Shown piece by piece: positions 1 to 64,000 of a stretch of 64,000 bases of DNA. Source of the DNA: Candidatus Cloacimonadales bacterium (GTDB taxonomy: Bacteria > Cloacimonadota > Cloacimonadia > Cloacimonadales > JAIOQZ01). The number at the start of each line of letters is the position of its first letter. Positions within the stretch are counted from its first letter, which is position 1. The stretch spans positions 3,648,001 through 3,712,000 of the forward strand of contig OY771587.1 in the NCBI GenBank assembly GCA_963674825.1, read 5' to 3'. Position numbers and translations under genes: made by a program. Below the pieces are notes generated by a model, which did not search any database, was not told the DNA's origin, and worked only from the letters and a program-made list of their open reading frames with translations.

Positions 1-1653
1 TCCGATTATGGCTTCATTCCAAGCGGAACTACATCCAGCAATGCGCTGAACCCATTCCAGATAACTGTGCCGGACGATACCGGATTCGCAGATATCAATT
101 ACACCGTTGAAGTCACCGCTACTTCGGGAGAATACTCGTTCGTAAATAGCTACAGCGAAGTATTCTCCGTCAGCATGTTCCAGAGCAACTGGCCCTGGGC
201 AAGCGGATATGACTTCAAGGCCGCACCGATTCCTTACGATATGACAGACGACGGCGTCATGGAAATCCTGGCGATCTCCGACGAGCTCGAAATCATAGCA
301 CTCGATATCAACGCTGCCATGCTTGATGATTATCCCGTCGTCAACAATGAGCGCATCTGGCGCAGCACAGCCTTTGAGGATATCAATCAGGATGGACAGC
401 CCGATATCGTTTTTGCCAGCCGCCTCGGTAAGATTGGCGCTTACAATCTCGATGGCACTCAGATATTCAGAAACGACGACGTTGCCGAGCAGCTCATGAC
501 GCCGGTTGTGGCCGATATCGACGGCGACAGCCAATGGGATGTGATCTCGCTGGGTATCGACGGCAATCTTCATGCAATCAACCATAATGGCAATGAAATG
601 AACGGCTTCCCCATCGAGCTGGAATCCACACTCGCCGAAATAGCAGCGGCAGATATGGATTCTGACGGAACGGACGAGATCATCGTTGGAACCAATGTCG
701 GTAACGTTTATGTATTGCACTACGACGGATCGAACCTTGAAGGTTTCCCCATTGCGCTTGGATCGGGCGTGATTGGTGCTCCGGTAGTTCTTCCTGATCA
801 CAGCATCGTTCTCGGTACCCAGGATGAGAAGCTCTATCGCATCGCTGCCGATGGTGAAATCCTGCTTGAACTCGAGATTGCCGGACGCGTCGCCAATTCG
901 GTGATTGCTGCCGATTTCGATAATGACCTGGGCGTGGAACTCGCCTTCAATACCCATAACGGCTATATCTACGCAATGGAGAAAAACGGCGTCATCCTCG
1001 AAGGCTTCCCTATCGAGACAAGCGTTACCTTTATCAATCCTCCACTCGCGGCAGATTTCGACAACGACGACGAAGTCGAGATCATCTCGTTTTCGAGCCT
1101 GAGCAACCTCTACGCCTACAACCCGGACGGATCATCGATCGGTTTCTCACCGGTACCGATCCTTCTCGGTGGAAATACTCCTGGAACAATTATCGACCTC
1201 GATGGCGATAACGACCTTGAATTCATGTGCGGTAACGCAAGTGGCGTGGTGATCGTGGACTGCAAGATGCAGAAAGGCATGAAGATGCCCTGGTACACCT
1301 ACCGTGGTAACCTCCGCCGTACCGGATACTATCCGGACAGTCCTACGGATACAGACGATCCGACAGCTCCGGAATTCAGCACAGAGCTCAAGGGTAACTT
1401 CCCCAATCCGTTCAATCCTACAACGACCATCGCGTTCAGCCTTGCGAAGAAAGCAAACGTGGAGCTGAGCGTTTATAACATCCGCGGTCAGAAGGTGAAA
1501 ACACTGGTCAGCGGCGCGATGGATTCCGGTGAGCACCGGATCGAGTGGGATGGATCGGACGAAACCGGAAAATCGACATCATCAGGCGTCTATTTCTATC
1601 GCCTGAATGCAGGTGGTTACGACCATGTGCGTAAGATGCTGATGATAAAATAG
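1..1653 (+). CDS. Secreted FG-GAP/VCBS-repeat protein with C-terminal FlgD-Ig/T9SS-type sorting domain (5'-partial)
   Basis: Frame is open from base 1 (SDYGFIPSG...). Repeated DxDxDGxx(D/E)I motifs. C-terminus NFPNPFNPTTTIAFSL...YNIRGQKV...WDG...SGVYFYRL...KMLMIK. Confidence 0.85.
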   Translation, partial: SDYGFIPSGTTSSNALNPFQITVPDDTGFADINYTVEVTATSGEYSFVNSYSEVFSVSMFQSNWPWASGYDFKAAPIPYDMTDDGVMEILAISDELEIIALDINAAMLDDYPVVNNERIWRSTAFEDINQDGQPDIVFASRLGKIGAYNLDGTQIFRNDDVAEQLMTPVVADIDGDSQWDVISLGIDGNLHAINHNGNEMNGFPIELESTLAEIAAADMDSDGTDEIIVGTNVGNVYVLHYDGSNLEGFPIALGSGVIGAPVVLPDHSIVLGTQDEKLYRIAADGEILLELEIAGRVANSVIAADFDNDLGVELAFNTHNGYIYAMEKNGVILEGFPIETSVTFINPPLAADFDNDDEVEIISFSSLSNLYAYNPDGSSIGFSPVPILLGGNTPGTIIDLDGDNDLEFMCGNASGVVIVDCKMQKGMKMPWYTYRGNLRRTGYYPDSPTDTDDPTAPEFSTELKGNFPNPFNPTTTIAFSLAKKANVELSVYNIRGQKVKTLVSGAMDSGEHRIEWDGSDETGKSTSSGVYFYRLNAGGYDHVRKMLMIK

Positions 1654-1672
1654 TTAGACAGCAGCTTGATAT

Positions 1673-1707
1673 AGGGGCAAGTCACAGCGCTTGCCCCTTT
1701 TCTTTTC
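1673..1707 (+). terminator. Intrinsic terminator
   Basis: AGGGGCAAG-loop-CTTGCCCCT followed by TTTCTTTTC, 20 nt after the stop. Confidence 0.8.
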
Positions 1708-1782
1708 TCACAAGCATATAAGTACTTGACATTCAATATTAAAAAAACAGCCATGAACGGATGATAACTTGAGGTTGAATCG

Positions 1783-3942
1783 ATGAAACGAATTATTCAA
1801 GCGATGCTAGGATACGCTGTCCCCGATGAGCATTTTATACAGGCTGCGTTAATTGACGCAGGACAAGATCAGATTACCGGAAGCTGTGCTTTTGAACCAA
1901 TAATAAACAAGCTTGTTCTTGGTTTCACGCTTTATTATCGCGGTCATTTGGAGAAATCGGACGAGACATTCAATAATCTGCTTGCCGGTATTCAAACATG
2001 TCACTGGGATTCACCAGAAAACATCTCCATGGACGAAATCATGGTATGCGCTCTGATCGGACGCTTCTATTACGCTCATGTTGCAAAAGGCCAAAAATTG
2101 AGTCTGCAATTTCATCACAGAGCAAAGAGCATTGCCAGCAGAAGCACCACCATTCCAGCCGATTCTATTGTCCGAAAGGTTCTTATGTTATTAGATGGGA
2201 TAGTGCAATCCTTTACCGGTGAAAACGTTGAGGCGATTTCAACGCTAACTTCACTTACCGAAACGACTGGCGATGGTGAGGGTAATTTACCAGAATATCT
2301 TCTTGCTGTAAATTCCCATCTACGGCTTGCCATCGCATTAATACGAATAAGAGATTATACAACGGCATCCGAGCATATTGAGAAGGGCCTTGTTTTAGCA
2401 AATCAGATCGGATACAAGCACGGTGTGGCAGAAGTGCTTCGCAGAAAAGCAATTCTCCTTGGTCACCAGAAAGATCATCGTGCGACGATCGAGTTATTGA
2501 ACAGCGCGCATGAAATTTTTGAAGTCACCGGTAACATTTATGGGCAAATTCAAACGCTTTCGAGCTTGGGGAGAAATTACAGTACGCATGAGACCAAACA
2601 TGCCGAATATTGTTTTCGAAAAGCAATCGAGCTGGCAAAAGCTCACAGATATGTGTTTGAACTGAGTAGCCTCTATTCCCTGATGGGCGACGTCCTCATG
2701 ATTCAGGGAAGGTTACAATCAGCTGAAAAATACTACATGCAGGATTACGCACTTTCACAGGATGATGAATCGATTCGAAGACGTGCCTATATCAACCGAA
2801 ATCTTGGCCGTATCTACCACATCCAGAACAAATTGGTTGATTCTGTGAGCCACTTGAGAAACGCCCTGGATGATTTTGAGAAAGTGGATGATAAGACCAA
2901 TTACGGCTATGTTGCCCTCAGGCTATGCCAATGCTATCTCGACATGGATTCTCTTCAAGAATCGCGTAAACTTGAGCAAAAAGTACGTGCCATTTTCGGA
3001 GTCAACAGCACATACGAATCTTCACTTTGTGATATGATGTTAGGGATGATCTATCGGAAGGAACAGAAAACAGAGGCAGCCATTCAAATCCTAAAAAAGA
3101 GTTTAGCAAATCAAGAAAGGTACGCGATGAGCTTTGCTTGTATTCGCACAAGGCTCGAACTTGCTTTCGCATTCAAAGACCTTGAAGATATTGAATCATA
3201 TAAAAACACGCTTGTAAGCATAATCAAGCTTTCCAGGCACCATTACATCCAGGAAATCGAAGATAAAGCGCTTGAATTACTCCGTGAAGTTGACGAAAAA
3301 GAGTGGTCGCGTCTTCGCAATATTGTATTTCTGGGAGTATCCTCAGATAAGCAAGAAAGCCGTATCGTCAATATGGCAATCATGTACGCCGATATCCGTA
3401 ACTACACTCACATTACCAATAACAACCAGGTTGAGCGTATCGCTGAATTCGTGAACGATTTTTTCAACATCGTCAGCCGGATTGTTTATACTCACGGCGG
3501 TCTCGTAAACAAATACATCGGTGATTGTGTAATGAGCTTGTTCGGGCTTGATAACGAGTATATCGACAATGAAGAGAAGCTGTTCCACGAGTCGGTTCAT
3601 TCTGCATACCTTGCCGCAATCGATATCGCCAGATCCACCCGGTTGTTGAAACGACGCTGGGATCTAAAGAGCGATATCGAGATCGGTATTGGAATTGCCA
3701 GTGGTCCGGTTGTTGCCGGTTATTTCGGAAGCTTGGAGCGGATGGAATTTTCTGTGATCGGATCGACTGTGAACAAAGCTTCCAGAATACAGAACCTTGC
3801 ATCAAGCAAACATGCATTGCTATGCGAGAACACAGCGATAATTCTGGGCGACCTACCTCAAATCAAACCCCATGATTCCGTAAGCTGTAAAGGTTTCCCT
3901 GAAATGGTCAAAGTGTCGGCATTGATTTATCCCAAATCATAA
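1783..3942 (+). CDS. TPR-repeat class III nucleotidyl (likely adenylate) cyclase
   Basis: Helical TPR-like repeats (aa ~170-500). Cyclase motifs MYADIRNYT, NKYIGDCVM, GIGIASG, VIGSTVNKASR. RBS GAGGT upstream. Confidence 0.85.
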   Translation: MKRIIQAMLGYAVPDEHFIQAALIDAGQDQITGSCAFEPIINKLVLGFTLYYRGHLEKSDETFNNLLAGIQTCHWDSPENISMDEIMVCALIGRFYYAHVAKGQKLSLQFHHRAKSIASRSTTIPADSIVRKVLMLLDGIVQSFTGENVEAISTLTSLTETTGDGEGNLPEYLLAVNSHLRLAIALIRIRDYTTASEHIEKGLVLANQIGYKHGVAEVLRRKAILLGHQKDHRATIELLNSAHEIFEVTGNIYGQIQTLSSLGRNYSTHETKHAEYCFRKAIELAKAHRYVFELSSLYSLMGDVLMIQGRLQSAEKYYMQDYALSQDDESIRRRAYINRNLGRIYHIQNKLVDSVSHLRNALDDFEKVDDKTNYGYVALRLCQCYLDMDSLQESRKLEQKVRAIFGVNSTYESSLCDMMLGMIYRKEQKTEAAIQILKKSLANQERYAMSFACIRTRLELAFAFKDLEDIESYKNTLVSIIKLSRHHYIQEIEDKALELLREVDEKEWSRLRNIVFLGVSSDKQESRIVNMAIMYADIRNYTHITNNNQVERIAEFVNDFFNIVSRIVYTHGGLVNKYIGDCVMSLFGLDNEYIDNEEKLFHESVHSAYLAAIDIARSTRLLKRRWDLKSDIEIGIGIASGPVVAGYFGSLERMEFSVIGSTVNKASRIQNLASSKHALLCENTAIILGDLPQIKPHDSVSCKGFPEMVKVSALIYPKS

Positions 3943-3949
3943 CCAGACT

Positions 3950-5467
3950 TTAAAACCGCCAGACATCCCCGTCCTTGATGAAATTGCCATTGGACAGGAT
4001 ATTGCATTCGGAATCGGTAATTACGAAGTCCTCGGGGCCGTGGAAGAAGCGGTTGCACGAATGCATATCATGGATCGATTGACCAGTGTAAATAACCATT
4101 CCCTTCTCGTAGTTCTGCGGATTCGGCAGACAGCAGACAATACGGAAATTCGTACCTTTATAGATACGATCCGCAATGAGCCGATCCGGCAACATCTGGA
4201 AGGGAAGCCTGTCAGAGTATTGATCCAGCCACCTGTTACCCGGACCAAACGCGATGATATGGCGTGTCGATAGATCCCGTTCCATTGCCTCCGTGTCGGT
4301 AATCTCCGTGCCACCAGTCCTATTCGAGATAAACTCGATTACAGGCAGGATATTTTCGGTAACACCTTCGTTTTCAGCCGGATCGGGGTAGATTATCCAG
4401 GCATCGAAGAGCGCACGATTGATTGGCCCAGCCATGGGGTAATCCTTGAGCGATGCAAGATATTCGTCGGGATCTTTCGCAAGCGCTTCCAGAGCCTCTT
4501 CGAACCGCGGGAAATAGTCGTTGAAAGCAAGTTCGGATTGCTCGTATTCTTCGCAGAGTCCATTTAGAAACCGGGTATAGAGAAATCCACACCGTTCCTC
4601 GTTTTCAATTGCGCTCTCGAGATTATAATCACCATCCATCCGCTTTAAAATACGAATTACAGCAATCCGCACAAATTGCTCGATTACAACCACCCACCAA
4701 TGATTGTACGCGTTGTACATCCTTTTGAGTAGCTTGTCGGTCTGGAGGTTTTCTGTAGTATTCCACCTATAAATGTCCTGCATGACGATCGGATTGACAT
4801 AGCTATGGCTGAACTCATGGATAATGGTGATAAGGTCGTCGTTACCCATGATGCAGAAATTGTGCTGATTGCCATTGGAATCCACGATGCAAGGCCCATA
4901 ACCCGAGAGAGGTATCAATGGCGCGAAAATAAAGGTGAAGTCACCCGAACGATAACCATACCAGTTTGTAATAGCTTCCACAACGTTCGATCTGGAATAT
5001 TTCTCGGTGAGCATGTCTAATTGCTTCTGATAGTAAGCATCCTGCGAAAGCATGAAATCCGCAAAACGACTCACTTCCGCAAAATCGTTCATCAGGTCGA
5101 TCCACGAGTCGAATTCCACATCATTGCCAATTTCCTCGAGCCTGGCATACTGGCTGACACCCACATGCTCCTCATATCTAAAGCATCTATCTACCAGCGG
5201 AACTCCCTCATAGCGTAGCATATATTGTACTGGTGCGTCATTATTGAAATCCCGCTCCTCCAGAGATTTCATTTTCGACACAACCGGATGATCTACGAAG
5301 GGCATGAACCACGCATCGACTTCATCGCTATAACCATATCCATCATTATGTACCATTTCGCTTCCTGATAAACGTTGTACGATCGTAAGCAGTTCAATTC
5401 GTGGATCGATCATCAAAATGAGTCCGTTGCAGTGCCGCATAATGGGAGCGATCAATTTCGATGGCAT
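3950..5467 (-). CDS. DUF4932-like putative zinc metallopeptidase
   Basis: IDPRIELL N-terminal motif and HEFSH (HExxH) zincin motif. Start moved to ATG 5467 after the GGAGG RBS. Confidence 0.65.
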   Translation of the reverse strand: MPSKLIAPIMRHCNGLILMIDPRIELLTIVQRLSGSEMVHNDGYGYSDEVDAWFMPFVDHPVVSKMKSLEERDFNNDAPVQYMLRYEGVPLVDRCFRYEEHVGVSQYARLEEIGNDVEFDSWIDLMNDFAEVSRFADFMLSQDAYYQKQLDMLTEKYSRSNVVEAITNWYGYRSGDFTFIFAPLIPLSGYGPCIVDSNGNQHNFCIMGNDDLITIIHEFSHSYVNPIVMQDIYRWNTTENLQTDKLLKRMYNAYNHWWVVVIEQFVRIAVIRILKRMDGDYNLESAIENEERCGFLYTRFLNGLCEEYEQSELAFNDYFPRFEEALEALAKDPDEYLASLKDYPMAGPINRALFDAWIIYPDPAENEGVTENILPVIEFISNRTGGTEITDTEAMERDLSTRHIIAFGPGNRWLDQYSDRLPFQMLPDRLIADRIYKGTNFRIVCCLPNPQNYEKGMVIYTGQSIHDMHSCNRFFHGPEDFVITDSECNILSNGNFIKDGDVWRF

Positions 5468-5556
5468 AGGGTCCTCCGGTTGAATAAATTGAGGAATATC
5501 AACAAGAGTGTTCCACAACATGATTGTCAAGGTATAACCATGATCAAAATTTTATC

Positions 5557-5584
5557 TTGACATATTTCGCTGAGCGCTTACTCA
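5557..5584 (+). promoter_or_regulatory. Putative sigma70 promoter with overlapping palindrome TGAGcgcttaCTCA (candidate TetR operator)
   Basis: TTGACA at 5557-5562. Imperfect palindrome at 5571-5584 over the -10 region, 30 nt upstream of tetR. Confidence 0.45.
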
Positions 5585-5613
5585 TTGACACGAAACTCAA
5601 CAAAGGCGGATTC

Positions 5614-6189
5614 ATGAGTAATAAGCGACAGTTGCAAAAGATACAAACCAGGAAAAACATCTTTAATACCGCCAAAATGATGTTTCTTCAGCGCGGATTC
5701 ATCGATGTCACCACTGCGGAAATCGCCAAGGAAGCAGGCGTCGCGCACGGTACGATATTCGTACATTTCCCGACTCGCGAAGATCTCGTCCTGTCCGTAA
5801 TCGACAGTGAAATGAGCGGTGCACAGGAACACATCGACCGGCTTCTCACACATTCCGGAAACTTTGTCGATCTTGCCATCAGCTATCTGGATTACCTCGC
5901 TGGAAATGAATCGTTCCACGCGCTGATCGCACGAGAATTGCCATTCTATAAGCCTGGATTGCGTGACCGCATCATTTTCCGGCAAGCGCTGATCCAAATG
6001 CAATTTGCCGATATCCTCAAACACGAACAGGTACCGAATCCGACCGGAATCGTGCAGTACCTCTTCGGGATGTCGCACTACTATCTTTCGATGCGAGACG
6101 TCTTCAATACGGAAGGCAGCGTAATCGAGCGGTTCAAGAAATCGATGATCGATACCATTAAAATCATGATGGGAGGCTCAGACCAATGA
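5614..6189 (+). CDS. TetR/AcrR family transcriptional regulator
   Basis: TRKNIFNTAKMMFLQRGF...TTAEIAKEAGVAHGTIFVHF HTH. Start moved to ATG 5614. Confidence 0.9.
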   Translation: MSNKRQLQKIQTRKNIFNTAKMMFLQRGFIDVTTAEIAKEAGVAHGTIFVHFPTREDLVLSVIDSEMSGAQEHIDRLLTHSGNFVDLAISYLDYLAGNESFHALIARELPFYKPGLRDRIIFRQALIQMQFADILKHEQVPNPTGIVQYLFGMSHYYLSMRDVFNTEGSVIERFKKSMIDTIKIMMGGSDQ

Positions 6190-9100
6190 AACGATGCAAG
6201 AGTTGCGGTAAAATTTTGGACGACGACAGGACCTATTGCGACAACTGCGCAGACGAAACCGGACGTCGAAGAAGATACGGCGAGATCGTCGAGCGCATGG
6301 CCGAACGCATGAGCAGTGATCTGGGCTACTCCAAAGACTTTGCGGAAACGCTGACCCAAAACAACATGAAACAACTGCCAAGCTGGGCGCGGAAAGGAGA
6401 CAGGATGAAAGACCGCATTATAATCACCGACATCGGAAGCACAACAACCAAAGCAATCCTGCTGGTTCGAGATATGGACGGCAGCAGAATGTACGGACCC
6501 GTTCACGCACCGACGACCGTCGAGAAACCATTCGAAGACGTTATGCAGGGTGTGATCAATAGCCTTGACGAACTTCAGAAGAAAACGGGTCAGAAAACAC
6601 TCACGGATTCTGGCAACGCGATAGATTCCGAAAGCCTTTACCTTACCACCAGCAGCGCCGGGGGCGGCTTGCAGATTCTCGTTGTGGGACTCACCGTATT
6701 CGATTCAGCCAGCAGTGCCAGACGTGCTTCCTACGGTGCCGGCGGTGTACTCCTGGATGTATTCGCCATCGATGACAAACGATCCGCGATTGAGCAGATG
6801 CTTGCTATGCAGCGACTCTTCCCGGATATCATTCTTTTTTCGGGCGGGATCGACGGGGGGGCGGTCGCAGGCTTGATCCGGCTTGGTGAACTCCTTTCAA
6901 TGGCAAATCCGCAAGCGAAATTTGGAGGAGAGGACAAAGTTCCGCTGGTATACGCCGGTAATAAAGACGCGCAGAAAGTGATGGACGTCATTTTCCGAAA
7001 GGGCTTTGACTTACATATCGTACCCAACCTCCGTCCCACCATGACCGATGAGAATCTTGAACCCGCGTGCGAAAAGATCCACCAGCTTTTCATGGATCAT
7101 GTAATGGAACGCGCTCCGGGATATTCTGCATTAAAAACGATCGTCGGCGATGACATCATCCCTACTCCGACCGGTGTCATGAAATCGATGCAGATTCTCA
7201 GCGAAACGCTCGACACCAACATCATGGCCGTCGATATCGGAGGCGCAACCACCGACATTTTCTCCAATATTATGGGCAATTTCTATCGCACCGTTAGCGC
7301 TAATTACGGCATGAGCTACAGCATAGCCAACGTAATGAAAGACGCCACCCGCGATAAGCTGCTTGCCATGCTGCCATCGGAAATCGACGGAAAATATGTA
7401 ACCAACTACATCGGCAACAAGATGCTCTTCCCCACCACCTACCCTGAAGGAACCGTGCAGTTTGCCATCGAACGGGCCGCATCCGCGCTGGCAATCGCGA
7501 TGTCCAAACGACAACACATGGAGATGCATTTCAACGCGGAGCAGATCGGTTTCCTCGACCGTTTCAAGAACCGCGATTTCGATAAATTCACCGAAACCGT
7601 TTACTACAACCAGAAGATGCAGGAACGCCGCTTCCATCCGCGCGATCTCAACGTCATGATCGGTGCCGGTGGCGTAATCGCGGCAGCAAAGGATCCCAAA
7701 GACGCGCTTATGATGGTCGTCGATGGTCTGCAACCACTCGGCATCACCGAAATCTGGCGCGACCGTCATTTCACCTCTCCGCACCTGGGGAAACTCAGCG
7801 ATATTGACGAAGATCTGGCCCGGAAGCTTCTCCTGAATGATTGCTATGAAAAGCTTGCGATGGTCGTCACCCCGATGTCGCGCAAGATAAAACCCGGCAG
7901 AATGGTAATGACCGTTCAATGTGATCATGATTCATTTACCATCTCCGCTGGGCAGTTGCGCTATCTGGACAATCCCGAGCGCAAGACCCGGAAAGTCACA
8001 ATAGAACTTGAGAAAAACGTCTATCTGCAAGATAACGAACGCACTGCGAGCTTCGAGACCGATTTACCGATCCTGATTGACGCTCGTTTTGGAAAGATAG
8101 CCGCTTCTGAAGTGGAACAAACGAAGCTTCAACCGATCGAAGCCCATTTCCATAACGACAGACAAGATCGTGTCGTGGAAGGCGATGACGAATTGACCAT
8201 CGAGCTGCCGTATCCGGGCGATATTCTGGTCAACGAAGGTGATCTTGTTCGTGCCGATACGCTTGTCGGTGAAATCCTGTATGATCCACCCCACATCTAT
8301 ATCGTGGAGCTCTTCAACGTGAAAGAACTCGATCTCGATCAGCACAATCTGAGCGAGTTCATCCAAGTGAAAGTGGGAGACAAGGTTGAGATGGGACAGA
8401 ATTTGATTGATCGAGGAAAATCGACGTTTATCGAAGAGCTGCGCGGTAGAGTGCGGACCTTCCAGTCGCCGGTTCGTGGACAAGTAGATAAAATCAATTA
8501 CGAAGACGGCACCATTGTTATGCGTGAGATTCAAGACTACTCGAATAAACCGAAGAAAATCGACGTAGCGCACAAACTTGGCGTGAAACCACAGCAGATC
8601 AGAGCCTATTTAAAGAAACAGAAAGGTGATTTCGTTCACGCCAGCGAAGTGATCGCCAAGCGTCTGGTGGATAACCAGGATGGCAAAATGCCGATGTTTG
8701 TCCATACACCCACCACAGGAACGATCACCGATGTCGATCTGAAAAACGGGACCGTGACAGTTCAATACAACAAAGAGCCCTATCGCCGCTACGCCAACCT
8801 GACAGGAACGGTGATGAAGGTGATTCCGAATCATTCTGCTACAATCCGCTATCGCGGTACGCAATTCGACGGTGTTATCGGTTTCGGTGGTGAAGCTGGC
8901 GCGACCCTGCATTGGATGACCAATGAGCATGATTTCAAGACAGGCTGCATCAATGCGTATGGCCATAAAATCCATCCACAAATGCTTCTGGGAGCGAAGA
9001 AAGCCGGAATCGTGGGACTCATTGCACCGGGAATCGATTTCGACGATATAAACGACTTCCTCTCGCAGCCGATCGGCGTTGGCCTCACCGGCAACGAGAA

Positions 9101-9260
9101 CATCCCGTATCCCATCATACTGACCGAAGGATTCGGTGATTTCCACATGCCAGATGAATTGATCGAGCTACTTCAAAACGCGTCGGACAGGCATTGCTAC
9201 ATTAACGGTATGACGCAGATTCGCGCCGGTGTTATCCGGCCGAGAGTAGTGGTTGTGTAA
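6186..9260 (+). CDS. Glutamate mutase L (GlmL/MutL)-like ASKHA ATPase, fused to an N-terminal zinc ribbon and a C-terminal barrel-sandwich-hybrid repeat region
   Basis: CKSC/YCDNC at the N-terminus. DIGSTTTKA, TSSAGGGLQ and DIGGATTD motifs. C-terminal LPYPGDILVNEGDLV, SPVRGQV, TPTTGTI and TQIRAGVIRP segments. ATGA overlap with tetR. Confidence 0.75.
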   Translation: MKRCKSCGKILDDDRTYCDNCADETGRRRRYGEIVERMAERMSSDLGYSKDFAETLTQNNMKQLPSWARKGDRMKDRIIITDIGSTTTKAILLVRDMDGSRMYGPVHAPTTVEKPFEDVMQGVINSLDELQKKTGQKTLTDSGNAIDSESLYLTTSSAGGGLQILVVGLTVFDSASSARRASYGAGGVLLDVFAIDDKRSAIEQMLAMQRLFPDIILFSGGIDGGAVAGLIRLGELLSMANPQAKFGGEDKVPLVYAGNKDAQKVMDVIFRKGFDLHIVPNLRPTMTDENLEPACEKIHQLFMDHVMERAPGYSALKTIVGDDIIPTPTGVMKSMQILSETLDTNIMAVDIGGATTDIFSNIMGNFYRTVSANYGMSYSIANVMKDATRDKLLAMLPSEIDGKYVTNYIGNKMLFPTTYPEGTVQFAIERAASALAIAMSKRQHMEMHFNAEQIGFLDRFKNRDFDKFTETVYYNQKMQERRFHPRDLNVMIGAGGVIAAAKDPKDALMMVVDGLQPLGITEIWRDRHFTSPHLGKLSDIDEDLARKLLLNDCYEKLAMVVTPMSRKIKPGRMVMTVQCDHDSFTISAGQLRYLDNPERKTRKVTIELEKNVYLQDNERTASFETDLPILIDARFGKIAASEVEQTKLQPIEAHFHNDRQDRVVEGDDELTIELPYPGDILVNEGDLVRADTLVGEILYDPPHIYIVELFNVKELDLDQHNLSEFIQVKVGDKVEMGQNLIDRGKSTFIEELRGRVRTFQSPVRGQVDKINYEDGTIVMREIQDYSNKPKKIDVAHKLGVKPQQIRAYLKKQKGDFVHASEVIAKRLVDNQDGKMPMFVHTPTTGTITDVDLKNGTVTVQYNKEPYRRYANLTGTVMKVIPNHSATIRYRGTQFDGVIGFGGEAGATLHWMTNEHDFKTGCINAYGHKIHPQMLLGAKKAGIVGLIAPGIDFDDINDFLSQPIGVGLTGNENIPYPIILTEGFGDFHMPDELIELLQNASDRHCYINGMTQIRAGVIRPRVVVV

Positions 9261-9277
9261 AAGGAAGTACTGTGGTT

Positions 9278-9312
9278 TCTTGATACAGTGCTGCGTCGCA
9301 CTCAGCATGAAA
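9278..9312 (-). repeat. Degenerate family C repeat (TCATGCTGAGTG-hairpin-GTATC variant)
   Basis: Reverse complement tttcatgctgagtgcgacgcagcactgtatcaaga resembles the copy at 51828. Confidence 0.4.
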
Positions 9313-9332
9313 CTGGAAAAATGTAATTTTCT

Positions 9333-9392
9333 GTAGGGGCAGACCACTGTGTCTGCCCTTTTCTAATGCGGACGAGGACGTCCCCGCTCCAT
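9333..9392. repeat. Composite REP-like doublet: family A (9333-9358, +) and family B (9366-9392, -)
   Basis: GTAGGGGCAGACCACTGTGTCTGCCC followed by ATGCGGACGAGGACGTCCCCGCTCCAT. The same doublet occurs inverted at 58614-58671. Confidence 0.75.
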
Positions 9393-9444
9393 GAAGAGAA
9401 ATGCATAAGCATTTCCCCTCCCCGGACTCGTATTTCAATATACG

Positions 9445-9477
9445 AAGCCCCCGCAGTCGGGGTGACCACGGGGGCTT
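9445..9477. terminator. Hairpin between convergent genes
   Basis: AAGCCCCCG...CGGGGGCTT inverted repeat. Confidence 0.5.
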
Positions 9478-9524
9478 ACGGGTAGACACGGGTTTCAGGG
9501 ATTAATTATGCCTCAGAACCTACC

Positions 9525-10691
9525 TCATTTCAGCAGCATTGCTCTCTGAACCCATTGCTCTGAGCCGGAACGAATGCGGAAAAGATAGATTCCGCTCGAG
9601 GTGGTCGTTCCATTATAATCTTTTCCGTCCCAGCGGCAAGTATGGCTGCCGGGAAGCAGTTTTTCATTCATGATCGTGTTGATTTTACGTCCACGCACAT
9701 CGAATACTTCCACCGTGGTGGCAGCAGGAGCATCCAACTCGAAGCTGATAGATGTCTCCGGATTGAACGGATTAGGATAGATGCTTACCCGATGAGACTT
9801 CGAGACGATGATATCCTCGTCTGTTGCAAGCGATACATCGACAATCCAGATATCCTGAGTTCCGCTACGGTTCGAATTAAATGCAATCTGGCTTCCGTTT
9901 GGGCACCAACAGGAATTGCTGTCCATGCCTTCCGATTCAACCAGTGGAATAAAGCTTGGGTTTTGCGGATTATCGAGGTCTGCAACCCATATGTCGCCAC
10001 TACCGTTGCGCTCGGTGTAGAAGCTCAACCAGCGCGAATCGGGTGACCAGGATTCCGGCATATCGATGCCTTCGGATTCGGTCACGCGGATCAGGATGCG
10101 AGTCTGAAGATCGATTAATGCGATCTCTTCGTCACCCCAGCGATCGGTCATAATGGCGAGCCATCTTCCGTCCGGAGACGCAACAGGAGCGCGATCCTGC
10201 GAAGTTGTGTTGGTCAGTTGATAGACGTTGTAGTCACTAAAAAACTTGCGGCAGATATCCCAGTTTTCACCGTCAACCTTCGCCTCGAAGAAAATGGATT
10301 CTCCGTCGCGATCCCAGCAGAAGCGTCCCTCTTCCGTGTTGTCGGAGGTCAAGAGATCGGGATCAGTATCGTCCATATCCTGATACCAGATCTTGCCTAC
10401 ACCGCTACGTCCGGAATTGAACGCGATCTTCTCTGCATCGGGCGAGAAAGCAGGATAGATGTCGTAGCTATCGCTCTGAATGATAATATCCTGATATTCG
10501 CCATCACAGCCGATCAGGAAGATGTGGTTATCGACGTACATATCCGAGGTGATCGCCATGCATTCACCGCATGAAGCCCAACTTGGATCCATGTCTTCTG
10601 TCGGGTAATCGAAAATTCTAGTCTCAACAGCCATCGAAATCGATGACAGGCATACGAACAGGACGATCGCGAATAATCTTGCCTTGCGCAT
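9525..10691 (-). CDS. Secreted TolB-like PD40 beta-propeller protein with FlgD-Ig/T9SS-type C-terminal domain
   Basis: Signal peptide MRKARLFAIVLFVCL. Repeats PAFSPD..IAFNS.R.G, WSPD, WCPNG. YPNPFNPET C-terminal domain. RBS AAAGGAGG before ATG 10691. Confidence 0.85.
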   Translation of the reverse strand: MRKARLFAIVLFVCLSSISMAVETRIFDYPTEDMDPSWASCGECMAITSDMYVDNHIFLIGCDGEYQDIIIQSDSYDIYPAFSPDAEKIAFNSGRSGVGKIWYQDMDDTDPDLLTSDNTEEGRFCWDRDGESIFFEAKVDGENWDICRKFFSDYNVYQLTNTTSQDRAPVASPDGRWLAIMTDRWGDEEIALIDLQTRILIRVTESEGIDMPESWSPDSRWLSFYTERNGSGDIWVADLDNPQNPSFIPLVESEGMDSNSCWCPNGSQIAFNSNRSGTQDIWIVDVSLATDEDIIVSKSHRVSIYPNPFNPETSISFELDAPAATTVEVFDVRGRKINTIMNEKLLPGSHTCRWDGKDYNGTTTSSGIYLFRIRSGSEQWVQRAMLLK

Positions 10692-10751
10692 AATTCCTCC
10701 TTTGTTGTTCACATGCCTCAGAGCTGTGTTTACCGTTCGAAAGTGTTAATA

Positions 10752-10767
10752 TGCAACATGAATGCCA
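10752..10767 (-). promoter_or_regulatory. Putative sigma54 (-24/-12) promoter
   Basis: Minus strand TGGCATTCATGTTGCA has GG-N10-GC spacing, ~60 nt upstream of the PD40 gene start. Confidence 0.6.
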
Positions 10768-10990
10768 ATGCGATTCCTCGTGCCCGAAACCATTATCATG
10801 AGAGTAAATTTAGTTCAGTCGTATCCTTTCAACTCCTTGTTTCGCCGTATTTATGTATCATTTCCGAACACTCGTGTACGTTGCGAATGAACATGCAAAG
10901 TCCGTATCATCTGGATATAGCGCTATATAAATTCGACTCGATGCTAATCCTATCGCCCAAATTATCGGCTACCAGCTCGAAACATGCTGC

Positions 10991-11029
10991 TTGACAGGAA
11001 TCTGATAGATGGTAGCATGTTGCTATCAT
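10991..11029 (+). promoter_or_regulatory. Putative sigma70 promoter with overlapping palindromic operator
   Basis: TTGACA-16nt-TAGCAT. Palindrome ATGGTAGCA-tgt-TGCTATCAT (11009-11029) covers the -10/+1 region. Confidence 0.5.
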
Positions 11030-11048
11030 TCAACATAAAGGTAACGTT

Positions 11049-14045
11049 ATGAGAAAAATAATCGTTCTTTCGCTTCTTGTGCTGTTCGCAACACTCAGCG
11101 CAACACCCATATACATCGCATTCTTGTGGCATATGCATCAGCCCATCTACTGGCCCTATCAATCGGTTACGGAAACACAGGCTCACGGCTACTACAGCTA
11201 TTCGCTGTTCGATATCTTCAACCAGCGTTACGGCCCTTATACTTACTGGCCTAAAGACGCCGTGCAGTCGGGCATCAATGCCGGTTTCACCCATTTCGGC
11301 GCACAGGTGAGTTTTTCGGGCTCTCTCATCGAAAACCTGAACGACCTTGAAGCCTATGGAAATGGTAATTTCCAGAACTGGAAATCGAACTGGGAATACA
11401 TCAAGAATCAGCAGACATCGCTTGGCAATCCGCGCATCGACATGGTTGGCTTTGGCTATCATCACCCGCTAATGGGACTGATCGATTACAACGATATCCG
11501 CCGCCAAATCCAGGCGCATCGCAACATGCTGAACGCGAATTTCACGGGCAGTTATTCCTCGGGGATCTTCCCGCCGGAATGCGCTTTCTCGCTGAAGATG
11601 ATCCCCGCGCTGACCGATGAAAACCTCGATTGGACGCTGATCGATAACATCCACCTCGAACGTGCCTGCGAAGACTATCCCTTCAATACCGGCGGTAACC
11701 TCTACGAGCCCAATCAAGCCGATGTCCTGAATCCAAATCCGGGCGACTGGCAGCAGCTTAACGGACTCTGGGCGCCAACGCAGGTTTCGCTGCAATGGGC
11801 TCACACACCGCACCGCGTGAAGTACATCGATCCCGCATCCGGAGCCGAAAGCAGCATAATCGCCGTTCCGGCATCGCGCTATCTCGGTACGGAAGACGCA
11901 CGTGGAGGCTTTGGCGCGCTCAATTACGACAACGTCATGAGCCAGTTTGAAGACGCCAATACCGACTCCGAACACCCTATCCTCATCGTTCTTCACCACG
12001 ATGGCGATAACTACGGCGGTGGTACGGATTCCTATTATTACAGCAACTTCAGCCAGTTTATAAGCTGGCTGCAAGATAATCCCGATCGCTTTGTCTGCAC
12101 TACGATCGCAGACTATCTTGAAATGTTCCCACCTGAAAACGACGATTACATCCACGTCGAATCGGGAAGCTGGAGTGGCGCTGACAACGGAGATCCAGAA
12201 TTTCTAAAGTGGAACGGCAATCCCTACAACGGATATAGTCCCGACCGCAATAGCTGGGGCGTTATCACAGCCGCGAAGAACATCGTCCAAACCGCTGAGG
12301 ATAACGATCCCAACAACAACGGAACCATCGACGGCTGGACCTACCTCATGAACGCAGAAACAAGCTGTTACTGGTATTGGGATGGTTCTCAGAACGGCAT
12401 ATGGGACTCTCATCCCACCCGTGGCGCTAACCTCGCCGTAAGCGCAGCATTGCCCGTCGCGCAATCGGGAAACGACCAGACTCCACCGACAATCTACCAG
12501 CCTCAACGTGAGCCCTATAACCCTGGCGGAATGGAATGGAACCAACCCCAATCCTCCGATTTCACTGTCTGGAGCTACGTTTATGATTTGAATGGTCTGA
12601 ACAACGTCATCCTCAAATACCGCATCGATAACGACGGGGTTAACTCCACCGAGAATGACGATAATGAAACCTACGAAGGTGGATCGGATGTTGGTAACTG
12701 GACTTGGGTCTATATGACATCGACTTGGATCGAGCCTCAAACCGAACCCGAGCCATTCTACAAAGCTAATGAATATTCTGGGCAAATCACCGGATTGAAT
12801 GATGTCCTGGTTGACTATTATATCGAAGCGATCGATCAGTACAACAATACCTCACGCTCGACGATCGAACATGTTTACGTGGGTTCGTCGTCCGGCGGAT
12901 CGTATATCAGCTGGGATCCAGTCAATCCCGATGAAGACGACGAGATCACCATTACCGTTACAGGCGTGACCCAAGGTGCATCGCTGCACTGGGGTGTCAA
13001 TCAGCAGGGCAGTACATGGCAGACTCCGAATGGAGTCTACTGGCCGGCTGGATCATCATTGTACAATGGCACCGGTCCTGCCGTGGAATCACCCTTTGTC
13101 GGACCTGATAACGACGGTAATCTGACCATCTCCATAGGGCCGTTCAACAATGAAGCACAGGATGTCAGTTCTTTAGCGTTCGTCTTGCATTGGGACGACA
13201 ATACTTGGGATAATAATGAAGGTAACGACTTCAACATCACCATTAGCGGTGGTGGCGGAAGCGAGACCTACATCATGGACGGCCAGCTCGATGATGGTGC
13301 GCAAATCCTCGCATCGGATGGCAACTATACCCTCTACTACGCCTTCAATGGCGTGGAACTCTACCTCGCTACTGCTGCGGCACAAGTCACCGGAAGCGAC
13401 ACGTTTATCTTTGTGTCGTCCGATCCGGGCAGCATGACGGACGCTCCCTGGGCCAAGAATGGACAGGTAGCACAGTGGGATGCCTATATGGCCAATGAAA
13501 GCACGAACAACTACGCGACCTGGACCGACCAGAACGCGCTTACTTCTATCGCTGTGGGTAGCTATTTGGAAGGAATCATCAATGTTTCCGGCGAGTGGCA
13601 AGGCGCAACAGAGCTTTATGCAGCGCTCGGTCTCTATCACACGAACGACAATGGCGAGCTTGTTCATCAGGCACCAGCAGGTAACAATGACAGCAATCTC
13701 GATGCAAACGAATACCAGGTCTTCGACCTCGATATCACTTCAAACGATTCACCCGATATCGCTGAGTCAGTGCTGATACTGCACCAGAATGCGCCTAATC
13801 CGTTCAATCCGGAGACGACCATCAGCTTTTCGATCCCGCAAGATGGCATGGCAAAGCTGGAAGTATATAACATCAGAGGTCAGAAGGTTCGCACCCTGCT
13901 GAATCGTCATATGAAGAAAGGCGAGCACAAAACCGTATGGAATGGTCTTGATGATATGGGTAAGGCTTCTGCAAGCGGAAATTATCTGTATAAACTTCAG
14001 GTTTCAGATAAAATATATACCCGTAAGATGCTGCTGTTGAAATAA
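11049..14045 (+). CDS. Secreted glycoside hydrolase family 57 (amylopullulanase/alpha-amylase-like) with accessory carbohydrate-binding-like domains and FlgD-Ig/T9SS-type C-terminal domain
   Basis: Signal peptide. WHMHQPIY (GH57 CSR1), FPPECAF (nucleophile region), HDGDN. LHWG...WDNNEGNDF starch-binding-like module. NAPNPFNPET C-terminal domain. Confidence 0.85.
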   Translation: MRKIIVLSLLVLFATLSATPIYIAFLWHMHQPIYWPYQSVTETQAHGYYSYSLFDIFNQRYGPYTYWPKDAVQSGINAGFTHFGAQVSFSGSLIENLNDLEAYGNGNFQNWKSNWEYIKNQQTSLGNPRIDMVGFGYHHPLMGLIDYNDIRRQIQAHRNMLNANFTGSYSSGIFPPECAFSLKMIPALTDENLDWTLIDNIHLERACEDYPFNTGGNLYEPNQADVLNPNPGDWQQLNGLWAPTQVSLQWAHTPHRVKYIDPASGAESSIIAVPASRYLGTEDARGGFGALNYDNVMSQFEDANTDSEHPILIVLHHDGDNYGGGTDSYYYSNFSQFISWLQDNPDRFVCTTIADYLEMFPPENDDYIHVESGSWSGADNGDPEFLKWNGNPYNGYSPDRNSWGVITAAKNIVQTAEDNDPNNNGTIDGWTYLMNAETSCYWYWDGSQNGIWDSHPTRGANLAVSAALPVAQSGNDQTPPTIYQPQREPYNPGGMEWNQPQSSDFTVWSYVYDLNGLNNVILKYRIDNDGVNSTENDDNETYEGGSDVGNWTWVYMTSTWIEPQTEPEPFYKANEYSGQITGLNDVLVDYYIEAIDQYNNTSRSTIEHVYVGSSSGGSYISWDPVNPDEDDEITITVTGVTQGASLHWGVNQQGSTWQTPNGVYWPAGSSLYNGTGPAVESPFVGPDNDGNLTISIGPFNNEAQDVSSLAFVLHWDDNTWDNNEGNDFNITISGGGGSETYIMDGQLDDGAQILASDGNYTLYYAFNGVELYLATAAAQVTGSDTFIFVSSDPGSMTDAPWAKNGQVAQWDAYMANESTNNYATWTDQNALTSIAVGSYLEGIINVSGEWQGATELYAALGLYHTNDNGELVHQAPAGNNDSNLDANEYQVFDLDITSNDSPDIAESVLILHQNAPNPFNPETTISFSIPQDGMAKLEVYNIRGQKVRTLLNRHMKKGEHKTVWNGLDDMGKASASGNYLYKLQVSDKIYTRKMLLLK

Positions 14046-14067
14046 TTTATCTTGTAAGATATATTAG

Positions 14068-14119
14068 AGAATAGCCGATTGTCTTTGAGCTTTGCTCGAG
14101 ATGATACGGCTATTCTTTT
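14068..14119 (+). terminator. Intrinsic terminator (long stem)
   Basis: AGAATAGCCG...CGGCTATTCT followed by TTT. Confidence 0.65.
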
Positions 14120-14210
14120 GCTGCTCAGAAATCGTTAAAACTTCATTACAACAAGTGCATAGCAAATTATCTTCTTGACAACTACCGCGCTGAAATTCTC
14201 ACATTGATGC

Positions 14211-14705
14211 ATGAATAACACGTATAACAAACTCGCAAGACCAAGCTGGCAACAGTACTTCATCGAAATGGCGTTTCTGGTGTCGAAGCGCTCAACGTGC
14301 CTCCGTCGTGCGGTTGGCGCAGTGATCGTTCGCGACAACCAAATCCTTTCGACCGGCTACAATGGCGCACCGAAGCTCGTAAGACATTGCTCTCAGACAG
14401 GATGTCTGCGCCAGACTATGAACATCCCCTCTGGTGAACGGCATGAACTTTGCCGTGGTGTACACGCGGAGCAAAACGCAATTATCCAGGCTGCCGTCAA
14501 TGGTACGTCAATCAAAGGCGCGACGCTCTATTGCACCACACAACCCTGCATTATCTGTACTAAAATGATTATCAACTCGGAGATCAATAACATATACATT
14601 GCGGAAAGGTATCCGGATATCATGGCCCAGGAGATGCTTCAGGAAGCTGGCGTCTCGTTGATCATGGTGAACAGGGAAACAGGCGAATTGGAGAAGATTC
14701 TGTAA
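14211..14705 (+). CDS. dCMP deaminase (ComEB-like)
   Basis: [25 protein letters not shown] and QPCIIC zinc-deaminase motifs. Confidence 0.9.
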
Positions 14706-14719
14706 CCAGGAGTGACTAA

Positions 14720-15133
14720 ATGGGGTTTCAACAGATCTTGCTGATTTCATTAAGCGTAATTCTTGTCGGCATAGCAATTTCCGTAGGTATGAACATCTTT
14801 AGAGCCAACCTGCTCGATAACAACAAAGACGCGATTATCAACGATCTTTCCAATCTCTCATCCCGATGCTACATCTTCCGTGTAAAGCCACGGGAAATCG
14901 ACGGAGGCGGCGGCAGCTATTCCGGCCTGGAAGAAATGGATTTAGGGACATTCGAGATATTGGATAACTCGAATGCTACTTATGAGTTAACCGAAGTCGA
15001 TGCCGATCAGGTTATACTCACAGCAACCGGCAAGCAAGGGAAAACACCCTGGATTATTTCTTGTACGGTTGACGATATCGGCTCAAACAGCTTCTCCGTG
15101 ATCCAATCGGCAAATTTCGAAATAGCCCGTTAA
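14720..15133 (+). CDS. Small pilin-like membrane-anchored protein
   Basis: [23 protein letters not shown] hydrophobic N-terminal helix followed by a small globular domain. RBS AGGAG. Confidence 0.5.
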
Positions 15134-15579
15134 TTTTCCACATCCCGTTCGAGAATAATCGTTACCGGTCCATCGTTGACCAGCTTCACCTGCATAAACG
15201 CGCCAAAGACGCCCGTATTCACTCTTACGCTCATATCACGTACCCGTTGCACGAAATCCTCGTACAACCGTTCTGCTTTCTCTGGTTCTGCCGCATCGAT
15301 AAAATCGGGACGACGGCCTTTCTTACAGCGAGCGTAGAGCGTAAACTGCGACACAACGAGCATTTCGCCGCCAATATCCATCAGGCTTTTATTCATCTTA
15401 CCGTTCTCGTCTTCGAAAATGCGCAGTTCGGTCGTCTTTTTCACCAGCCACGGGATCACACTTTCATCATCGCCGTGCGTCACACCAAGTAGCACTAAAA
15501 GTCCGTTGCCTATCTCCCCTACCGTCTTGCCATCGACCTCGACGCTCGCTTCCGATACGCGTTGCAATACAAGCTTCAT
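15130..15579 (-). CDS. dtd: D-aminoacyl-tRNA deacylase
   Basis: [13 protein letters not shown] and NDGPVT motifs. ATG at 15579 overlaps the upstream TGA (ATGA). Confidence 0.95.
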
Positions 15580-16211
15580 CTCTTCTTCCTCACAGCTTTG
15601 CAGATACCCGCCAGGACGCATCCGCCGCATATCGGCGTGACACGGCAATGCTCCTTCGCATGTCGTACGATCAGAGCATGATATTCGTTGTAGAGCCGAA
15701 CATCTTCACTCAACGTATCCATAAACATCCTCCGAACATCCTCATATTTATCATCCGGCTCGATCAGGCCCAATCGCGAAAAGATGCGCTTCGTATAGGT
15801 ATCCACAACGAACGTCGGCATCTCGAGCGCATAGAGCAGAATCGAATCCGCTGTCTCTGGTCCTACGCCATGCAGTGAAAGCAGATTCGCTCTGGACTCA
15901 TTCAACGGCAAAGCGCGATATGCTCCGATGTCCAGCCCAGACGCAACAGCCTGCAAACGTCTGGCCTTCACGTTGAAATAACCTGCCGGACGAATCATCT
16001 CGGCAAGCTCAGACGGCTGCAAACCACGGATTGCGTTCAGCGTACAGCAATCCTTTTCCTTCAGGTTTGCTATCGCCTTCTCGACGTTCTTCCAGTTGGT
16101 GTTTTGCGTTAGAACCGCACCAATAATGATTTCTTCAGTCGTATCGGCTGGCCACCATTATTGTGGTCCATAGGCATTGAAAAGGGATGTAAAGATTTGT
16201 TGCAGCTTCAT
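15576..16211 (-). pseudogene. Endonuclease III-related HhH-GPD protein with in-frame TAA at codon 18
   Basis: ATG 16211 reads MKLQQIFTSLFNAYGPQ*WWPADTTEEIIIGAVLTQNTNWKNVEKA, in frame with GVGPETADSILLYA...VVDTY...C-x5-C-x2-C-x5-C. TAA at 16160-16158. Confidence 0.8.
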
Positions 16212-17728
16212 TGCAGTGTGAGAATCAGAACAGGTATCGAATCAGATAAAAATACCGGCTCCGATTCGAGCCAGCTATCGAACTTCCTTTCGTCCGGGAA
16301 GACGCGGTTGTTGTGAACCAGCAGAGCCTGGCTTGTATCGAGATCTGCACTGAATTGTACGCGATCGTCTGATTGCACCAGGTCGGGATTGACGATATGC
16401 CATGTGAGATCGACATCCAGCGCAAAATGGCTGTTTCCGCCCATGTGCAGCGTCAGGAAAGCCTCGTAGCCAGATGTGAGTACGATACGTGAACTGCTGA
16501 GAACCGGGACGCCTGTCTTGTAGGCTTTGCGCTTCATCTCACGGCAATATTCCTTCTGATGGATCGGAAGTGAAGCCCGTACAGCATCGCCGGAATCGAC
16601 ACGATTAAGCTTTTCGAGTTCGGACACAGAAAGAACTGCCTCGCCATCTGCGTTCCAGCCGATTTTGCGGAAATCTTCCGGTTTCAGCATGACAGTTTGC
16701 ATACGGATCGTAGTTTCCACGGTTGGAGCGTCGTAGCGGGAAACGAGTGAATCGACCAGCGATACTTGTTCGCGTGGCAGGTATATATCGAGCTTGTTAC
16801 TGCGTCGGTCCGGTAAGATGAAATGGTTTTCCGGCAGGAAGAAATCAAGCGCGACCTTCATGTCCATTACATCGATGTTCCGCAGATAGACCGCGTAAAG
16901 CGTGTAATCATCCTCGTTGGCTTGTTCCTGTTTCTGATGCGAGACGATGACAGAGCTGTCTTTCACGTAGAAGGAAAGTCCCTGGCTTTGCAGCACCATC
17001 TCGAAGGCTTCCGATATACGCTGGTTTTTTATACTGAGCGTTACCTGACGATCGAGCGTTCCATCCGGCACAATATCCATGTTGCTGCGCTTGGAGAAAT
17101 AGCGTAAAACCTGCTGGAGTGGTACCTCGAAGAGGTCGAGATAGAGCTCGCGATCATCAGGGAAGATGGTCCTCAACGCTTCATTGTCATACTGGAATGC
17201 GCTGGGCTTTTGCATGGCAACAGGAACAGTTTGTGTGGTGCCAACGCGTCGGATCACCGGCTTGGTTACAACCGTATCGGATCGTGGTGTAACTATAGGC
17301 GTCTCATTCGCAATCGGTTTACCGCGCAGGGTCAGAACCAATCGCACGGGATCTTCGGTGAGGTTATCTGTGTGAGATTCGTATGTTCCCTCGAAATAGA
17401 TGGCAACGCTGAGGATATCCTGCTCCTGCTTGAGCTCGAGCATTGATATCAAACCGTTATGTATCTCGAAACGGTTCTGGGGAACCTGCGAGTGTGCGTT
17501 CATGATGTTGATACGCACTTGTCCGTCGGTTCTTTCGGCGGAATATTCGATCGGATGGTTGAATTCGAAGATGATGCGGCATTCATCGGCGTCGCGAGTA
17601 TCGGACGCGATGAATTCACCCAGGACGTACGATCCGTATCGAATATCGATCAGATCGGCGGTCCAGGCGTTCAGTAGCGTAACAGCCAATAGGATATTTA
17701 CGGCAAACGCCTGTTTCATCTTCCTCAA
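16208..17728 (-). CDS. Divergent PilQ/secretin-like protein (AMIN-like, STN/N0, secretin N-domain, short atypical C-region)
   Basis: Signal peptide. DPVRLVLTL AMIN-like end. LDLFEVPLQQVLRYFS...VTLSIKN STN domain. PDRRSNKLDI...YDAP N-domain. Start at TTG 17728 or ATG 17719. Confidence 0.6.
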   Translation of the reverse strand: MRKMKQAFAVNILLAVTLLNAWTADLIDIRYGSYVLGEFIASDTRDADECRIIFEFNHPIEYSAERTDGQVRINIMNAHSQVPQNRFEIHNGLISMLELKQEQDILSVAIYFEGTYESHTDNLTEDPVRLVLTLRGKPIANETPIVTPRSDTVVTKPVIRRVGTTQTVPVAMQKPSAFQYDNEALRTIFPDDRELYLDLFEVPLQQVLRYFSKRSNMDIVPDGTLDRQVTLSIKNQRISEAFEMVLQSQGLSFYVKDSSVIVSHQKQEQANEDDYTLYAVYLRNIDVMDMKVALDFFLPENHFILPDRRSNKLDIYLPREQVSLVDSLVSRYDAPTVETTIRMQTVMLKPEDFRKIGWNADGEAVLSVSELEKLNRVDSGDAVRASLPIHQKEYCREMKRKAYKTGVPVLSSSRIVLTSGYEAFLTLHMGGNSHFALDVDLTWHIVNPDLVQSDDRVQFSADLDTSQALLVHNNRVFPDERKFDSWLESEPVFLSDSIPVLILTLQ

Positions 17729-18225
17729 TTGACGTTATTAAGATGTATGGTCGTGCCACCGCGTTTCAGGATGATATGGTTGCGGTGGATGCTTTCAACT
17801 TTCATGTCCTCGACGTTGTCTCCAACGCGATACGCGTCGGTCTTGCCTTCTTTACGTAAATAAACGACAGGTTCCTTGCCTCTTTCGATGATGACACCGT
17901 TTATCTCGAAACCGTTATAGGTATTCATATATTTCACGTTGTCAAGCTGAGTCTTCTTCTTTGCTGCCGCGGGAGCCTGCTGTTGCGGTTCATTCGTGGA
18001 TATCGGATCAGCTGAAGTAAGCTGTGCATCGCTCTCGCCGCTGGCAACAGTGTCGCGGTGAACTACCACGACTTCCTGCCGCACCTGCATATGTTGTGTC
18101 GCCGAACGGATACCGTAGATCAGAATCGCGATACCGATTATGGCTGCGATCGCGATAATGAACCACTTGAACGTGTTATTCATTTTCTCGGCAGATTCAA
18201 TCAAATTGGTTCGATATTTTCCCAT
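17725..18225 (-). CDS. PilP/GspC-HR-like bitopic membrane protein
   Basis: Single TM, low-complexity linker, then FEINGVI...YRVGDNVEDMKVESIHRNHIIL beta domain. Lies between pilM and the secretin-like gene. RBS GAGGT before ATG 18225. Confidence 0.55.
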   Translation of the reverse strand: MGKYRTNLIESAEKMNNTFKWFIIAIAAIIGIAILIYGIRSATQHMQVRQEVVVVHRDTVASGESDAQLTSADPISTNEPQQQAPAAAKKKTQLDNVKYMNTYNGFEINGVIIERGKEPVVYLRKEGKTDAYRVGDNVEDMKVESIHRNHIILKRGGTTIHLNNVN

Positions 18226-18229
18226 ACTT

Positions 18230-19228
18230 TTACCTCGTAAATAATCCGTAAGCGGCTGCAAACACGTTCTTCTCATCTGTTCCGATATTGATGTCTTCTG
18301 GGAAAGGATCGAAGAGTTCAGGTGCATCACCCAGTACCTTCTCCAGGCAAAGCTGGAACGCGCGATTGCGAACGATTCCACCCGAGATGTAAACCTTCAA
18401 TTTCGGGTGTTCGTTACGTATCTGATCGATATTGGTCTTCACTTTCGCCATAAGCTCGTGATAAAGATTCATCGGCGTGAACTGAGCGATTTTGCGATAA
18501 TAATCATTGGTCAGCATGATCAGGGTTTGGGCCTCGATCAAGCTTAGCCGGGTATTACTTGTAATCTGCTCCGCTACGTGCATCATGCCGTAGGGGATAA
18601 CGTGGATCGTATGTAATTGCATATTTTTGATAAAGATCAGGCTCGTTTTCGAGCAACCGAAATCGATCAGAACGTTACATTCTTCGGGAGCGGATCGACG
18701 CTCCAGGGCGTTGGCGATACAGAGCGCGTCAAAGTCCACTACTTTCGCATTCAGACCTGTTGACCGAAGCAATTCCAGCAGGAAATCGAATGGTTCATTC
18801 AAGTATGAATAGAGAATCACTTCCGCTTCACCGGTACCATGATCGTAGTTCACAATCTCGTAATTCGTCTCGAAACCTTCCTTCGCGAGCTTCTCCAGAT
18901 AGATCTGTGACTGAATGCGTACTCGTTTCATCGAGGGGGCTTTGATACGATTCACGAAAATGTGCGAAAACAGACTATTGAACGTAAACATAAAGGTCGT
19001 CTTCTTAGGCAACCGGAAAGCAAGTTCTTCCAGATCCTTGCAGATAATGATAAAGTTGCGCTTATAGACTTCCTTAAGAGTTTCGGACGATACTTTATTT
19101 GTTTGTAGCAATTCGTTGGAATAGGGATGCACAACACCGTTTTCCACAACCATCAGATCCCGCTTCTTCCAGCCGTGGATCATCTTGAGGGAATGGATCC
19201 CAATGTCAACTGCCGCTATATGTTCCAC
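18230..19228 (-). CDS. pilM: PilM-like actin-fold type IV pilus assembly protein
   Basis: VDIGIHSLKM, VVDFDALCIANA, LIDFGCSKT, VYISGG, FAAAYGL. GTG start after AAGGAG. Confidence 0.7.
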   Translation of the reverse strand: MEHIAAVDIGIHSLKMIHGWKKRDLMVVENGVVHPYSNELLQTNKVSSETLKEVYKRNFIIICKDLEELAFRLPKKTTFMFTFNSLFSHIFVNRIKAPSMKRVRIQSQIYLEKLAKEGFETNYEIVNYDHGTGEAEVILYSYLNEPFDFLLELLRSTGLNAKVVDFDALCIANALERRSAPEECNVLIDFGCSKTSLIFIKNMQLHTIHVIPYGMMHVAEQITSNTRLSLIEAQTLIMLTNDYYRKIAQFTPMNLYHELMAKVKTNIDQIRNEHPKLKVYISGGIVRNRAFQLCLEKVLGDAPELFDPFPEDINIGTDEKNVFAAAYGLFTR

Positions 19229-19520
19229 TTAGGCATCTCCTTCGGATAAATGCAATATATCCTATTACGATTTTAAGGCATTGGATGTCAAGTAAATATG
19301 GACAATCTCATAAAAAACTTACTGCGAACTTTTTCCCACATTCTTCAAAACATATTTTAGAGGAACGCCCGGATACTGTCAACCCATCTTGATGCCTGAT
19401 GGCTGAAAAATCCAGGAAATTCGCGTTCATGAATATGAAATCGCCTGATAAAGCTTATTGGAAAAACATTTCATTGACGGAATCCTGCGTGTGACATGAA
19501 TCGTTGTCGAGGTTAACATT

Positions 19521-20423
19521 ATGATTTCAACATCAACCCGGATATTCGTTACTATCGGTACAATTTTGGTCATCGGATTTCTCATGCCGCTATTCGTACC
19601 GGAGGAAGCCGCTCAGGGAAACGCTCCCGGTGAGCCGATGCGCCTGGAAGCATCTGTATTCTTCTCCGAGTTTTCCGATCTCAGGAGCGATGAGGTCACT
19701 CTGGCAAACAAGTTTCGCATACTTATACCGTTCATTGTCGGCCTGCTGTTGATCCTCGCCGGATCGCTGATGTCGGGCGTGATACGTCCCATTGTGATAT
19801 TTCTGTCCGGAGCTGGGCTTTTTATCACGGGCTACGTGATCGAAGGTCACCCAACGCTGGAGATGGACATCCTTCATCGATTCACATTCTGGCTGGGGAT
19901 GCTCTCGCTTGCGATCATCTATGCTGCTAACCAAAGCAGCACGAAGCGTCGTCTCATTCCATGGATTGGGCTTGCCGGCGGTGTGATGTTCATTCTATAC
20001 ACCACTCTCCCCTATTTCAATGAAGTACAGCCCGGAATATCGATCTTCCGCATCCCTTATCAGATCATCGCCGAGCAAAGTACCGTATCGAAAATCTTCG
20101 GGTACGGGCTGATTCTGGTTATCGCCGGATGGGCTTTCTCTGCCGTTATGACAGGCCTGAATCTTCTTGATAAAGACCTTATGCAACCTTCCACAATTCG
20201 TCTGGTCATTCTGGCCGTATGGGGATGGTTGTTTATGCTTATGCTCTACGTGAATTATGTTCCGCTTATAGGCTCTCTAAGCAATATAGCGGAAGGCAAG
20301 CTGTTCATTATGGTATCGGTTGCATGGAACTTCATCAAGACAGCGATCATGATCTTCATGCCGTTCCTTACCCTTTCTCTGGGACTGGCAGAACTGTTCC
20401 AGATGAAAAGGTTTGACAAGTGA
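19521..20423 (+). CDS. Hypothetical multi-pass membrane protein
   Basis: About 8 hydrophobic segments. RBS GAGGT. Confidence 0.7.
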   Translation: MISTSTRIFVTIGTILVIGFLMPLFVPEEAAQGNAPGEPMRLEASVFFSEFSDLRSDEVTLANKFRILIPFIVGLLLILAGSLMSGVIRPIVIFLSGAGLFITGYVIEGHPTLEMDILHRFTFWLGMLSLAIIYAANQSSTKRRLIPWIGLAGGVMFILYTTLPYFNEVQPGISIFRIPYQIIAEQSTVSKIFGYGLILVIAGWAFSAVMTGLNLLDKDLMQPSTIRLVILAVWGWLFMLMLYVNYVPLIGSLSNIAEGKLFIMVSVAWNFIKTAIMIFMPFLTLSLGLAELFQMKRFDK

Positions 20424-20449
20424 CATTTGTCATGGGAATTTTTGCCGAT

Positions 20450-20980
20450 ATGAAACGACAAACACGATTTCTTGTATCGATAGGGGTTATCCTCGTCCTG
20501 CTTGCTACAAACGGGTGTCAACAGCCCATCCGTGACGAGGAGCAGCTTGCTGTTCGTCTCTTGAACGCACTGCACGATATCGATATCGAGAGCTTCCGTG
20601 AAACATTCCTCACAAAAAAAGACTATCATGAAGTCACGCTCCAAATGCGAAAGATTTCAGGACTCGAAGATGCCGAAGATGACGCGCTGATGAGGTCGTG
20701 GGAAGAATACCAGCTTCTGATCACGGAAATGTTCCGCAGTATTATCGATGAGGGTGTTCAAACGGGGATCCGGTGGTCAGAGGTCGAGATCATCGCAATT
20801 GTCCCTGGAAATGAAGTTGTTGAAAACTACATGCCTCCCACGATCAAGATGCTTGACGATGTAAGCATTCGTTTTAGAAGCGGTAGTTCAACATATCTGT
20901 TGCGATTTTATGACCCAGTCCGTATCAAGGACAGCTGGAAGATATCCAGTCACCTCTATCTCCTGCACAAGGAAGGTTGA
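20450..20980 (+). CDS. Hypothetical lipoprotein
   Basis: MKRQTRFLVSIGVILVLLATNGC lipoprotein-like signal. Alternative GTG start at 20420. Confidence 0.55.
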   Translation: MKRQTRFLVSIGVILVLLATNGCQQPIRDEEQLAVRLLNALHDIDIESFRETFLTKKDYHEVTLQMRKISGLEDAEDDALMRSWEEYQLLITEMFRSIIDEGVQTGIRWSEVEIIAIVPGNEVVENYMPPTIKMLDDVSIRFRSGSSTYLLRFYDPVRIKDSWKISSHLYLLHKEG

Positions 20981-20981
20981 T

Positions 20982-21509
20982 GTGAAATTTCTGATTAAAC
21001 TGATTATGCTCGGAGTCAGCGTTTTCTGGCTCCTCTGTCTTTTTATCGTTCCGATGTATCGGATCCAGGTAGATAATGGTTGGATGATGCTCAATCCATC
21101 AGGAGAATTCCCAGCAATGCAGCTGATCTTGTTTCTTACGGGAAGCCAGCCACCGCTTATTGATATGAGTGGCATGGCGATGGCTTCAGCGATTACCGCG
21201 ATCACGCTTCTTGTTGTTAATGGATTTTGGATTCTGAACCGCGCGATAGCATTTCTTCACTCTCCCATTTCCAGATTTTCGTTCTCCCACTACCTGATGA
21301 TTGCTATCATGCATATCGCGCAAACTTTATCGATACTCTGGCTCTTTTCCAGCCTCAATCGCGGCGGGATACAAACAAACCTGACACGAGATGGCTGGAT
21401 CGCCTGTATTATATCTTTAGCACTTATTTTCGTAATGTATCCGTTGAAAAGGAAAAAGGTCTCTCAACCAAAAGGAAATGAACAGGCCCAACATGATCTT
21501 GAAACGTAG
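20982..21509 (+). CDS. Hypothetical four-TM membrane protein
   Basis: GTG at 20982 after AAGGAAGG. Four hydrophobic segments. Confidence 0.55.
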   Translation: MKFLIKLIMLGVSVFWLLCLFIVPMYRIQVDNGWMMLNPSGEFPAMQLILFLTGSQPPLIDMSGMAMASAITAITLLVVNGFWILNRAIAFLHSPISRFSFSHYLMIAIMHIAQTLSILWLFSSLNRGGIQTNLTRDGWIACIISLALIFVMYPLKRKKVSQPKGNEQAQHDLET

Positions 21510-24500
21510 TATCACGCTCATCGTATTATTGTTTCTCTGCATCGTTCCCTTGTTCACGAGTCAAACTCCCGAAATTCGCATCATGGTGATCAATTCCTAT
21601 TATCCTGGCTATCAGCGATGCGACACCCTTGTGGGCGGAATCAAGCAATGGTATCAGGAAAGCCCCGAAACCAGCATCTTCTGCGAATATCTTGACTGGT
21701 TTCATTTCAACCGGGCGGACGTGGAAAAGCAGCAGGCAGAGCTTCTCTATACACGCCACCATGCAATTAAATATTCTTCGATTATCGTATGCGACAGCAA
21801 CGCATTCGACTTTGTAACAAACTATCGCGACCGCATCTTCCCCAATACTCCCGTAATCTATTGCGGTTCGCATTCTGTTCAAGATACTGAAAACCCTGAC
21901 TTCCACGCAATCGAGATCAAGGATGCCGTCGAATCAATGATCACCTGGTCAGCGAAATGGAAACCGCAAGCAACCAGCTATATGGTCATATCCGATCAGA
22001 CGACCGCTGGCGACACAGAACTCGTAACGGTTCGCAAATTGATTGCAAAGTATCTTGTAAACCATGACTATCGCGAATATATTGGCGCAACACCTGACGA
22101 ACTGATCGACGCCCTCAATCTATATGGTCAGGATGCGATAGTCCTTGCCCTCAACTACCAGTATGATCGTTCAGGAAATCGGATTTCACCTGAAGACCTG
22201 AAACGAATCCGAACATTATCAAACGTTCCAATATTCACGACTCAGCAATATTTAATCGGAACGCTTGCTATTGGCGGATATATCGAGGACGCCGCTGAGA
22301 TCGGCAAGGCTGCGGCGAAGAAAGCCAGCCATGTTATCTACGGATATTCCGCGGAGAAAATAGAGCCGGTCGAAGCCAAGCCCATATTTGTCTCCGATTT
22401 GTTGGAAACATACGATCTATCGAGAATCGACCTTCCCGCACATGTCGAGCTTATCAAGCATCAAGAAACCATGCTCGACTTCTATCGCGATTACGCCAGT
22501 GTATCGCTCTACCTTTTCATCATAATGCTTATAGCGCTGATCGGAACAATTCTGCTGCTTTTCAGCCGCAGAAGAAACATGCTTATCCTGTCCGATAAGG
22601 AGCGTCAGCTCAAGCTTGTTCTGAACAGCTCCCAAATCAGGCTTTATCGCTGGATTCGCAGCGAAGACGCTCTTGTTTTCGACGATCCGTCCGTTCGTAG
22701 AATCATCGTTGATTCATCCATCCGGGTCTTCAAGAAACAGCATTGGAAGACAGTTCTCGACGCTGACAGCTATAAAGAAGTCATGCACCAATACGATTTG
22801 ATGGAAATCCGCGAAATCGACAGCTTCGACATCGAAGTCAGACTCAAAGTAACCAAGGGTAATTTCGAGTGGTTTCGACTGGTGGCCAAAGTTACCGATG
22901 TCGATCGACACGGCAACGTGCTGCAGGTACACGGTCTCATTATGAACATAAATGCTCGAAAGAACTCTCAGGAAGAGCTCAGCCAGGCACATGCCATGAT
23001 CGAGACAGCAATTGAGCAATCACCGGCGGGAATCATCATGGCGCAAGGCAAGGACGTAAAAATTACGACGGTTAACAGCGCCGCAGCGAAGATTCGCGGC
23101 CTGGCTCCCAGCGAATTATCCGAGATTCCACTTGAAGAGCATTTCATGAAGTGGCAAGTCTATCATGAAGATGGATCACCGTGCAAGCCTGAAGATCTCC
23201 CCCTTAGCCGCGCCATGCTAACAGGCCACACCACCAATAACATGAACTTGATTATCCGAGATATAAATGGATTCGATCACTGGATTATGGTCAATGCGAC
23301 GCCAATCAGGAACTCCTTTGGAGAAATCTCGGCTGCGGTCGCGATCTTCCTGGATGTCACGGAAATCCGCCAGTATCAACAAAAGCTTTCCGAGAATGAA
23401 GAGCGATACCACATGATCTTCGATAACAGCCCACTAGGTATCTTCCACTACAATACAAAGGGTACCATCATCGAAGTGAATGAGAAGATCGCGGAATTCT
23501 TTGACCTGGAAAAAGAGGATCTTGTTGGTCAGAACATGCTGACTATTTCTCAGGATGAGACTGTTCTCGAGTCGATACGCGCATCTCTCAGCGGGAAAGC
23601 AGGCTATTTCGAAGGCGATTATCAGACAATCCTGAAAAATGTGCGCATCCCGATCCGGGTATTTTTCAGTCCGATATTCGATCCCGACGGTAACCAGGTG
23701 GGCGGTCTCGGTATCGCGGAGGATATGAGCGATTGGCGACGCGCGGAGCAAGCGCTGGTACAGAGTGAAGAGAAGTTCCGCATTCTCTCGGAAAAATCAA
23801 TAGCAGGTATCAATATCTCGCAAGACGGCGTGTTCAAGTATGTGAATCCCCGCATGACCGAGCTCTTCGGCTACACTGAGGAAGAGATGCTCGATATGCC
23901 GATCCACAAGATCATCTTCCCGGATGACATGGATCATGTACGTCAAAATATCCTCCGACGTATGCATGGCGATACAGATACAGTCGTTTATGAGTTCCGC
24001 GGAGTGAAAAAGAGCGGAGAGATCATTCACATCCAAACATTCGGATCAGTAATCAACTTCCGCGGCCAGTTAGCGGCTTTCGGTACGCTCATCGATATCA
24101 CGGAACGAAAACGCGGCGAAGTGGAGAGAATCCGGCTCGAAAAGGCGATCGATCAGACATCGGAAGCGATATTTATTACCGATACCTATGGAACAATCCA
24201 GTATGTGAATCCAGCCTTTGAAAAGCTCAACGGCTATATGCGCTATGAGGTAATTGGACGCAACGCGGACATCCTCAAGGGCGATGACGATGAAAATCCT
24301 GATTATCATGAGCTCTGGGATACGCTCCGAAACAGCGAAACCTGGCGCGGAACGCTCAGCAACAGGCGCAAGAACGGGACGAACTACCACGCGGAAGCCA
24401 CATTCTCACCCATTCGAGACAACAATGGCCTTATCAGCCAGTTTATCATCGTACTTAAGGACGTCACCGACCGTGTTCGCATCGAGAAGCAGCTACGTCA

Positions 24501-25629
24501 ATCGCAAAAGATGGAAGCGATCGGAACACTCGCCGGTGGTATCGCGCACGATTTCAACAACATCCTCGGCGCGATCCTGGGGTACACAGAGCTAGTCATC
24601 GATGACTCGTTACAACACTCCAGAATCCATAAAAACATGCTGGAAGTGATGTCTGCTGCGACCCGTGCTAAAGAACTCGTCGCGCAAATTCTTGCATTCA
24701 GCAGACAAAAAGAACAGGAAAAGAAGCCTGTCAACGTACTGCACATCGTGAAAGAGGTGCTGCGACTGCTGCGTTCTTCAACACCAAGTACAATCGAGCT
24801 CAAACGATCGTTCGACGCAACATCTCCGATCGTCATGGCAGATCCCACTCAAATACATCAGGTTGTGATGAACCTCTGCACCAACGCCTCGCAAGCTATG
24901 CTGGAAAGAGGCGGTATCCTGGATATACGCGTAAGCGAACTGGAGTTTGCCGAACCTTTCTTCGCCCGTACCGAGCTCAAACCGGGACGTTATGTGTGCC
25001 TGGCGGTCGGCGATACCGGTAGCGGCATCCCGCAGGAGATCGTAGAGCGTATCTTCGAACCGTATTTTACTACTAAAAAGCAAGAAGGCGGAACCGGCCT
25101 GGGCCTCGCCATTGTTCACGGTATCGTGCGCAATCTCGAAGGAGACATTGTTGTAACCAGCGAGGAGAGCATCGGCACAGAATTTGTGGTCTATCTACCT
25201 TTGATCGAGCAGAAATCTACTGTTTCCGAACCGACGAACGAACCGCTTCCACATGGCAAGGAAACGATAATCTTCGTCGATGACGAGGACATGCTCATCG
25301 ATTTTGCACAACAGGCGTTCGAGCGGCTTGGGTACGATATCCACACATTCAAGGATCCACGTGAAGCGCTCAAGTATTACAACCGAAACAAAGACCGCAT
25401 CGATTTGATCATCACCGACCAGACCATGCCCAAGATGACAGGCGCTCAACTGGCAACGGCTGTTCTGCACGAAAACCCGGAGATGCCGATTATCCTGTGT
25501 ACGGGCTACAGTGAAACGATTTCCAAGGAACGCGCTCTTCAGATGGGTATCCGTGAGTACGTCATGAAGCCCTTGATTATGAAGGAAATGGCCTTTATCG
25601 TTCGTGGAATTCTGGACGATATTTCCTGA
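21478..25629 (+). CDS. Hybrid sensor histidine kinase (periplasmic binding-protein-like sensor, TM, ~5 PAS, HisKA, HATPase, REC)
   Basis: [20 protein letters not shown]-box, NLCTNA N-box, [19 protein letters not shown]. Receiver FVDDE...DQTMP...KP. Confidence 0.92.
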
Positions 25630-25704
25630 TCGCAGAAACACCTTGACATATTTCATCCGTACGCGCTTTTCTTAACCAATTATAAGCCATAATTGGAGGG
25701 CAAC

Positions 25705-26928
25705 ATGCGTAGACTATTTTGTATACCCGTGATTCTCATCGTCATTATACTTGCAGCATGCAGCGACAGCGATGGCGGTATCGCATCTCCACCGGATGTT
25801 CCATATATCCAGTTGTTCGTCTTGATGGATAGCGTCGTGGTCGATTCATTCTACGTGACGGAAGGCTACGATGGAACGGTTATTCCTGTATATGACGGGC
25901 CAGATCGTATTGGCGGTATCGAGATCAATTTACGGGAATTTATATATGATTATCCGGGTGCAGAACCGCAAATGATGTTCAATGCCCTGGCCAGGAAAGA
26001 CGGTTGTTATGCAAGTTTCGCATCCACAAACGAATATAGCACGATATCGTTCGATTACACGACAGGATTCAAGCCAATCAATCCGGAAATGAATTGCGGC
26101 GTTGTTCTGGCCGTCACGGAAGATACCGGCGATTATTACAGTGTTATAAGCTACGATATTATCAATGTGTGGAGCGGAAGCGATTCCATCGGAACAATTC
26201 AAGTCGATGATCGAGGAAGATTCGAGACGGATATTCCTGCAGGAAATTACACGATAACCGATGACGAATGGATTTATATGTACGGATTTGATGATACTGA
26301 GTTCAATTTGGTCAGCGGATATGCAGAATACAAAATCGCGGCTTATGAGACCTTTGCCGATAAACCCAACATATACCTCTACCCCACCGAGACAACGACG
26401 CTCGATGTGAGTATCGATTTCCCGCACGGTGGATTCGTGGTGGCTTCCGATCCGCAGTACCCGGATCTGTGGCAAGATATAACCGTCGAGCCCAATGGCA
26501 GGATCAACGACAGCTTCGATTATCTTTTCTACGAAGCTTCGATCCTCGCATTTTCGCAGCAAACCTGCGGTTGGGTCGTACCTCGAGAGGATCTCGAAAC
26601 CTTCTTCACCGACAATCTGCGTGAGACCGGATTCAGCCAGTCCGAGATCGACGACTTCAATGAATGGTGGATTCCCCTGCTCTCCGATTCCGAATATTAT
26701 GCAATTTATCCGCAATACAACGATCGGATCGATCCGGTTATCGCGCTGGAATTCTCAAAGCAACCGGATTCTGTAATCCGTCTCTTTTACTACGTAGATG
26801 CCATCGATTCACCGGACATCAAGCTCGAAAAGCCTGTCATTCCTTTTATCGAGCAGAATGGATTCGTTGTAAGAGAATGGGGTGTTATACCTTCCAGAGC
26901 AACAAAGGCACAGATCGCTGAGGAATAG
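25705..26928 (+). CDS. Lipoprotein with conserved uncharacterised C-terminal KP(N/V)IYLYP...EWG domain
   Basis: Lipobox LAAC. KPNIYLYP, DYLFYE, FNEWWIP, VVREWG. RBS GGAGG. Confidence 0.7.
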   Translation: MRRLFCIPVILIVIILAACSDSDGGIASPPDVPYIQLFVLMDSVVVDSFYVTEGYDGTVIPVYDGPDRIGGIEINLREFIYDYPGAEPQMMFNALARKDGCYASFASTNEYSTISFDYTTGFKPINPEMNCGVVLAVTEDTGDYYSVISYDIINVWSGSDSIGTIQVDDRGRFETDIPAGNYTITDDEWIYMYGFDDTEFNLVSGYAEYKIAAYETFADKPNIYLYPTETTTLDVSIDFPHGGFVVASDPQYPDLWQDITVEPNGRINDSFDYLFYEASILAFSQQTCGWVVPREDLETFFTDNLRETGFSQSEIDDFNEWWIPLLSDSEYYAIYPQYNDRIDPVIALEFSKQPDSVIRLFYYVDAIDSPDIKLEKPVIPFIEQNGFVVREWGVIPSRATKAQIAEE

Positions 26929-26998
26929 CTTGACGCTATCAATCAATATCGTATGCTTTTACATCGCTAAAAAAAAACGATATTGAGGTTGATGCTCC

Positions 26999-27382
26999 AT
27001 GAAAAACTATGGTTATGACCGCCGTGGCGAACGTCGGCGCGGTCCCGATGTCTGGTTTAAAATGATCTCCTGGCTTAGCTTCATCGGTTGGCTTCTGATG
27101 CTTATCGCACTGGTATTGTTCGACCTGGCTAAACCACAGATGATGACATTCTTCGATCGATTCTTTCACGTATCGTTCGCATCAGTATGGAATTACCAGC
27201 TTACATTATACATCTTCTTCGTGATGATTGCCGGCTTTTTCCTGAGCCTGATAGGCTTGACCATAAACGCAAAGCGGCACCGCAGGAAAAAGGACAAGTA
27301 TAGCTTATCGCTTATTTTGCTAGGAATTGTGTCGTTTATGGGCGCTGCGTTTTACCTGATTCGGTTCTGGCGCCAGTATTAA
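26999..27382 (+). CDS. Hypothetical three-TM membrane protein
   Basis: Three hydrophobic segments. TTGACG-16-TATGCT and GAGGT upstream. Confidence 0.7.
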   Translation: MKNYGYDRRGERRRGPDVWFKMISWLSFIGWLLMLIALVLFDLAKPQMMTFFDRFFHVSFASVWNYQLTLYIFFVMIAGFFLSLIGLTINAKRHRRKKDKYSLSLILLGIVSFMGAAFYLIRFWRQY

Positions 27383-27383
27383 A

Positions 27384-27767
27384 TTATTCTTCGATGCGGT
27401 GATAGGTTGTAATTGTCTCGTCTCCCTCGATGATATTCCCATCTGCGTCGCGGGTTTCAATGCGCGTAAGTTCGACATCATTGATGCTGGTAAAATGGAC
27501 CTTCTCGCGCGTAGCGATACCCAATGTAGTCCGAACAAGGATATTGGGTGATTCGATCGACCATGTTCCGGCTTCTTCACCATTGACCGTGATAATTTTA
27601 CCATCTGCGGTGAATTCCAGAATGCTCTCGAGGCCGCCGACCTCTTTCCATGTTCCAGTAAGGCGTTCGGCAATACGGGTTGCCGGATCGGTTTTCTTTT
27701 GTTTCTGACCACATGCAGCCAGAACGATCATCAAGATTGTCAGAGAAACGAGAATTCCTTTTTGCAT
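27384..27767 (-). CDS. Lipocalin-like lipoprotein
   Basis: Lipobox LAAC. LTGTW...LEFTADG...GTWSI pattern. Confidence 0.6.
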   Translation of the reverse strand: MQKGILVSLTILMIVLAACGQKQKKTDPATRIAERLTGTWKEVGGLESILEFTADGKIITVNGEEAGTWSIESPNILVRTTLGIATREKVHFTSINDVELTRIETRDADGNIIEGDETITTYHRIEE

Positions 27768-27858
27768 AGTTTTTACATCCTTCCTGCGGAACTTTTGTCA
27801 TCTCGAAAATCATTGTCAATGAAAATCAGCGTCAATCCTCGATTTTCCATTTACTGTA

Positions 27859-28620
27859 TTAAGCTATTACAATCCCCACCGGACAGTGATCCGAGCCCAT
27901 CACATCCTGACGAATGTAAACGTCTTTCACCTGCGGCATGAATCCTGAATTCACGAAGAAGTAATCAATGCGCCAGCCTGTATTCCGTGCTCTGGCATTC
28001 CCGATGTACGACCACCATGAATATTCTTTCGGCTCCTGGTTGAACGCACGGAATGTATCCACGTATCCGTGCTCAACAAGCTTGTCCATCCACGCCCGTT
28101 CAATGGGTAAAAATCCCGAGACCTCTTCATTAGCCTTCGGACGCGCCAGATCGATTGGTTTATGCGCGGTGTTGTAATCACCGCAAACCACGACGTTTTT
28201 ACCGGCTGCTACAGCTTCGTCCATCACCTCGAGAAAGCGATCGTAGAAATCGAGCTTGTATTGCAGGCGGTCATCATTCATCTTGCCGTTAGGGAAATAG
28301 ACGTTGAACAACGTGAAATTCTTATAATCGGCTCTGACAACGCGACCTTCGCGATCAAAACGTTCCTCGCCGATCGTATGCGATACAGAAAGCGGCTCTT
28401 CACGCGTCAGAATGCATGTCCCCGAATAGCCTTTCTTCTCGGCGTGACTCCAGTAGGCGTTGTAGCCATCGAGTTCCTTGATCTCCCCGGGAATCTGTGC
28501 CTCTTGCAGCTTGGTCTCTTGCAGGCAGAGTATATCGGGCTTTTCCTGCTCTATAAATTCGAGAAAGCCCTTTTTCATTACGGCTCGCAGCCCGTTTACA
28601 TTCCATGACATCACATTCAT
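27859..28620 (-). CDS. xth: Exodeoxyribonuclease III
   Basis: SWNVNGLRA, LQETK, GYSG, YFPNG, GDYN, WRIDY, SDHCP. Confidence 0.95.
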   Translation of the reverse strand: MNVMSWNVNGLRAVMKKGFLEFIEQEKPDILCLQETKLQEAQIPGEIKELDGYNAYWSHAEKKGYSGTCILTREEPLSVSHTIGEERFDREGRVVRADYKNFTLFNVYFPNGKMNDDRLQYKLDFYDRFLEVMDEAVAAGKNVVVCGDYNTAHKPIDLARPKANEEVSGFLPIERAWMDKLVEHGYVDTFRAFNQEPKEYSWWSYIGNARARNTGWRIDYFFVNSGFMPQVKDVYIRQDVMGSDHCPVGIVIA

Positions 28621-29282
28621 TTTGCTTCCTCACGTGGGTATTTGGTTTTCACGCCGATGCGAGGGCACTCATTCCATATCGGACAGCGGTCGCAGCGCGG
28701 GTTGATCGGCTTGCAGAGGTTTTGCCCGAAAGCGACGAAAAAGGAGTTGAACTCCAGCCAATATTTCACGGGCATCTTCTTACGCAGCGCCATCTCGGTG
28801 TCGAGCGGTGTCTTGGTTTTCACGTAGCCCAGACGATTCATGATGCGATGCACATGCACATCAACGCACACTGCCGGTTTGTGGAAGCCAATAGCCAGCA
28901 CCAGATTGGCTGTCTTGCGCCCAACGCCAGGCAACTTCACCAGTTCCTCGATGGTATCGGGGACCTTCGAATTGAAATCCTCGATCAGCATTTTGGCCAG
29001 TCCTTCCAGGTGCTTCGCCTTGTTGTGGTAAAATCCGGCCGGGAAGATCAGCTCTTCGATCTCGAGCACACTCAATCGGGCAAGATCCTCGGGCGTATTA
29101 ACCACCGCGAAGAGTTTTTTCGTCACCTGCGTGGTGGTCTCGTCCTTGGTTCGAGCGCTGAGCAGCGTCCCGACCAGCACCTTGAACGGATCGCGGGTTT
29201 GGGCTTCGATCAGATCGATGACCGGCGCTTTGACCGTCTGAAAATGCTTCTGTAACTCGCTGAAAACGTTGTCGAAATTCAT
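28617..29282 (-). CDS. nth: Endonuclease III
   Basis: LSARTKD, LPGVGRKTAN, VDVHVHR and CKPINPRCDRCPIWNEC [4Fe-4S] motif. Confidence 0.93.
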   Translation of the reverse strand: MNFDNVFSELQKHFQTVKAPVIDLIEAQTRDPFKVLVGTLLSARTKDETTTQVTKKLFAVVNTPEDLARLSVLEIEELIFPAGFYHNKAKHLEGLAKMLIEDFNSKVPDTIEELVKLPGVGRKTANLVLAIGFHKPAVCVDVHVHRIMNRLGYVKTKTPLDTEMALRKKMPVKYWLEFNSFFVAFGQNLCKPINPRCDRCPIWNECPRIGVKTKYPREEAK

Positions 29283-30068
29283 TTATCTCCCCGGTGTGTA
29301 TTCCACCAATTCGAGTTTCATCCGGCTTTCATACTTTCCGATCAGGTCTCCTTCATCGTCGACAATGTCGTTTGGACCGAAATCGAACCAGGCGTAGACG
29401 ATTCCCTTGGAGGAATAGTAATAGTCGTATGTGTATGAGACTCCGTCCGGATCCAACACAATATGCTTGTGAATGCATTTCTGAGATCCGATCGCGCTTT
29501 CGATCGTTTCATATCCGATGATTTCGTGCACAGATTGCAGGTAGTCCATATTCGGCATATAGGTCCAGGTCATGCCTTCGGTAGCTGGTTTCGGCAGGAT
29601 CATATTGGCGTTCGAATCCGGCAGATCGATGTACCATTCCAGGTCGCCATAATCTCCAGGAGCTATGATATCCCGTGAGTTGATGGGCTTTTTCGGCGCT
29701 GCGAACACAATTATAAAGCCGGTACCTTCCGTACCGAACATACGCAATCCACCATCAACTTCGGCAAGGTAATCCGAATAGACCCTATCGGAATCGAGGT
29801 CGCTCCACGAATTGAAACGGGTTGTCATCACGCCATTGGGCGCTTCCACAAGCGAATCCGCCGATAAATGCGCGTAAAAAGAGACAGTATCCACCGTTCC
29901 CGTAGCGTAATCGAGTTCGGTCAGCGTCACTTTGTATGTCCACGAATCGCCGAGATTCAGCGGAAAGTAAATGCTGCTTTTTCCGCTACTTGATGAATCG
30001 CTACAGCTTGTCAGCATGACAAATAATATCAGGAGAAGTCCTGCGATCGCAATGATGCTCTTTTTCAT
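29283..30068 (-). CDS. Hypothetical lipoprotein
   Basis: MKKSII...LTSC lipobox. YFPLNLGDSWTY motif. RBS AAAAGGAG. Confidence 0.7.
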   Translation of the reverse strand: MKKSIIAIAGLLLILFVMLTSCSDSSSSGKSSIYFPLNLGDSWTYKVTLTELDYATGTVDTVSFYAHLSADSLVEAPNGVMTTRFNSWSDLDSDRVYSDYLAEVDGGLRMFGTEGTGFIIVFAAPKKPINSRDIIAPGDYGDLEWYIDLPDSNANMILPKPATEGMTWTYMPNMDYLQSVHEIIGYETIESAIGSQKCIHKHIVLDPDGVSYTYDYYYSSKGIVYAWFDFGPNDIVDDEGDLIGKYESRMKLELVEYTPGR

Positions 30069-30167
30069 GAGTCTCCTTTTCGCTTGGATGTTCCTCCTGA
30101 GGCCGAGAATAAATTTTGCATATATGAATGTCATTTTATCATAAAGTGGAGTTTGTGTAAAGGAATC

Positions 30168-32297
30168 TCAGCAGGTATTCTCCCTTATTGCCTGATCAAT
30201 CGTGTCCGGTGCGAGCGGTTCGCTGCAATATTCGCCCTGGATCACCCTGCAACCGTTTTCTTGCAGAAAGCGCTTCTGCACCTCCGTGTGAACACCCGCG
30301 GCAACGGCTCTGGCGTGGATACTTCGCGCAAAACGGATGATCGTGACGATCATATCGTCGATTTTGGACTCAGTTCCGATGCGTTGAATGAAAGATGAAT
30401 CGATCTTGATAATGTGGATTGGGAGGTTGATAAAATGCTGTAATGACAAGTATCCGGTGCCGAATTCAATCAGCGCGATCTCGAAGCCAATCTGTGTGAA
30501 TTGACCGAGAATCTCCGCAGAGAAATCGATATCCTGCAGAATGGTGTTCTCATTTACTCCCAGGATGAAACGATTCCCATCTATAGAGTGCTCTTCCAGT
30601 ATGCGTTGAATATCCTTCGTTAGATTCATATGGAAGAACTGCCCGGCAGCGACGTTGATCTGCACGCGGTCCGTCTTGCCGATATGATTCCACTGGTTCA
30701 GATGATTGCAAGCCATTTCGAACTGATAGAGCAGCAGACGATGGAAGATATCGGTATGCTCATTGGGGTTGAACAAATGTTCCGGGTGGAAAACCGGTTG
30801 CTGAATCTTCTTCCACGTCATGATAGCTTCCAAACCACCGATCCTGCCGCCTTCGAGATCGAAATGCGGCAGGTATTCGATTTCGATATCATGACTATCG
30901 ATTGCTTCCGAAAGCTCAATTGCAGAAACGGGGAACGCACCCGCATCACGGGAAAACTGCGGACTGTAGAAACGGAACTGCTTCTTGCCGCTGTTCTTGG
31001 CTTTATACATTGCGATATCAGCATATTTGATCAAAGCTTCCGCATCGTCGGAATCGTTCGGGTAAAGACTCAGGCCGAGACTGACGGAAATCTCGATCAG
31101 ATGGCTGTTCATTTCGTATGGCCTGGAGATATCGGTCACGATGCGATTTGCCACCACCACCGCGTCTTCCTTGGTCTTGAGGTCAGCCAGAATGATGAGG
31201 AATTCGTCGCCGCCGAAGCGAGACACGGTGTCAACACGGCGAACGCAATGTTCGAAGCGCCTCGCCACCTGCTGCAGAAGTACATCCCCGACATTATGCC
31301 CGTATTTGTCGTTTACCTGCTTAAATCCGTCGAGGTCAGCAAAGAGAACCGCGATCATATTCTTGAAGCGAGATGCGCGCGCAAGATTGTGTACGAGCCG
31401 ATCGAGGCTGAGAACGCGATTGGGCAGTCCTGTCAGCGTGTCGTGATGAGCGATGTGCTGCAATTTTTTTTCGATCAGTTTACGCTCGGTAATATCGGCC
31501 TGAATGCCAACAAGCCTTGTCGGCTGGCCGTCCTCATCCCACACCGCCTGTCCGCGATAGCTAAACCACTTCAAACGCCCATCCTTGCATTTCATGGGGA
31601 TTTCCACATGGAAATGAGCGGTTCTTTTTTGCAAGTAGTCGTCGATCGCGTGTTGAATCGAATCGAGGTCTTTAGGATCGATCAGCATATAGAATGACTG
31701 GATACTCGGTTCAAGTTCACCTGGATGGTATCCAAGGTTCTCCATCCAATGATCGGAGAACATCGTCTCTCCCGTGACAACATTCCAGTCCCAGATACCT
31801 TCATTGGTCGATTTCTGGATCAGTTCCCAGCGCTCTTGGCGCTTGTGCAGTTCGTTCGATTTCTCGTCGAGCACATGTTTGAGCTTATCGCGCTCCTCGC
31901 GAAGCAGGTTGTCGATATTGCGTAAGCGCAGCATGGCCTTGATCTGCGAGATCAGGTCCGGAATCTCGAGCGGCTTTGTAAGAAAGGCATCCGCTCCAGC
32001 ATCCAGACTCTTTGCTTTCATCGAGTAATCCGATTCCATACCAGTCATGATAATGATGGGAATATGGTTTGTCTTGGGATCAAGCTTGAGTGTCTTGCAT
32101 ATATCGTACCCACCGATTCTGGGCATTACCAGATCCAACAATAACACAGCCGGGTCGATGCTCCGCGCGAGTTCGAGTCCCTGCAATCCATCGACAGTCA
32201 GGATCACCTCGTGTTGTGGTAGATACTGTTCGATAATATCTTTGAGGGTATGCAGAAAATTATAATCGTCATCGATAGCAAGTATCTTCATTGGCAT
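30168..32297 (-). CDS. Response regulator REC-PAS-GGDEF diguanylate cyclase with degenerate EAL domain
   Basis: IDDD...DLVMP receiver. GIWDW PAS. D.LTGLPNR, DLDGFK, RRVD I-site, RFGGDEF. EAL-like region reads EAI, IEFGTG, AAGVHT. Confidence 0.9.
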   Translation of the reverse strand: MPMKILAIDDDYNFLHTLKDIIEQYLPQHEVILTVDGLQGLELARSIDPAVLLLDLVMPRIGGYDICKTLKLDPKTNHIPIIIMTGMESDYSMKAKSLDAGADAFLTKPLEIPDLISQIKAMLRLRNIDNLLREERDKLKHVLDEKSNELHKRQERWELIQKSTNEGIWDWNVVTGETMFSDHWMENLGYHPGELEPSIQSFYMLIDPKDLDSIQHAIDDYLQKRTAHFHVEIPMKCKDGRLKWFSYRGQAVWDEDGQPTRLVGIQADITERKLIEKKLQHIAHHDTLTGLPNRVLSLDRLVHNLARASRFKNMIAVLFADLDGFKQVNDKYGHNVGDVLLQQVARRFEHCVRRVDTVSRFGGDEFLIILADLKTKEDAVVVANRIVTDISRPYEMNSHLIEISVSLGLSLYPNDSDDAEALIKYADIAMYKAKNSGKKQFRFYSPQFSRDAGAFPVSAIELSEAIDSHDIEIEYLPHFDLEGGRIGGLEAIMTWKKIQQPVFHPEHLFNPNEHTDIFHRLLLYQFEMACNHLNQWNHIGKTDRVQINVAAGQFFHMNLTKDIQRILEEHSIDGNRFILGVNENTILQDIDFSAEILGQFTQIGFEIALIEFGTGYLSLQHFINLPIHIIKIDSSFIQRIGTESKIDDMIVTIIRFARSIHARAVAAGVHTEVQKRFLQENGCRVIQGEYCSEPLAPDTIDQAIRENTC

Positions 32298-32324
32298 ACC
32301 TCTCGTATGTTGTTTTGATACGGT

Positions 32325-32353
32325 ATTATGTGCTGATGCACATCGTCTGTCAA
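32325..32353 (-). promoter_or_regulatory. Putative sigma70 promoter
   Basis: Minus strand TTGACA-17nt-CATAAT upstream of the GGDEF gene. Confidence 0.6.
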
Positions 32354-32454
32354 GATAATCGTAACGGAAAGAAGAAAAAAACTAAGAGCCATTAATGAGA
32401 GAGGCACGCCCATCATTATTGGATGAGCGTGCACAGGTTTATGAATTTAATGAT

Positions 32455-32658
32455 TTACCTTGTTGTGTAAAACAGCTCTATTTGACGCGTGATATCCTTC
32501 AGTGTTTTGTTGGCATCTGTTGTATCGATCGTCCGTTTATCACCATTATCGAAAACTAGCACAACGTTTCCGAGGCTCTTGAAAATTTCGCGGATCTTCG
32601 GAACCACGATCATCGCCATTCCCTTTCCTTCTTCCGGCAGTTCCAGTATCGATTTCAT
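32455..32658 (-). CDS. Small hypothetical protein (67 aa)
   Basis: Strong RBS AAAAAGGAGG before ATG 32658. Fills the gap between genes. Confidence 0.6.
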   Translation of the reverse strand: MKSILELPEEGKGMAMIVVPKIREIFKSLGNVVLVFDNGDKRTIDTTDANKTLKDITRQIELFYTTR

Positions 32659-32721
32659 TTCGTTCCTCCTTTTTCGTGACAATATTTCTGAGCAGCGTAT
32701 CTGTCAAATGTTTCGCTTCCA

Positions 32722-33714
32722 TCACTGAGTGACCAAGTGCCCATTTGTATCATAATCCAATACGACGGCACGTATTACATGAATGCCATCACTACTGAAA
32801 TCAATCCAACTTTCGGAGCTCATCTTGTAACATTCTGTTGTATCCAGATTGAAGATATTACTGCCGCAGGAAAGGTATTTGCCATTGGGGCTGACAATCA
32901 TGCGTGATGTTGTCCAGCTATCAAGGTTGAGGTAGGTCAGATGCGGGGATTCCAGATCATAGAGAATGATATAATCGCTTGAATGGATTGCAATAACATT
33001 GCGTTGTTCTATGTACGAAAGTTGGTAAGGATATTCGCACTGAAACAGTGTGTAGCATTGTACATTGTCGAGATTTGCTTTGCAGACCGATCCTGTCAGA
33101 GAAACAGCGTATTCCTTAAAGATGAAATAGATATTATCATCCTGACCATATGCGACATCCTGAAAGTAAGCCTCATCATTATCGATCTCGCACAGCACAT
33201 CGGTTTCACCAGATACAATATGACGGTTGACGAGTTGACTGATATGGTCTTCCAGATTTATTCTCGTATAAGCAATCCGATCTCCTGACGGTGAGAATAC
33301 GAAATGCTTTATCAACGATTCACCCTGTGTAATTTGCGTCAGATTACTCGTCGCAATATCGAAAAGACAGAGGTTGCCATTATAGACGAAAGCCAGACGG
33401 GTTTTATCTGATGATATCGCAATATCCTCGTCATCGACATCATACGTCTGTGGATCCAGCAGTGTTCTTCTTACCGAACCATCAAGATTCAGCAAAACGA
33501 AGCCATTAAGGATACATTCCTGCTCGGGATTATCTGGATCGGGGATGAAGTATGCACTGCCAAAGCGCTCACAGATGTATTCTGTCTCTGTTCCATCGAT
33601 GTTTGATATTGCCAAGAAATGGTGTTCATATGTGTAATATTCATCATCTTCCCAACACGACATCAGCAACAACGCAATACAGATCAAGGCCAACAGGAAT
33701 CCAATATATCTCAT
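32722..33714 (-). CDS. TolB-like beta-propeller lipoprotein
   Basis: LLMSC lipobox. ISSDKTRLAF, FSPSGDRIAY, VSPNGKYL and FSSDG repeats. Confidence 0.7.
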   Translation of the reverse strand: MRYIGFLLALICIALLLMSCWEDDEYYTYEHHFLAISNIDGTETEYICERFGSAYFIPDPDNPEQECILNGFVLLNLDGSVRRTLLDPQTYDVDDEDIAISSDKTRLAFVYNGNLCLFDIATSNLTQITQGESLIKHFVFSPSGDRIAYTRINLEDHISQLVNRHIVSGETDVLCEIDNDEAYFQDVAYGQDDNIYFIFKEYAVSLTGSVCKANLDNVQCYTLFQCEYPYQLSYIEQRNVIAIHSSDYIILYDLESPHLTYLNLDSWTTSRMIVSPNGKYLSCGSNIFNLDTTECYKMSSESWIDFSSDGIHVIRAVVLDYDTNGHLVTQ

Positions 33715-33770
33715 ACCTACTCCAAGAAAGATATGAAAATATCCTTATGAAGATTGCGAAGAATGTCAAT

Positions 33771-33800
33771 AAAAAAAACCGGCGGATTACTCCGCCGGCT
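33771..33800 (-). terminator. Intrinsic terminator
   Basis: Minus strand AGCCGGCGGA-GTAA-TCCGCCGG followed by T8. Confidence 0.85.
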
Positions 33801-33823
33801 GCTTCTTGCAAGTCAAGTCTATG

Positions 33824-35152
33824 TTATTTTAGAAGCATCATCTTACGAGTGAAAGTCTGATCATCCACGGTAAGCTGGTAGAAATAGATACCGCTGGGCT
33901 GGTCGTTTGCTGACCAAACAGTGGAGTGATTTCCACCGGTACGCTGTTGGTGGTTGATCAGCGTGTTGATGAGCTGACCCTTGAGGTTGTAGATCTTCAG
34001 AGTGACTTCGCCATCGTTCGCGATGTAGAAGTTGATCGTGGTTTCCGGGTTGAACGGATTCGGTGTGTTCTGCTGAAGGCTTGTTACCGGGCTTGCGTCC
34101 GGAACGCTGCTTCCACCTTCCTCACCTTCTTCAACTGTCACTGTCTGCGGACCGTAGAACGTCGATGCTCCACCGAGTTCTTTCGCTTCCAGCCAGTAGT
34201 AGTAGGTCGCGTCCATCTGGGTGTCTTCATCGGTGTATTCGTAGGTCTGCTGAGCAGTCATGTTGTTCGCCTGAACGAATCCAAGGTCAAACGCTTCGTT
34301 GAGGTTTTCGCTTTCGCTGCGAAGAACCTGGTAGCCGAGCATGTCGGATTCAGATTCGGTAACCCAGGAAAGGAGAACATTGTCGTTCGAGGTGAGAACA
34401 GCATCGAAGGTCGAGAGCTCGACCGGCAGCGAATGCTCGACGCCATTCGGTGAGAACTCGTCACACGGCATGTAACCGGGGACATGCGGTTCATAGAACT
34501 GATATGCCCAGGGAGATTCCGGATCTATACCAACCGGATTCTCTGAAGGCCAGCTTGCGAGTACTTCCATATCGTTGGCAAATTCTTCTGTGATCCATAC
34601 ACGGATTGTTACGAAAAACGGATTTCCAATGTAAGACCATGGAATAAATAATTCATCATCTTCATTTCCGGTTGATGTACCGTAAACTCCCAAATCATTA
34701 AACCAGCCATTCCAATCCCAGCCGGTTCCATTCCAATGATTCCATTCTCCCCAATTCGGGCCGCCTGCAAAACAGAACGTATATTCAGGCTGATAGCTGC
34801 CGGTAGCCCATGTTACGGTCTGGTAACCATCCTGCGTTGCACCGGATCCAGGGATCTGGTCTGTGTCGATGGCAACAAAGAGACTCAAATTTTCAGCATT
34901 ATCGCCAAGGAAACGGTTGTCCCCATCTGCCACCGAGCGGTTGATACCGATGTAAAGGTAGGTCTCATCCCAAGTGATATACAGGTCATAATTCGCATTG
35001 TCGAATGTCTCTCGCTCCATGTTCTCGTCCGATTCCCAATCGAATCCGGTATCCTTAAGAATGAGCCCATTGATGGTTGGTGAATTAAGCGTGGTAGCCA
35101 TCATCATGCCGAAGACGGCCAGTAATGAAAACAGAATCAATCCTTTTTTCAT
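33824..35152 (-). CDS. Secreted protein: DOMON/CBM9-like N-domain, LPVELSTF Ig-like domain, FlgD-Ig/T9SS-type C-terminal domain
   Basis: Signal peptide. YITWDETYLYIG...VAIDTD. LPVELSTF...LSWVTESE. NTPNPFNPET...KMMLLK. Confidence 0.8.
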   Translation of the reverse strand: MKKGLILFSLLAVFGMMMATTLNSPTINGLILKDTGFDWESDENMERETFDNANYDLYITWDETYLYIGINRSVADGDNRFLGDNAENLSLFVAIDTDQIPGSGATQDGYQTVTWATGSYQPEYTFCFAGGPNWGEWNHWNGTGWDWNGWFNDLGVYGTSTGNEDDELFIPWSYIGNPFFVTIRVWITEEFANDMEVLASWPSENPVGIDPESPWAYQFYEPHVPGYMPCDEFSPNGVEHSLPVELSTFDAVLTSNDNVLLSWVTESESDMLGYQVLRSESENLNEAFDLGFVQANNMTAQQTYEYTDEDTQMDATYYYWLEAKELGGASTFYGPQTVTVEEGEEGGSSVPDASPVTSLQQNTPNPFNPETTINFYIANDGEVTLKIYNLKGQLINTLINHQQRTGGNHSTVWSANDQPSGIYFYQLTVDDQTFTRKMMLLK

Positions 35153-35312
35153 GATTCCTCCTTATATTTTCAGATATCGTCATCAGAGTATAATTCAATC
35201 AAATGTTTACCGTTGAAATTAGTGTTGTCAATCTTTTTTTGATTTTCACGCGATTTTCATTCTCCGTCTGTTGCGGATTCAGCAATTCCCCAAAAAAAAT
35301 CCCAACTTCTCA

Positions 35313-35337
35313 CCCTTCGATACCGCTCAGGGTGACA
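35313..35337 (-). repeat. Family C repeat copy
   Basis: CCCTTCGATACCGCTCAGGGTGACA matches the copies at 41493 and 49891. Confidence 0.7.
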
Positions 35338-35370
35338 TGAAGCTGGGATTAATACAATTCTTCTATTATC

Positions 35371-36666
35371 TTACGGTTGAATGCGATAGATCATACGCGG
35401 GAACGGGATCGCTTCGCGGATATGATGCACGCCACCCATCCACGCGGTCAAACGCTCAAGGCCGATGCCGAAACCACTGTGCGGAACCGAACCGTATTTG
35501 CGTGTATCGAGGTACCATTCGAACGACTCGCGCGGGAGGTTCTCGTGCTCGATCCTGCCAAGCAGCACATCGTAATCATCCTCACGCTGCGAGCCACCGA
35601 TAATCTCACCGAATCCCTGCGGTGCAATAAGATCCGCACCCAGTACCAGGTCGGGGTTTTCAGGGTCGCGTTTCATGTAGAATGCTTTAATATCTTTGGG
35701 CCACTTTTCGATAAACACCGGCACATCGGAATCCTCGGTAATCATCGCTTCTTCAGCAGCGCCGAAATCGCTGTCGTATTCCACGTCCGCGCCTTTCGAC
35801 CTAAGAAGGTCAATCGCCTCCCGGTGCGTTATAATCCTGAACGGCGCATCGGCTCGCTTGAGTTCTTCGATATCGCGCTCGAGAATTTCCAGCTCGTTCG
35901 CGTATTTCTCGACGGCTGTGCGGATCACGTGTCGAATCAGACCTTCCTGGATCGCCATGTTTTCCTCGTGCTCGACGAACGCCGCTTCAGCATCCATCAT
36001 CCAGAACTCGGTCAGGTGCTTGCGCGTCTTGGATTTCTCAGCTCGGAACACGGGACCGAAATCGTACACGCGACCAAAGCTGAGGATCGCCGGCTCCAGA
36101 TAGAGCTGGCCAGACTGCGACAGATAGGCGTTGCCCAGATCGAAGTAAGGAACCTCGAACAGGGTCGTGGTGCCTTCGCAGGCGTTGGGTGTCAGGATGG
36201 GTGAATCAAACCGGATAAATTCATTATCGTGCAGGTATTCGCAGATGGCATTGTAAACGCCGTGACGAAGCCTGAGAAGCGCCCATTGCTTGCTACTTCT
36301 GAGCCACAGATGGCGGTTCGAGAGCAGAAAATCTGGTCCGTGCTCTTTCTTGCCGATGGGGTATTCTTCAGCGATTTGAACCGGCTCGACACCAGTCACA
36401 TCCAGTTCATAAACGCCGGGCTGTTTGGGGTGTTCTTTCGGCACTCCCGTAATGATAACCGACGATTCGATGGTGAGCTTCTTCGCAGTTTCGAAGATCT
36501 CTTCGCCCAGTGCTGGTTTGAACGCGACAGCCTGAATTTCGCCGGTTCCGTCACGCAGGATGATGAAAATCAGTTTGCCGCTGGAACGGTAGTTCCGCAC
36601 CCAGCCCTTGAGCCTGACTTCCTCACCAACGTGGTCCTTTATATATTTAATGAAAACGTCTTTCAT
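35371..36666 (-). CDS. asnS: Asparagine--tRNA ligase
   Basis: OB-fold GWV...LRDGTG. CEGTT, LSQSGQLY, FRAEKS.TRKHLTEFWM, EIIGGSQRE, PHSGFGIGLER. Confidence 0.93.
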   Translation of the reverse strand: MKDVFIKYIKDHVGEEVRLKGWVRNYRSSGKLIFIILRDGTGEIQAVAFKPALGEEIFETAKKLTIESSVIITGVPKEHPKQPGVYELDVTGVEPVQIAEEYPIGKKEHGPDFLLSNRHLWLRSSKQWALLRLRHGVYNAICEYLHDNEFIRFDSPILTPNACEGTTTLFEVPYFDLGNAYLSQSGQLYLEPAILSFGRVYDFGPVFRAEKSKTRKHLTEFWMMDAEAAFVEHEENMAIQEGLIRHVIRTAVEKYANELEILERDIEELKRADAPFRIITHREAIDLLRSKGADVEYDSDFGAAEEAMITEDSDVPVFIEKWPKDIKAFYMKRDPENPDLVLGADLIAPQGFGEIIGGSQREDDYDVLLGRIEHENLPRESFEWYLDTRKYGSVPHSGFGIGLERLTAWMGGVHHIREAIPFPRMIYRIQP

Positions 36667-36682
36667 TGATGCTCCTTGTATC

Positions 36683-37675
36683 TTAAAGCTTGATATCGGG
36701 TGTATTCTCTTTGATCCTTTTCATGATCTCGAAGGCAATCCGAAGCGCTCTTGTCCCAGCTTTACCATCCACGATCGGTGTTTTGTTTTTCGCGATCGCG
36801 TGGACGAAAGCTTCCAGCTCGTAGGTGAGCGCATCTTTGGGATGATTGTTCGAATCAATTGCCTTGATATCGACCAGGTCCTCGGGATTGAAGTCCGTCT
36901 TTCCCGCCATGATCTTGGGCAGAACCTTGATCAGCTTGGGCGACTTCTTGAGGACATTCACCGTTTTCTCCTTGAAATCCATGGATATATAGGCATTTCG
37001 CTGGAAAAGACGAATCTTTCGTTCCTGCTTCTGTGAGACGCGCGAGGAGGTCACGTTTGCAATTGCACCGTTCTCAAACTCCAGTCGCGCATTGGCGATA
37101 TCGATCGATTTTGTCAGGATGCTCACGCCACTGGCGCGGATATCGCGAATCTTGCTATGTACGAAAGACAGGATCAGATCAATGTCGTGAATCATCAGGT
37201 CCAGAACCACCGGGACGTCGCTGCCGCGCGGATTGAACGGCGCTAGTCGATGCGACTCGATGAACATGGGATCTTTGATCTGATCGAATGCGTCCAGAAC
37301 TACCGGATTGAAGCGCTCGATGTGCCCCACCTGCAGCTTGAGTTTCTTCTTCTCAGCAAGTTCAACCAACTCTTCTGCCTGGTGCAGTTCGGAGGTGATG
37401 GGCTTCTCCACAAAGATGTGCTTTCCGGCGTCCAGCGCTGCTTTGGCTATATCGTAGTGATACGTCGTCGTAACCGCGATATCCACAGCATCCACTGCCT
37501 CGAAAAGCGCTTCTTTCGTCTCGAATACCGGTACGCCAAGCTGCTCGCCGATCTCTTTCGCCCGGTTCGCGTCCTGGTCGTAGATACCCATCATCTGACT
37601 GCCTTCGATCTGATTCAATACTCTGGCGTGGTGTCTCCCAAGGTGCCCAACGCCTATAACTCCCGTCTTTACCAT
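36683..37675 (-). CDS. Gfo/Idh/MocA family oxidoreductase
   Basis: GVGHLGRHH Rossmann motif, VEKP, VGHIERFNP, DLMIHDID. RBS AAAGGAG before ATG 37675. Confidence 0.9.
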   Translation of the reverse strand: MVKTGVIGVGHLGRHHARVLNQIEGSQMMGIYDQDANRAKEIGEQLGVPVFETKEALFEAVDAVDIAVTTTYHYDIAKAALDAGKHIFVEKPITSELHQAEELVELAEKKKLKLQVGHIERFNPVVLDAFDQIKDPMFIESHRLAPFNPRGSDVPVVLDLMIHDIDLILSFVHSKIRDIRASGVSILTKSIDIANARLEFENGAIANVTSSRVSQKQERKIRLFQRNAYISMDFKEKTVNVLKKSPKLIKVLPKIMAGKTDFNPEDLVDIKAIDSNNHPKDALTYELEAFVHAIAKNKTPIVDGKAGTRALRIAFEIMKRIKENTPDIKL

Positions 37676-37768
37676 GATTGATCTCCTTTCCGTTGATCCG
37701 TGAATCGATACAGTTTCGGAGCCCTCTTCGGATGTCAAGCAAAGAAATCGATAACCACGTTCGACAGA

Positions 37769-37869
37769 TTCGTTCGATCGCGCGGCTGTGTGGTGTTCCG
37801 CACGTTAATATTTGTGTACGGTAGTCAGAAACGTGCGGTATATCCACACGAGCAGTGGGATCGGACGAA
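37769..37869. other. ~100 nt imperfect rod-like inverted repeat
   Basis: Nested stems TTCGTTCGATC/GATCGGACGAA, GTGTGG/CCACAC and CCGCACGTT/AACGTGCGG around a ~23 nt loop. Confidence 0.6.
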
Positions 37870-37890
37870 GATGACAACGGGAGCCATAAG

Positions 37891-38334
37891 TTAAATCCTC
37901 TCCAGCACCTTCCTTATAGCTACGGGCAATGCCTTCTCAACCCCCGGAGTGAACTGCTCCGAGAATGTGTCGATGTCCTTGACTTCAATGGCGATGATGA
38001 CAAGCTCTTGCGGCAATATCGCGCCGTGCTTCTGCATCAGGTCAAAGGCTTCAAAGAGCCCCATATCGTGCGGTGACGAGTAGTGACTGGCGTTGCGGAA
38101 TTGCTCGGGACTCAGCTCAAACACACTTCCCACCGGCTGCAGGCCCGTGATGATGGAGTCAATGAGGATTACGCGGTCGTAACCGAGCATCTCATCGACT
38201 ACGCGAAATCCAGCCGCGCTGGCTTCCAGCACGTCCAGATCAGGAAGCTGCCTTTTGATCTCACGCGCAACATGCACGCCGATTCCGTCATCGGAAAGAA
38301 TAGGGTTACCGAGTCCAAGTATGAGTGTTTTCAT
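37891..38334 (-). CDS. Hydrogenase maturation protease
   Basis: LGLGNPILSDDGIG, LIDS, SPHD. Directly downstream of the large subunit gene. Confidence 0.92.
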   Translation of the reverse strand: MKTLILGLGNPILSDDGIGVHVAREIKRQLPDLDVLEASAAGFRVVDEMLGYDRVILIDSIITGLQPVGSVFELSPEQFRNASHYSSPHDMGLFEAFDLMQKHGAILPQELVIIAIEVKDIDTFSEQFTPGVEKALPVAIRKVLERI

Positions 38335-38345
38335 TTTCTTTCTTC

Positions 38346-38445
38346 ATGGAACGCGGACGTCCTTGTCCGCATTCTCCACTTTTTAGCATATGCAGCGTTA
38401 CAAGTGTTATAAGACATAGATGCGGACGAGGACGTCCGCGTTCCC
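38346..38445. repeat. Inverted pair of family B repeats (38346-38372 +, 38420-38445 -)
   Basis: ATGGAACGCGGACGTCCTTGTCCGCAT ... ATGCGGACGAGGACGTCCGCGTTCCC. Confidence 0.8.
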
Positions 38446-38452
38446 AGGGGAA

Positions 38453-39913
38453 CTAATCCCTCTTCAACTGCCTTACAATATCTCCAGAAACGTCATGGAC
38501 GTTCACTACCAGCGGCATCTTGCCAGGCAGCGAGTGAGTCGCACAGGCCATGCATGGATCGTATGGACGGAAGGCCATTTCGACCATGTTGAGCAGTTCG
38601 TCGTTGACTACCCCATCGCGGATAAGCTTCTTCGCGGCCTTCGCGATCGACATCGACATCGCTGCGGAGTTGTTCACTGTCGCAACAATCAGGTTCGCTG
38701 CCACGATGATGCCTTTGGGATCCGTCTTGTAGTGATGGATCAACGTTCCGCGCGCAGCCTCCACGATGCCGACACCTTCCGTCGGCGTCTCGGAGGGGAG
38801 ATTGCGGATGTCGGGCGAGGTAATGGCTGGATCGCTCAGGAGTCGCACCATATCCTCGGCAGATTGCATCACTTCCACCAGCCGTGCCCAGTGAAACGCC
38901 AGCGTGAAGTGACTCGGTTTCCCGTCAAGTGTGTCGTACATGCGCTCATATTCTGACTGCGCAAGTGGAGTCGCCATGCCGTCGGAGGCGTTGAGCCTGG
39001 CAAGCGGCGCTACACGATAGACGCTGCTTTCCTTGCCGTCGTTGAATCCCTGCCAGCCGATCTTTTTGAGGAATGGAAACTTCATGTAGCTCCAAGGTTC
39101 CACGTGTTCCGCGATGTGATCGAGGTATTCGTTCGGTGTGAATCGCGCGAATTCCTTTCCTTCCGGATCGACAACCCTCACGTCGCCATCGTAGAAATTT
39201 ACCTTGTTATTCTGGTCGACCAGACCCATATAATAGGTCTCGTGCTTGTAGATATCACCTACAATCAGATCGACATACGCCTTGTTTTTCAGAACGATAT
39301 CCTCAAAGATCTTCAGCGTGAACTTCGTGAATTCCACTGCCTCCTGAGCTATTTTGAGGAATTCCAGGCGCTTCTCTTCGGTCAGAGGTTTCGAGACACC
39401 TCCGGGAAGCCCCCCAACCGGATGAATGATGCGTCCGAACAGATGCTGCACCATGTCGCGCACCCTTCTGCGGATGGAAATAACCTGTCCCCCGATTTCA
39501 ACGCCGACCTTGCCGATCACGCCCAAAATGTTGCGTTCGGCCTTCGGAGCACCCGGCGTCACGACGAAGTCGGGCCCGCCCAGGAAGAAGAAGTGCAGCA
39601 GATGATCCTCGAAAATGTAGGCGTTGTAAACCAGGTTTCGCAGCATTCGAGCTGTGTCGGTCGGCTTGAGGTTATAGACGGCATCGGCAGCCTTTGTGGA
39701 AGCCATGTGGTGCGCCATCGGGCATACGCCGCATATTCTAGGTGTGATGCGCGGCATCTCCTCGACGGGACGCCCCACGCAGAACTGCTCGAAACCTTTC
39801 AACTCCGGGATTTGCAGGTAAGCGTTGCTGACATTTCCGCTATCGTCGAGAAAAATCTCTATCTTGCCGTGTCCTTCAAGCCTTGTGATGGGGTCGATGG
39901 TAACGGTTTTCAT
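38453..39913 (-). CDS. mvhA: [NiFe] hydrogenase large subunit, group 3c (MvhA-type)
   Basis: TRLEGHG, L1 RICGVC, EAARG, L2 DPCMACATH plus a cleavable C-terminal extension. Confidence 0.92.
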   Translation of the reverse strand: MKTVTIDPITRLEGHGKIEIFLDDSGNVSNAYLQIPELKGFEQFCVGRPVEEMPRITPRICGVCPMAHHMASTKAADAVYNLKPTDTARMLRNLVYNAYIFEDHLLHFFFLGGPDFVVTPGAPKAERNILGVIGKVGVEIGGQVISIRRRVRDMVQHLFGRIIHPVGGLPGGVSKPLTEEKRLEFLKIAQEAVEFTKFTLKIFEDIVLKNKAYVDLIVGDIYKHETYYMGLVDQNNKVNFYDGDVRVVDPEGKEFARFTPNEYLDHIAEHVEPWSYMKFPFLKKIGWQGFNDGKESSVYRVAPLARLNASDGMATPLAQSEYERMYDTLDGKPSHFTLAFHWARLVEVMQSAEDMVRLLSDPAITSPDIRNLPSETPTEGVGIVEAARGTLIHHYKTDPKGIIVAANLIVATVNNSAAMSMSIAKAAKKLIRDGVVNDELLNMVEMAFRPYDPCMACATHSLPGKMPLVVNVHDVSGDIVRQLKRD

Positions 39914-39916
39914 AAT

Positions 39917-40930
39917 CTATTGCTCCTTGTTGCGTTGCGGCATGGTTCTTCGGCCCAGTAGCGACTTTGCCAGGGAGAATCGATAGAATAGTCCTGCCGG
40001 ATCGACGATGCTATCCATAAGCCTTTTCGTCATCGCCTCCGGAATCTCCTCTTCCCCATCCAGCCCAGCGATAGAGCCAATGGCAGAGATCATTTTCGCG
40101 CCTACATCGATCACGCCGTCGATCGGTCCATAGCAGCCGCGACAGGGCATGTTCGCCTTGATGCAGCGTCCTTCTCCGTCATCACCGCAACCGGAACGCG
40201 TCACGGGGCCCATGCAGATTACGCCTTGGGTCAGGAAGCATTTCTCTGGATCGAGCATCACCTCGGAAACACGTTTAAACTCCTTGATGGAGAGCTTTTC
40301 CGGCTTGGTGTCGTTTCGCGGACAGGTATCGCAAAGCGCTTTACTTGGCCCGAGGACGGAACCCTTGGCCGGTAGCTCGCCGCGCAGGATAGTCATAATT
40401 GCGTTCAACGTCAGGTGTGGTGCGGGAGAGCATCCGGGGAGGTAGTAGTCCACCTCGATCACCTGATCGGTCGCCTTGACATCGTCGTGGAATCCGGGCA
40501 GTGTCAGCTTGCCTTCGGGGACTTCGCATTCCTTCAGAGGAATGGTGTTCTGTGGGTTGTCAATGGATGGGCATTTATCGAGATAGGAACTGCGGAAGAT
40601 GGTTTCCCGATCCCAGAAATTGCCCAGTCCCGGAATGCCACCGATCTGCGAACAGGCACCGAACGAGACGATCAGTTGCGCCTTCTGACGTAAGAGCTTC
40701 GCCATGTGCTCCTGCTCATCCGTGCGGATCGCTCCGTTGATGAAGCAGACCGCCATTTCGCCGTCCTTCATGTTCTCCACATCAGAGTATTTGAAGTCCA
40801 TGGCGCAGGGCCAGAAGACAATATCGACCTTCTCCACCACGTCCAGAATCTTCTCGTGCAGGTCAACGATCGCTTCCTCGCAACCACCGCAGGAAGCGCA
40901 CCAGTAAAAACCGATTTTCGGTTTATTCAT
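39917..40930 (-). CDS. mvhG: [NiFe] hydrogenase small subunit (MvhG-type)
   Basis: CASCGGCE, GAC, PGCSP, CDTC, CFL...CMGPVTRSGC...PCRGCYGP. ATG 40930 after GGAGG. Confidence 0.9.
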   Translation of the reverse strand: MNKPKIGFYWCASCGGCEEAIVDLHEKILDVVEKVDIVFWPCAMDFKYSDVENMKDGEMAVCFINGAIRTDEQEHMAKLLRQKAQLIVSFGACSQIGGIPGLGNFWDRETIFRSSYLDKCPSIDNPQNTIPLKECEVPEGKLTLPGFHDDVKATDQVIEVDYYLPGCSPAPHLTLNAIMTILRGELPAKGSVLGPSKALCDTCPRNDTKPEKLSIKEFKRVSEVMLDPEKCFLTQGVICMGPVTRSGCGDDGEGRCIKANMPCRGCYGPIDGVIDVGAKMISAIGSIAGLDGEEEIPEAMTKRLMDSIVDPAGLFYRFSLAKSLLGRRTMPQRNKEQ

Positions 40931-40960
40931 CCAATCCTCCATGGTTCACATTGAAGTTGG

Positions 40961-41383
40961 CTATTCCAGCTCGATTCCAACCTTGGGAAGCGGACCGAGC
41001 CGACGTATTCTTTCTGTAAAATCATTCATCGCGGTTTGGAACTTCTTGCCCTCACTCGCAGAGATCCACTCCAGGTGAAAGCGCTCGGGATCGATACCGA
41101 ACTGCTCCAGCGTTCGCTTGAGCAACATGCTCTTGCGCAAGGTTTTGTAGTTGCCGGACTGATAGTGGCAATCGCCCGGATGGCAGCCGCCGATGAACAC
41201 GCCGTCACAGCCTTCCTTGAATGCCATGAGGATGTGCTGCGGATCCACGCGTGACGAGCATAGCGTCTTGATCGCGATCCCGTTGGGTGGATACTTTAAC
41301 CGGGATGTACCGGCAAGATCAGCACCGGCGTAGGTACACCACTGGCAGAGAAAACAGACGATTTTCGGTTCAAATTTTTCCAT
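40961..41383 (-). CDS. mvhD: Hydrogenase [2Fe-2S] subunit (MvhD-type)
   Basis: FEPKIVCFLCQWCTYAGAD, CSSRVD, GCHPGDCHY, WISASEG. ATG 41383. Confidence 0.93.
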   Translation of the reverse strand: MEKFEPKIVCFLCQWCTYAGADLAGTSRLKYPPNGIAIKTLCSSRVDPQHILMAFKEGCDGVFIGGCHPGDCHYQSGNYKTLRKSMLLKRTLEQFGIDPERFHLEWISASEGKKFQTAMNDFTERIRRLGPLPKVGIELE

Positions 41384-41417
41384 ATTGCACCCTTTTACGC
41401 TGTTCTTCCGTTTGCGC

Positions 41418-41517
41418 GTCATCCTGAGCGGAGTTGAAGGAGACAGGCAAACATTCAATATTATAGAGACTTGTTTGTCGAACTTCTTGTGATCCTTCGA
41501 CTCCACTCAGGATGACA
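41418..41517. repeat. Inverted pair of family C repeats (41418-41441 +, 41493-41517 -)
   Basis: GTCATCCTGAGCGGAGTTGAAGGA ... TCCTTCGACTCCACTCAGGATGACA between hdrA and mvhD. Confidence 0.8.
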
Positions 41518-41533
41518 CAAGAAGCCGCAAATT

Positions 41534-43504
41534 CTATATCTCCGAGACCAGGCTATGGCTCGCGATTACTCGAATCATATTCTCGATCTGCATATCGGTG
41601 AGGTTCTTCTGTTGCGCGGCCCCGGAGGGGCATCCGCTGATGCAGGCTCCACAACCTTCGCACAGAATTTCGTTCACCACCACGATCCCCAAACGCGGAT
41701 CCTTCTCCCGTGCACCATACGGACAGAGACCAACGCAGATTCCGCAGCCGGAGCAATGGTCAGCATCGACCATAGCCACGATCGGGGAATGTTGAATCTC
41801 GTCGTGCGAGAGAAGCGCCAGCACCTTGGCTGCGGTACCGGAAGCCTGCGACACCGAATCCGGGATATCTTTTGGACCCTGGCAAGAACCTGCCAGGAAG
41901 AACCCCGCCTGAAGGCTTTCCACCGGCCTGAGCTTGGGATGCGCTTCGGTAAAGAATCCCGCGCTGTCCGAGCTGATTTTGAGCTCGTGTATCAGCTTGT
42001 CCGTGCCGTAGCTTGGAACCACGCCCATCGCCAGCACCACTAGGTCAGCGTCCACTTCTATGCGCTTGCTTGAAAGAGTGTCGATGCCGAATACGCGCAG
42101 TTGATCGCCGTGTGGATAGATACGCGCCACCTTACCGCGCACATAGACCACCTCCTCTTCGGAGACGGCTTGCTGCACAAATTCCTCGTAGCGCTTTCCT
42201 CCCGCTCTGATATCGATGTAGAACACGTACGGCTGACCGTCGTGAACCTTGTGCTTGTAGAGCTTGGCGTGCTTGAGCGTGTACATACAGCAGAACTTCG
42301 AGCAGTACGGCAGATGCCGCTCTGGATCGCGTGAACCGGAACATTGAATGAAAACAATCTCCTTAGGAACCTTGCCGTCGGACGGCCTTCGTACCTCACC
42401 GGCAGTCGGACCCGTAGCAGAAAGAATACGCTCGAATTGCAGACTGGTGATCACGTCCGGATACTTACCGTAGCCATACTCGGCAATGTTCTCGATCGGA
42501 TAGAGATCGTAACCCGTTGCCAGCACCACCGCACCGACCTTTTCTTTATAGATCGTCGGCTTGGCATCGTAGCTGATGGCCTTGGCATCGCACTTGTCGC
42601 GGCATTTTCCGCACGCAATGGGCTCGAGCCCGAGGCAATTCGCCTCATCCAGGGTGAATGTGGCCGGAATCGCCTGCGGAAACGGCATATAGATCGCCTT
42701 ACGCCATGCGAGACCCTCTTCGTGTTCAGCCGGTACCAGCACCGGACAGGCCGATGCGCAGTCACCGCACATATTACAGATATCGGGGTTCACATAGAGC
42801 GCTTTCTGCTTTACTTTTACCTCGAAGTTGCCGATGAAGCCCTCAATCGAATCCACCTCGCTGTTGACGTAGAGTTTTATATTCTTGTTCTTGCCCAGTG
42901 CCACCATTTTGGGAGATAGAATGCACTGAGAGCAGTCGAGCGTCGGGAAGGTCTCCGAAAGCTGGATCATGTGACCACCGATGGAGGGCTTTTTCTCCAC
43001 CAGAATCACCTCATAGCCGCCTTCCGCGATATCGAGCGCAGTCTGGATACCCGCGATACCACCTCCGATCACCATCGCGCGCTTGGTCAGCGATGCGGTG
43101 GAAGGAATCAGCGATTCGTTGAGCTTTAGCTTCTCGATAGCGGTCTTGATGACCAGATTCGCCTTACGCGTGGCCATCACACGGTCGGTGTGAACCCAAC
43201 TGCATTGCTCGCGGATGTTGGCGATCTCGAGTTGGTATTTGTTCAGGCCCGATTCTTCCAGAACGTTCTGGAAGGTTGATTCGTGCAGCACGGGTGAGCA
43301 TGCCGCCACGACGATCCCCTCCAGGAATTTATCCTGAATTGCTTGCTTGATGCGGTTCTGACCGGGATCGGAGCAGAGGAACATATAGTTTTCCACATGC
43401 TCCACGCCGGGATAGTTGGCAATCTGACGGGTGAGCTTCTCCACATCCACGATCTCACCGATATTTACACCGCAGTGACAGATAAATACGCCGATCTTTT
43501 TCAT
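41534..43504 (-). CDS. hdrA: Heterodisulfide reductase subunit A
   Basis: GVFICHCG, ACSP..HE, NIREQCSWVH, GGGIAG FAD motif, ETFPTLDC, YCSKFCCM, four ferredoxin-type Cys motifs. Confidence 0.95.
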   Translation of the reverse strand: MKKIGVFICHCGVNIGEIVDVEKLTRQIANYPGVEHVENYMFLCSDPGQNRIKQAIQDKFLEGIVVAACSPVLHESTFQNVLEESGLNKYQLEIANIREQCSWVHTDRVMATRKANLVIKTAIEKLKLNESLIPSTASLTKRAMVIGGGIAGIQTALDIAEGGYEVILVEKKPSIGGHMIQLSETFPTLDCSQCILSPKMVALGKNKNIKLYVNSEVDSIEGFIGNFEVKVKQKALYVNPDICNMCGDCASACPVLVPAEHEEGLAWRKAIYMPFPQAIPATFTLDEANCLGLEPIACGKCRDKCDAKAISYDAKPTIYKEKVGAVVLATGYDLYPIENIAEYGYGKYPDVITSLQFERILSATGPTAGEVRRPSDGKVPKEIVFIQCSGSRDPERHLPYCSKFCCMYTLKHAKLYKHKVHDGQPYVFYIDIRAGGKRYEEFVQQAVSEEEVVYVRGKVARIYPHGDQLRVFGIDTLSSKRIEVDADLVVLAMGVVPSYGTDKLIHELKISSDSAGFFTEAHPKLRPVESLQAGFFLAGSCQGPKDIPDSVSQASGTAAKVLALLSHDEIQHSPIVAMVDADHCSGCGICVGLCPYGAREKDPRLGIVVVNEILCEGCGACISGCPSGAAQQKNLTDMQIENMIRVIASHSLVSEI

Positions 43505-44394
43505 GATCTCACCTCCGGAAGCAATCCCTTCTCGCGTAGAAGCGGTCTCGGATCGATTTCATGCAGTTTGACCCACTCTTCGTCCCAGCCTCCGCCCAAC
43601 GCGATGGACATCAGCTCGGTGAAGTAAAACACCGGCATCGTCCTGAACGTGCTGAAAGTCTCCTGCGCAAGCTTCTGACGCTGGTCGAGATTGAACGCGC
43701 ACAATGGACAACTGGTGATGATCGTCTCACAGCCGGTTTCCCAGGCGGAGTTGATCAGCTCGAACGTGCGCTTGGCCGTGACATCCTTTCGGGTGATGGT
43801 CTGATACGCTCCGCAGCATTCCAGCCGATACGGGAATGCGCGACTTTCGGCTCCGAGCGCTTCCAGGAGGTCCTCCATGATGCTGGGATCCTCAAAATCA
43901 TCAATCGCGTATTTCTCGGGACGAACCAGCAGGCAGCCGTAATATGCCCCCACTTTCATCCCTTTCAGCGCGGTGGTCACTTTCTCTTTGACCTTCTCGA
44001 AGGTGATTCGATCGCGCAAGATAGACAGCAGATGCGTGATCTGCACTTTGCCCGTATATTCGATCGGTTCTTTGTACATAAACTGGTTGACCTTGCGCAG
44101 GTTCTCTTTATCTGCATCGATAAAGTCCTTTGCTCGCCGGATGGTATTATAGCACATGCTGCACATCACGGCGAGTTCGTCAATGCCCTGCGATTCGGCC
44201 CTGAGCAGGTTTCGTATGGAAGCGATCTGGAGCATGAGGTCGTCCGTTGTTTGTGAATAGACGGTGCCACAGCAAACCCAGTCCTTCATTTCGGTCATGG
44301 GCATGCCAAGCTTGTCCATCGCACGGATAGCGGATTGCTCGAAGTGGCTCGCGTGGTTTTTCAGTGTACAGCCGGGATAGTATGCAAGATTCAT
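43501..44394 (-). CDS. hdrB: Heterodisulfide reductase subunit B
   Basis: Two CCG domains: YYPGC...CCG...CSMC and YYGC...CCG...CPLC. Confidence 0.93.
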   Translation of the reverse strand: MNLAYYPGCTLKNHASHFEQSAIRAMDKLGMPMTEMKDWVCCGTVYSQTTDDLMLQIASIRNLLRAESQGIDELAVMCSMCYNTIRRAKDFIDADKENLRKVNQFMYKEPIEYTGKVQITHLLSILRDRITFEKVKEKVTTALKGMKVGAYYGCLLVRPEKYAIDDFEDPSIMEDLLEALGAESRAFPYRLECCGAYQTITRKDVTAKRTFELINSAWETGCETIITSCPLCAFNLDQRQKLAQETFSTFRTMPVFYFTELMSIALGGGWDEEWVKLHEIDPRPLLREKGLLPEVRS

Positions 44395-44409
44395 AACGTA
44401 CCTCTCCTT

Positions 44410-44817
44410 TTACCCGGATAGTTTGCGGAACACACTCACCAGAACAATCGGCGGTACGTCCTTGAGGTCTTCATCGCTGACGGATGTCGGCTCGATAACG
44501 CCGATCCGCTGGCGCAGATTGATGGTTCGGGCAGCTTCCATAACGCGTGAAACGTCGATTCCCTTGGGGCATCTGCTGGAGCATTGCAGGCAGGTGGAGC
44601 AGATCCAGATCGTCTCGGACTTCAAAATCTCGTCGATAGCGCCGAGTTGCGCCAGGCGCAAGACCTGGTTTGGTTTGATGTCCATGTATTCCACCACCGC
44701 GCATCCGGACGAGCAGTTGCCGCACTGGTAGCAATCGAACACGTTCTGCCCGCTGAGTTCCTGCAATTTCTGCAAGAGCGGATTACGCATCTTCTGGCGG
44801 GATATTACATATCGCAT
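44410..44817 (-). CDS. hdrC: Heterodisulfide reductase subunit C
   Basis: CYQCGNCSSGC and WICSTCLQCSSRCP. Confidence 0.92.
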   Translation of the reverse strand: MRYVISRQKMRNPLLQKLQELSGQNVFDCYQCGNCSSGCAVVEYMDIKPNQVLRLAQLGAIDEILKSETIWICSTCLQCSSRCPKGIDVSRVMEAARTINLRQRIGVIEPTSVSDEDLKDVPPIVLVSVFRKLSG

Positions 44818-44818
44818 G

Positions 44819-45355
44819 CTATTCCCCCTTATACTGATAGCCCGTATCGAGGGCCTTCATGTTCAATTCCAGAAATTTTTTCGGTACCGATTTCGCCACC
44901 GCCTTCTGCATTGCTTTAAAGGTACAGACATTCGCCTGTGCGACGGCGAAACCGAGCATCACGATGTTGGCGACGATCTTCTTGCCGAGTTCTTCCGCGA
45001 TTCGAGTCGCCGGAATGGCCTTGGCGTTGACGCGCGAATGATCCTGTATGTCCTTCACCAGATCCGTGTCATAGAGCAGGATACCGCCATCCTTGAGGTG
45101 CGGATAGAAGGTGTTGTAGCCTTCCTGCGATAGTGCCAGAAGCACATCGGAAGTATCAACGAGCGGGTAATCGACTTCGATATCCGAGATGACCACCTGT
45201 GAACTGCATGCACCGCCACGAGCCTCTGGCCCGTACGCCTGGGTCATGGAGGCATTCTTTCTATCATGGATCGACGCCGCTTCGCCCAATATATAGGAAG
45301 AGAGGATAATTCCCTGACCGCCGAAACCGCTGATTTTCACACGTAAGTCTTTCAC
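44819..45355 (-). CDS. korC: 2-oxoacid:ferredoxin oxidoreductase gamma subunit
   Basis: GFGGQG, YGPEARGG, ANIVMLG. Substrate not determinable from sequence. Confidence 0.88.
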   Translation of the reverse strand: MKDLRVKISGFGGQGIILSSYILGEAASIHDRKNASMTQAYGPEARGGACSSQVVISDIEVDYPLVDTSDVLLALSQEGYNTFYPHLKDGGILLYDTDLVKDIQDHSRVNAKAIPATRIAEELGKKIVANIVMLGFAVAQANVCTFKAMQKAVAKSVPKKFLELNMKALDTGYQYKGE

Positions 45356-46221
45356 AAGTTCCTCCAGTACTCGTTTTCGCGGTCGAGTTCCTCTTTGATA
45401 CCGATCTGAACATTTTCCCAGAAGGTCGGCTTATCGATATTCACGAAGTTACCACAAACGATTTCGCCGCTCATATCAAGCGGGATATTTGTCGGGTCGG
45501 CATTGTGGTCGATCACCGAACGTTCTTTGAATTCCTTCAGCAGGTCGAGCCCGGTACCGCCTTTGTTCTTGCGCGCGAAGACGGTCGGACATGGCGAAAC
45601 AACCTCGATGAAGCAGAATCCTCGCTTCTTCGCGGCGGTTGCAATCGAATCAGAGAGCCTGCGAACATGCAGCGCGGTCCACCTGGCAACATAAGAGGCA
45701 CCCGCGGCCGCGGCCAGGCCGCAAAGATTGAACGGATGCTCGTAGTTACCGTAGGGAGCGGTGGAGCTGTGCGCCATCAGTGGCGTGGTGGGCGCTGTCT
45801 GGCCCCCCGTCATGCCGTAGATGAAGTTGTTCACACAGATAACGTTGATATCCACGTTCCGGCGCGCTGCGTGGATCAGATGGTTGCCGCCGATCGCGAA
45901 AAGATCGCCATCGCCTGAGAAAACAAACACGTTGAGATCGCGGTTGGCGAGTTTCAAGCCTGTCGCGAAGGGAATCGCCCTTCCGTGTGTGGTATGGTAG
46001 GAATCGAGGTTGATATAGCCAGCGACGCGGCCCGTGCATCCGATGCCGGACACCACTGCGACCTTGTCGAAATCCACCTCCGCTTTCTTCAGTCCATCCA
46101 CGAATGCTGTGACATCCGAACCCAATCCGCAGGATGAACACCAGATGTGCGGCATGCGGTCCATACGGAGAAGCTTCTCCATGGGGTGTTGGCGTTCTGG
46201 TAATTTCTGTATATCACTCAT
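45352..46221 (-). CDS. korB: 2-oxoacid:ferredoxin oxidoreductase beta subunit (TPP-binding)
   Basis: WCSSCG, SGIGC, HGRA, GDGD...NNFIYGMTGGQ, SPCP. Confidence 0.9.
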   Translation of the reverse strand: MSDIQKLPERQHPMEKLLRMDRMPHIWCSSCGLGSDVTAFVDGLKKAEVDFDKVAVVSGIGCTGRVAGYINLDSYHTTHGRAIPFATGLKLANRDLNVFVFSGDGDLFAIGGNHLIHAARRNVDINVICVNNFIYGMTGGQTAPTTPLMAHSSTAPYGNYEHPFNLCGLAAAAGASYVARWTALHVRRLSDSIATAAKKRGFCFIEVVSPCPTVFARKNKGGTGLDLLKEFKERSVIDHNADPTNIPLDMSGEIVCGNFVNIDKPTFWENVQIGIKEELDRENEYWRNL

Positions 46222-47368
46222 AAGCCACCTCTTCTATGGCTTTGCAAACCACGTTGAAATCGTGAATTCCTCCGCCGGGATGCGGCACGGATTTGACAGA
46301 TGCCCACTTGATCGCGCAGCGTTCCACCTCAAGCACCATCTGGCCCATGTTCAGTTCCGGTACAACGAAGCCCTTCACCTTCTGCGCCAGTTCGCGGATT
46401 CTCTTTTCCGGGAACGGCCAGGCGGTGATCAGCCGCAGGAGCCCGACCTTGATGCCCTTTTTCTTCGCCTTTTCGATGGCCGGCACCACGGTTCGCGCCG
46501 TGATTCCGTATGCGACCACGATCACGTCGGCCCCATCGGTGTCGCGCTCTTCCAGTAGGATGATGTCGTCCGCTTGATCTTTGATCTTGTTGATCAGACG
46601 CGGAACCAGTTCGAGCTGACACTCCTCGGTCATCACTGGGTAGCCTCGTTCGTCATGTGTGAGGCCGGTAGTATGGTAGCGATAGCCGTCACCGGCCTTC
46701 GCGAAATCCGGTACCATGTTCTCACCCACCTCATAAGGATTGTATTCGCCGGGCTTCTTCGTCGTGTAGCGCCGGTTAAAGATATCGATCTCATCGACGT
46801 TCGGGACGATCACCTTTTCAGTCATATGACCCACGATGGCATCGGAGAGGACGAATACCGGCAAGCGGTACTTCTCGGCGTAGTTGAACGCGACAATGGT
46901 GAGGTCGAACATCTCCTGGGGCGATTTGGGGCAAAGCGCGATGGTCATGTAATCGCCGTGCGATCCCCAGCGTGCCTGCATCATGTCCGATTGCCCCCAC
47001 AGCGTCGGAAGTCCGGTACTCGGACCACCACGCTGGACGTTGACAATAACGCATGGCGCTTCCATCATCATGCCCAAGCCGATGTTCTCCAGTTTCAGAG
47101 AGATTCCCGGACCGGAGGTTGCCGTCATCGATTTGACACCGGCCCATGAAGCACCCAGGATGCTCGCCATGGAGGCGATTTCATCCTCGAATTGGACGAA
47201 CACGCCGTCCAGAAGCGGGAGCCGGTAGGCCATACGTTCAGCAATCTCGGAAGCAGGGGTGATAGGATACCCACCGAAGAACCTGCAACCTGCCGTTACA
47301 GCGCCTTCTGCGCAGGCGATATCGCCCTGCATAAAGAATTCACCGTGTAACTTGCTTTTTTTAAACAC
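46214..47368 (-). CDS. korA: 2-oxoacid:ferredoxin oxidoreductase alpha subunit
   Basis: GYPITPASE, EDEIAS, TSGPG, QRGGPSTGLPT, ELNMGQ. Confidence 0.9.
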   Translation of the reverse strand: MFKKSKLHGEFFMQGDIACAEGAVTAGCRFFGGYPITPASEIAERMAYRLPLLDGVFVQFEDEIASMASILGASWAGVKSMTATSGPGISLKLENIGLGMMMEAPCVIVNVQRGGPSTGLPTLWGQSDMMQARWGSHGDYMTIALCPKSPQEMFDLTIVAFNYAEKYRLPVFVLSDAIVGHMTEKVIVPNVDEIDIFNRRYTTKKPGEYNPYEVGENMVPDFAKAGDGYRYHTTGLTHDERGYPVMTEECQLELVPRLINKIKDQADDIILLEERDTDGADVIVVAYGITARTVVPAIEKAKKKGIKVGLLRLITAWPFPEKRIRELAQKVKGFVVPELNMGQMVLEVERCAIKWASVKSVPHPGGGIHDFNVVCKAIEEVAYE

Positions 47369-47642
47369 TTCTGCCCTCCCTCTCGCAATCCGCCTGCACG
47401 ATGAATATCGCGAAATCTGGGCAGATCATTTCGCACAGGCCACAATAAGTGCATTGTTCGGAATGTGCAGTTATGGGAGGATGATAACCTTTTTGATTGA
47501 ACGCTGTCGAAAATTCCAGAACCTTGCGAGGACAGAATTCAATACAGTAACCGCAACCCTTGCATCGCTCCGACAGGATAACGACCTCGCCGGCGACAAT
47601 TTGAGGCTTTGGTTGTCCAAAAGGAGTTTCCCAGTACTTCAT
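47361..47642 (-). CDS. korD: 2-oxoacid:ferredoxin oxidoreductase delta subunit (2[4Fe-4S])
   Basis: CKGCGYCIEFCP and CTYCGLCEMICPDFAI. Confidence 0.88.
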   Translation of the reverse strand: MKYWETPFGQPKPQIVAGEVVILSERCKGCGYCIEFCPRKVLEFSTAFNQKGYHPPITAHSEQCTYCGLCEMICPDFAIFIVQADCEREGRSV

Positions 47643-48006
47643 GAAATTCTCCTGAATGATAAGTACGTGTTTTTCGATGGTAACCGTGCTTGTGAATTGG
47701 ATTGATAACCTGTTGAACGTACATGTCTGACAAAAGACAACCTTTATTTCTATTTAGTGTTTTTAATGTCAATTCACTGTAACGTACTGGGAGCAGGATC
47801 ATAAAGGATGATCCCCAAAGTTCTTAAGGCTGAGAGTTGATGAATCTGAAGAAAGTTGTCAAATTTTTTCTGCTTGCTTAATTCTGATTCGGATTCAGTT
47901 ATAGCCTTATCTTACGTCACTCACGAAAGATACGGCGTTCATGAAAATATGAAATATGTTCAGGAGCGTAGCATGCAATTGTCTTAACTTGCCGGAATTT
48001 ACTCGT

Positions 48007-48705
48007 CTATAACCCAAGCTGCCGTGCTGTCCTTTCCAGGAGTCCGTCTACGACAACCCCGACCAGGCCAATCAGGATCACACACCGAACCATCTGTGGA
48101 TAGGCAAGTATAAACCGGTAATCGAGCAGCCTGAAACCGATACCATCTTGCACGCCAAGCATTTCCGCCGCTATTACAGCCGTCCATCCCACGCCCCACA
48201 GGATACGAAAGAGATTTACCAGATTCGCTCTCAATATCGGAAGTTCAACATGCCAGAAGACATCCAGTTGGTTTGCACCGCAGATCATCGCTTCGTCAAT
48301 ATACTCCGGCGGCACGGTCACGAACATCTCGTAGACCATCAGGATTCCCGTGAACACCAGCGCGATGACCATCACAGAGTAAAGCGGCGGTTCACCGATC
48401 CCGAACCAGATGATTGCGAACGGAAGCCATACGTAGGGCGATATGTGTCGGATGAAGTTGATTGATGGCATCAGCATCCTGCGAATTGTTTGAGAGCCGT
48501 GCATCATCTTGCCGACCAGAATGCTCAGCAGCCACGAAATAGTGACAGTAATTGTTACGCGCGCGAGGGTTGTCGCGAGATCGCGGAGTAGCTGCTGCAA
48601 ATCCATGCGCGAGGTAAAGATGCTCATTGGCTTTATCCCGACGCTATATGACAGGAGTAGCAGGATACCCAGAAGCAATATATAACCTGCGATTCGCTTC
48701 ATCAC
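48007..48705 (-). CDS. ABC transporter permease, NitT/TauT/SsuC family
   Basis: PFAIIWFGIGE, EAA-like loop EAMICGA, VIAAEML...GIG. Confidence 0.88.
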   Translation of the reverse strand: MMKRIAGYILLLGILLLLSYSVGIKPMSIFTSRMDLQQLLRDLATTLARVTITVTISWLLSILVGKMMHGSQTIRRMLMPSINFIRHISPYVWLPFAIIWFGIGEPPLYSVMVIALVFTGILMVYEMFVTVPPEYIDEAMICGANQLDVFWHVELPILRANLVNLFRILWGVGWTAVIAAEMLGVQDGIGFRLLDYRFILAYPQMVRCVILIGLVGVVVDGLLERTARQLGL

Positions 48706-49604
48706 TCGCCCAGGTTCACGTATACTTCGTCCGGCTCGACGGTTCGTTCAAGGTAACCGCTGTGTTGCATGGCGTCGGCAGCTATCTTCTCAAAATGCTT
48801 GCCTGCATCTTCCAAGTCGCAGTCATAGCAGGTGTGATCAAGCGAGCCTTGCAGGTAGGGTAGTTCGACGTCAAAGTATCGTCCCGCAAACTCCGCGAGA
48901 TGGGTTGAATCTTCGTCCATCTGTCGGATGCTGTGCAGAATCCCGGCCTTGAGTTCGCGCAGAGCCTGCTTTTTCGTATCGAGCGCGGCTGTGTGAATCG
49001 CCAAATCGCAGCAAGGATGCTCCGGGAAATAGTCGCTATACCATGCCACGATGTGGAAGTCCTCGCCCAGCTTGAAGATCGGCGGTACGTAGAAACTTAG
49101 CGCGTCCACCTCGCCCGATTGCAGCGCAGCCGCCATCTCGATCGGTGATCGGAACGGCACCAGCGACCACCCGAGTTGTTCCTGTTCCGAGAGCATCCTA
49201 GCGAAGATATCCAGCGTCGAGGCACGCAGCACACCGATACGTGCGTCCTTCAACGACGCCAGATCGGGATGATTCCGTCCGGTTACGATGCCATCGCTTT
49301 CACGCTCCAGGAACGACAGCACTCTCACGGGTAGTCCGCGCGAAACGTCCGTCCAGGCGTAGGTAAACGGCATGATTGCTGCGTCGAGCTTACCGTTGAC
49401 AAGCGCTTCGTTCGTCTCCCAGCCTGAGCTGAAATAGTGCAGTTCCACCGCAGTCGAATCGATAATCCCATTCTCGAGCCCGTAGAGCACCGGCAGGTGG
49501 TTCATCGAAGGCCGGATCAGTCCCAGTCGGATTTTCTCCGTCTCCTTCGCGCACGATACCAGCAGAATGACCGCCATCACGACGATCGTCAATCTCTTCA
49601 TCAT
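48702..49604 (-). CDS. ABC transporter substrate-binding lipoprotein, SsuA/NMT1-like
   Basis: LVSC lipobox. ALVNGKLDAA, LKDARIGV...ST, ALQSGEVDA, HPCC. Confidence 0.85.
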   Translation of the reverse strand: MMKRLTIVVMAVILLVSCAKETEKIRLGLIRPSMNHLPVLYGLENGIIDSTAVELHYFSSGWETNEALVNGKLDAAIMPFTYAWTDVSRGLPVRVLSFLERESDGIVTGRNHPDLASLKDARIGVLRASTLDIFARMLSEQEQLGWSLVPFRSPIEMAAALQSGEVDALSFYVPPIFKLGEDFHIVAWYSDYFPEHPCCDLAIHTAALDTKKQALRELKAGILHSIRQMDEDSTHLAEFAGRYFDVELPYLQGSLDHTCYDCDLEDAGKHFEKIAADAMQHSGYLERTVEPDEVYVNLGE

Positions 49605-49613
49605 TGTTCCTCC

Positions 49614-49795
49614 AAATAAAAAACCCCGACCGCGCAGTTGCGCAGCCAGGGTTGGTTCAAAATCTATGAACGCGTGTTTCTTAGCTGTTTTGAGCGAGAA
49701 TCATGAAGCTACTCAAGGCGTCAAGGAAAAGCTTGTTCCTGAGTGCGCTGGCGTCTACGTCGCCTTGCCCCGAGCCACCCATGGAATCTATAGCT
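49614..49795 (-). promoter_or_regulatory. Structured 5' leader with intrinsic terminator directly upstream of the RBS (candidate attenuator/riboswitch)
   Basis: Minus strand AACCCTGGCTGCGC-AACT-GCGCGGTCGGGGTT-TTTTATTT immediately precedes GGAGG-ATG. Upstream hairpins GTTCA/TGAAC and GCTCGGGGCAAGG/CCTTGACGCCTTGAGT. Confidence 0.5.
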
Positions 49796-49884
49796 ATTTT
49801 AACCTAAGGAACAACAATACAAATAAATACCTGACCTTCTCTGCCGATTGGAGGCTTGAAAGTGCTTGTGTTTGATGAAATAAT

Positions 49885-49989
49885 CGTTCGTCCTTCGACT
49901 CCGCTCAGGATGACACGATTATTTTGCAACACGCTGGCAGATTGACAGTTATCAACCGTGTCATCCTGAGCGGAGTCGAAGGACGAACG
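49885..49989. repeat. Perfect 33 bp inverted pair of family C repeats
   Basis: CGTTCGTCCTTCGACTCCGCTCAGGATGACACG (49885-49917) and its exact reverse complement (49957-49989). Confidence 0.9.
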
Positions 49990-50062
49990 GTCGATAACGC
50001 ATCTGACATGTTTCGAACCAAGATCAACAGGAAATGGTTTCCCGGCATCTCGCTATTCCCCC

Positions 50063-50091
50063 TTGACATCCGATCCCATTCATATTATTCT
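50063..50091 (+). promoter_or_regulatory. Putative sigma70 promoter (probably leaderless transcript)
   Basis: TTGACA-17nt-TATTCT, 8 nt before ATG 50100. No Shine-Dalgarno. Confidence 0.6.
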
Positions 50092-50099
50092 GTCATGAT

Positions 50100-51815
50100 A
50101 TGAAAAGGATTTATGCTCTACTTATTATAAGCCTGTTGGTTACGGCGTTGGCGGCTCAGACCGCCATCGGCGACACACTCACCGTAATCTTGAAACCGCT
50201 CCTGAACATCCCGGAGATCGTTACGCCGGGCGAGCGATTCACCCTCGAATGCGACGCACCCACCAACGCCGACAACTGGCATGTCGAGCTTGTGCATGGG
50301 CAGACCGTTATCGAACTGGGGATCTATTCCGCTAACTTCTACAACAGCCTCGAGCGCTGGCAGATTCAATGCAACATCCCGGAAAACCCACCGCTTTTCG
50401 AGCTCTACGACCTGCATGTCACCGCGGATGGCATCGAAGAAGACACCGAGAAACACGCCGTGCAGATCATCCCCGAAGAACGCGAGAACTACGCTATTAT
50501 CCACATCACCGACCCGCACATGCCTACCTCGCTCTACTATTACCAGGATGGAGCGGAAACCGATTCGACCAATATCGTCGATATGCGACAGGTGATTCAG
50601 GATATCAACATCATCAATCCGGCGTTCGTACTTCTGACCGGCGATGTGGTTCACGAAGGTGAGCTGGAAGACTATTTGAACAAGCGGTATTACACACGCG
50701 CCAAACGCGTGCTCGGAGAGCTGGAAGTGCCGGTCTACGTCACGAGCGGAAACCATGATATCGGCGGCTGGGACAGCACACCTCCCGAGGACGGAACCGC
50801 GCGGAAGAACTGGTGGAAGTTCTTTGGTTGGAACCGCCTTTACGATCCGCCCTCCGGCGATCCCTACTACACGCAGAACTACAGCTTCGATTACGGCGAT
50901 GTGCATTTCATTGGACTGGAAGCCTATAATAATTATGACAATTGGCGTTGGCAAATCTACGGCTCAGACAGCTTCACCGACGGCCAGATGGAATGGCTGG
51001 AGAACGATCTCGCCGATGCGCAGGACGCCGCCAGCCGTGTTATGTTCTATCACTTCGATTTCACAGAGCAGCTCGACCTGAACGCCCTCGATGTAGATCT
51101 GGCGTTGTGGGGACACATCCACTACAACGAAGGCAGCATCCACTATCAGCCCTACGACCTTGGTACCGACAACCTCGGAGACAATACTCGCGCCTATCGC
51201 CCGATACTTGTGAACAACAACGTCGTCGATCCGCAGGAAACTGTTTATGCCGGCTACAGCGGACAGAATCTTCGGGTCAACTACTCGCCATCCAACGAAG
51301 GCGTCGAAGATTCGGTCGAAGCCGATGTTCACAACGGGCTCGGAATATCGTTTACCGGTTGCAGACTCAAGTTTGTCATGCCATCCACCAATTATGGATA
51401 TATCGTGGAAGACGGTGAGCTCGAGCAGGTGGACCGTTCCGGTGAATTCAATATCTGCTATGTCAGCTTTGACTTGCCAGAAAACGAGGACGTAACTGTC
51501 AGTATCGCCACCGATTACGATATCGCAGTGGATCCTGTCACCGATAGCCCAACGATTGATGGTATCTCAACCATCGCGCCGAACCCGTTCAATCCTGTAA
51601 CCCGCATCTATTACACGCTTTCCAGTGATACAGACGTTAAACTACATATATATAATGTTCGAGGTGCTCGCGTAGCCACATTGGATCAGTACCACCAGAA
51701 AGCCGGTAGTCATTCCGTTCTGTGGGATGCTGATGGACAACCCTCCGGTATTTATTTGATCGAGATGATTACGCAGAATAATCGATCTATCCAGAAAGCG
51801 ATCTTGCTGAAATAG
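50100..51815 (+). CDS. Secreted calcineurin-like metallophosphoesterase with FlgD-Ig/T9SS-type C-terminal domain
   Basis: Signal peptide. TDPH, TGD, GNHD, GHIH motifs. APNPFNPVT...YNVRG...SGIY...KAILLK. Confidence 0.88.
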   Translation: MKRIYALLIISLLVTALAAQTAIGDTLTVILKPLLNIPEIVTPGERFTLECDAPTNADNWHVELVHGQTVIELGIYSANFYNSLERWQIQCNIPENPPLFELYDLHVTADGIEEDTEKHAVQIIPEERENYAIIHITDPHMPTSLYYYQDGAETDSTNIVDMRQVIQDINIINPAFVLLTGDVVHEGELEDYLNKRYYTRAKRVLGELEVPVYVTSGNHDIGGWDSTPPEDGTARKNWWKFFGWNRLYDPPSGDPYYTQNYSFDYGDVHFIGLEAYNNYDNWRWQIYGSDSFTDGQMEWLENDLADAQDAASRVMFYHFDFTEQLDLNALDVDLALWGHIHYNEGSIHYQPYDLGTDNLGDNTRAYRPILVNNNVVDPQETVYAGYSGQNLRVNYSPSNEGVEDSVEADVHNGLGISFTGCRLKFVMPSTNYGYIVEDGELEQVDRSGEFNICYVSFDLPENEDVTVSIATDYDIAVDPVTDSPTIDGISTIAPNPFNPVTRIYYTLSSDTDVKLHIYNVRGARVATLDQYHQKAGSHSVLWDADGQPSGIYLIEMITQNNRSIQKAILLK

Positions 51816-51827
51816 CCCAAAGCGTAG

Positions 51828-52265
51828 CGTGTCATGCTGAGTGACCCGATTTGTCGGGTCGTATTGCAGAACGAAACAACAAGCGATGAAGTCAACATTC
51901 GGAAGATGATTTCATAAGAAACGGGCAGGCACAGGGACCTGCCCCTACAGCCCCCTGGGTACGCATAGCTCCTGTATGCATCTCTCCATGGAACGCGGAC
52001 GTCTGTGAATTTGCATGCAAATTCGAATCTTCCAAAATCCTCCGCATTCTCTCGCTCCCTTGGAACGCCAAGACCAGCGATTATCCGACGCAATCTGATA
52101 AATCGAATCTTCTATAGCTTTGCATTCTCCTTCTCTATGGATCGCCAAGCCCCAGCTTGGCATTTCTCTCTCTTCAGCACGACACAACAAGCGATGAAAT
52201 CAACATTCACAAGAGCCTCACTACGTTCAACACATTCAGAAAAATGATTTCATGAGAGACGGGCA
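51828..52265. repeat. Mosaic repeat cluster (family C variant, family A, family B variants, direct repeat)
   Basis: C-variant 51828-51870. A copy 51923-51948 (-). B variants 51956-51981 and 51988-52050. Direct repeat ACAACAAGCGATGAA(G/A)TCAACATTC at 51876 and 52184. Confidence 0.7.
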
Positions 52266-52390
52266 ATCTCGCCACGCATCAGCTTATTATCGATAATCGT
52301 CGAGGTATTTCTCAAGTTTTGCCGTAAATATTACGATATTAGCTTGACGCTTTATCCATATTCTTGAAATTGTCGAGCAGGAGGTACGCC

Positions 52391-54487
52391 ATGTCGAAAT
52401 TTGAAAAGATATTTGGGGAACTGACCTTCAGCAAATCTGTGATGAAACGGAAGCTGAGCAAAGATACATATGAAAAGATCATCGCTACAATGGAGAGCGG
52501 TGAGCCATTGGACGAGGAAATCGCGGCCGATATTGCCCACGCGATGAAAGAATGGGCGTTGGATGCCGGCGCAACACACTTCACCCACTGGTTTCAGCCA
52601 CAACGCGGTGGAACCGCCGAGAAACACGATGCCTTCATCTGCTACGACGATGACGGTGAGATCATCGAAAGATTTTCGCCGGACAGACTGATCCGCTCCG
52701 AACCGGATGCATCATCTTTCCCTTCCGGAGGAATGCGCTCGACCTTCGAAGCGCGAGGCTACACAGCCTGGGATCCCACATCACCGGCGTTTCTGCTCGA
52801 ATCGGGTGACGCGAGAACGCTGGTCATCCCGTCGGTTTTCCTGGCCTGGACAGGTGAGGTGCTAGACATCAAAACGCCGATGCTGCGCTCGCAACGAGCC
52901 CTGAACGATGCTGTCATCAGGTTACAGAAGTTACTCGGGAATCGATTTGCCAAACGCACAAGAGTCTTGCTCGGGCCTGAACAGGAGTATTTCCTTGTAC
53001 CAAAAGAGCTCTACAGCCAGCGTCCCGACCTCCAGCTCTGCAAACGCACCCTTTTCGGAGCTCCTTCCCCCAAGGGTCAGCAGATGGAAGATCACTATTT
53101 CGGTAGCATCAAGCCGCGCATCATGGCGTTCATGGCTGATCTCGATAACGAACTCTATCGCCGGGGAATCCCCAGCAAAACGCGCCACAATGAGGTTTCG
53201 CCCAACCAGTTCGAGATGGCTCCGCTCTACGAAGACGCAAATCTCGCGGTGGATCACAACCTCCAGGTCATGGCGCTACTGGACACTATCGCCGGACGGC
53301 ACGGGTTGGTGGCAATCCTTCACGAAAAACCATTTGCCGGCCTGAACGGTAGCGGCAAGCACCTCAACTGGTCGATCTGCGACAACACAGGCGCAAACTA
53401 CCTTGAGCCATCGAAATCACCGCTCAAAAACATCAGCTTTCTGATCACAGTCGCAGCAATCCTTCTGGGCGTACATCGCTTCGGCGGCCTGCTACGCGCA
53501 TCGGTATCGGACGCCGGTAATGATCACCGTCTTGGTGGAGGCGAAGCGCCTCCAGGCATCATGTCAGTGTACCTCGGCCAGTACCTCAACGAATTACTGG
53601 ATGAGATCGAAGGGATCGGCAAGCTTTCGGTGAAGACGATGGAAGATATCAACCTCGGCGTACAGAAACTTCCACGGATCGCCAAAGACATCGCTGATCG
53701 CAACCGCACCTCCCCTATCGCGTTTACGGGCAACAAATTCGAGTTCCGCCCCGTGGGCTCAAACCAGAATTGCGCTGAATCGGCCACCATCATGAATCTG
53801 ATCATCGCATGGGGTTACGACCAGATATATAAGAAGTTGAAGGCACGCAAAGGCAACGTGAAAGAAAGCGCGTTCCTGGTGATTAAAGAAGTCCTGAAGG
53901 AAACCCATGCTGTGCGATTTGAAGGAAATAACTATTCAGACGAATGGCGACAGGAAGCTCAAAAGCGCGGACTGCCCATCGCGGATAACACACCTCAAGC
54001 ATTGCGTTTCTATCTCGACGAGGATGTGAAGAAGCTCTTCAGCGAATATCATGTGCTTTCTGAGCGCGAACTGATCTCGAAGGTAGATATAAAACTCGAA
54101 GCCTACATCAAGACACTGGAGATCGAGTTTCGTACCGCCATCGAACTGGTCAACACCCGCGTGATGCCGTCTCTGACGCGTCACCTTAAGTTGCTGACCG
54201 AGACATACGCCGGACTGCTCAAAGCAGAGATCACCTCCGATGCCATGCGAGAAGAGATTCGTATTCTGGAGAAGATCTTCAGCGACCTTGCCCAGCATAT
54301 CAAAACAATGAAAGACATCCTTGCAAAAGGCGAAACAATCGAAGACCTTTTCGAACGGGCAGATTTCTACGCCGCAGAAGGACTTTCATCGCTTGATCGG
54401 ATGCGTACTGATGTAGATATGGTGGAGTCGTATGTTGCGGATGACCTTTGGGCGTTGCCTCGCTACTACCAACTCCTAAAACAGTAG
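52391..54487 (+). CDS. Glutamine synthetase type III
   Basis: GATHFTHWFQP...AEKHD, EPDASSFPSGGMRSTFEARGYTAWD, HNEVSPNQFE, NGSGKH, DRNRTSP, NKFEFR. RBS AGGAGG. Confidence 0.95.
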   Translation: MSKFEKIFGELTFSKSVMKRKLSKDTYEKIIATMESGEPLDEEIAADIAHAMKEWALDAGATHFTHWFQPQRGGTAEKHDAFICYDDDGEIIERFSPDRLIRSEPDASSFPSGGMRSTFEARGYTAWDPTSPAFLLESGDARTLVIPSVFLAWTGEVLDIKTPMLRSQRALNDAVIRLQKLLGNRFAKRTRVLLGPEQEYFLVPKELYSQRPDLQLCKRTLFGAPSPKGQQMEDHYFGSIKPRIMAFMADLDNELYRRGIPSKTRHNEVSPNQFEMAPLYEDANLAVDHNLQVMALLDTIAGRHGLVAILHEKPFAGLNGSGKHLNWSICDNTGANYLEPSKSPLKNISFLITVAAILLGVHRFGGLLRASVSDAGNDHRLGGGEAPPGIMSVYLGQYLNELLDEIEGIGKLSVKTMEDINLGVQKLPRIAKDIADRNRTSPIAFTGNKFEFRPVGSNQNCAESATIMNLIIAWGYDQIYKKLKARKGNVKESAFLVIKEVLKETHAVRFEGNNYSDEWRQEAQKRGLPIADNTPQALRFYLDEDVKKLFSEYHVLSERELISKVDIKLEAYIKTLEIEFRTAIELVNTRVMPSLTRHLKLLTETYAGLLKAEITSDAMREEIRILEKIFSDLAQHIKTMKDILAKGETIEDLFERADFYAAEGLSSLDRMRTDVDMVESYVADDLWALPRYYQLLKQ

Positions 54488-54500
54488 ATCATTATTCGGA

Positions 54501-54527
54501 GCCATGAGCGGTAGCACCGTTCATGGC
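54501..54527 (+). terminator. Hairpin after GSIII (weak U-tract)
   Basis: GCCATGAGCGGT-AGC-ACCGTTCATGGC. Confidence 0.5.
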
Positions 54528-54607
54528 ACCGAGTATTAATTTCCACATATTCTTCGGAAAACCTCGAAAATTAGCTTCTCTTTGTTTTTTCGCAAAAATC
54601 TTCTAAA

Positions 54608-54623
54608 TGGAACATTCTTTGCA
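54608..54623 (+). promoter_or_regulatory. Putative sigma54 (-24/-12) promoter
   Basis: TGGAACATTCTTTGCA has GG-N10-GC spacing, 35 nt upstream of the C25 peptidase ATG. Confidence 0.55.
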
Positions 54624-54658
54624 AGATAGATGGCATCGCAACATCCAGGGGGTGCTCC

Positions 54659-57600
54659 ATGAGGAAGCTAATTTTTTTTACGTTAACACTTGTAATTTGC
54701 TTATCGCTATTTTCTGAGACAATCCAGTCAACATACGATTTCGATAGGCCAACGATCGAAGTTAAAAACGGAAAAAGCCTGGTCTCCGTTCGTGGCCTGA
54801 TGCCAGCGGGTGAACCCGGCGAGCCGCTTCTCCCTGCATATCCCGTGAAAATGCTGATCCCGCAGTTCCATAATGTTATCAGCATTACCGTGACGGGCGA
54901 TGCAGAGACAATCGCACTCGATCAGCCGATTTTCCCGGCACAGCAACAGTATCCGCTCAGCCAGCTTGACGCCATGAAACCATCGTTTACGAACCTTCGT
55001 GACGATGTTGCATCTATGAACGTCTTCCCCAGCGAAAATAGCGGAAACCAGATCGTCGGTTCCTACCGTGGTTACAGTATTTACAGTGTTCTGCTCTATC
55101 CGGTTCGTTATTTACACGCTGAAAACGCGATTGAGTATTACTCGCACCTCGAAGTAACCATCGAGACAGCTTTCGATCCCACAAGCCAGCGTGGTGCTAA
55201 CTTCGTCCGCAAAGATGAAAACACCTTGAAGCGCCTGCAACAGATGGTTTCCAATCCCGAAGCAGCGTACGGCTATATCGAACCGACCCAAGACAGGGAC
55301 CGTGACGAATATGACTACCTTGTCATTACACGCTCTGCGCTGATCGATGAATTCCAGCCTCTGGTCGACTACAAGAATAGTCTTGGCATCATGACAAACA
55401 TTGTAAGCGTAGAAGACGTACTGTCAACGTCGGAAGGTGACGATGATCAAGAAAAAATCAGAAACTATATTATCAACGAATACACAGAAAGCGGCATCGA
55501 CTATGTTCTTCTCGCCGCAGACGATGAATATATCCCACACCGTGGATTCCGCGTAAACCCAGGCAGCTACGACGACACAGACATCCCCAGTGATCTCTAC
55601 TACTTCAACCTCGACGGTTCCTGGAACGATGACAATGACGCATACTGGGGCGAATTCAACGAAGTTGATTTCTATGGTGAAGTTTTTGGCGGACGCGCAA
55701 GTGTTGACGATAGCGCCGAAGCAACGAACTTTGTTAACAAGCAGCTCATGTATCAAACCGAACCGGTTGTCGATGAGCTGACCAACAACGCACTGATCGG
55801 AGAAGATCTCGGCTGGACTTCCTGGGGCATGGACTACATGGAAGAGATCCGGCTTGGCTGCAGCAGCTACGGTTACACTACTGTCGGAATCCCTGACCAT
55901 ATCGATGTCGAAACGCTTTACGACGCACAGGGAACATGGTATGCCAGCCAGCTTTTCAGCTTGATGAACAGCGGTAAAAACCTTATCGGACACCTTGGTC
56001 ATTGCTCAACACATTACAATATGAAGTTCTATAACGATGATGTATCATCAACCAATATCACCAACAACGGCGTAAACCACAACTTCTACATCATCTACAC
56101 CCAGGGTTGCTATTGCAATGCTTTCGACAATCGTGACACCAACGGATATTACTCCACAACAGATGCGATCTCAGAAGTTTGGAACGACTTCGTCAACGGC
56201 CCCGTCTGCTACGTTGGTAACACCCGTTATGGATGGGGCGACGGACAGGCGACAAATGGCGCGTCTCAGCATCTTCAACGCGAATTTTACGATGCGCTTT
56301 ACGGTGAAAACCTTACGCGTATCTCTGAAGCCCAAGCCGATAGCAAGGACGATACTGTCCCCTATCTGAGCGCAAATACCGTGTTGTTATGGTCATACTT
56401 CGAGTCAACCGTACTCGGTGATCCCACCTTGGACATCTGGTCCGATTCCCCGGCGAATGCCAGCATCGACACAGATGATTTCCTGCCGATCGGCTGTACA
56501 TCGATTGATCTGACCGTTACAGTGAATGACACTTCGATCGGCGATATGCTCGTTGCCGCGATATTCAATGGTGAACTCATTGGACGGACTACTCTGCAGA
56601 ATGGCGTCGCCGGCGAAATCAACTTCACTATTCCACCCGAAACGCCAGGTACGCTTACCATTAACGTCTCTGGCCATAATCTGCTGAACGTATCGACCGA
56701 AGTCGATGTGATCGCACCGGACGAAGCGTTCATCATTCCGGGAACCTATAGCTTCATCGACGACAATAACAACCAGCTTGGGTGGAACGAATCGACTGAG
56801 ATGATCGTCCCTGCAAGCAATGTCGGCAACTTGGCGGCTGAAGGCGTTACAGCGACAATCACCACCGATTGTGCATACATCACACTTGATCAAGACGAAG
56901 TGGACTATGGAACCGTCGGCGCACAGACTGTTGCCGATCCGGCATCGGGATTCCTGATGACGGTTGCGAACGATGTCCCGCTGGGTACAGTCGCAGAATT
57001 CACGGTAACTTTTTCAAATAATGATGATACCTGGGAATACCAGATCTCCGTTCCGATCCAGATGCCCAATTTCATCTTCCAGAATGAGAGCTTCGAAGAG
57101 CTTTCGGGTAACGGAAATGAGATGCCGGATCCGGGTGAACTGATCCGCATTACTACCGAGATTGTAAACGATACCGATTTCACGCTGGACACACTACGCG
57201 TCTATCTCAGCACCGATAACGACATGGTCTCCATCACTCCCGATTACCTGAATTTCAATGGTATCACACCTGGCGATATGGAAAATCTGGAGTACTTCAA
57301 TATCACGCTCAGCAGCGAACTCGAATCGGCCACCAACATCGTCTTCTATATGAATGTTCTCACTGATCGCGGATACCAGTATGATCGCATTGTGAACCTT
57401 TCAATCAGCCCGTTCTTCGATACTGTAGAGTCTGATTTCTACCAATGGAACTCCTATGTACTGGAAACAGGAACCGTCAACCAATGGCATGTCAGCGAAC
57501 AGAATAATCACACTGTCAATGGTGACGCGAGCTGGAAGAGCGGCGACACCGGTAATTCCGAATATGAAAATGATAGCTTCGCCGCGCTGCAGAGTCCTGC

Positions 57601-58519
57601 CGTAACAGTATCCGATGATTCCTGGCTCACTTTCTGGCACAGAATGGAAGCTGAAATCAGCGGTAACTATGAAGGTTATGCATACGATGGTGGCTACGTT
57701 GAAGTTTCTGACGACGAAGGATCCACCTGGACGCAGATTGAACCAGAAGGTGGATATCCGTACCTTTCTCGTGGTGACAGCTGTCATCTTCCTGCCGATA
57801 CGCCACTCTTCTCAGGCGACCATGACTGGGAGCAGGTTTACTTTGACCTCGCAGAATACGCTGGACAGACGATTTTAATTCGCTTCGTGTTCCAGAGTGA
57901 CGGCAACACCGCTTACGAAGGCTGGTTTATCGATGATATTCAGATCATGCTGAACAGCCCGTTAGTACCGCCGACTAACCTGAATGGTTATTACACGGAA
58001 GGTATTGCTCAGATCAGTTGGGAAAGCCCGGACATTCCACTCGATTGCTTTGTCGTTATGCGTGACGGCGTAGTGATCGCGGAAAATGTTGCATCCAACA
58101 CTATCTGCGACGATCTCACCGGAGAAACGGGAACTCAGTTCACCTATACCGTAGCAAGCGTTCGCGGTGATGATATTTCGGACTTCAGCGAAGATTATAT
58201 CCTGTACGTAACCTCGACCGAAGGCAACGACATCCCCGTCTATGTGAACAACCTGTGGCAAAACTACCCCAATCCGTTCAATCCGGAGACGAAGATTCGC
58301 TTCACTGTCAGCGAGAAGCAGGATGTCAACTTGAAGGTGTATAATGTACGTGGACAGTTGGTTCTTACGCTTGTCAGCGACAAACTCGATGCCGGATTGC
58401 ACGAGATTACCTGGCAAGGTCGCAACGAACATGACAAGCCGGTTGGCAGCGGTGTCTATTTCTATCGTCTGGACATCGGTGGTGATCGGTTCGTCAAGAA
58501 GATGCTTTTACTGAAATAA
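54659..58519 (+). CDS. Gingipain-like C25 cysteine peptidase with propeptide, Ig-like/jelly-roll accessory domains and FlgD-Ig/T9SS-type C-terminal domain
   Basis: Propeptide GEPGEPLLP. YVLLAAD, SDLYY, HLGHC (His), QGCYC (Cys), LGDP. YDGGYVE...GWFIDDI jelly-roll. NYPNPFNPET...KMLLLK. Confidence 0.9.
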   Translation: MRKLIFFTLTLVICLSLFSETIQSTYDFDRPTIEVKNGKSLVSVRGLMPAGEPGEPLLPAYPVKMLIPQFHNVISITVTGDAETIALDQPIFPAQQQYPLSQLDAMKPSFTNLRDDVASMNVFPSENSGNQIVGSYRGYSIYSVLLYPVRYLHAENAIEYYSHLEVTIETAFDPTSQRGANFVRKDENTLKRLQQMVSNPEAAYGYIEPTQDRDRDEYDYLVITRSALIDEFQPLVDYKNSLGIMTNIVSVEDVLSTSEGDDDQEKIRNYIINEYTESGIDYVLLAADDEYIPHRGFRVNPGSYDDTDIPSDLYYFNLDGSWNDDNDAYWGEFNEVDFYGEVFGGRASVDDSAEATNFVNKQLMYQTEPVVDELTNNALIGEDLGWTSWGMDYMEEIRLGCSSYGYTTVGIPDHIDVETLYDAQGTWYASQLFSLMNSGKNLIGHLGHCSTHYNMKFYNDDVSSTNITNNGVNHNFYIIYTQGCYCNAFDNRDTNGYYSTTDAISEVWNDFVNGPVCYVGNTRYGWGDGQATNGASQHLQREFYDALYGENLTRISEAQADSKDDTVPYLSANTVLLWSYFESTVLGDPTLDIWSDSPANASIDTDDFLPIGCTSIDLTVTVNDTSIGDMLVAAIFNGELIGRTTLQNGVAGEINFTIPPETPGTLTINVSGHNLLNVSTEVDVIAPDEAFIIPGTYSFIDDNNNQLGWNESTEMIVPASNVGNLAAEGVTATITTDCAYITLDQDEVDYGTVGAQTVADPASGFLMTVANDVPLGTVAEFTVTFSNNDDTWEYQISVPIQMPNFIFQNESFEELSGNGNEMPDPGELIRITTEIVNDTDFTLDTLRVYLSTDNDMVSITPDYLNFNGITPGDMENLEYFNITLSSELESATNIVFYMNVLTDRGYQYDRIVNLSISPFFDTVESDFYQWNSYVLETGTVNQWHVSEQNNHTVNGDASWKSGDTGNSEYENDSFAALQSPAVTVSDDSWLTFWHRMEAEISGNYEGYAYDGGYVEVSDDEGSTWTQIEPEGGYPYLSRGDSCHLPADTPLFSGDHDWEQVYFDLAEYAGQTILIRFVFQSDGNTAYEGWFIDDIQIMLNSPLVPPTNLNGYYTEGIAQISWESPDIPLDCFVVMRDGVVIAENVASNTICDDLTGETGTQFTYTVASVRGDDISDFSEDYILYVTSTEGNDIPVYVNNLWQNYPNPFNPETKIRFTVSEKQDVNLKVYNVRGQLVLTLVSDKLDAGLHEITWQGRNEHDKPVGSGVYFYRLDIGGDRFVKKMLLLK

Positions 58520-58561
58520 ATCCTTGGATCTCCTCCTTCTTCTCGGCTTTGGCTGTGAAGA

Positions 58562-58604
58562 AAACATTCGCTCCCGATTCCCCTCATCGGGAGCGATTTG
58601 TTTT
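58562..58604. terminator. Bidirectional terminator-like hairpin
   Basis: AAACAtTCGCTCCCGAT-loop-ATCGGGAGCGAtTTGTTT between convergent genes. Confidence 0.7.
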
Positions 58605-58613
58605 GGGAATACT

Positions 58614-58671
58614 TGGTACGCAGACGTCTCGTCTGCAAAAAGAAAGGGCAGACACAATGGTCTGCCCCCAC
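58614..58671. repeat. Composite REP-like doublet: family B (58614-58637, +) and family A (58646-58671, -)
   Basis: TGGTACGCAGACGTCTCGTCTGCA then GGGCAGACACAATGGTCTGCCCCCAC. Inverted counterpart of 9333-9392. Confidence 0.7.
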
Positions 58672-58687
58672 GAAGAATGATTGAATC

Positions 58688-60367
58688 CTATCGTTGTATT
58701 CTCTGAATGATGTAAAAGCGCTTCGGTTCAGTTGCAGGTGCCATCCATGCATGATCGCGAACAAACGTTCCCGAAGTGTCCAGTTCGAATTCGCCATCCG
58801 GTGCGTCGGAAGAAAGAATGATATACTCATATCCACCGGCATCATCCCAGTTAATCATCACGACTCCCTCATCGACAATGATCTCGCATGTCTCGACGAT
58901 GTCATTTATAAGAACAGGCGCAATCGTGGTGATCTGGTCACTCAGGATTACCACGCTGTCCATGACGCAATCGAAGTAGCCATCTGCAGAGAATGTGATC
59001 TGATATGTCCCAGGCAAAAGCGGTCGCTCGAACCTACCCGTCGTAGCATCACAAAACCAGGGTTCTACGGGCGTCATTCCCGTCTGATCATCCAGACCGG
59101 TCACAGTCATGATCGCTTCGATGGGATTACCCGATTCATCGATTGCATGCCCATGCAGGCAGCTGTAATTGGGGCGATCAAGCATAATCAGCGCTGCCTG
59201 AAGGTTGGCGGCTTTGATTTGGTCGATGTAAGGTTGAGGAGGATAGTAACCACCATAACCGGCGTTGTTCACCTCGATAGTGAATCCGAATACGCGTTCC
59301 TCAGCATAAGACCAGTCGCCCATCGTACCCTGACAGGTATATACGAAATCCGATGCCTGAACCGGCGTGTAGTGGCCGGTTCCATCGATCTGCGGAATAG
59401 TGACAGCCATATTGACAGCAAGCTCTCCCATAATCTCATGATCGAGGCTGCATGCCCCATCAATATGCCCCAGCGGATAGATCACCCACTCTCCCGTCGA
59501 ATGATAGGTGATACCGCCCCAGAATTTTCGACTTTGGATCATATCGCGCATGTAAACTGCTTCGAGCTCCGAAAATTCGTATGGGCCTCGATAGATATGC
59601 GATCCATAGTAGCTCGATGTACCATTTGGTCCCCATACATACCCAAAATTACGATTCAGGTCTACACCATCCATGGTAGAGAAATCAGGCATTCCATCCT
59701 GGTCGGTATCGCGCATGTTTTTACGGTGAAAAGCGTGCCACTCCTGCACGGATACTTCATAACCATCCGGGTTGATCACCGGAATAACCCAGATCTGGTT
59801 GGTGTCGATCCAGTTGGTTACATCTGCATCAGTACCATAGTTTTCCAACAAATAGGTCAGGATGTGCATGGTCACTTCTACGCTGATCGTCTCACGTGCG
59901 TGGATACCACCGGAATAGAAGAAATTCGGTTCGTCCTCTTCGGTATCTGGATTATCGGAAAGCTTCATGCACAGCACATCGAACTGAAAATCCGAATAAT
60001 TGTCATTGCCATCGAGATACATCTGGTGGCAAGTCGTGGGGCCGAGTGTGTCGAGTCTGGTAATTTCAGAGTACATTGTTGCAAGTGTTTGGAGGCTGTC
60101 AATGATTGCAGCATAGGGCTGATATCCCGGAAGCATGCGTTGGTGAGTCGTGTATCGATAGCCATGATCGTTGAGATATTCTTGCGAAGTTTCATCGCCG
60201 ATAAAAACGATATTCGGTGGTTGTTGATGATATTCATCCAAAAGTTCGTTGTCAATGAGCCACTTGATGAGGGTCTCATCACCATTGGTTACGACGATCT
60301 CTTTCTGCTGTGAGAACAGGAAGACGGTCATCAATAGAATAGCAGAAAATACAAGAAGTTGTTTCAT
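58688..60367 (-). CDS. Secreted M14 zinc carboxypeptidase (short alternative C-terminal domain)
   Basis: GIHARE, INPDG, RKN, GVDLNRNF, TYHS, FTIE. Carboxypeptidase regulatory-like domain. No PNPFNP tail. Confidence 0.9.
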   Translation of the reverse strand: MKQLLVFSAILLMTVFLFSQQKEIVVTNGDETLIKWLIDNELLDEYHQQPPNIVFIGDETSQEYLNDHGYRYTTHQRMLPGYQPYAAIIDSLQTLATMYSEITRLDTLGPTTCHQMYLDGNDNYSDFQFDVLCMKLSDNPDTEEDEPNFFYSGGIHARETISVEVTMHILTYLLENYGTDADVTNWIDTNQIWVIPVINPDGYEVSVQEWHAFHRKNMRDTDQDGMPDFSTMDGVDLNRNFGYVWGPNGTSSYYGSHIYRGPYEFSELEAVYMRDMIQSRKFWGGITYHSTGEWVIYPLGHIDGACSLDHEIMGELAVNMAVTIPQIDGTGHYTPVQASDFVYTCQGTMGDWSYAEERVFGFTIEVNNAGYGGYYPPQPYIDQIKAANLQAALIMLDRPNYSCLHGHAIDESGNPIEAIMTVTGLDDQTGMTPVEPWFCDATTGRFERPLLPGTYQITFSADGYFDCVMDSVVILSDQITTIAPVLINDIVETCEIIVDEGVVMINWDDAGGYEYIILSSDAPDGEFELDTSGTFVRDHAWMAPATEPKRFYIIQRIQR

Positions 60368-62136
60368 TACTGCACCATCACGATTTTATGCGTTAAGGTG
60401 TTCTTTCCCGATTCCGCGCGAACCAGATACAGACCTGACGCAACGGCCTTCCCACGGTCATCGACGCCATTCCACTGCAATCGGAGCTGCGGCTGCTCGC
60501 ATTTACCATCGTACAACGCACGGACCCGGCGCCCTTTAACGTCATAGATAGTAACACTGACCTGCGCCACGCTGGGTAAATCAAGCACGATGCTGGTCTC
60601 GGGATTGAACGGATTTGGGTAGCTCTCAATCTTGCAGAACTGCGGCACAACATCGCTGTGCGCGCTGTTTGCAGACATCTGGACGTTGATTTCAGTGACA
60701 TCATTGCCAGTGATCTCGACATCGTTATAGGTTACATCGTTATATCCGTCACACTCGAACCGGACCGTGTAAGCCCCAGGAAGAAGCGGACGAATATAGC
60801 GCCCGAAAAGCTCGTTACTGCGCGAAGGCTCGACAGCCGTCATACCACTCTGGTTATCGATCTCCTCGATATAGACATCAGCCACGATCGGAGTATCATC
60901 CGTTCCCGTAACAACTCCCGTAAGCATCGAATTGGCAGGACGGTCGATGAAGATAAGCGCAGCTTCAAGATTGTCTGAACATATCTGATTCATCGTGTCG
61001 GCAGTTGGGAAATGTGTATTGCTCAGCTCAATGGTAAACGAGAAGATACGTTGCTCGGAGTATCCCCAATCACCCATGGTACCCTGACAGGTATAGCCGA
61101 AGTCCACTGCCTGGTTTGAAGTGTAAGTACCGGTTCCATCGATACGCGGAATTGTTGAAGCCATTTCATCCGAAAGAGCACCCATCACCTCGTGGTCATA
61201 AGAGCAGACACCGTTGAGATGCCCTAGTGGGTATAATACGTACTGACCGGACGAATGATAGGTTATCGCCCCCCAGAATCGACGGGATCTGATTAAATCG
61301 CGAAGATAAACCGTCTCCGGTTCCGACCATGCCTCGGGACCGTGATAGCTTTCCGAGTAATAGACATCGGAAGCGTTGTTGTTACCCCACACATATCCGA
61401 AATTCCGGTTGAGATCGACGCCATCGTTGGCCGAATAATCCGGCATCTGGTTGTTGTTGTTATCCCGCATGTTCTTGCGATGCCACAGATCGAGTTCCTC
61501 AATGCTGAGCTTGTGACCATCCGGGTTAATCAGCGGTACAAACCATATTTGGTAATTATCCACCATGGACGTGATTTCATCGTCTGTACCGTAATTTTCC
61601 AGTATATACTGCAAGACGGCCATCGATACTTCGACAGAGATCAATTCACGAGCGTGAATCGCGCCACCGATGAACACATTCGGTTCATCCTCTTCCATTT
61701 CAGGATTATCCGACACCTTAAGGCACCAAACTTCATGCTGGAAGTCTACATAGTTTTGCTTGCCCTCATTATAATAGATGGATCCCTGTGATGGGCCCAA
61801 TGATTCGAGCTGAACAATATCCCCGTACTGCTCAACGTATGATTGCAATTCTTCGGTCAATTCTGCGTAATTGTGGAACTGTTCGAGCTCTCGTGAGAGC
61901 TCTTCCCTGGTGCTGTGAATAGTGTATTCGTATCCGTTTTGAGTTAAAAAATCTATCAATGCGCTATCTGCAAAAAGCTCGATGATATTCGTATCATCCT
62001 GTTTGTAATAGCCTTGGCAAAATTCTTCAAGTTGTTGTACGAGCTTTTGATCAGGGTTATCGATTGTGATGTAAAAATCTTCTGAAAACAGAGTAATTGC
62101 GCAAAATAGAATCAGAATTGCAAGCCAGAATCTCAT
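60367..62136 (-). CDS. Secreted M14 zinc carboxypeptidase with FlgD-Ig/T9SS-type C-terminal domain
   Basis: AIHARE, INPDG, GVDLNRNF, TYHS, FTIE. YPNPFNPET...WNG.D...SGLY. Confidence 0.92.
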   Translation of the reverse strand: MRFWLAILILFCAITLFSEDFYITIDNPDQKLVQQLEEFCQGYYKQDDTNIIELFADSALIDFLTQNGYEYTIHSTREELSRELEQFHNYAELTEELQSYVEQYGDIVQLESLGPSQGSIYYNEGKQNYVDFQHEVWCLKVSDNPEMEEDEPNVFIGGAIHARELISVEVSMAVLQYILENYGTDDEITSMVDNYQIWFVPLINPDGHKLSIEELDLWHRKNMRDNNNNQMPDYSANDGVDLNRNFGYVWGNNNASDVYYSESYHGPEAWSEPETVYLRDLIRSRRFWGAITYHSSGQYVLYPLGHLNGVCSYDHEVMGALSDEMASTIPRIDGTGTYTSNQAVDFGYTCQGTMGDWGYSEQRIFSFTIELSNTHFPTADTMNQICSDNLEAALIFIDRPANSMLTGVVTGTDDTPIVADVYIEEIDNQSGMTAVEPSRSNELFGRYIRPLLPGAYTVRFECDGYNDVTYNDVEITGNDVTEINVQMSANSAHSDVVPQFCKIESYPNPFNPETSIVLDLPSVAQVSVTIYDVKGRRVRALYDGKCEQPQLRLQWNGVDDRGKAVASGLYLVRAESGKNTLTHKIVMVQ

Positions 62137-62173
62137 TGTTCCTCCGACAGAATATTGTTATTCATATTGCATT

Positions 62174-62191
62174 ATTCTCACACGTGAGAAT
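62174..62191. promoter_or_regulatory. Palindromic candidate operator
   Basis: ATTCTCAC-AC-GTGAGAAT in the divergent intergenic region. Confidence 0.45.
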
Positions 62192-62274
62192 TCAGCAAGA
62201 AAAAACCGATTTTTTTTCTTAACAGCATTTGCCTACATGGATAAAACGGATTCAGAAATAAAGGCAGGCTTGAT

Positions 62275-62787
62275 ATGTATATCATTAATCCAAACCAGCA
62301 CAGCGATCGGGAAGTTGCCGACGTCCTTGAGAAAAGAGGCGTTGAGCATTCCATCGTTATCGCATTGAAGCACCCAGATCAAATTGATTTATACAAACGA
62401 TTTAATCCGACATACTGTGTAGAGAAATTCACCGAGGATATCACCGAGGATTTATGCGTGAAGTGCATCGAAGATGGCTACCGCGTCATTACACCTGGTG
62501 AATACCGCAAGGCTCGTCTCACGAATCTACCGGAACTGGATACGCATCGTTTACCGCCAGAACTGGTAAAAGTAAGCCTCGGACTTATGAGCGCGTCGCT
62601 GAAAGAATGCCTGCGAATTGGAAGCATGGCTCTGGTTTGCCGAATTGTTGATTCAGGCGATAAAATCCTTGCCATTGGCGGTAGAAACGGGCGTCTGGAT
62701 ACCGCTGCTGTGATTCTTCCCGGATTCGCACCTGATTTTGTTGACGCGAAAGTTATTGAGATAAAATGTGCACCATACGATCAATGA
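62275..62787 (+). CDS. Hypothetical protein resembling standalone pyruvate-kinase C-terminal (PK_C)-like proteins
   Basis: SLKECLRIGSMA...KILAIGG...LDTAAVILP resembles the K.C.EI..MA.D.G...IAIGG...DTA.VI.P pattern. Confidence 0.5.
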   Translation: MYIINPNQHSDREVADVLEKRGVEHSIVIALKHPDQIDLYKRFNPTYCVEKFTEDITEDLCVKCIEDGYRVITPGEYRKARLTNLPELDTHRLPPELVKVSLGLMSASLKECLRIGSMALVCRIVDSGDKILAIGGRNGRLDTAAVILPGFAPDFVDAKVIEIKCAPYDQ

Positions 62788-62816
62788 AATATGATACATA
62801 ATGAGAGATTTTAAAA

Positions 62817-63587
62817 ATGAGAACGATTGACTTACCCAAAGAGATAGAGAATATCGTCGAATTCATCCGGCTTCAGTTGAAAAATGCCGGACTGAAACAT
62901 CTTGTCATTGGGCTTTCCGGCGGCATCGATTCGTCACTTGCAGCCGCACTGAGTGTGCAGGCAGTAGGTAAAGACAACGTCACCGGCTTCATGCTACCGT
63001 ATAAAGGCAGTCACCCGGACAGCCTCAACCATGCTAAAGAAGTAGCCGAACACCTCGGCATCAAGTATCACGTGGTTGAGATCACACCTATGGTAGACGC
63101 TTATTTTAACACCTACGAACCGGACGCGAACTCGCTGCGTCGCGGCAATCGCATGGCGCGCGAACGCATGTGCGTCCTTTACGACAATTCTGCGAAATAC
63201 GGCGCACTGGTTGTTGGTACCGGCAATAAAACCGAACTTCTGATCGGCTACGTTACTCAATACGGCGATGGCGCTTGTGCGTTCGAGCCGTTAGGGCATA
63301 TCTACAAGACAGAAGTCTGGGAGATGGCTCGTATGCTCGGATTACCCAGTTCGGTTATCGAGAAGAAACCGACCGCCGATCTCTGGGATGGACAGACCGA
63401 CGAAGACGAGCTGGGCATCACCTACGCGAAACTGGACGAAATCCTCTTCCGCATGATCGATATTGGCTGGACAAAAGAACAAATCGCTCAGGATGGATTC
63501 AACATAAAGGATATCGAGAAGGCAATCGAATTGCATCGAAAATCCGAATTCAAACGCAATCTACCTCCTGCACCGGAGCTTCAATAG
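62817..63587 (+). CDS. nadE: NH3-dependent NAD+ synthetase
   Basis: GLSGGIDSS, GN..AR.RM, GTGNKTE, YVTQYGDG, KPTADLW.GQTDE. No glutaminase domain. Confidence 0.95.
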   Translation: MRTIDLPKEIENIVEFIRLQLKNAGLKHLVIGLSGGIDSSLAAALSVQAVGKDNVTGFMLPYKGSHPDSLNHAKEVAEHLGIKYHVVEITPMVDAYFNTYEPDANSLRRGNRMARERMCVLYDNSAKYGALVVGTGNKTELLIGYVTQYGDGACAFEPLGHIYKTEVWEMARMLGLPSSVIEKKPTADLWDGQTDEDELGITYAKLDEILFRMIDIGWTKEQIAQDGFNIKDIEKAIELHRKSEFKRNLPPAPELQ

Positions 63588-64000
63588 TGAAACTATTCAA
63601 ATCGGACCGCTGTAAGCGATGCAAAACGCATCCGGGGCACCGATTTTGTATCCGGACAGCGAAAGATATCTGCTGGCACTGTTGTAACGAGTTGCGCTTG
63701 GACGGCAAATGTCCCGATACATGCCGCTATACGCCCAAGAAGCGTGATGACGAGATCTTCGCGACCGGCGTTAAGGTCGAGTCACGAAGCGAATTCCGCG
63801 ATTTCTTGAAAAAGATGATGAAGCGTTGGGCCTTTGAATCTCAAAGTATCTTCGACGGACGGATACCCATCAAGATGGCTGAGAATAAAGATCAGAAGGC
63901 CGAGCTTGAGACGATCGTCAACCAGCTTCAGGCAATCTCTGAACTGCCTGTCGATTACCTCGCCGACCTCCTGAATATCCGGCTTGAAGTAACCGAAGAA
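63587..64000 (+). CDS. Cys-rich hypothetical protein (3'-partial, absent from the ORF track)
   Basis: GTG overlaps the nadE TAG. MKLFKSDRCKRCKTHPGHRFCIRTAKDICWHCCNELRLDGKCPDTCRY... stays open to the window end (138 codons). Confidence 0.7.
   Translation, partial: MKLFKSDRCKRCKTHPGHRFCIRTAKDICWHCCNELRLDGKCPDTCRYTPKKRDDEIFATGVKVESRSEFRDFLKKMMKRWAFESQSIFDGRIPIKMAENKDQKAELETIVNQLQAISELPVDYLADLLNIRLEVTEE

Follow-up and report, generated by a model that had tools for sequence, protein, structure and literature searches.

The closest described relative of the cluster reported here comes from the same phylum. In Candidatus Celaenobacter (Cloacimonadota) a cluster encoding a group 3c hydrogenase (Mvh), Hdr, TFR, OGOR, fumarase and succinyl-CoA synthetase was read by its authors as catalyzing H2-driven steps of the reductive TCA cycle (Williams et al., 2021, PMC8542988). 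The same model appears in PMC6315080, in PMC11636981, which covers co-expression of kor and Hdr-Flx in Endoriftia, and in PMC13147460; a linkage of OFOR, Hdr and Mvh is noted as well in a preprint (10.1101/2025.11.11.687785). Tubeworm symbionts and Thioflavicoccus mobilis possess an rTCA cluster korABCD-tfrAB-flxABCD-hdrABC, for which a bifurcating complex feeding OGOR and a fumarate reductase was proposed; genes and intergenic regions are reported to be co-expressed (Rubin-Blum, 2019, PMC6315080; Mitchell, 2024, PMC11636981). Counterparts in methanogens are MvhADG-HdrABC (5odc, 8rvu), Methanothermobacter TfrAB (NF004900, NF004898) and the Fdh/Mvh-Hdr-Fmd complex of Methanospirillum hungatei (7bkb).

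The cluster examined here is located on the minus strand, at 37891-47642, of a 64,000 nt stretch of DNA (the window) from a Cloacimonadota bacterium and reads korDABC-hdrCBA-mvhDGA-protease. With Ca. Celaenobacter it shares the phylum and the conjunction of kor, hdr and mvh modules (PMC8542988), and the full Celaenobacter-type arrangement is present in four related loci (L020, L034, L022, L005). The cluster of the window's genus differs in that it lacks an FeS/flavoprotein pair, sucCD and fumAB; the genes, fumarase and succinyl-CoA synthetase included, are present elsewhere in the genome. Further, neither a member of the citrate synthase family (control search positive in 13 of 14 genomes) nor the ATP-citrate-lyase marker domain was found in the window's genome; the latter was detected in 0 of 8 genomes of its family and in 18 of 232 genomes of the phylum. 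The linkage of OFOR, Hdr and Mvh, which the first-pass annotation had singled out as notable, is already published for this phylum (PMC8542988) and in Flx form (PMC6315080, PMC11636981). The cluster type is known, and this genome adds a member with the fumarate reductase (frd) pair outside the cluster. We found no biochemical test of this cluster design in the literature.

The tubeworm-symbiont cluster likewise has HdrABC interleaved with an OGOR of four subunits and a soluble fumarate reductase. Yet electrons enter there from NADH via FlxABCD, here via the MvhDGA hydrogenase; kor is positioned between hdrA and hdrBC there and upstream of hdrC here, and its gammaproteobacterial hosts possess the complete rTCA cycle (PMC6315080, PMC11636981). 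The six subunits of methanogen MvhADG-HdrABC each have a full-length counterpart here that carries the same cofactor motifs, whereas the scores are below the NCBIfam equivalog cut-offs (CoB-CoM heterodisulfide reductase, Vhu), the host is bacterial and the acceptor is probably not CoM-S-S-CoB. With respect to TfrAB, the flavoprotein of the frd pair matches TfrA, and TfrB is covered jointly by the FeS protein, HdrC and HdrB. The CCG part, however, is separate from the FeS subunit, HdrB of the bifurcating complex being its only candidate supplier. With HdrB in this role there would be no use for a diffusible thiol loop. The M. hungatei complex sets a precedent for direct hand-over of low-potential electrons to a CO2-fixing enzyme via polyferredoxin-like subunits; the partner there is formylmethanofuran dehydrogenase, here it would be an OFOR.

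Organization of the cluster

All eleven genes were recovered as annotated before, with Pfam and NCBIfam families as expected (Table 1), and the reported junctions agree with those measured. korD/korA and korA/korB overlap by 8 nt each, korB/korC and hdrB/hdrA by 4 nt. The korC stop codon is 1 nt ahead of the hdrC ATG, and gaps of 15, 18 and 3 nt separate hdrC-hdrB, mvhD-mvhG and mvhG-mvhA, respectively; 118 nt lie between mvhA and the protease gene. In a consensus scan, promoter-like and terminator-like sites were no commoner than in shuffled sequence.

Table 1. Features of the kor-hdr-mvh cluster (window coordinates).
Feature	Position	Strand	Description
korD	47361-47642	-	OFOR delta subunit, 2 x [4Fe-4S]; Fer4 families
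korA	46214-47368	-	OFOR alpha subunit; POR_N and PFOR_II
korB	45352-46221	-	OFOR beta subunit, TPP-binding; TPP_enzyme_C
korC	44819-45355	-	OFOR gamma subunit; POR family
hdrC	44410-44817	-	Hdr iron-sulfur subunit; Fer4_8 and Fer4_17
hdrB	43501-44394	-	CCG-domain subunit; two CCG stretches
hdrA	41534-43504	-	Flavoprotein; site of bifurcation in methanogen Hdr
hdrA-mvhD spacer	41384-41533	-	REP-like dispersed repeat; spacer only if mvhD starts at M42
mvhD	40961-41506	-	[2Fe-2S] adaptor, hydrogenase to HdrA; true start probably near 41383
mvhG	39917-40942	-	[NiFe] hydrogenase small subunit; Oxidored_q6
mvhA	38453-39913	-	[NiFe] hydrogenase large subunit, Cys form; NiFeSe_Hases
Hydrogenase maturation endopeptidase	37891-38334	-	HycI; TIGR00072
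Intergenic region upstream of korD	47643-48006	-	Likely promoter/regulatory region of the cluster

An ABC permease gene and korD are 364 nt apart. This region is likely the promoter/regulatory region of the cluster; in 4 of 4 genus members it retains several blocks, among them AGAAAAAATTTGACAA, GGTTGTCTTTTGTCA...ACGTTCAACAG and a CAGGAG ribosome-binding site. In this genome korD, frdB and sucC were not found to share an upstream sequence motif. The GTG start of mvhD, which gives 181 aa, is probably placed too far upstream since the FlpD domain begins at residue 49 and the relatives have 138-154 aa. A start at M42 is likely and would put mvhD about 150 nt from hdrA. Neither the length nor the sequence of this spacer is constant within the genus, and it contains one of 20 genomic copies of the repeat CCTGAGnGnAGnCGAAGGA.

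Kor, Hdr and Mvh subunits

KorA exceeds the cut-off of NF006412, '2-oxoacid:acceptor oxidoreductase subunit alpha' (557.6 vs. 411 bits); its closest solved structures are 1yd7_A (4.2e-110) and the 2-oxoglutarate synthase 8ys5_A (2.4e-84). KorB, with a GDG motif at residue 103, reaches 247 of 364 bits with NF007207 (OGOR beta), KorC 191.6 of 235 bits with NF006323, and KorD, with two CxxCxxCxxxC motifs, has OGOR_delta as best NCBIfam match (78.9 vs. 125 bits). Because OGOR-specific models stay below cut-off for KorA, KorB and KorD, the substrate assignment is derived from context. The genome encodes a second OFOR, kor2, next to genes for methylmalonyl-CoA epimerase and decarboxylase. In a KorA tree kor2 falls into a clade of 11 rows, separate from the window-type clade of 44 (SH-aLRT 100 and 99), the 'Hdr-linked' clade being biased by sampling as its loci were picked via HdrB.

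The cofactor motifs of all subunits are intact, with Cys in place of Sec, in agreement with the first-pass annotation. HdrC matches TIGR03290 below cut-off (E 9.8e-19) and has two CxxCxxCxxxC motifs, all eight Cys of which are invariant across 46 relatives. HdrB has two CCG motifs and a CxxC; C9, C41, C42, C78, C81, C154, C193, C194, C229 and C232 are invariant across 48 relatives. Its closest solved structure is the HdrB 7bkb_B (1.4e-39), and it is the sole CCG protein of the genome (PF02754 matches nowhere else). HdrA aligns over its full length with methanogen HdrA 8rvu_a (E 1e-196, residues 3-644), scores 786 bits with NF040770 (HdrA2, cut-off 1100), and possesses the FAD motif GGGIAG and three CxxCxxCxxxC [4Fe-4S] motifs. 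MvhD has its FlpD domain at residues 49-171 (E 1.7e-51; VhuD, E 2e-34), and MvhG, with 17 Cys, matches VhuG below cut-off (E 9.1e-60). MvhA, the only PF00374 match in the genome, carries RICGVC and DPCMAC and is closest to the MvhA structure 5odc_F (3.9e-120, full-length). The protease exceeds the TIGR00072 cut-off (112.4 vs. 47.45 bits) and follows mvhA in relatives, too. The full set hypF-C-D-E-A-B is present in the genome; its absence would have counted against the first-pass interpretation.

Conservation in relatives

The tight coupling of kor to hdr claimed earlier is not peculiar to this genome. Among 32 distinct loci from Cloacimonadota whose HdrB is at least 60% identical, korC directly precedes hdrC in 30; the other two end at contig ends. 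Six further loci have the kor set ahead of a differently ordered hdr set (hdrA::mvhD-hdrC-hdrB). An FeS protein (228 aa, FrdB-like) and a flavoprotein (555 aa, TfrA-like) are inserted between mvhD and mvhG in 17 of the 20 window-type loci which reach past mvhD; all three exceptions belong to the window's genus. sucCD and fumAB often adjoin the cluster in relatives. Of 232 genomes of the phylum, 64 have a detected HdrB and 57 a detected flavoprotein (both 53, HdrB only 11, flavoprotein only 4, neither 164), counts which are inflated by kinship as the genomes are not independent. Where both genes occur, they share a contig and are no more than about 11 kb apart in 36 of 53 genomes. Of the 11 HdrB genomes without a detected flavoprotein most are incomplete, yet completeness reaches 93% and 99% in two. 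An HdrB profile search of metagenomes yielded 44 loci of at least 8 kb with many different gene orders; the FeS/flavoprotein pair is present in 23, kor in 16.

The fumarate reductase pair

In the window's genome the pair is at least 1.5 Mb away from the cluster, beside a malic enzyme gene, and it is also unlinked in the two genus relatives which have both genes on one contig. The best NCBIfam match of the flavoprotein is TfrA (324 vs. 718 bits cut-off); HPTG, the catalytic Arg, H-Y..GG and NRL are retained. Asn replaces the His which binds FAD covalently in Sdh/Frd, a feature of 6 of the 7 orthologs examined. Non-covalent FAD marks fumarate-reducing enzymes, and the Asn thus suggests that fumarate reduction is favored. 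Methanogen TfrB (488 aa) is covered by the FeS protein (18-86), HdrC (125-223) and HdrB (263-468). Of note, the best solved matches of the FeS protein include 7bkb chains, as is the case for HdrB.

A putative function and its alternatives

We consider the cluster, with a probability of roughly 0.55, to encode an H2-oxidizing, bifurcating Mvh-Hdr complex which feeds Kor and passes high-potential electrons most likely to fumarate. Low-potential electrons from flavin-based bifurcation would reach Kor via ferredoxin or directly and drive reductive carboxylation of succinyl-CoA to 2-oxoglutarate; high-potential electrons would reduce fumarate via the soluble FrdB-like/TfrA-like pair instead of a thiol disulfide. 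In methanogens Tfr, Hdr-Mvh and Kor work together, and the proposed scheme mirrors that pathway. Assembly into one complex, fumarate as acceptor, 2-oxoglutarate as product and the direction of flow are inferred. Because citrate synthase family and ATP-citrate-lyase marker are missing, a reductive route to 2-oxoglutarate would be useful and a full reverse TCA cycle is unlikely; the cluster likely serves an anabolic reductive branch from malate via fumarate, succinate and succinyl-CoA to 2-oxoglutarate. H2-driven bifurcation in support of reductive carboxylation, proposed in the first-pass annotation, fits the evidence. The thiol/disulfide partner sought there is most likely no thiol: as a soluble fumarate reductase pair is part of the cluster in nearly all relatives and kept elsewhere here, this pair is the likely partner.

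The same complex might run in reverse, Kor oxidizing 2-oxoglutarate, and ferredoxin plus succinate or a thiol being confurcated to H2 during amino-acid fermentation or syntrophy. We regard this as unlikely, albeit with a real chance. Both OFORs and group 3c hydrogenases can work in either direction, and the abundance of secreted peptidases with T9SS sorting domains in window and genome makes the organism look proteolytic, so the direction of flow is not legible in the sequence; the malic enzyme beside the flavoprotein gene suits either direction. Against reversal, the flavoprotein lacks the covalent-FAD His normally needed for succinate oxidation, and H2 formation from succinate and ferredoxin would come close to equilibrium at best, even with H2 as low as about 1 Pa, by our estimate from standard potentials. 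Further, the kor2 locus and four [FeFe]-hydrogenase matches indicate that the genome has a catabolic OFOR and additional hydrogenases outside the cluster: kor2, among methylmalonyl-CoA pathway genes, would serve catabolism, and the [FeFe] enzymes and two group-4-type loci could evolve H2 instead. The 2025 preprint (10.1101/2025.11.11.687785) assigns the cluster of marine Cloacimonadota to propionate oxidation, which would agree with reversed flow.

Less probable still is that in this genus, with the frd pair outside the cluster, Hdr reduces a genuine disulfide of a protein or small-molecule thiol while H2-driven bifurcation produces ferredoxin for Kor, in line with the first-pass annotation. 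Disulfide chemistry may persist, given that no Cys has been lost from either CCG motif of HdrB; the unlinked frd genes in three genus members, the genomes with HdrB and no detected flavoprotein, and one homologue each of TusA and GcvH would be compatible with it. However, TusA and GcvH are encoded far from the cluster, no thiol-handling gene is present in the window, and the absence of dsrC nearby, reported before, extends to the whole genome (99.57% complete). Also, a second CCG protein which could regenerate a disulfide is missing, frd is inside 17 of 20 related clusters, and FeS protein, HdrC and HdrB jointly match methanogen TfrB.

Finally, Kor and Hdr-Mvh could be independent enzymes in one operon, linked at most via the general ferredoxin pool; free ferredoxin is the usual partner of both enzyme types, and the scans for promoters and terminators did no better than shuffles. 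This we consider quite improbable, as the kor-hdr adjacency is kept across three hdr architectures and many metagenome gene orders, kor is even inserted between hdrB and hdrA in metagenome loci, the window KorA and the other OFORs of the genome fall into different clades, and kor and Hdr-Flx are reported to be co-expressed in Endoriftia (PMC11636981).

Architecture of the gene cluster

Eleven consecutive genes on the minus strand of the window, recognised by Pfam and NCBIfam families, encode a four-subunit 2-oxoacid:ferredoxin oxidoreductase (OFOR; korD, korA, korB, korC), a heterodisulfide reductase (hdrC, hdrB, hdrA), the adaptor mvhD, a [NiFe] hydrogenase (mvhG, mvhA) and, last, a hydrogenase maturation endopeptidase. 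Successive kor genes share 8, 8 and 4 nt. Only 1 nt separates the korC stop from the hdrC ATG, i.e., kor is contiguous with hdr; hdrC and hdrB are separated by 15 nt, and hdrB and hdrA overlap by 4 nt. These junctions agree exactly with those claimed in the first-pass annotation of this DNA. A gap of 118 nt lies between mvhA and the endopeptidase gene.

The longest open reading frame for mvhD has a GTG start, encodes 181 aa and reads through a repeat element. It is probably too long because the FlpD domain begins only at residue 49 and the MvhD proteins of relatives have 138-154 aa. By sequence the true start is probably M42, which gives about 140 aa, so that about 150 nt separate hdrA from mvhD. 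One copy of a REP-like repeat, CCTGAGnGnAGnCGAAGGA, which is dispersed over the genome in 20 copies and flanked by inverted repeats, is located in this spacer; the length and sequence of the spacer vary among members of the genus. Two further copies are located between ABC-transporter genes and the next gene.

The 364-nt spacer upstream of korD contains blocks which are conserved in the genus, and the conserved block occurs only once in the genome. Scans for promoter and terminator consensus sequences gave sites no more frequently than in shuffled sequence. The 9-mers common to the regions upstream of korD, the FeS-protein gene discussed below, sucC, hypF, fumB and the korD of kor2, the second OFOR of the genome, were generic A-rich or TTGACA strings only. 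The flanks of the cluster are unrelated: parts of an ABC transporter upstream, a GFO/IDH/MocA oxidoreductase and asnS downstream.

Features of the window and their coordinates
Feature	Position	Strand	Remark
kor-hdr-mvh cluster	37891-47642	-	11 genes
mvhD, longest reading frame	40961-41506	-	181 aa
mvhD, probable start	near 41383	-	M42
hdrA-mvhD spacer	41384-41533		one REP-like copy
REP-like repeat copies	near 49909 and 49965
TetR-family regulator gene, then gene of a 1024-aa protein	5524-9260	+	PF13941 'MutL' domain covers only residues 78-552 of the 1024-aa protein
Type III glutamine synthetase	52364-54487	+	4.7 kb from korD
T9SS-tailed protein	67-1653
T9SS-tailed protein	9525-10712
T9SS-tailed protein	33824-35152
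T9SS-tailed protein	50100-51815
T9SS-tailed protein	54659-58519
T9SS-tailed protein	60367-62136

Family membership and cofactor motifs

All six subunits of MvhADG-HdrABC are encoded in this one cluster. HdrA, HdrB and MvhA match solved methanogen subunits over their full length (8rvu_a, 1e-196; 7bkb_B, 1.4e-39; 5odc_F, 3.9e-120). For MvhA, 5odc_F, itself an MvhA, is the closest solved chain, ahead of the NAD-reducing hydrogenase 5xf9_D (4e-95). The window set shares subunits and motifs with the methanogen enzyme, but its scores stay below the NCBIfam equivalog cut-offs, both for the CoB-CoM Hdr subunits (HdrA 786 versus 1100, HdrB 169 versus 345, HdrC 68 versus 160) and for Vhu (MvhA 410 versus 800, MvhG 202 versus 450, MvhD 118 versus 215).

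The cofactor motifs are intact, as the first-pass annotation had maintained. KorD has two CxxCxxCxxxC motifs, as has HdrC; two CCG motifs are found in HdrB; and HdrA has an FAD-binding GGGIAG and three cluster motifs. The N- and C-terminal CxxC pairs of MvhA, RICGVC and DPCMAC, demonstrate that Cys and not Sec is used, again as claimed earlier. In HdrB and HdrC the motifs expected of MvhADG-HdrABC are conserved across the relatives.

KorA scores 557.6 against NF006412 (cut-off 411), and the Pfam domains POR_N, TPP_enzyme_C, POR and Fer4 are present; by sequence the window kor can be assigned to the four-subunit 2-oxoacid:ferredoxin oxidoreductases (delta, alpha, beta, gamma). The equivalog cut-offs for 2-oxoglutarate oxidoreductases are not reached (KorA, NF007206, 397 versus 579; KorB, NF007207, 247 versus 364; KorD, NF042987, 79 versus 125). 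That the substrate would be 2-oxoglutarate is derived from sucCD and fumAB, which adjoin the orthologous genes in many clusters of the window type.

Conservation of the gene order in Cloacimonadota

Of 232 Cloacimonadota genomes, 64 have an HdrB homologue, and these represent 26 of 66 genera; the largest family has none (0/98). We fetched the DNA around the HdrB matches and mapped the window proteins onto it. In 30 of 32 distinct loci with an HdrB at least 60% identical, hdrC is immediately preceded by korC; the remaining two are truncated at contig ends. Twenty-three of these 30 are of the window type, with KorA 74-97% identical and mvhDGA following, whereas seven have a different OFOR, with HdrA-like and FrhB-like genes in place of mvhGA. 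In a third architecture, hdrA::mvhD-hdrC-hdrB (HdrB 38-48% identical), kor genes precede in six loci: five have a further paralogue, and one, the relative's locus L042, has the window type (KorA 82% identical). Consequently, the OFOR-Hdr link is better conserved than the link between Hdr and the hydrogenase. Because the gene order is kept across loci the OFOR-Hdr link is real, and it is very improbable that kor and hdr-mvh are merely co-located.

A quick tree of 58 KorA sequences separates the kor2 type (11 rows) from the window type (44 rows) with SH-aLRT values of 100 and 99, the sample being drawn from HdrB loci and therefore biased towards Hdr-linked copies.

Variations were also seen. In two relatives' loci, L038 (15255-16685) and L042 (2312-3742), genes for an FAD-linked oxidase resembling D-lactate/glycolate dehydrogenase, an extra MvhD and FeS proteins are located beside the cluster of Hdr and fumarate-reductase (Frd) genes, which suggests exchangeable electron-input modules. 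The Cloacimonadota locus L057 (1657-15306) has hdrCB-hdrA together with NuoE/NuoF-like genes (2Fe-2S_thioredx, Complex1_51K) and a DsrE-like protein; it lacks kor and frd and represents another kind of Hdr cluster, of the NADH type.

A candidate module for the high-potential electrons

Seventeen of the 20 window-type loci which extend past mvhD have two additional genes between mvhD and mvhG, according to Pfam annotation. The first encodes an FrdB-like FeS protein of 228 aa with the plant-type [2Fe-2S] Cys pattern and two complete CxxCxxCxxxCP motifs, the second a TfrA-like flavoprotein of 555 aa with an FAD_binding_2 domain. The pair is missing from three loci, all from the genus of the window, and neither gene is found inside the window. 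The genome nevertheless has the pair, at least 1.5 Mb from the cluster and followed by a malic enzyme gene; it is 70% identical to the copies of the relative's locus L020. sucCD-fumAB occupy a third site. The relocation is a peculiarity of this genus. It explains why the first-pass annotation saw no acceptor and left the thiol/disulfide partner unidentified.

Among known families the flavoprotein best matches TfrA, a subunit of the thiol:fumarate reductase of methanogens, at 324 bits versus a cut-off of 718, and it retains the residues of the fumarate site. At the position of the covalent FAD-binding His, six of seven orthologues examined have SNS or ANS versus SHT in Sdh/Frd enzymes; the seventh could not be scored as it has no exact AQGG anchor. 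Non-covalent FAD is typical of enzymes which reduce fumarate but oxidise succinate poorly.

The thiol:fumarate reductase TfrAB differs, as its TfrB is a fusion of an FeS and a CCG part, whereas the FeS protein here has no CCG domain. Mapped onto TfrB, the FeS protein covers residues 18-86 (weak, N-terminal), HdrC 125-223 and HdrB 263-468. HdrB is the sole CCG-domain protein of the whole genome; hence the fumarate reductase has no thiol-oxidising module of its own, and a loop of diffusible thiol linking it to Hdr would be purposeless. The simplest reading of these sequences is that the high-potential electrons of Hdr would go to fumarate via the FeS/flavoprotein pair, in place of the thiol/disulfide presumed earlier. 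Two other candidates were dropped: a canonical fused TfrB or HdrD (no second CCG protein in the genome) and DsrC (not found in the genome).

The flavoprotein occurs in 57 of the 232 genomes. When the tables for HdrB and flavoprotein are compared by hand, 53 genomes have both, 11 HdrB only, 4 the flavoprotein only and 164 neither, counts which overstate independence because the genomes are interrelated. In 36 of the 53 a single contig has both genes, no more than about 11 kb apart. In 14 they are on separate contigs, most of which are short, and in three, the window's genome and two others of the genus, they share a contig at a large distance.

Genome inventory

The genome of the window is a single contig of 3.89 Mb, 99.57% complete; the public loci nearest to the window come from Candidatus Cloacimonadota and Cloacimonadales MAGs. 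A closed genome in which the fumarate-reductase pair is split from the kor-hdr-mvh core is a natural setting in which to ask if they still cooperate. The first-pass annotation had called for a search for hypA-F: all six genes (hypF, C, D, E, A and B) are clustered at about 588-594 kb and, with the endopeptidase after mvhA, the set is complete, which makes maturation of the hydrogenase possible. No PF00374 match other than MvhA exists in the genome; further hydrogenase genes comprise four matches to [FeFe] hydrogenases and two loci of the group-4 type. Of the thiol partners proposed at the same time, DsrC was not found in the genome, and TusA and GcvH have one homologue each, both far from the cluster. 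A real but so far unnamed disulfide as the acceptor in this genus, whose clusters do lack the pair, is quite unlikely in our judgement.

The marker domain of ATP citrate lyase was found in none of the eight genomes of the family including this one, although 18 of the 232 genomes of the phylum gave a match with this search. PF00285, the citrate synthase family, has no match in this genome; in a control search, 13 of 14 reference genomes had one. A full reverse TCA cycle in this genome was therefore rejected. Since neither ATP citrate lyase nor a member of the citrate synthase family is present, the role of the system is likely anabolic, a reductive branch that leads to 2-oxoglutarate and glutamate, rather than autotrophy. 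The second OFOR, kor2 (locus L074, C1:2368535-2375865), has four subunits followed by methylmalonyl-CoA epimerase and subunits of a Na+-translocating methylmalonyl-CoA decarboxylase. It likely serves a catabolic route from 2-oxoglutarate to propionate, separate from the Hdr-linked Kor.

Proposed electron flow and alternatives

It has long been asked what heterodisulfide-reductase complexes use as substrate in organisms that lack coenzymes M and B. The gene association suggests fumarate as the Hdr acceptor. As we read gene content, motifs, synteny and genome inventory, the complex, its acceptor, the Kor substrate and the direction of flow would be as follows. H2 would be oxidised by MvhAG and the electrons passed via MvhD to the HdrA flavin, where the pair would be split. 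The high-potential electron would travel from HdrC to HdrB, the FrdB-like protein, the flavoprotein and finally fumarate. The low-potential electron would reach ferredoxin, or KorD directly, for the carboxylation of succinyl-CoA to 2-oxoglutarate. We assign to this reading, H2-driven bifurcation with fumarate reduction and 2-oxoglutarate synthesis by Kor, a probability of roughly 0.55.

The standard potentials are -414 mV for H2, about +30 mV for fumarate/succinate and about -500 mV for ferredoxin. By our own estimate from these values, the overall reaction would be strongly exergonic. If fumarate is the acceptor, one exergonic step of the TCA cycle would pay for its hardest CO2-fixing step; in methanogens, CO2 reduction is paid for by heterodisulfide reduction in a comparable way.

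The same machine may operate in reverse, i.e., by confurcation to H2; with a flavoprotein of probably non-covalent type and a separate kor2 in the genome, we consider this unlikely. Equally unlikely is an extension of the preferred bifurcation reading in which HdrBC has no thiol substrate at all and serves as a built-in wire for the electrons of a soluble fumarate reductase. One supercomplex would then comprise Mvh, Hdr, Frd and Kor; in it, H2 would reduce fumarate and the low-potential electron would go straight to KorD without free ferredoxin. If true, this would give the Hdr-Fmd supercomplex of methanogens a bacterial parallel with an anabolic role, and would reveal the substrate of Hdr outside methanogens.

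Relation to published systems

The first-pass annotation regarded the coupling of OFOR, Hdr and Mvh as the notable part. The coupling stands; its novelty does not, as the window cluster is a further representative of a published kind. In Ca. Celaenobacter, likewise of the Cloacimonadota, Williams et al. (2021, PMC8542988) describe genes for TFR, OGOR, fumarate hydratase and succinyl-CoA synthetase clustered with those for Mvh (group 3c) and Hdr, an arrangement which they interpret as H2-driven reverse TCA. In tubeworm symbionts and Thioflavicoccus, korABCD and tfrAB are interspersed with flxABCD-hdrABC, and a complex shuttling electrons directly to both enzymes was proposed (Rubin-Blum et al., 2019, PMC6315080). 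The flx-hdr-kor-tfr cluster is co-expressed, intergenic regions included (Mitchell et al., 2024, PMC11636981), and a 2026 survey restates the same model (PMC13147460). MvhADG-HdrABC is described as a trait of 'Clade B' Cloacimonadota (2025, PMC12590816), and in marine members a [NiFe] hydrogenase and Hdr are reported downstream of an OGOR-containing cluster (2025 preprint, 10.1101/2025.11.11.687785). Compared with the Celaenobacter/Endoriftia type the window likewise has kor contiguous with hdr, yet its cluster is without the FeS and TfrA-like genes. The idea itself is thus already published, and what we add in its support is comparative genomics. Among the papers listed by a literature search, none appeared from its title or the opening of its abstract to be a biochemical test of an Hdr-linked fumarate reductase.

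Occurrence in metagenomes and protein collections

In a scan of metagenome contigs, an HdrB profile matched 601 stretches, 586 of which encode a relative; the best 80 of the 586 were kept. Of these best 80, 44 loci have at least 8 kb: 23 contain the FeS/flavoprotein pair, 16 kor, 8 mvhGA and 13 fumarase/succinyl-CoA synthetase; pair and kor occur together in 9, and 14 have neither. Gene orders among the best 80 vary widely, e.g., hdrCB-korDABC-hdrA-mvhD-FeS-flavoprotein, mvhGA-hdrCBA-mvhD-protease-FeS-flavoprotein-malic enzyme, or simply hdrCB-FeS-flavoprotein. A group of metagenome loci with HdrB at 38-43% identity (L122, L124, L130, L138, L143) has hdrB-hdrC-hdrA-mvhD-FeS-flavoprotein and no kor, with fumA or fumAB coming next in some; two more loci of this group, L125 and L140, carry the label human gut.

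Of 1.84 billion cluster representatives, the FeS-protein profile matches 158 at E <=1e-30 and 417 at 1e-10; the FeS protein is a distinct family of modest size. In one of them, P0053 (727 aa), the match extends over the first 215 residues; here the FeS subunit may be fused to the flavoprotein.

Other features of the window

Many proteins of the window, including C25 and M14 peptidases, end with a T9SS sorting domain (Por_Secre_tail); the T9SS-tailed peptidases fit a proteolytic lifestyle. The glutamine synthetase gene is on the strand opposite to korD; its placement could suit a context of 2-oxoglutarate/glutamate assimilation or be coincidence.
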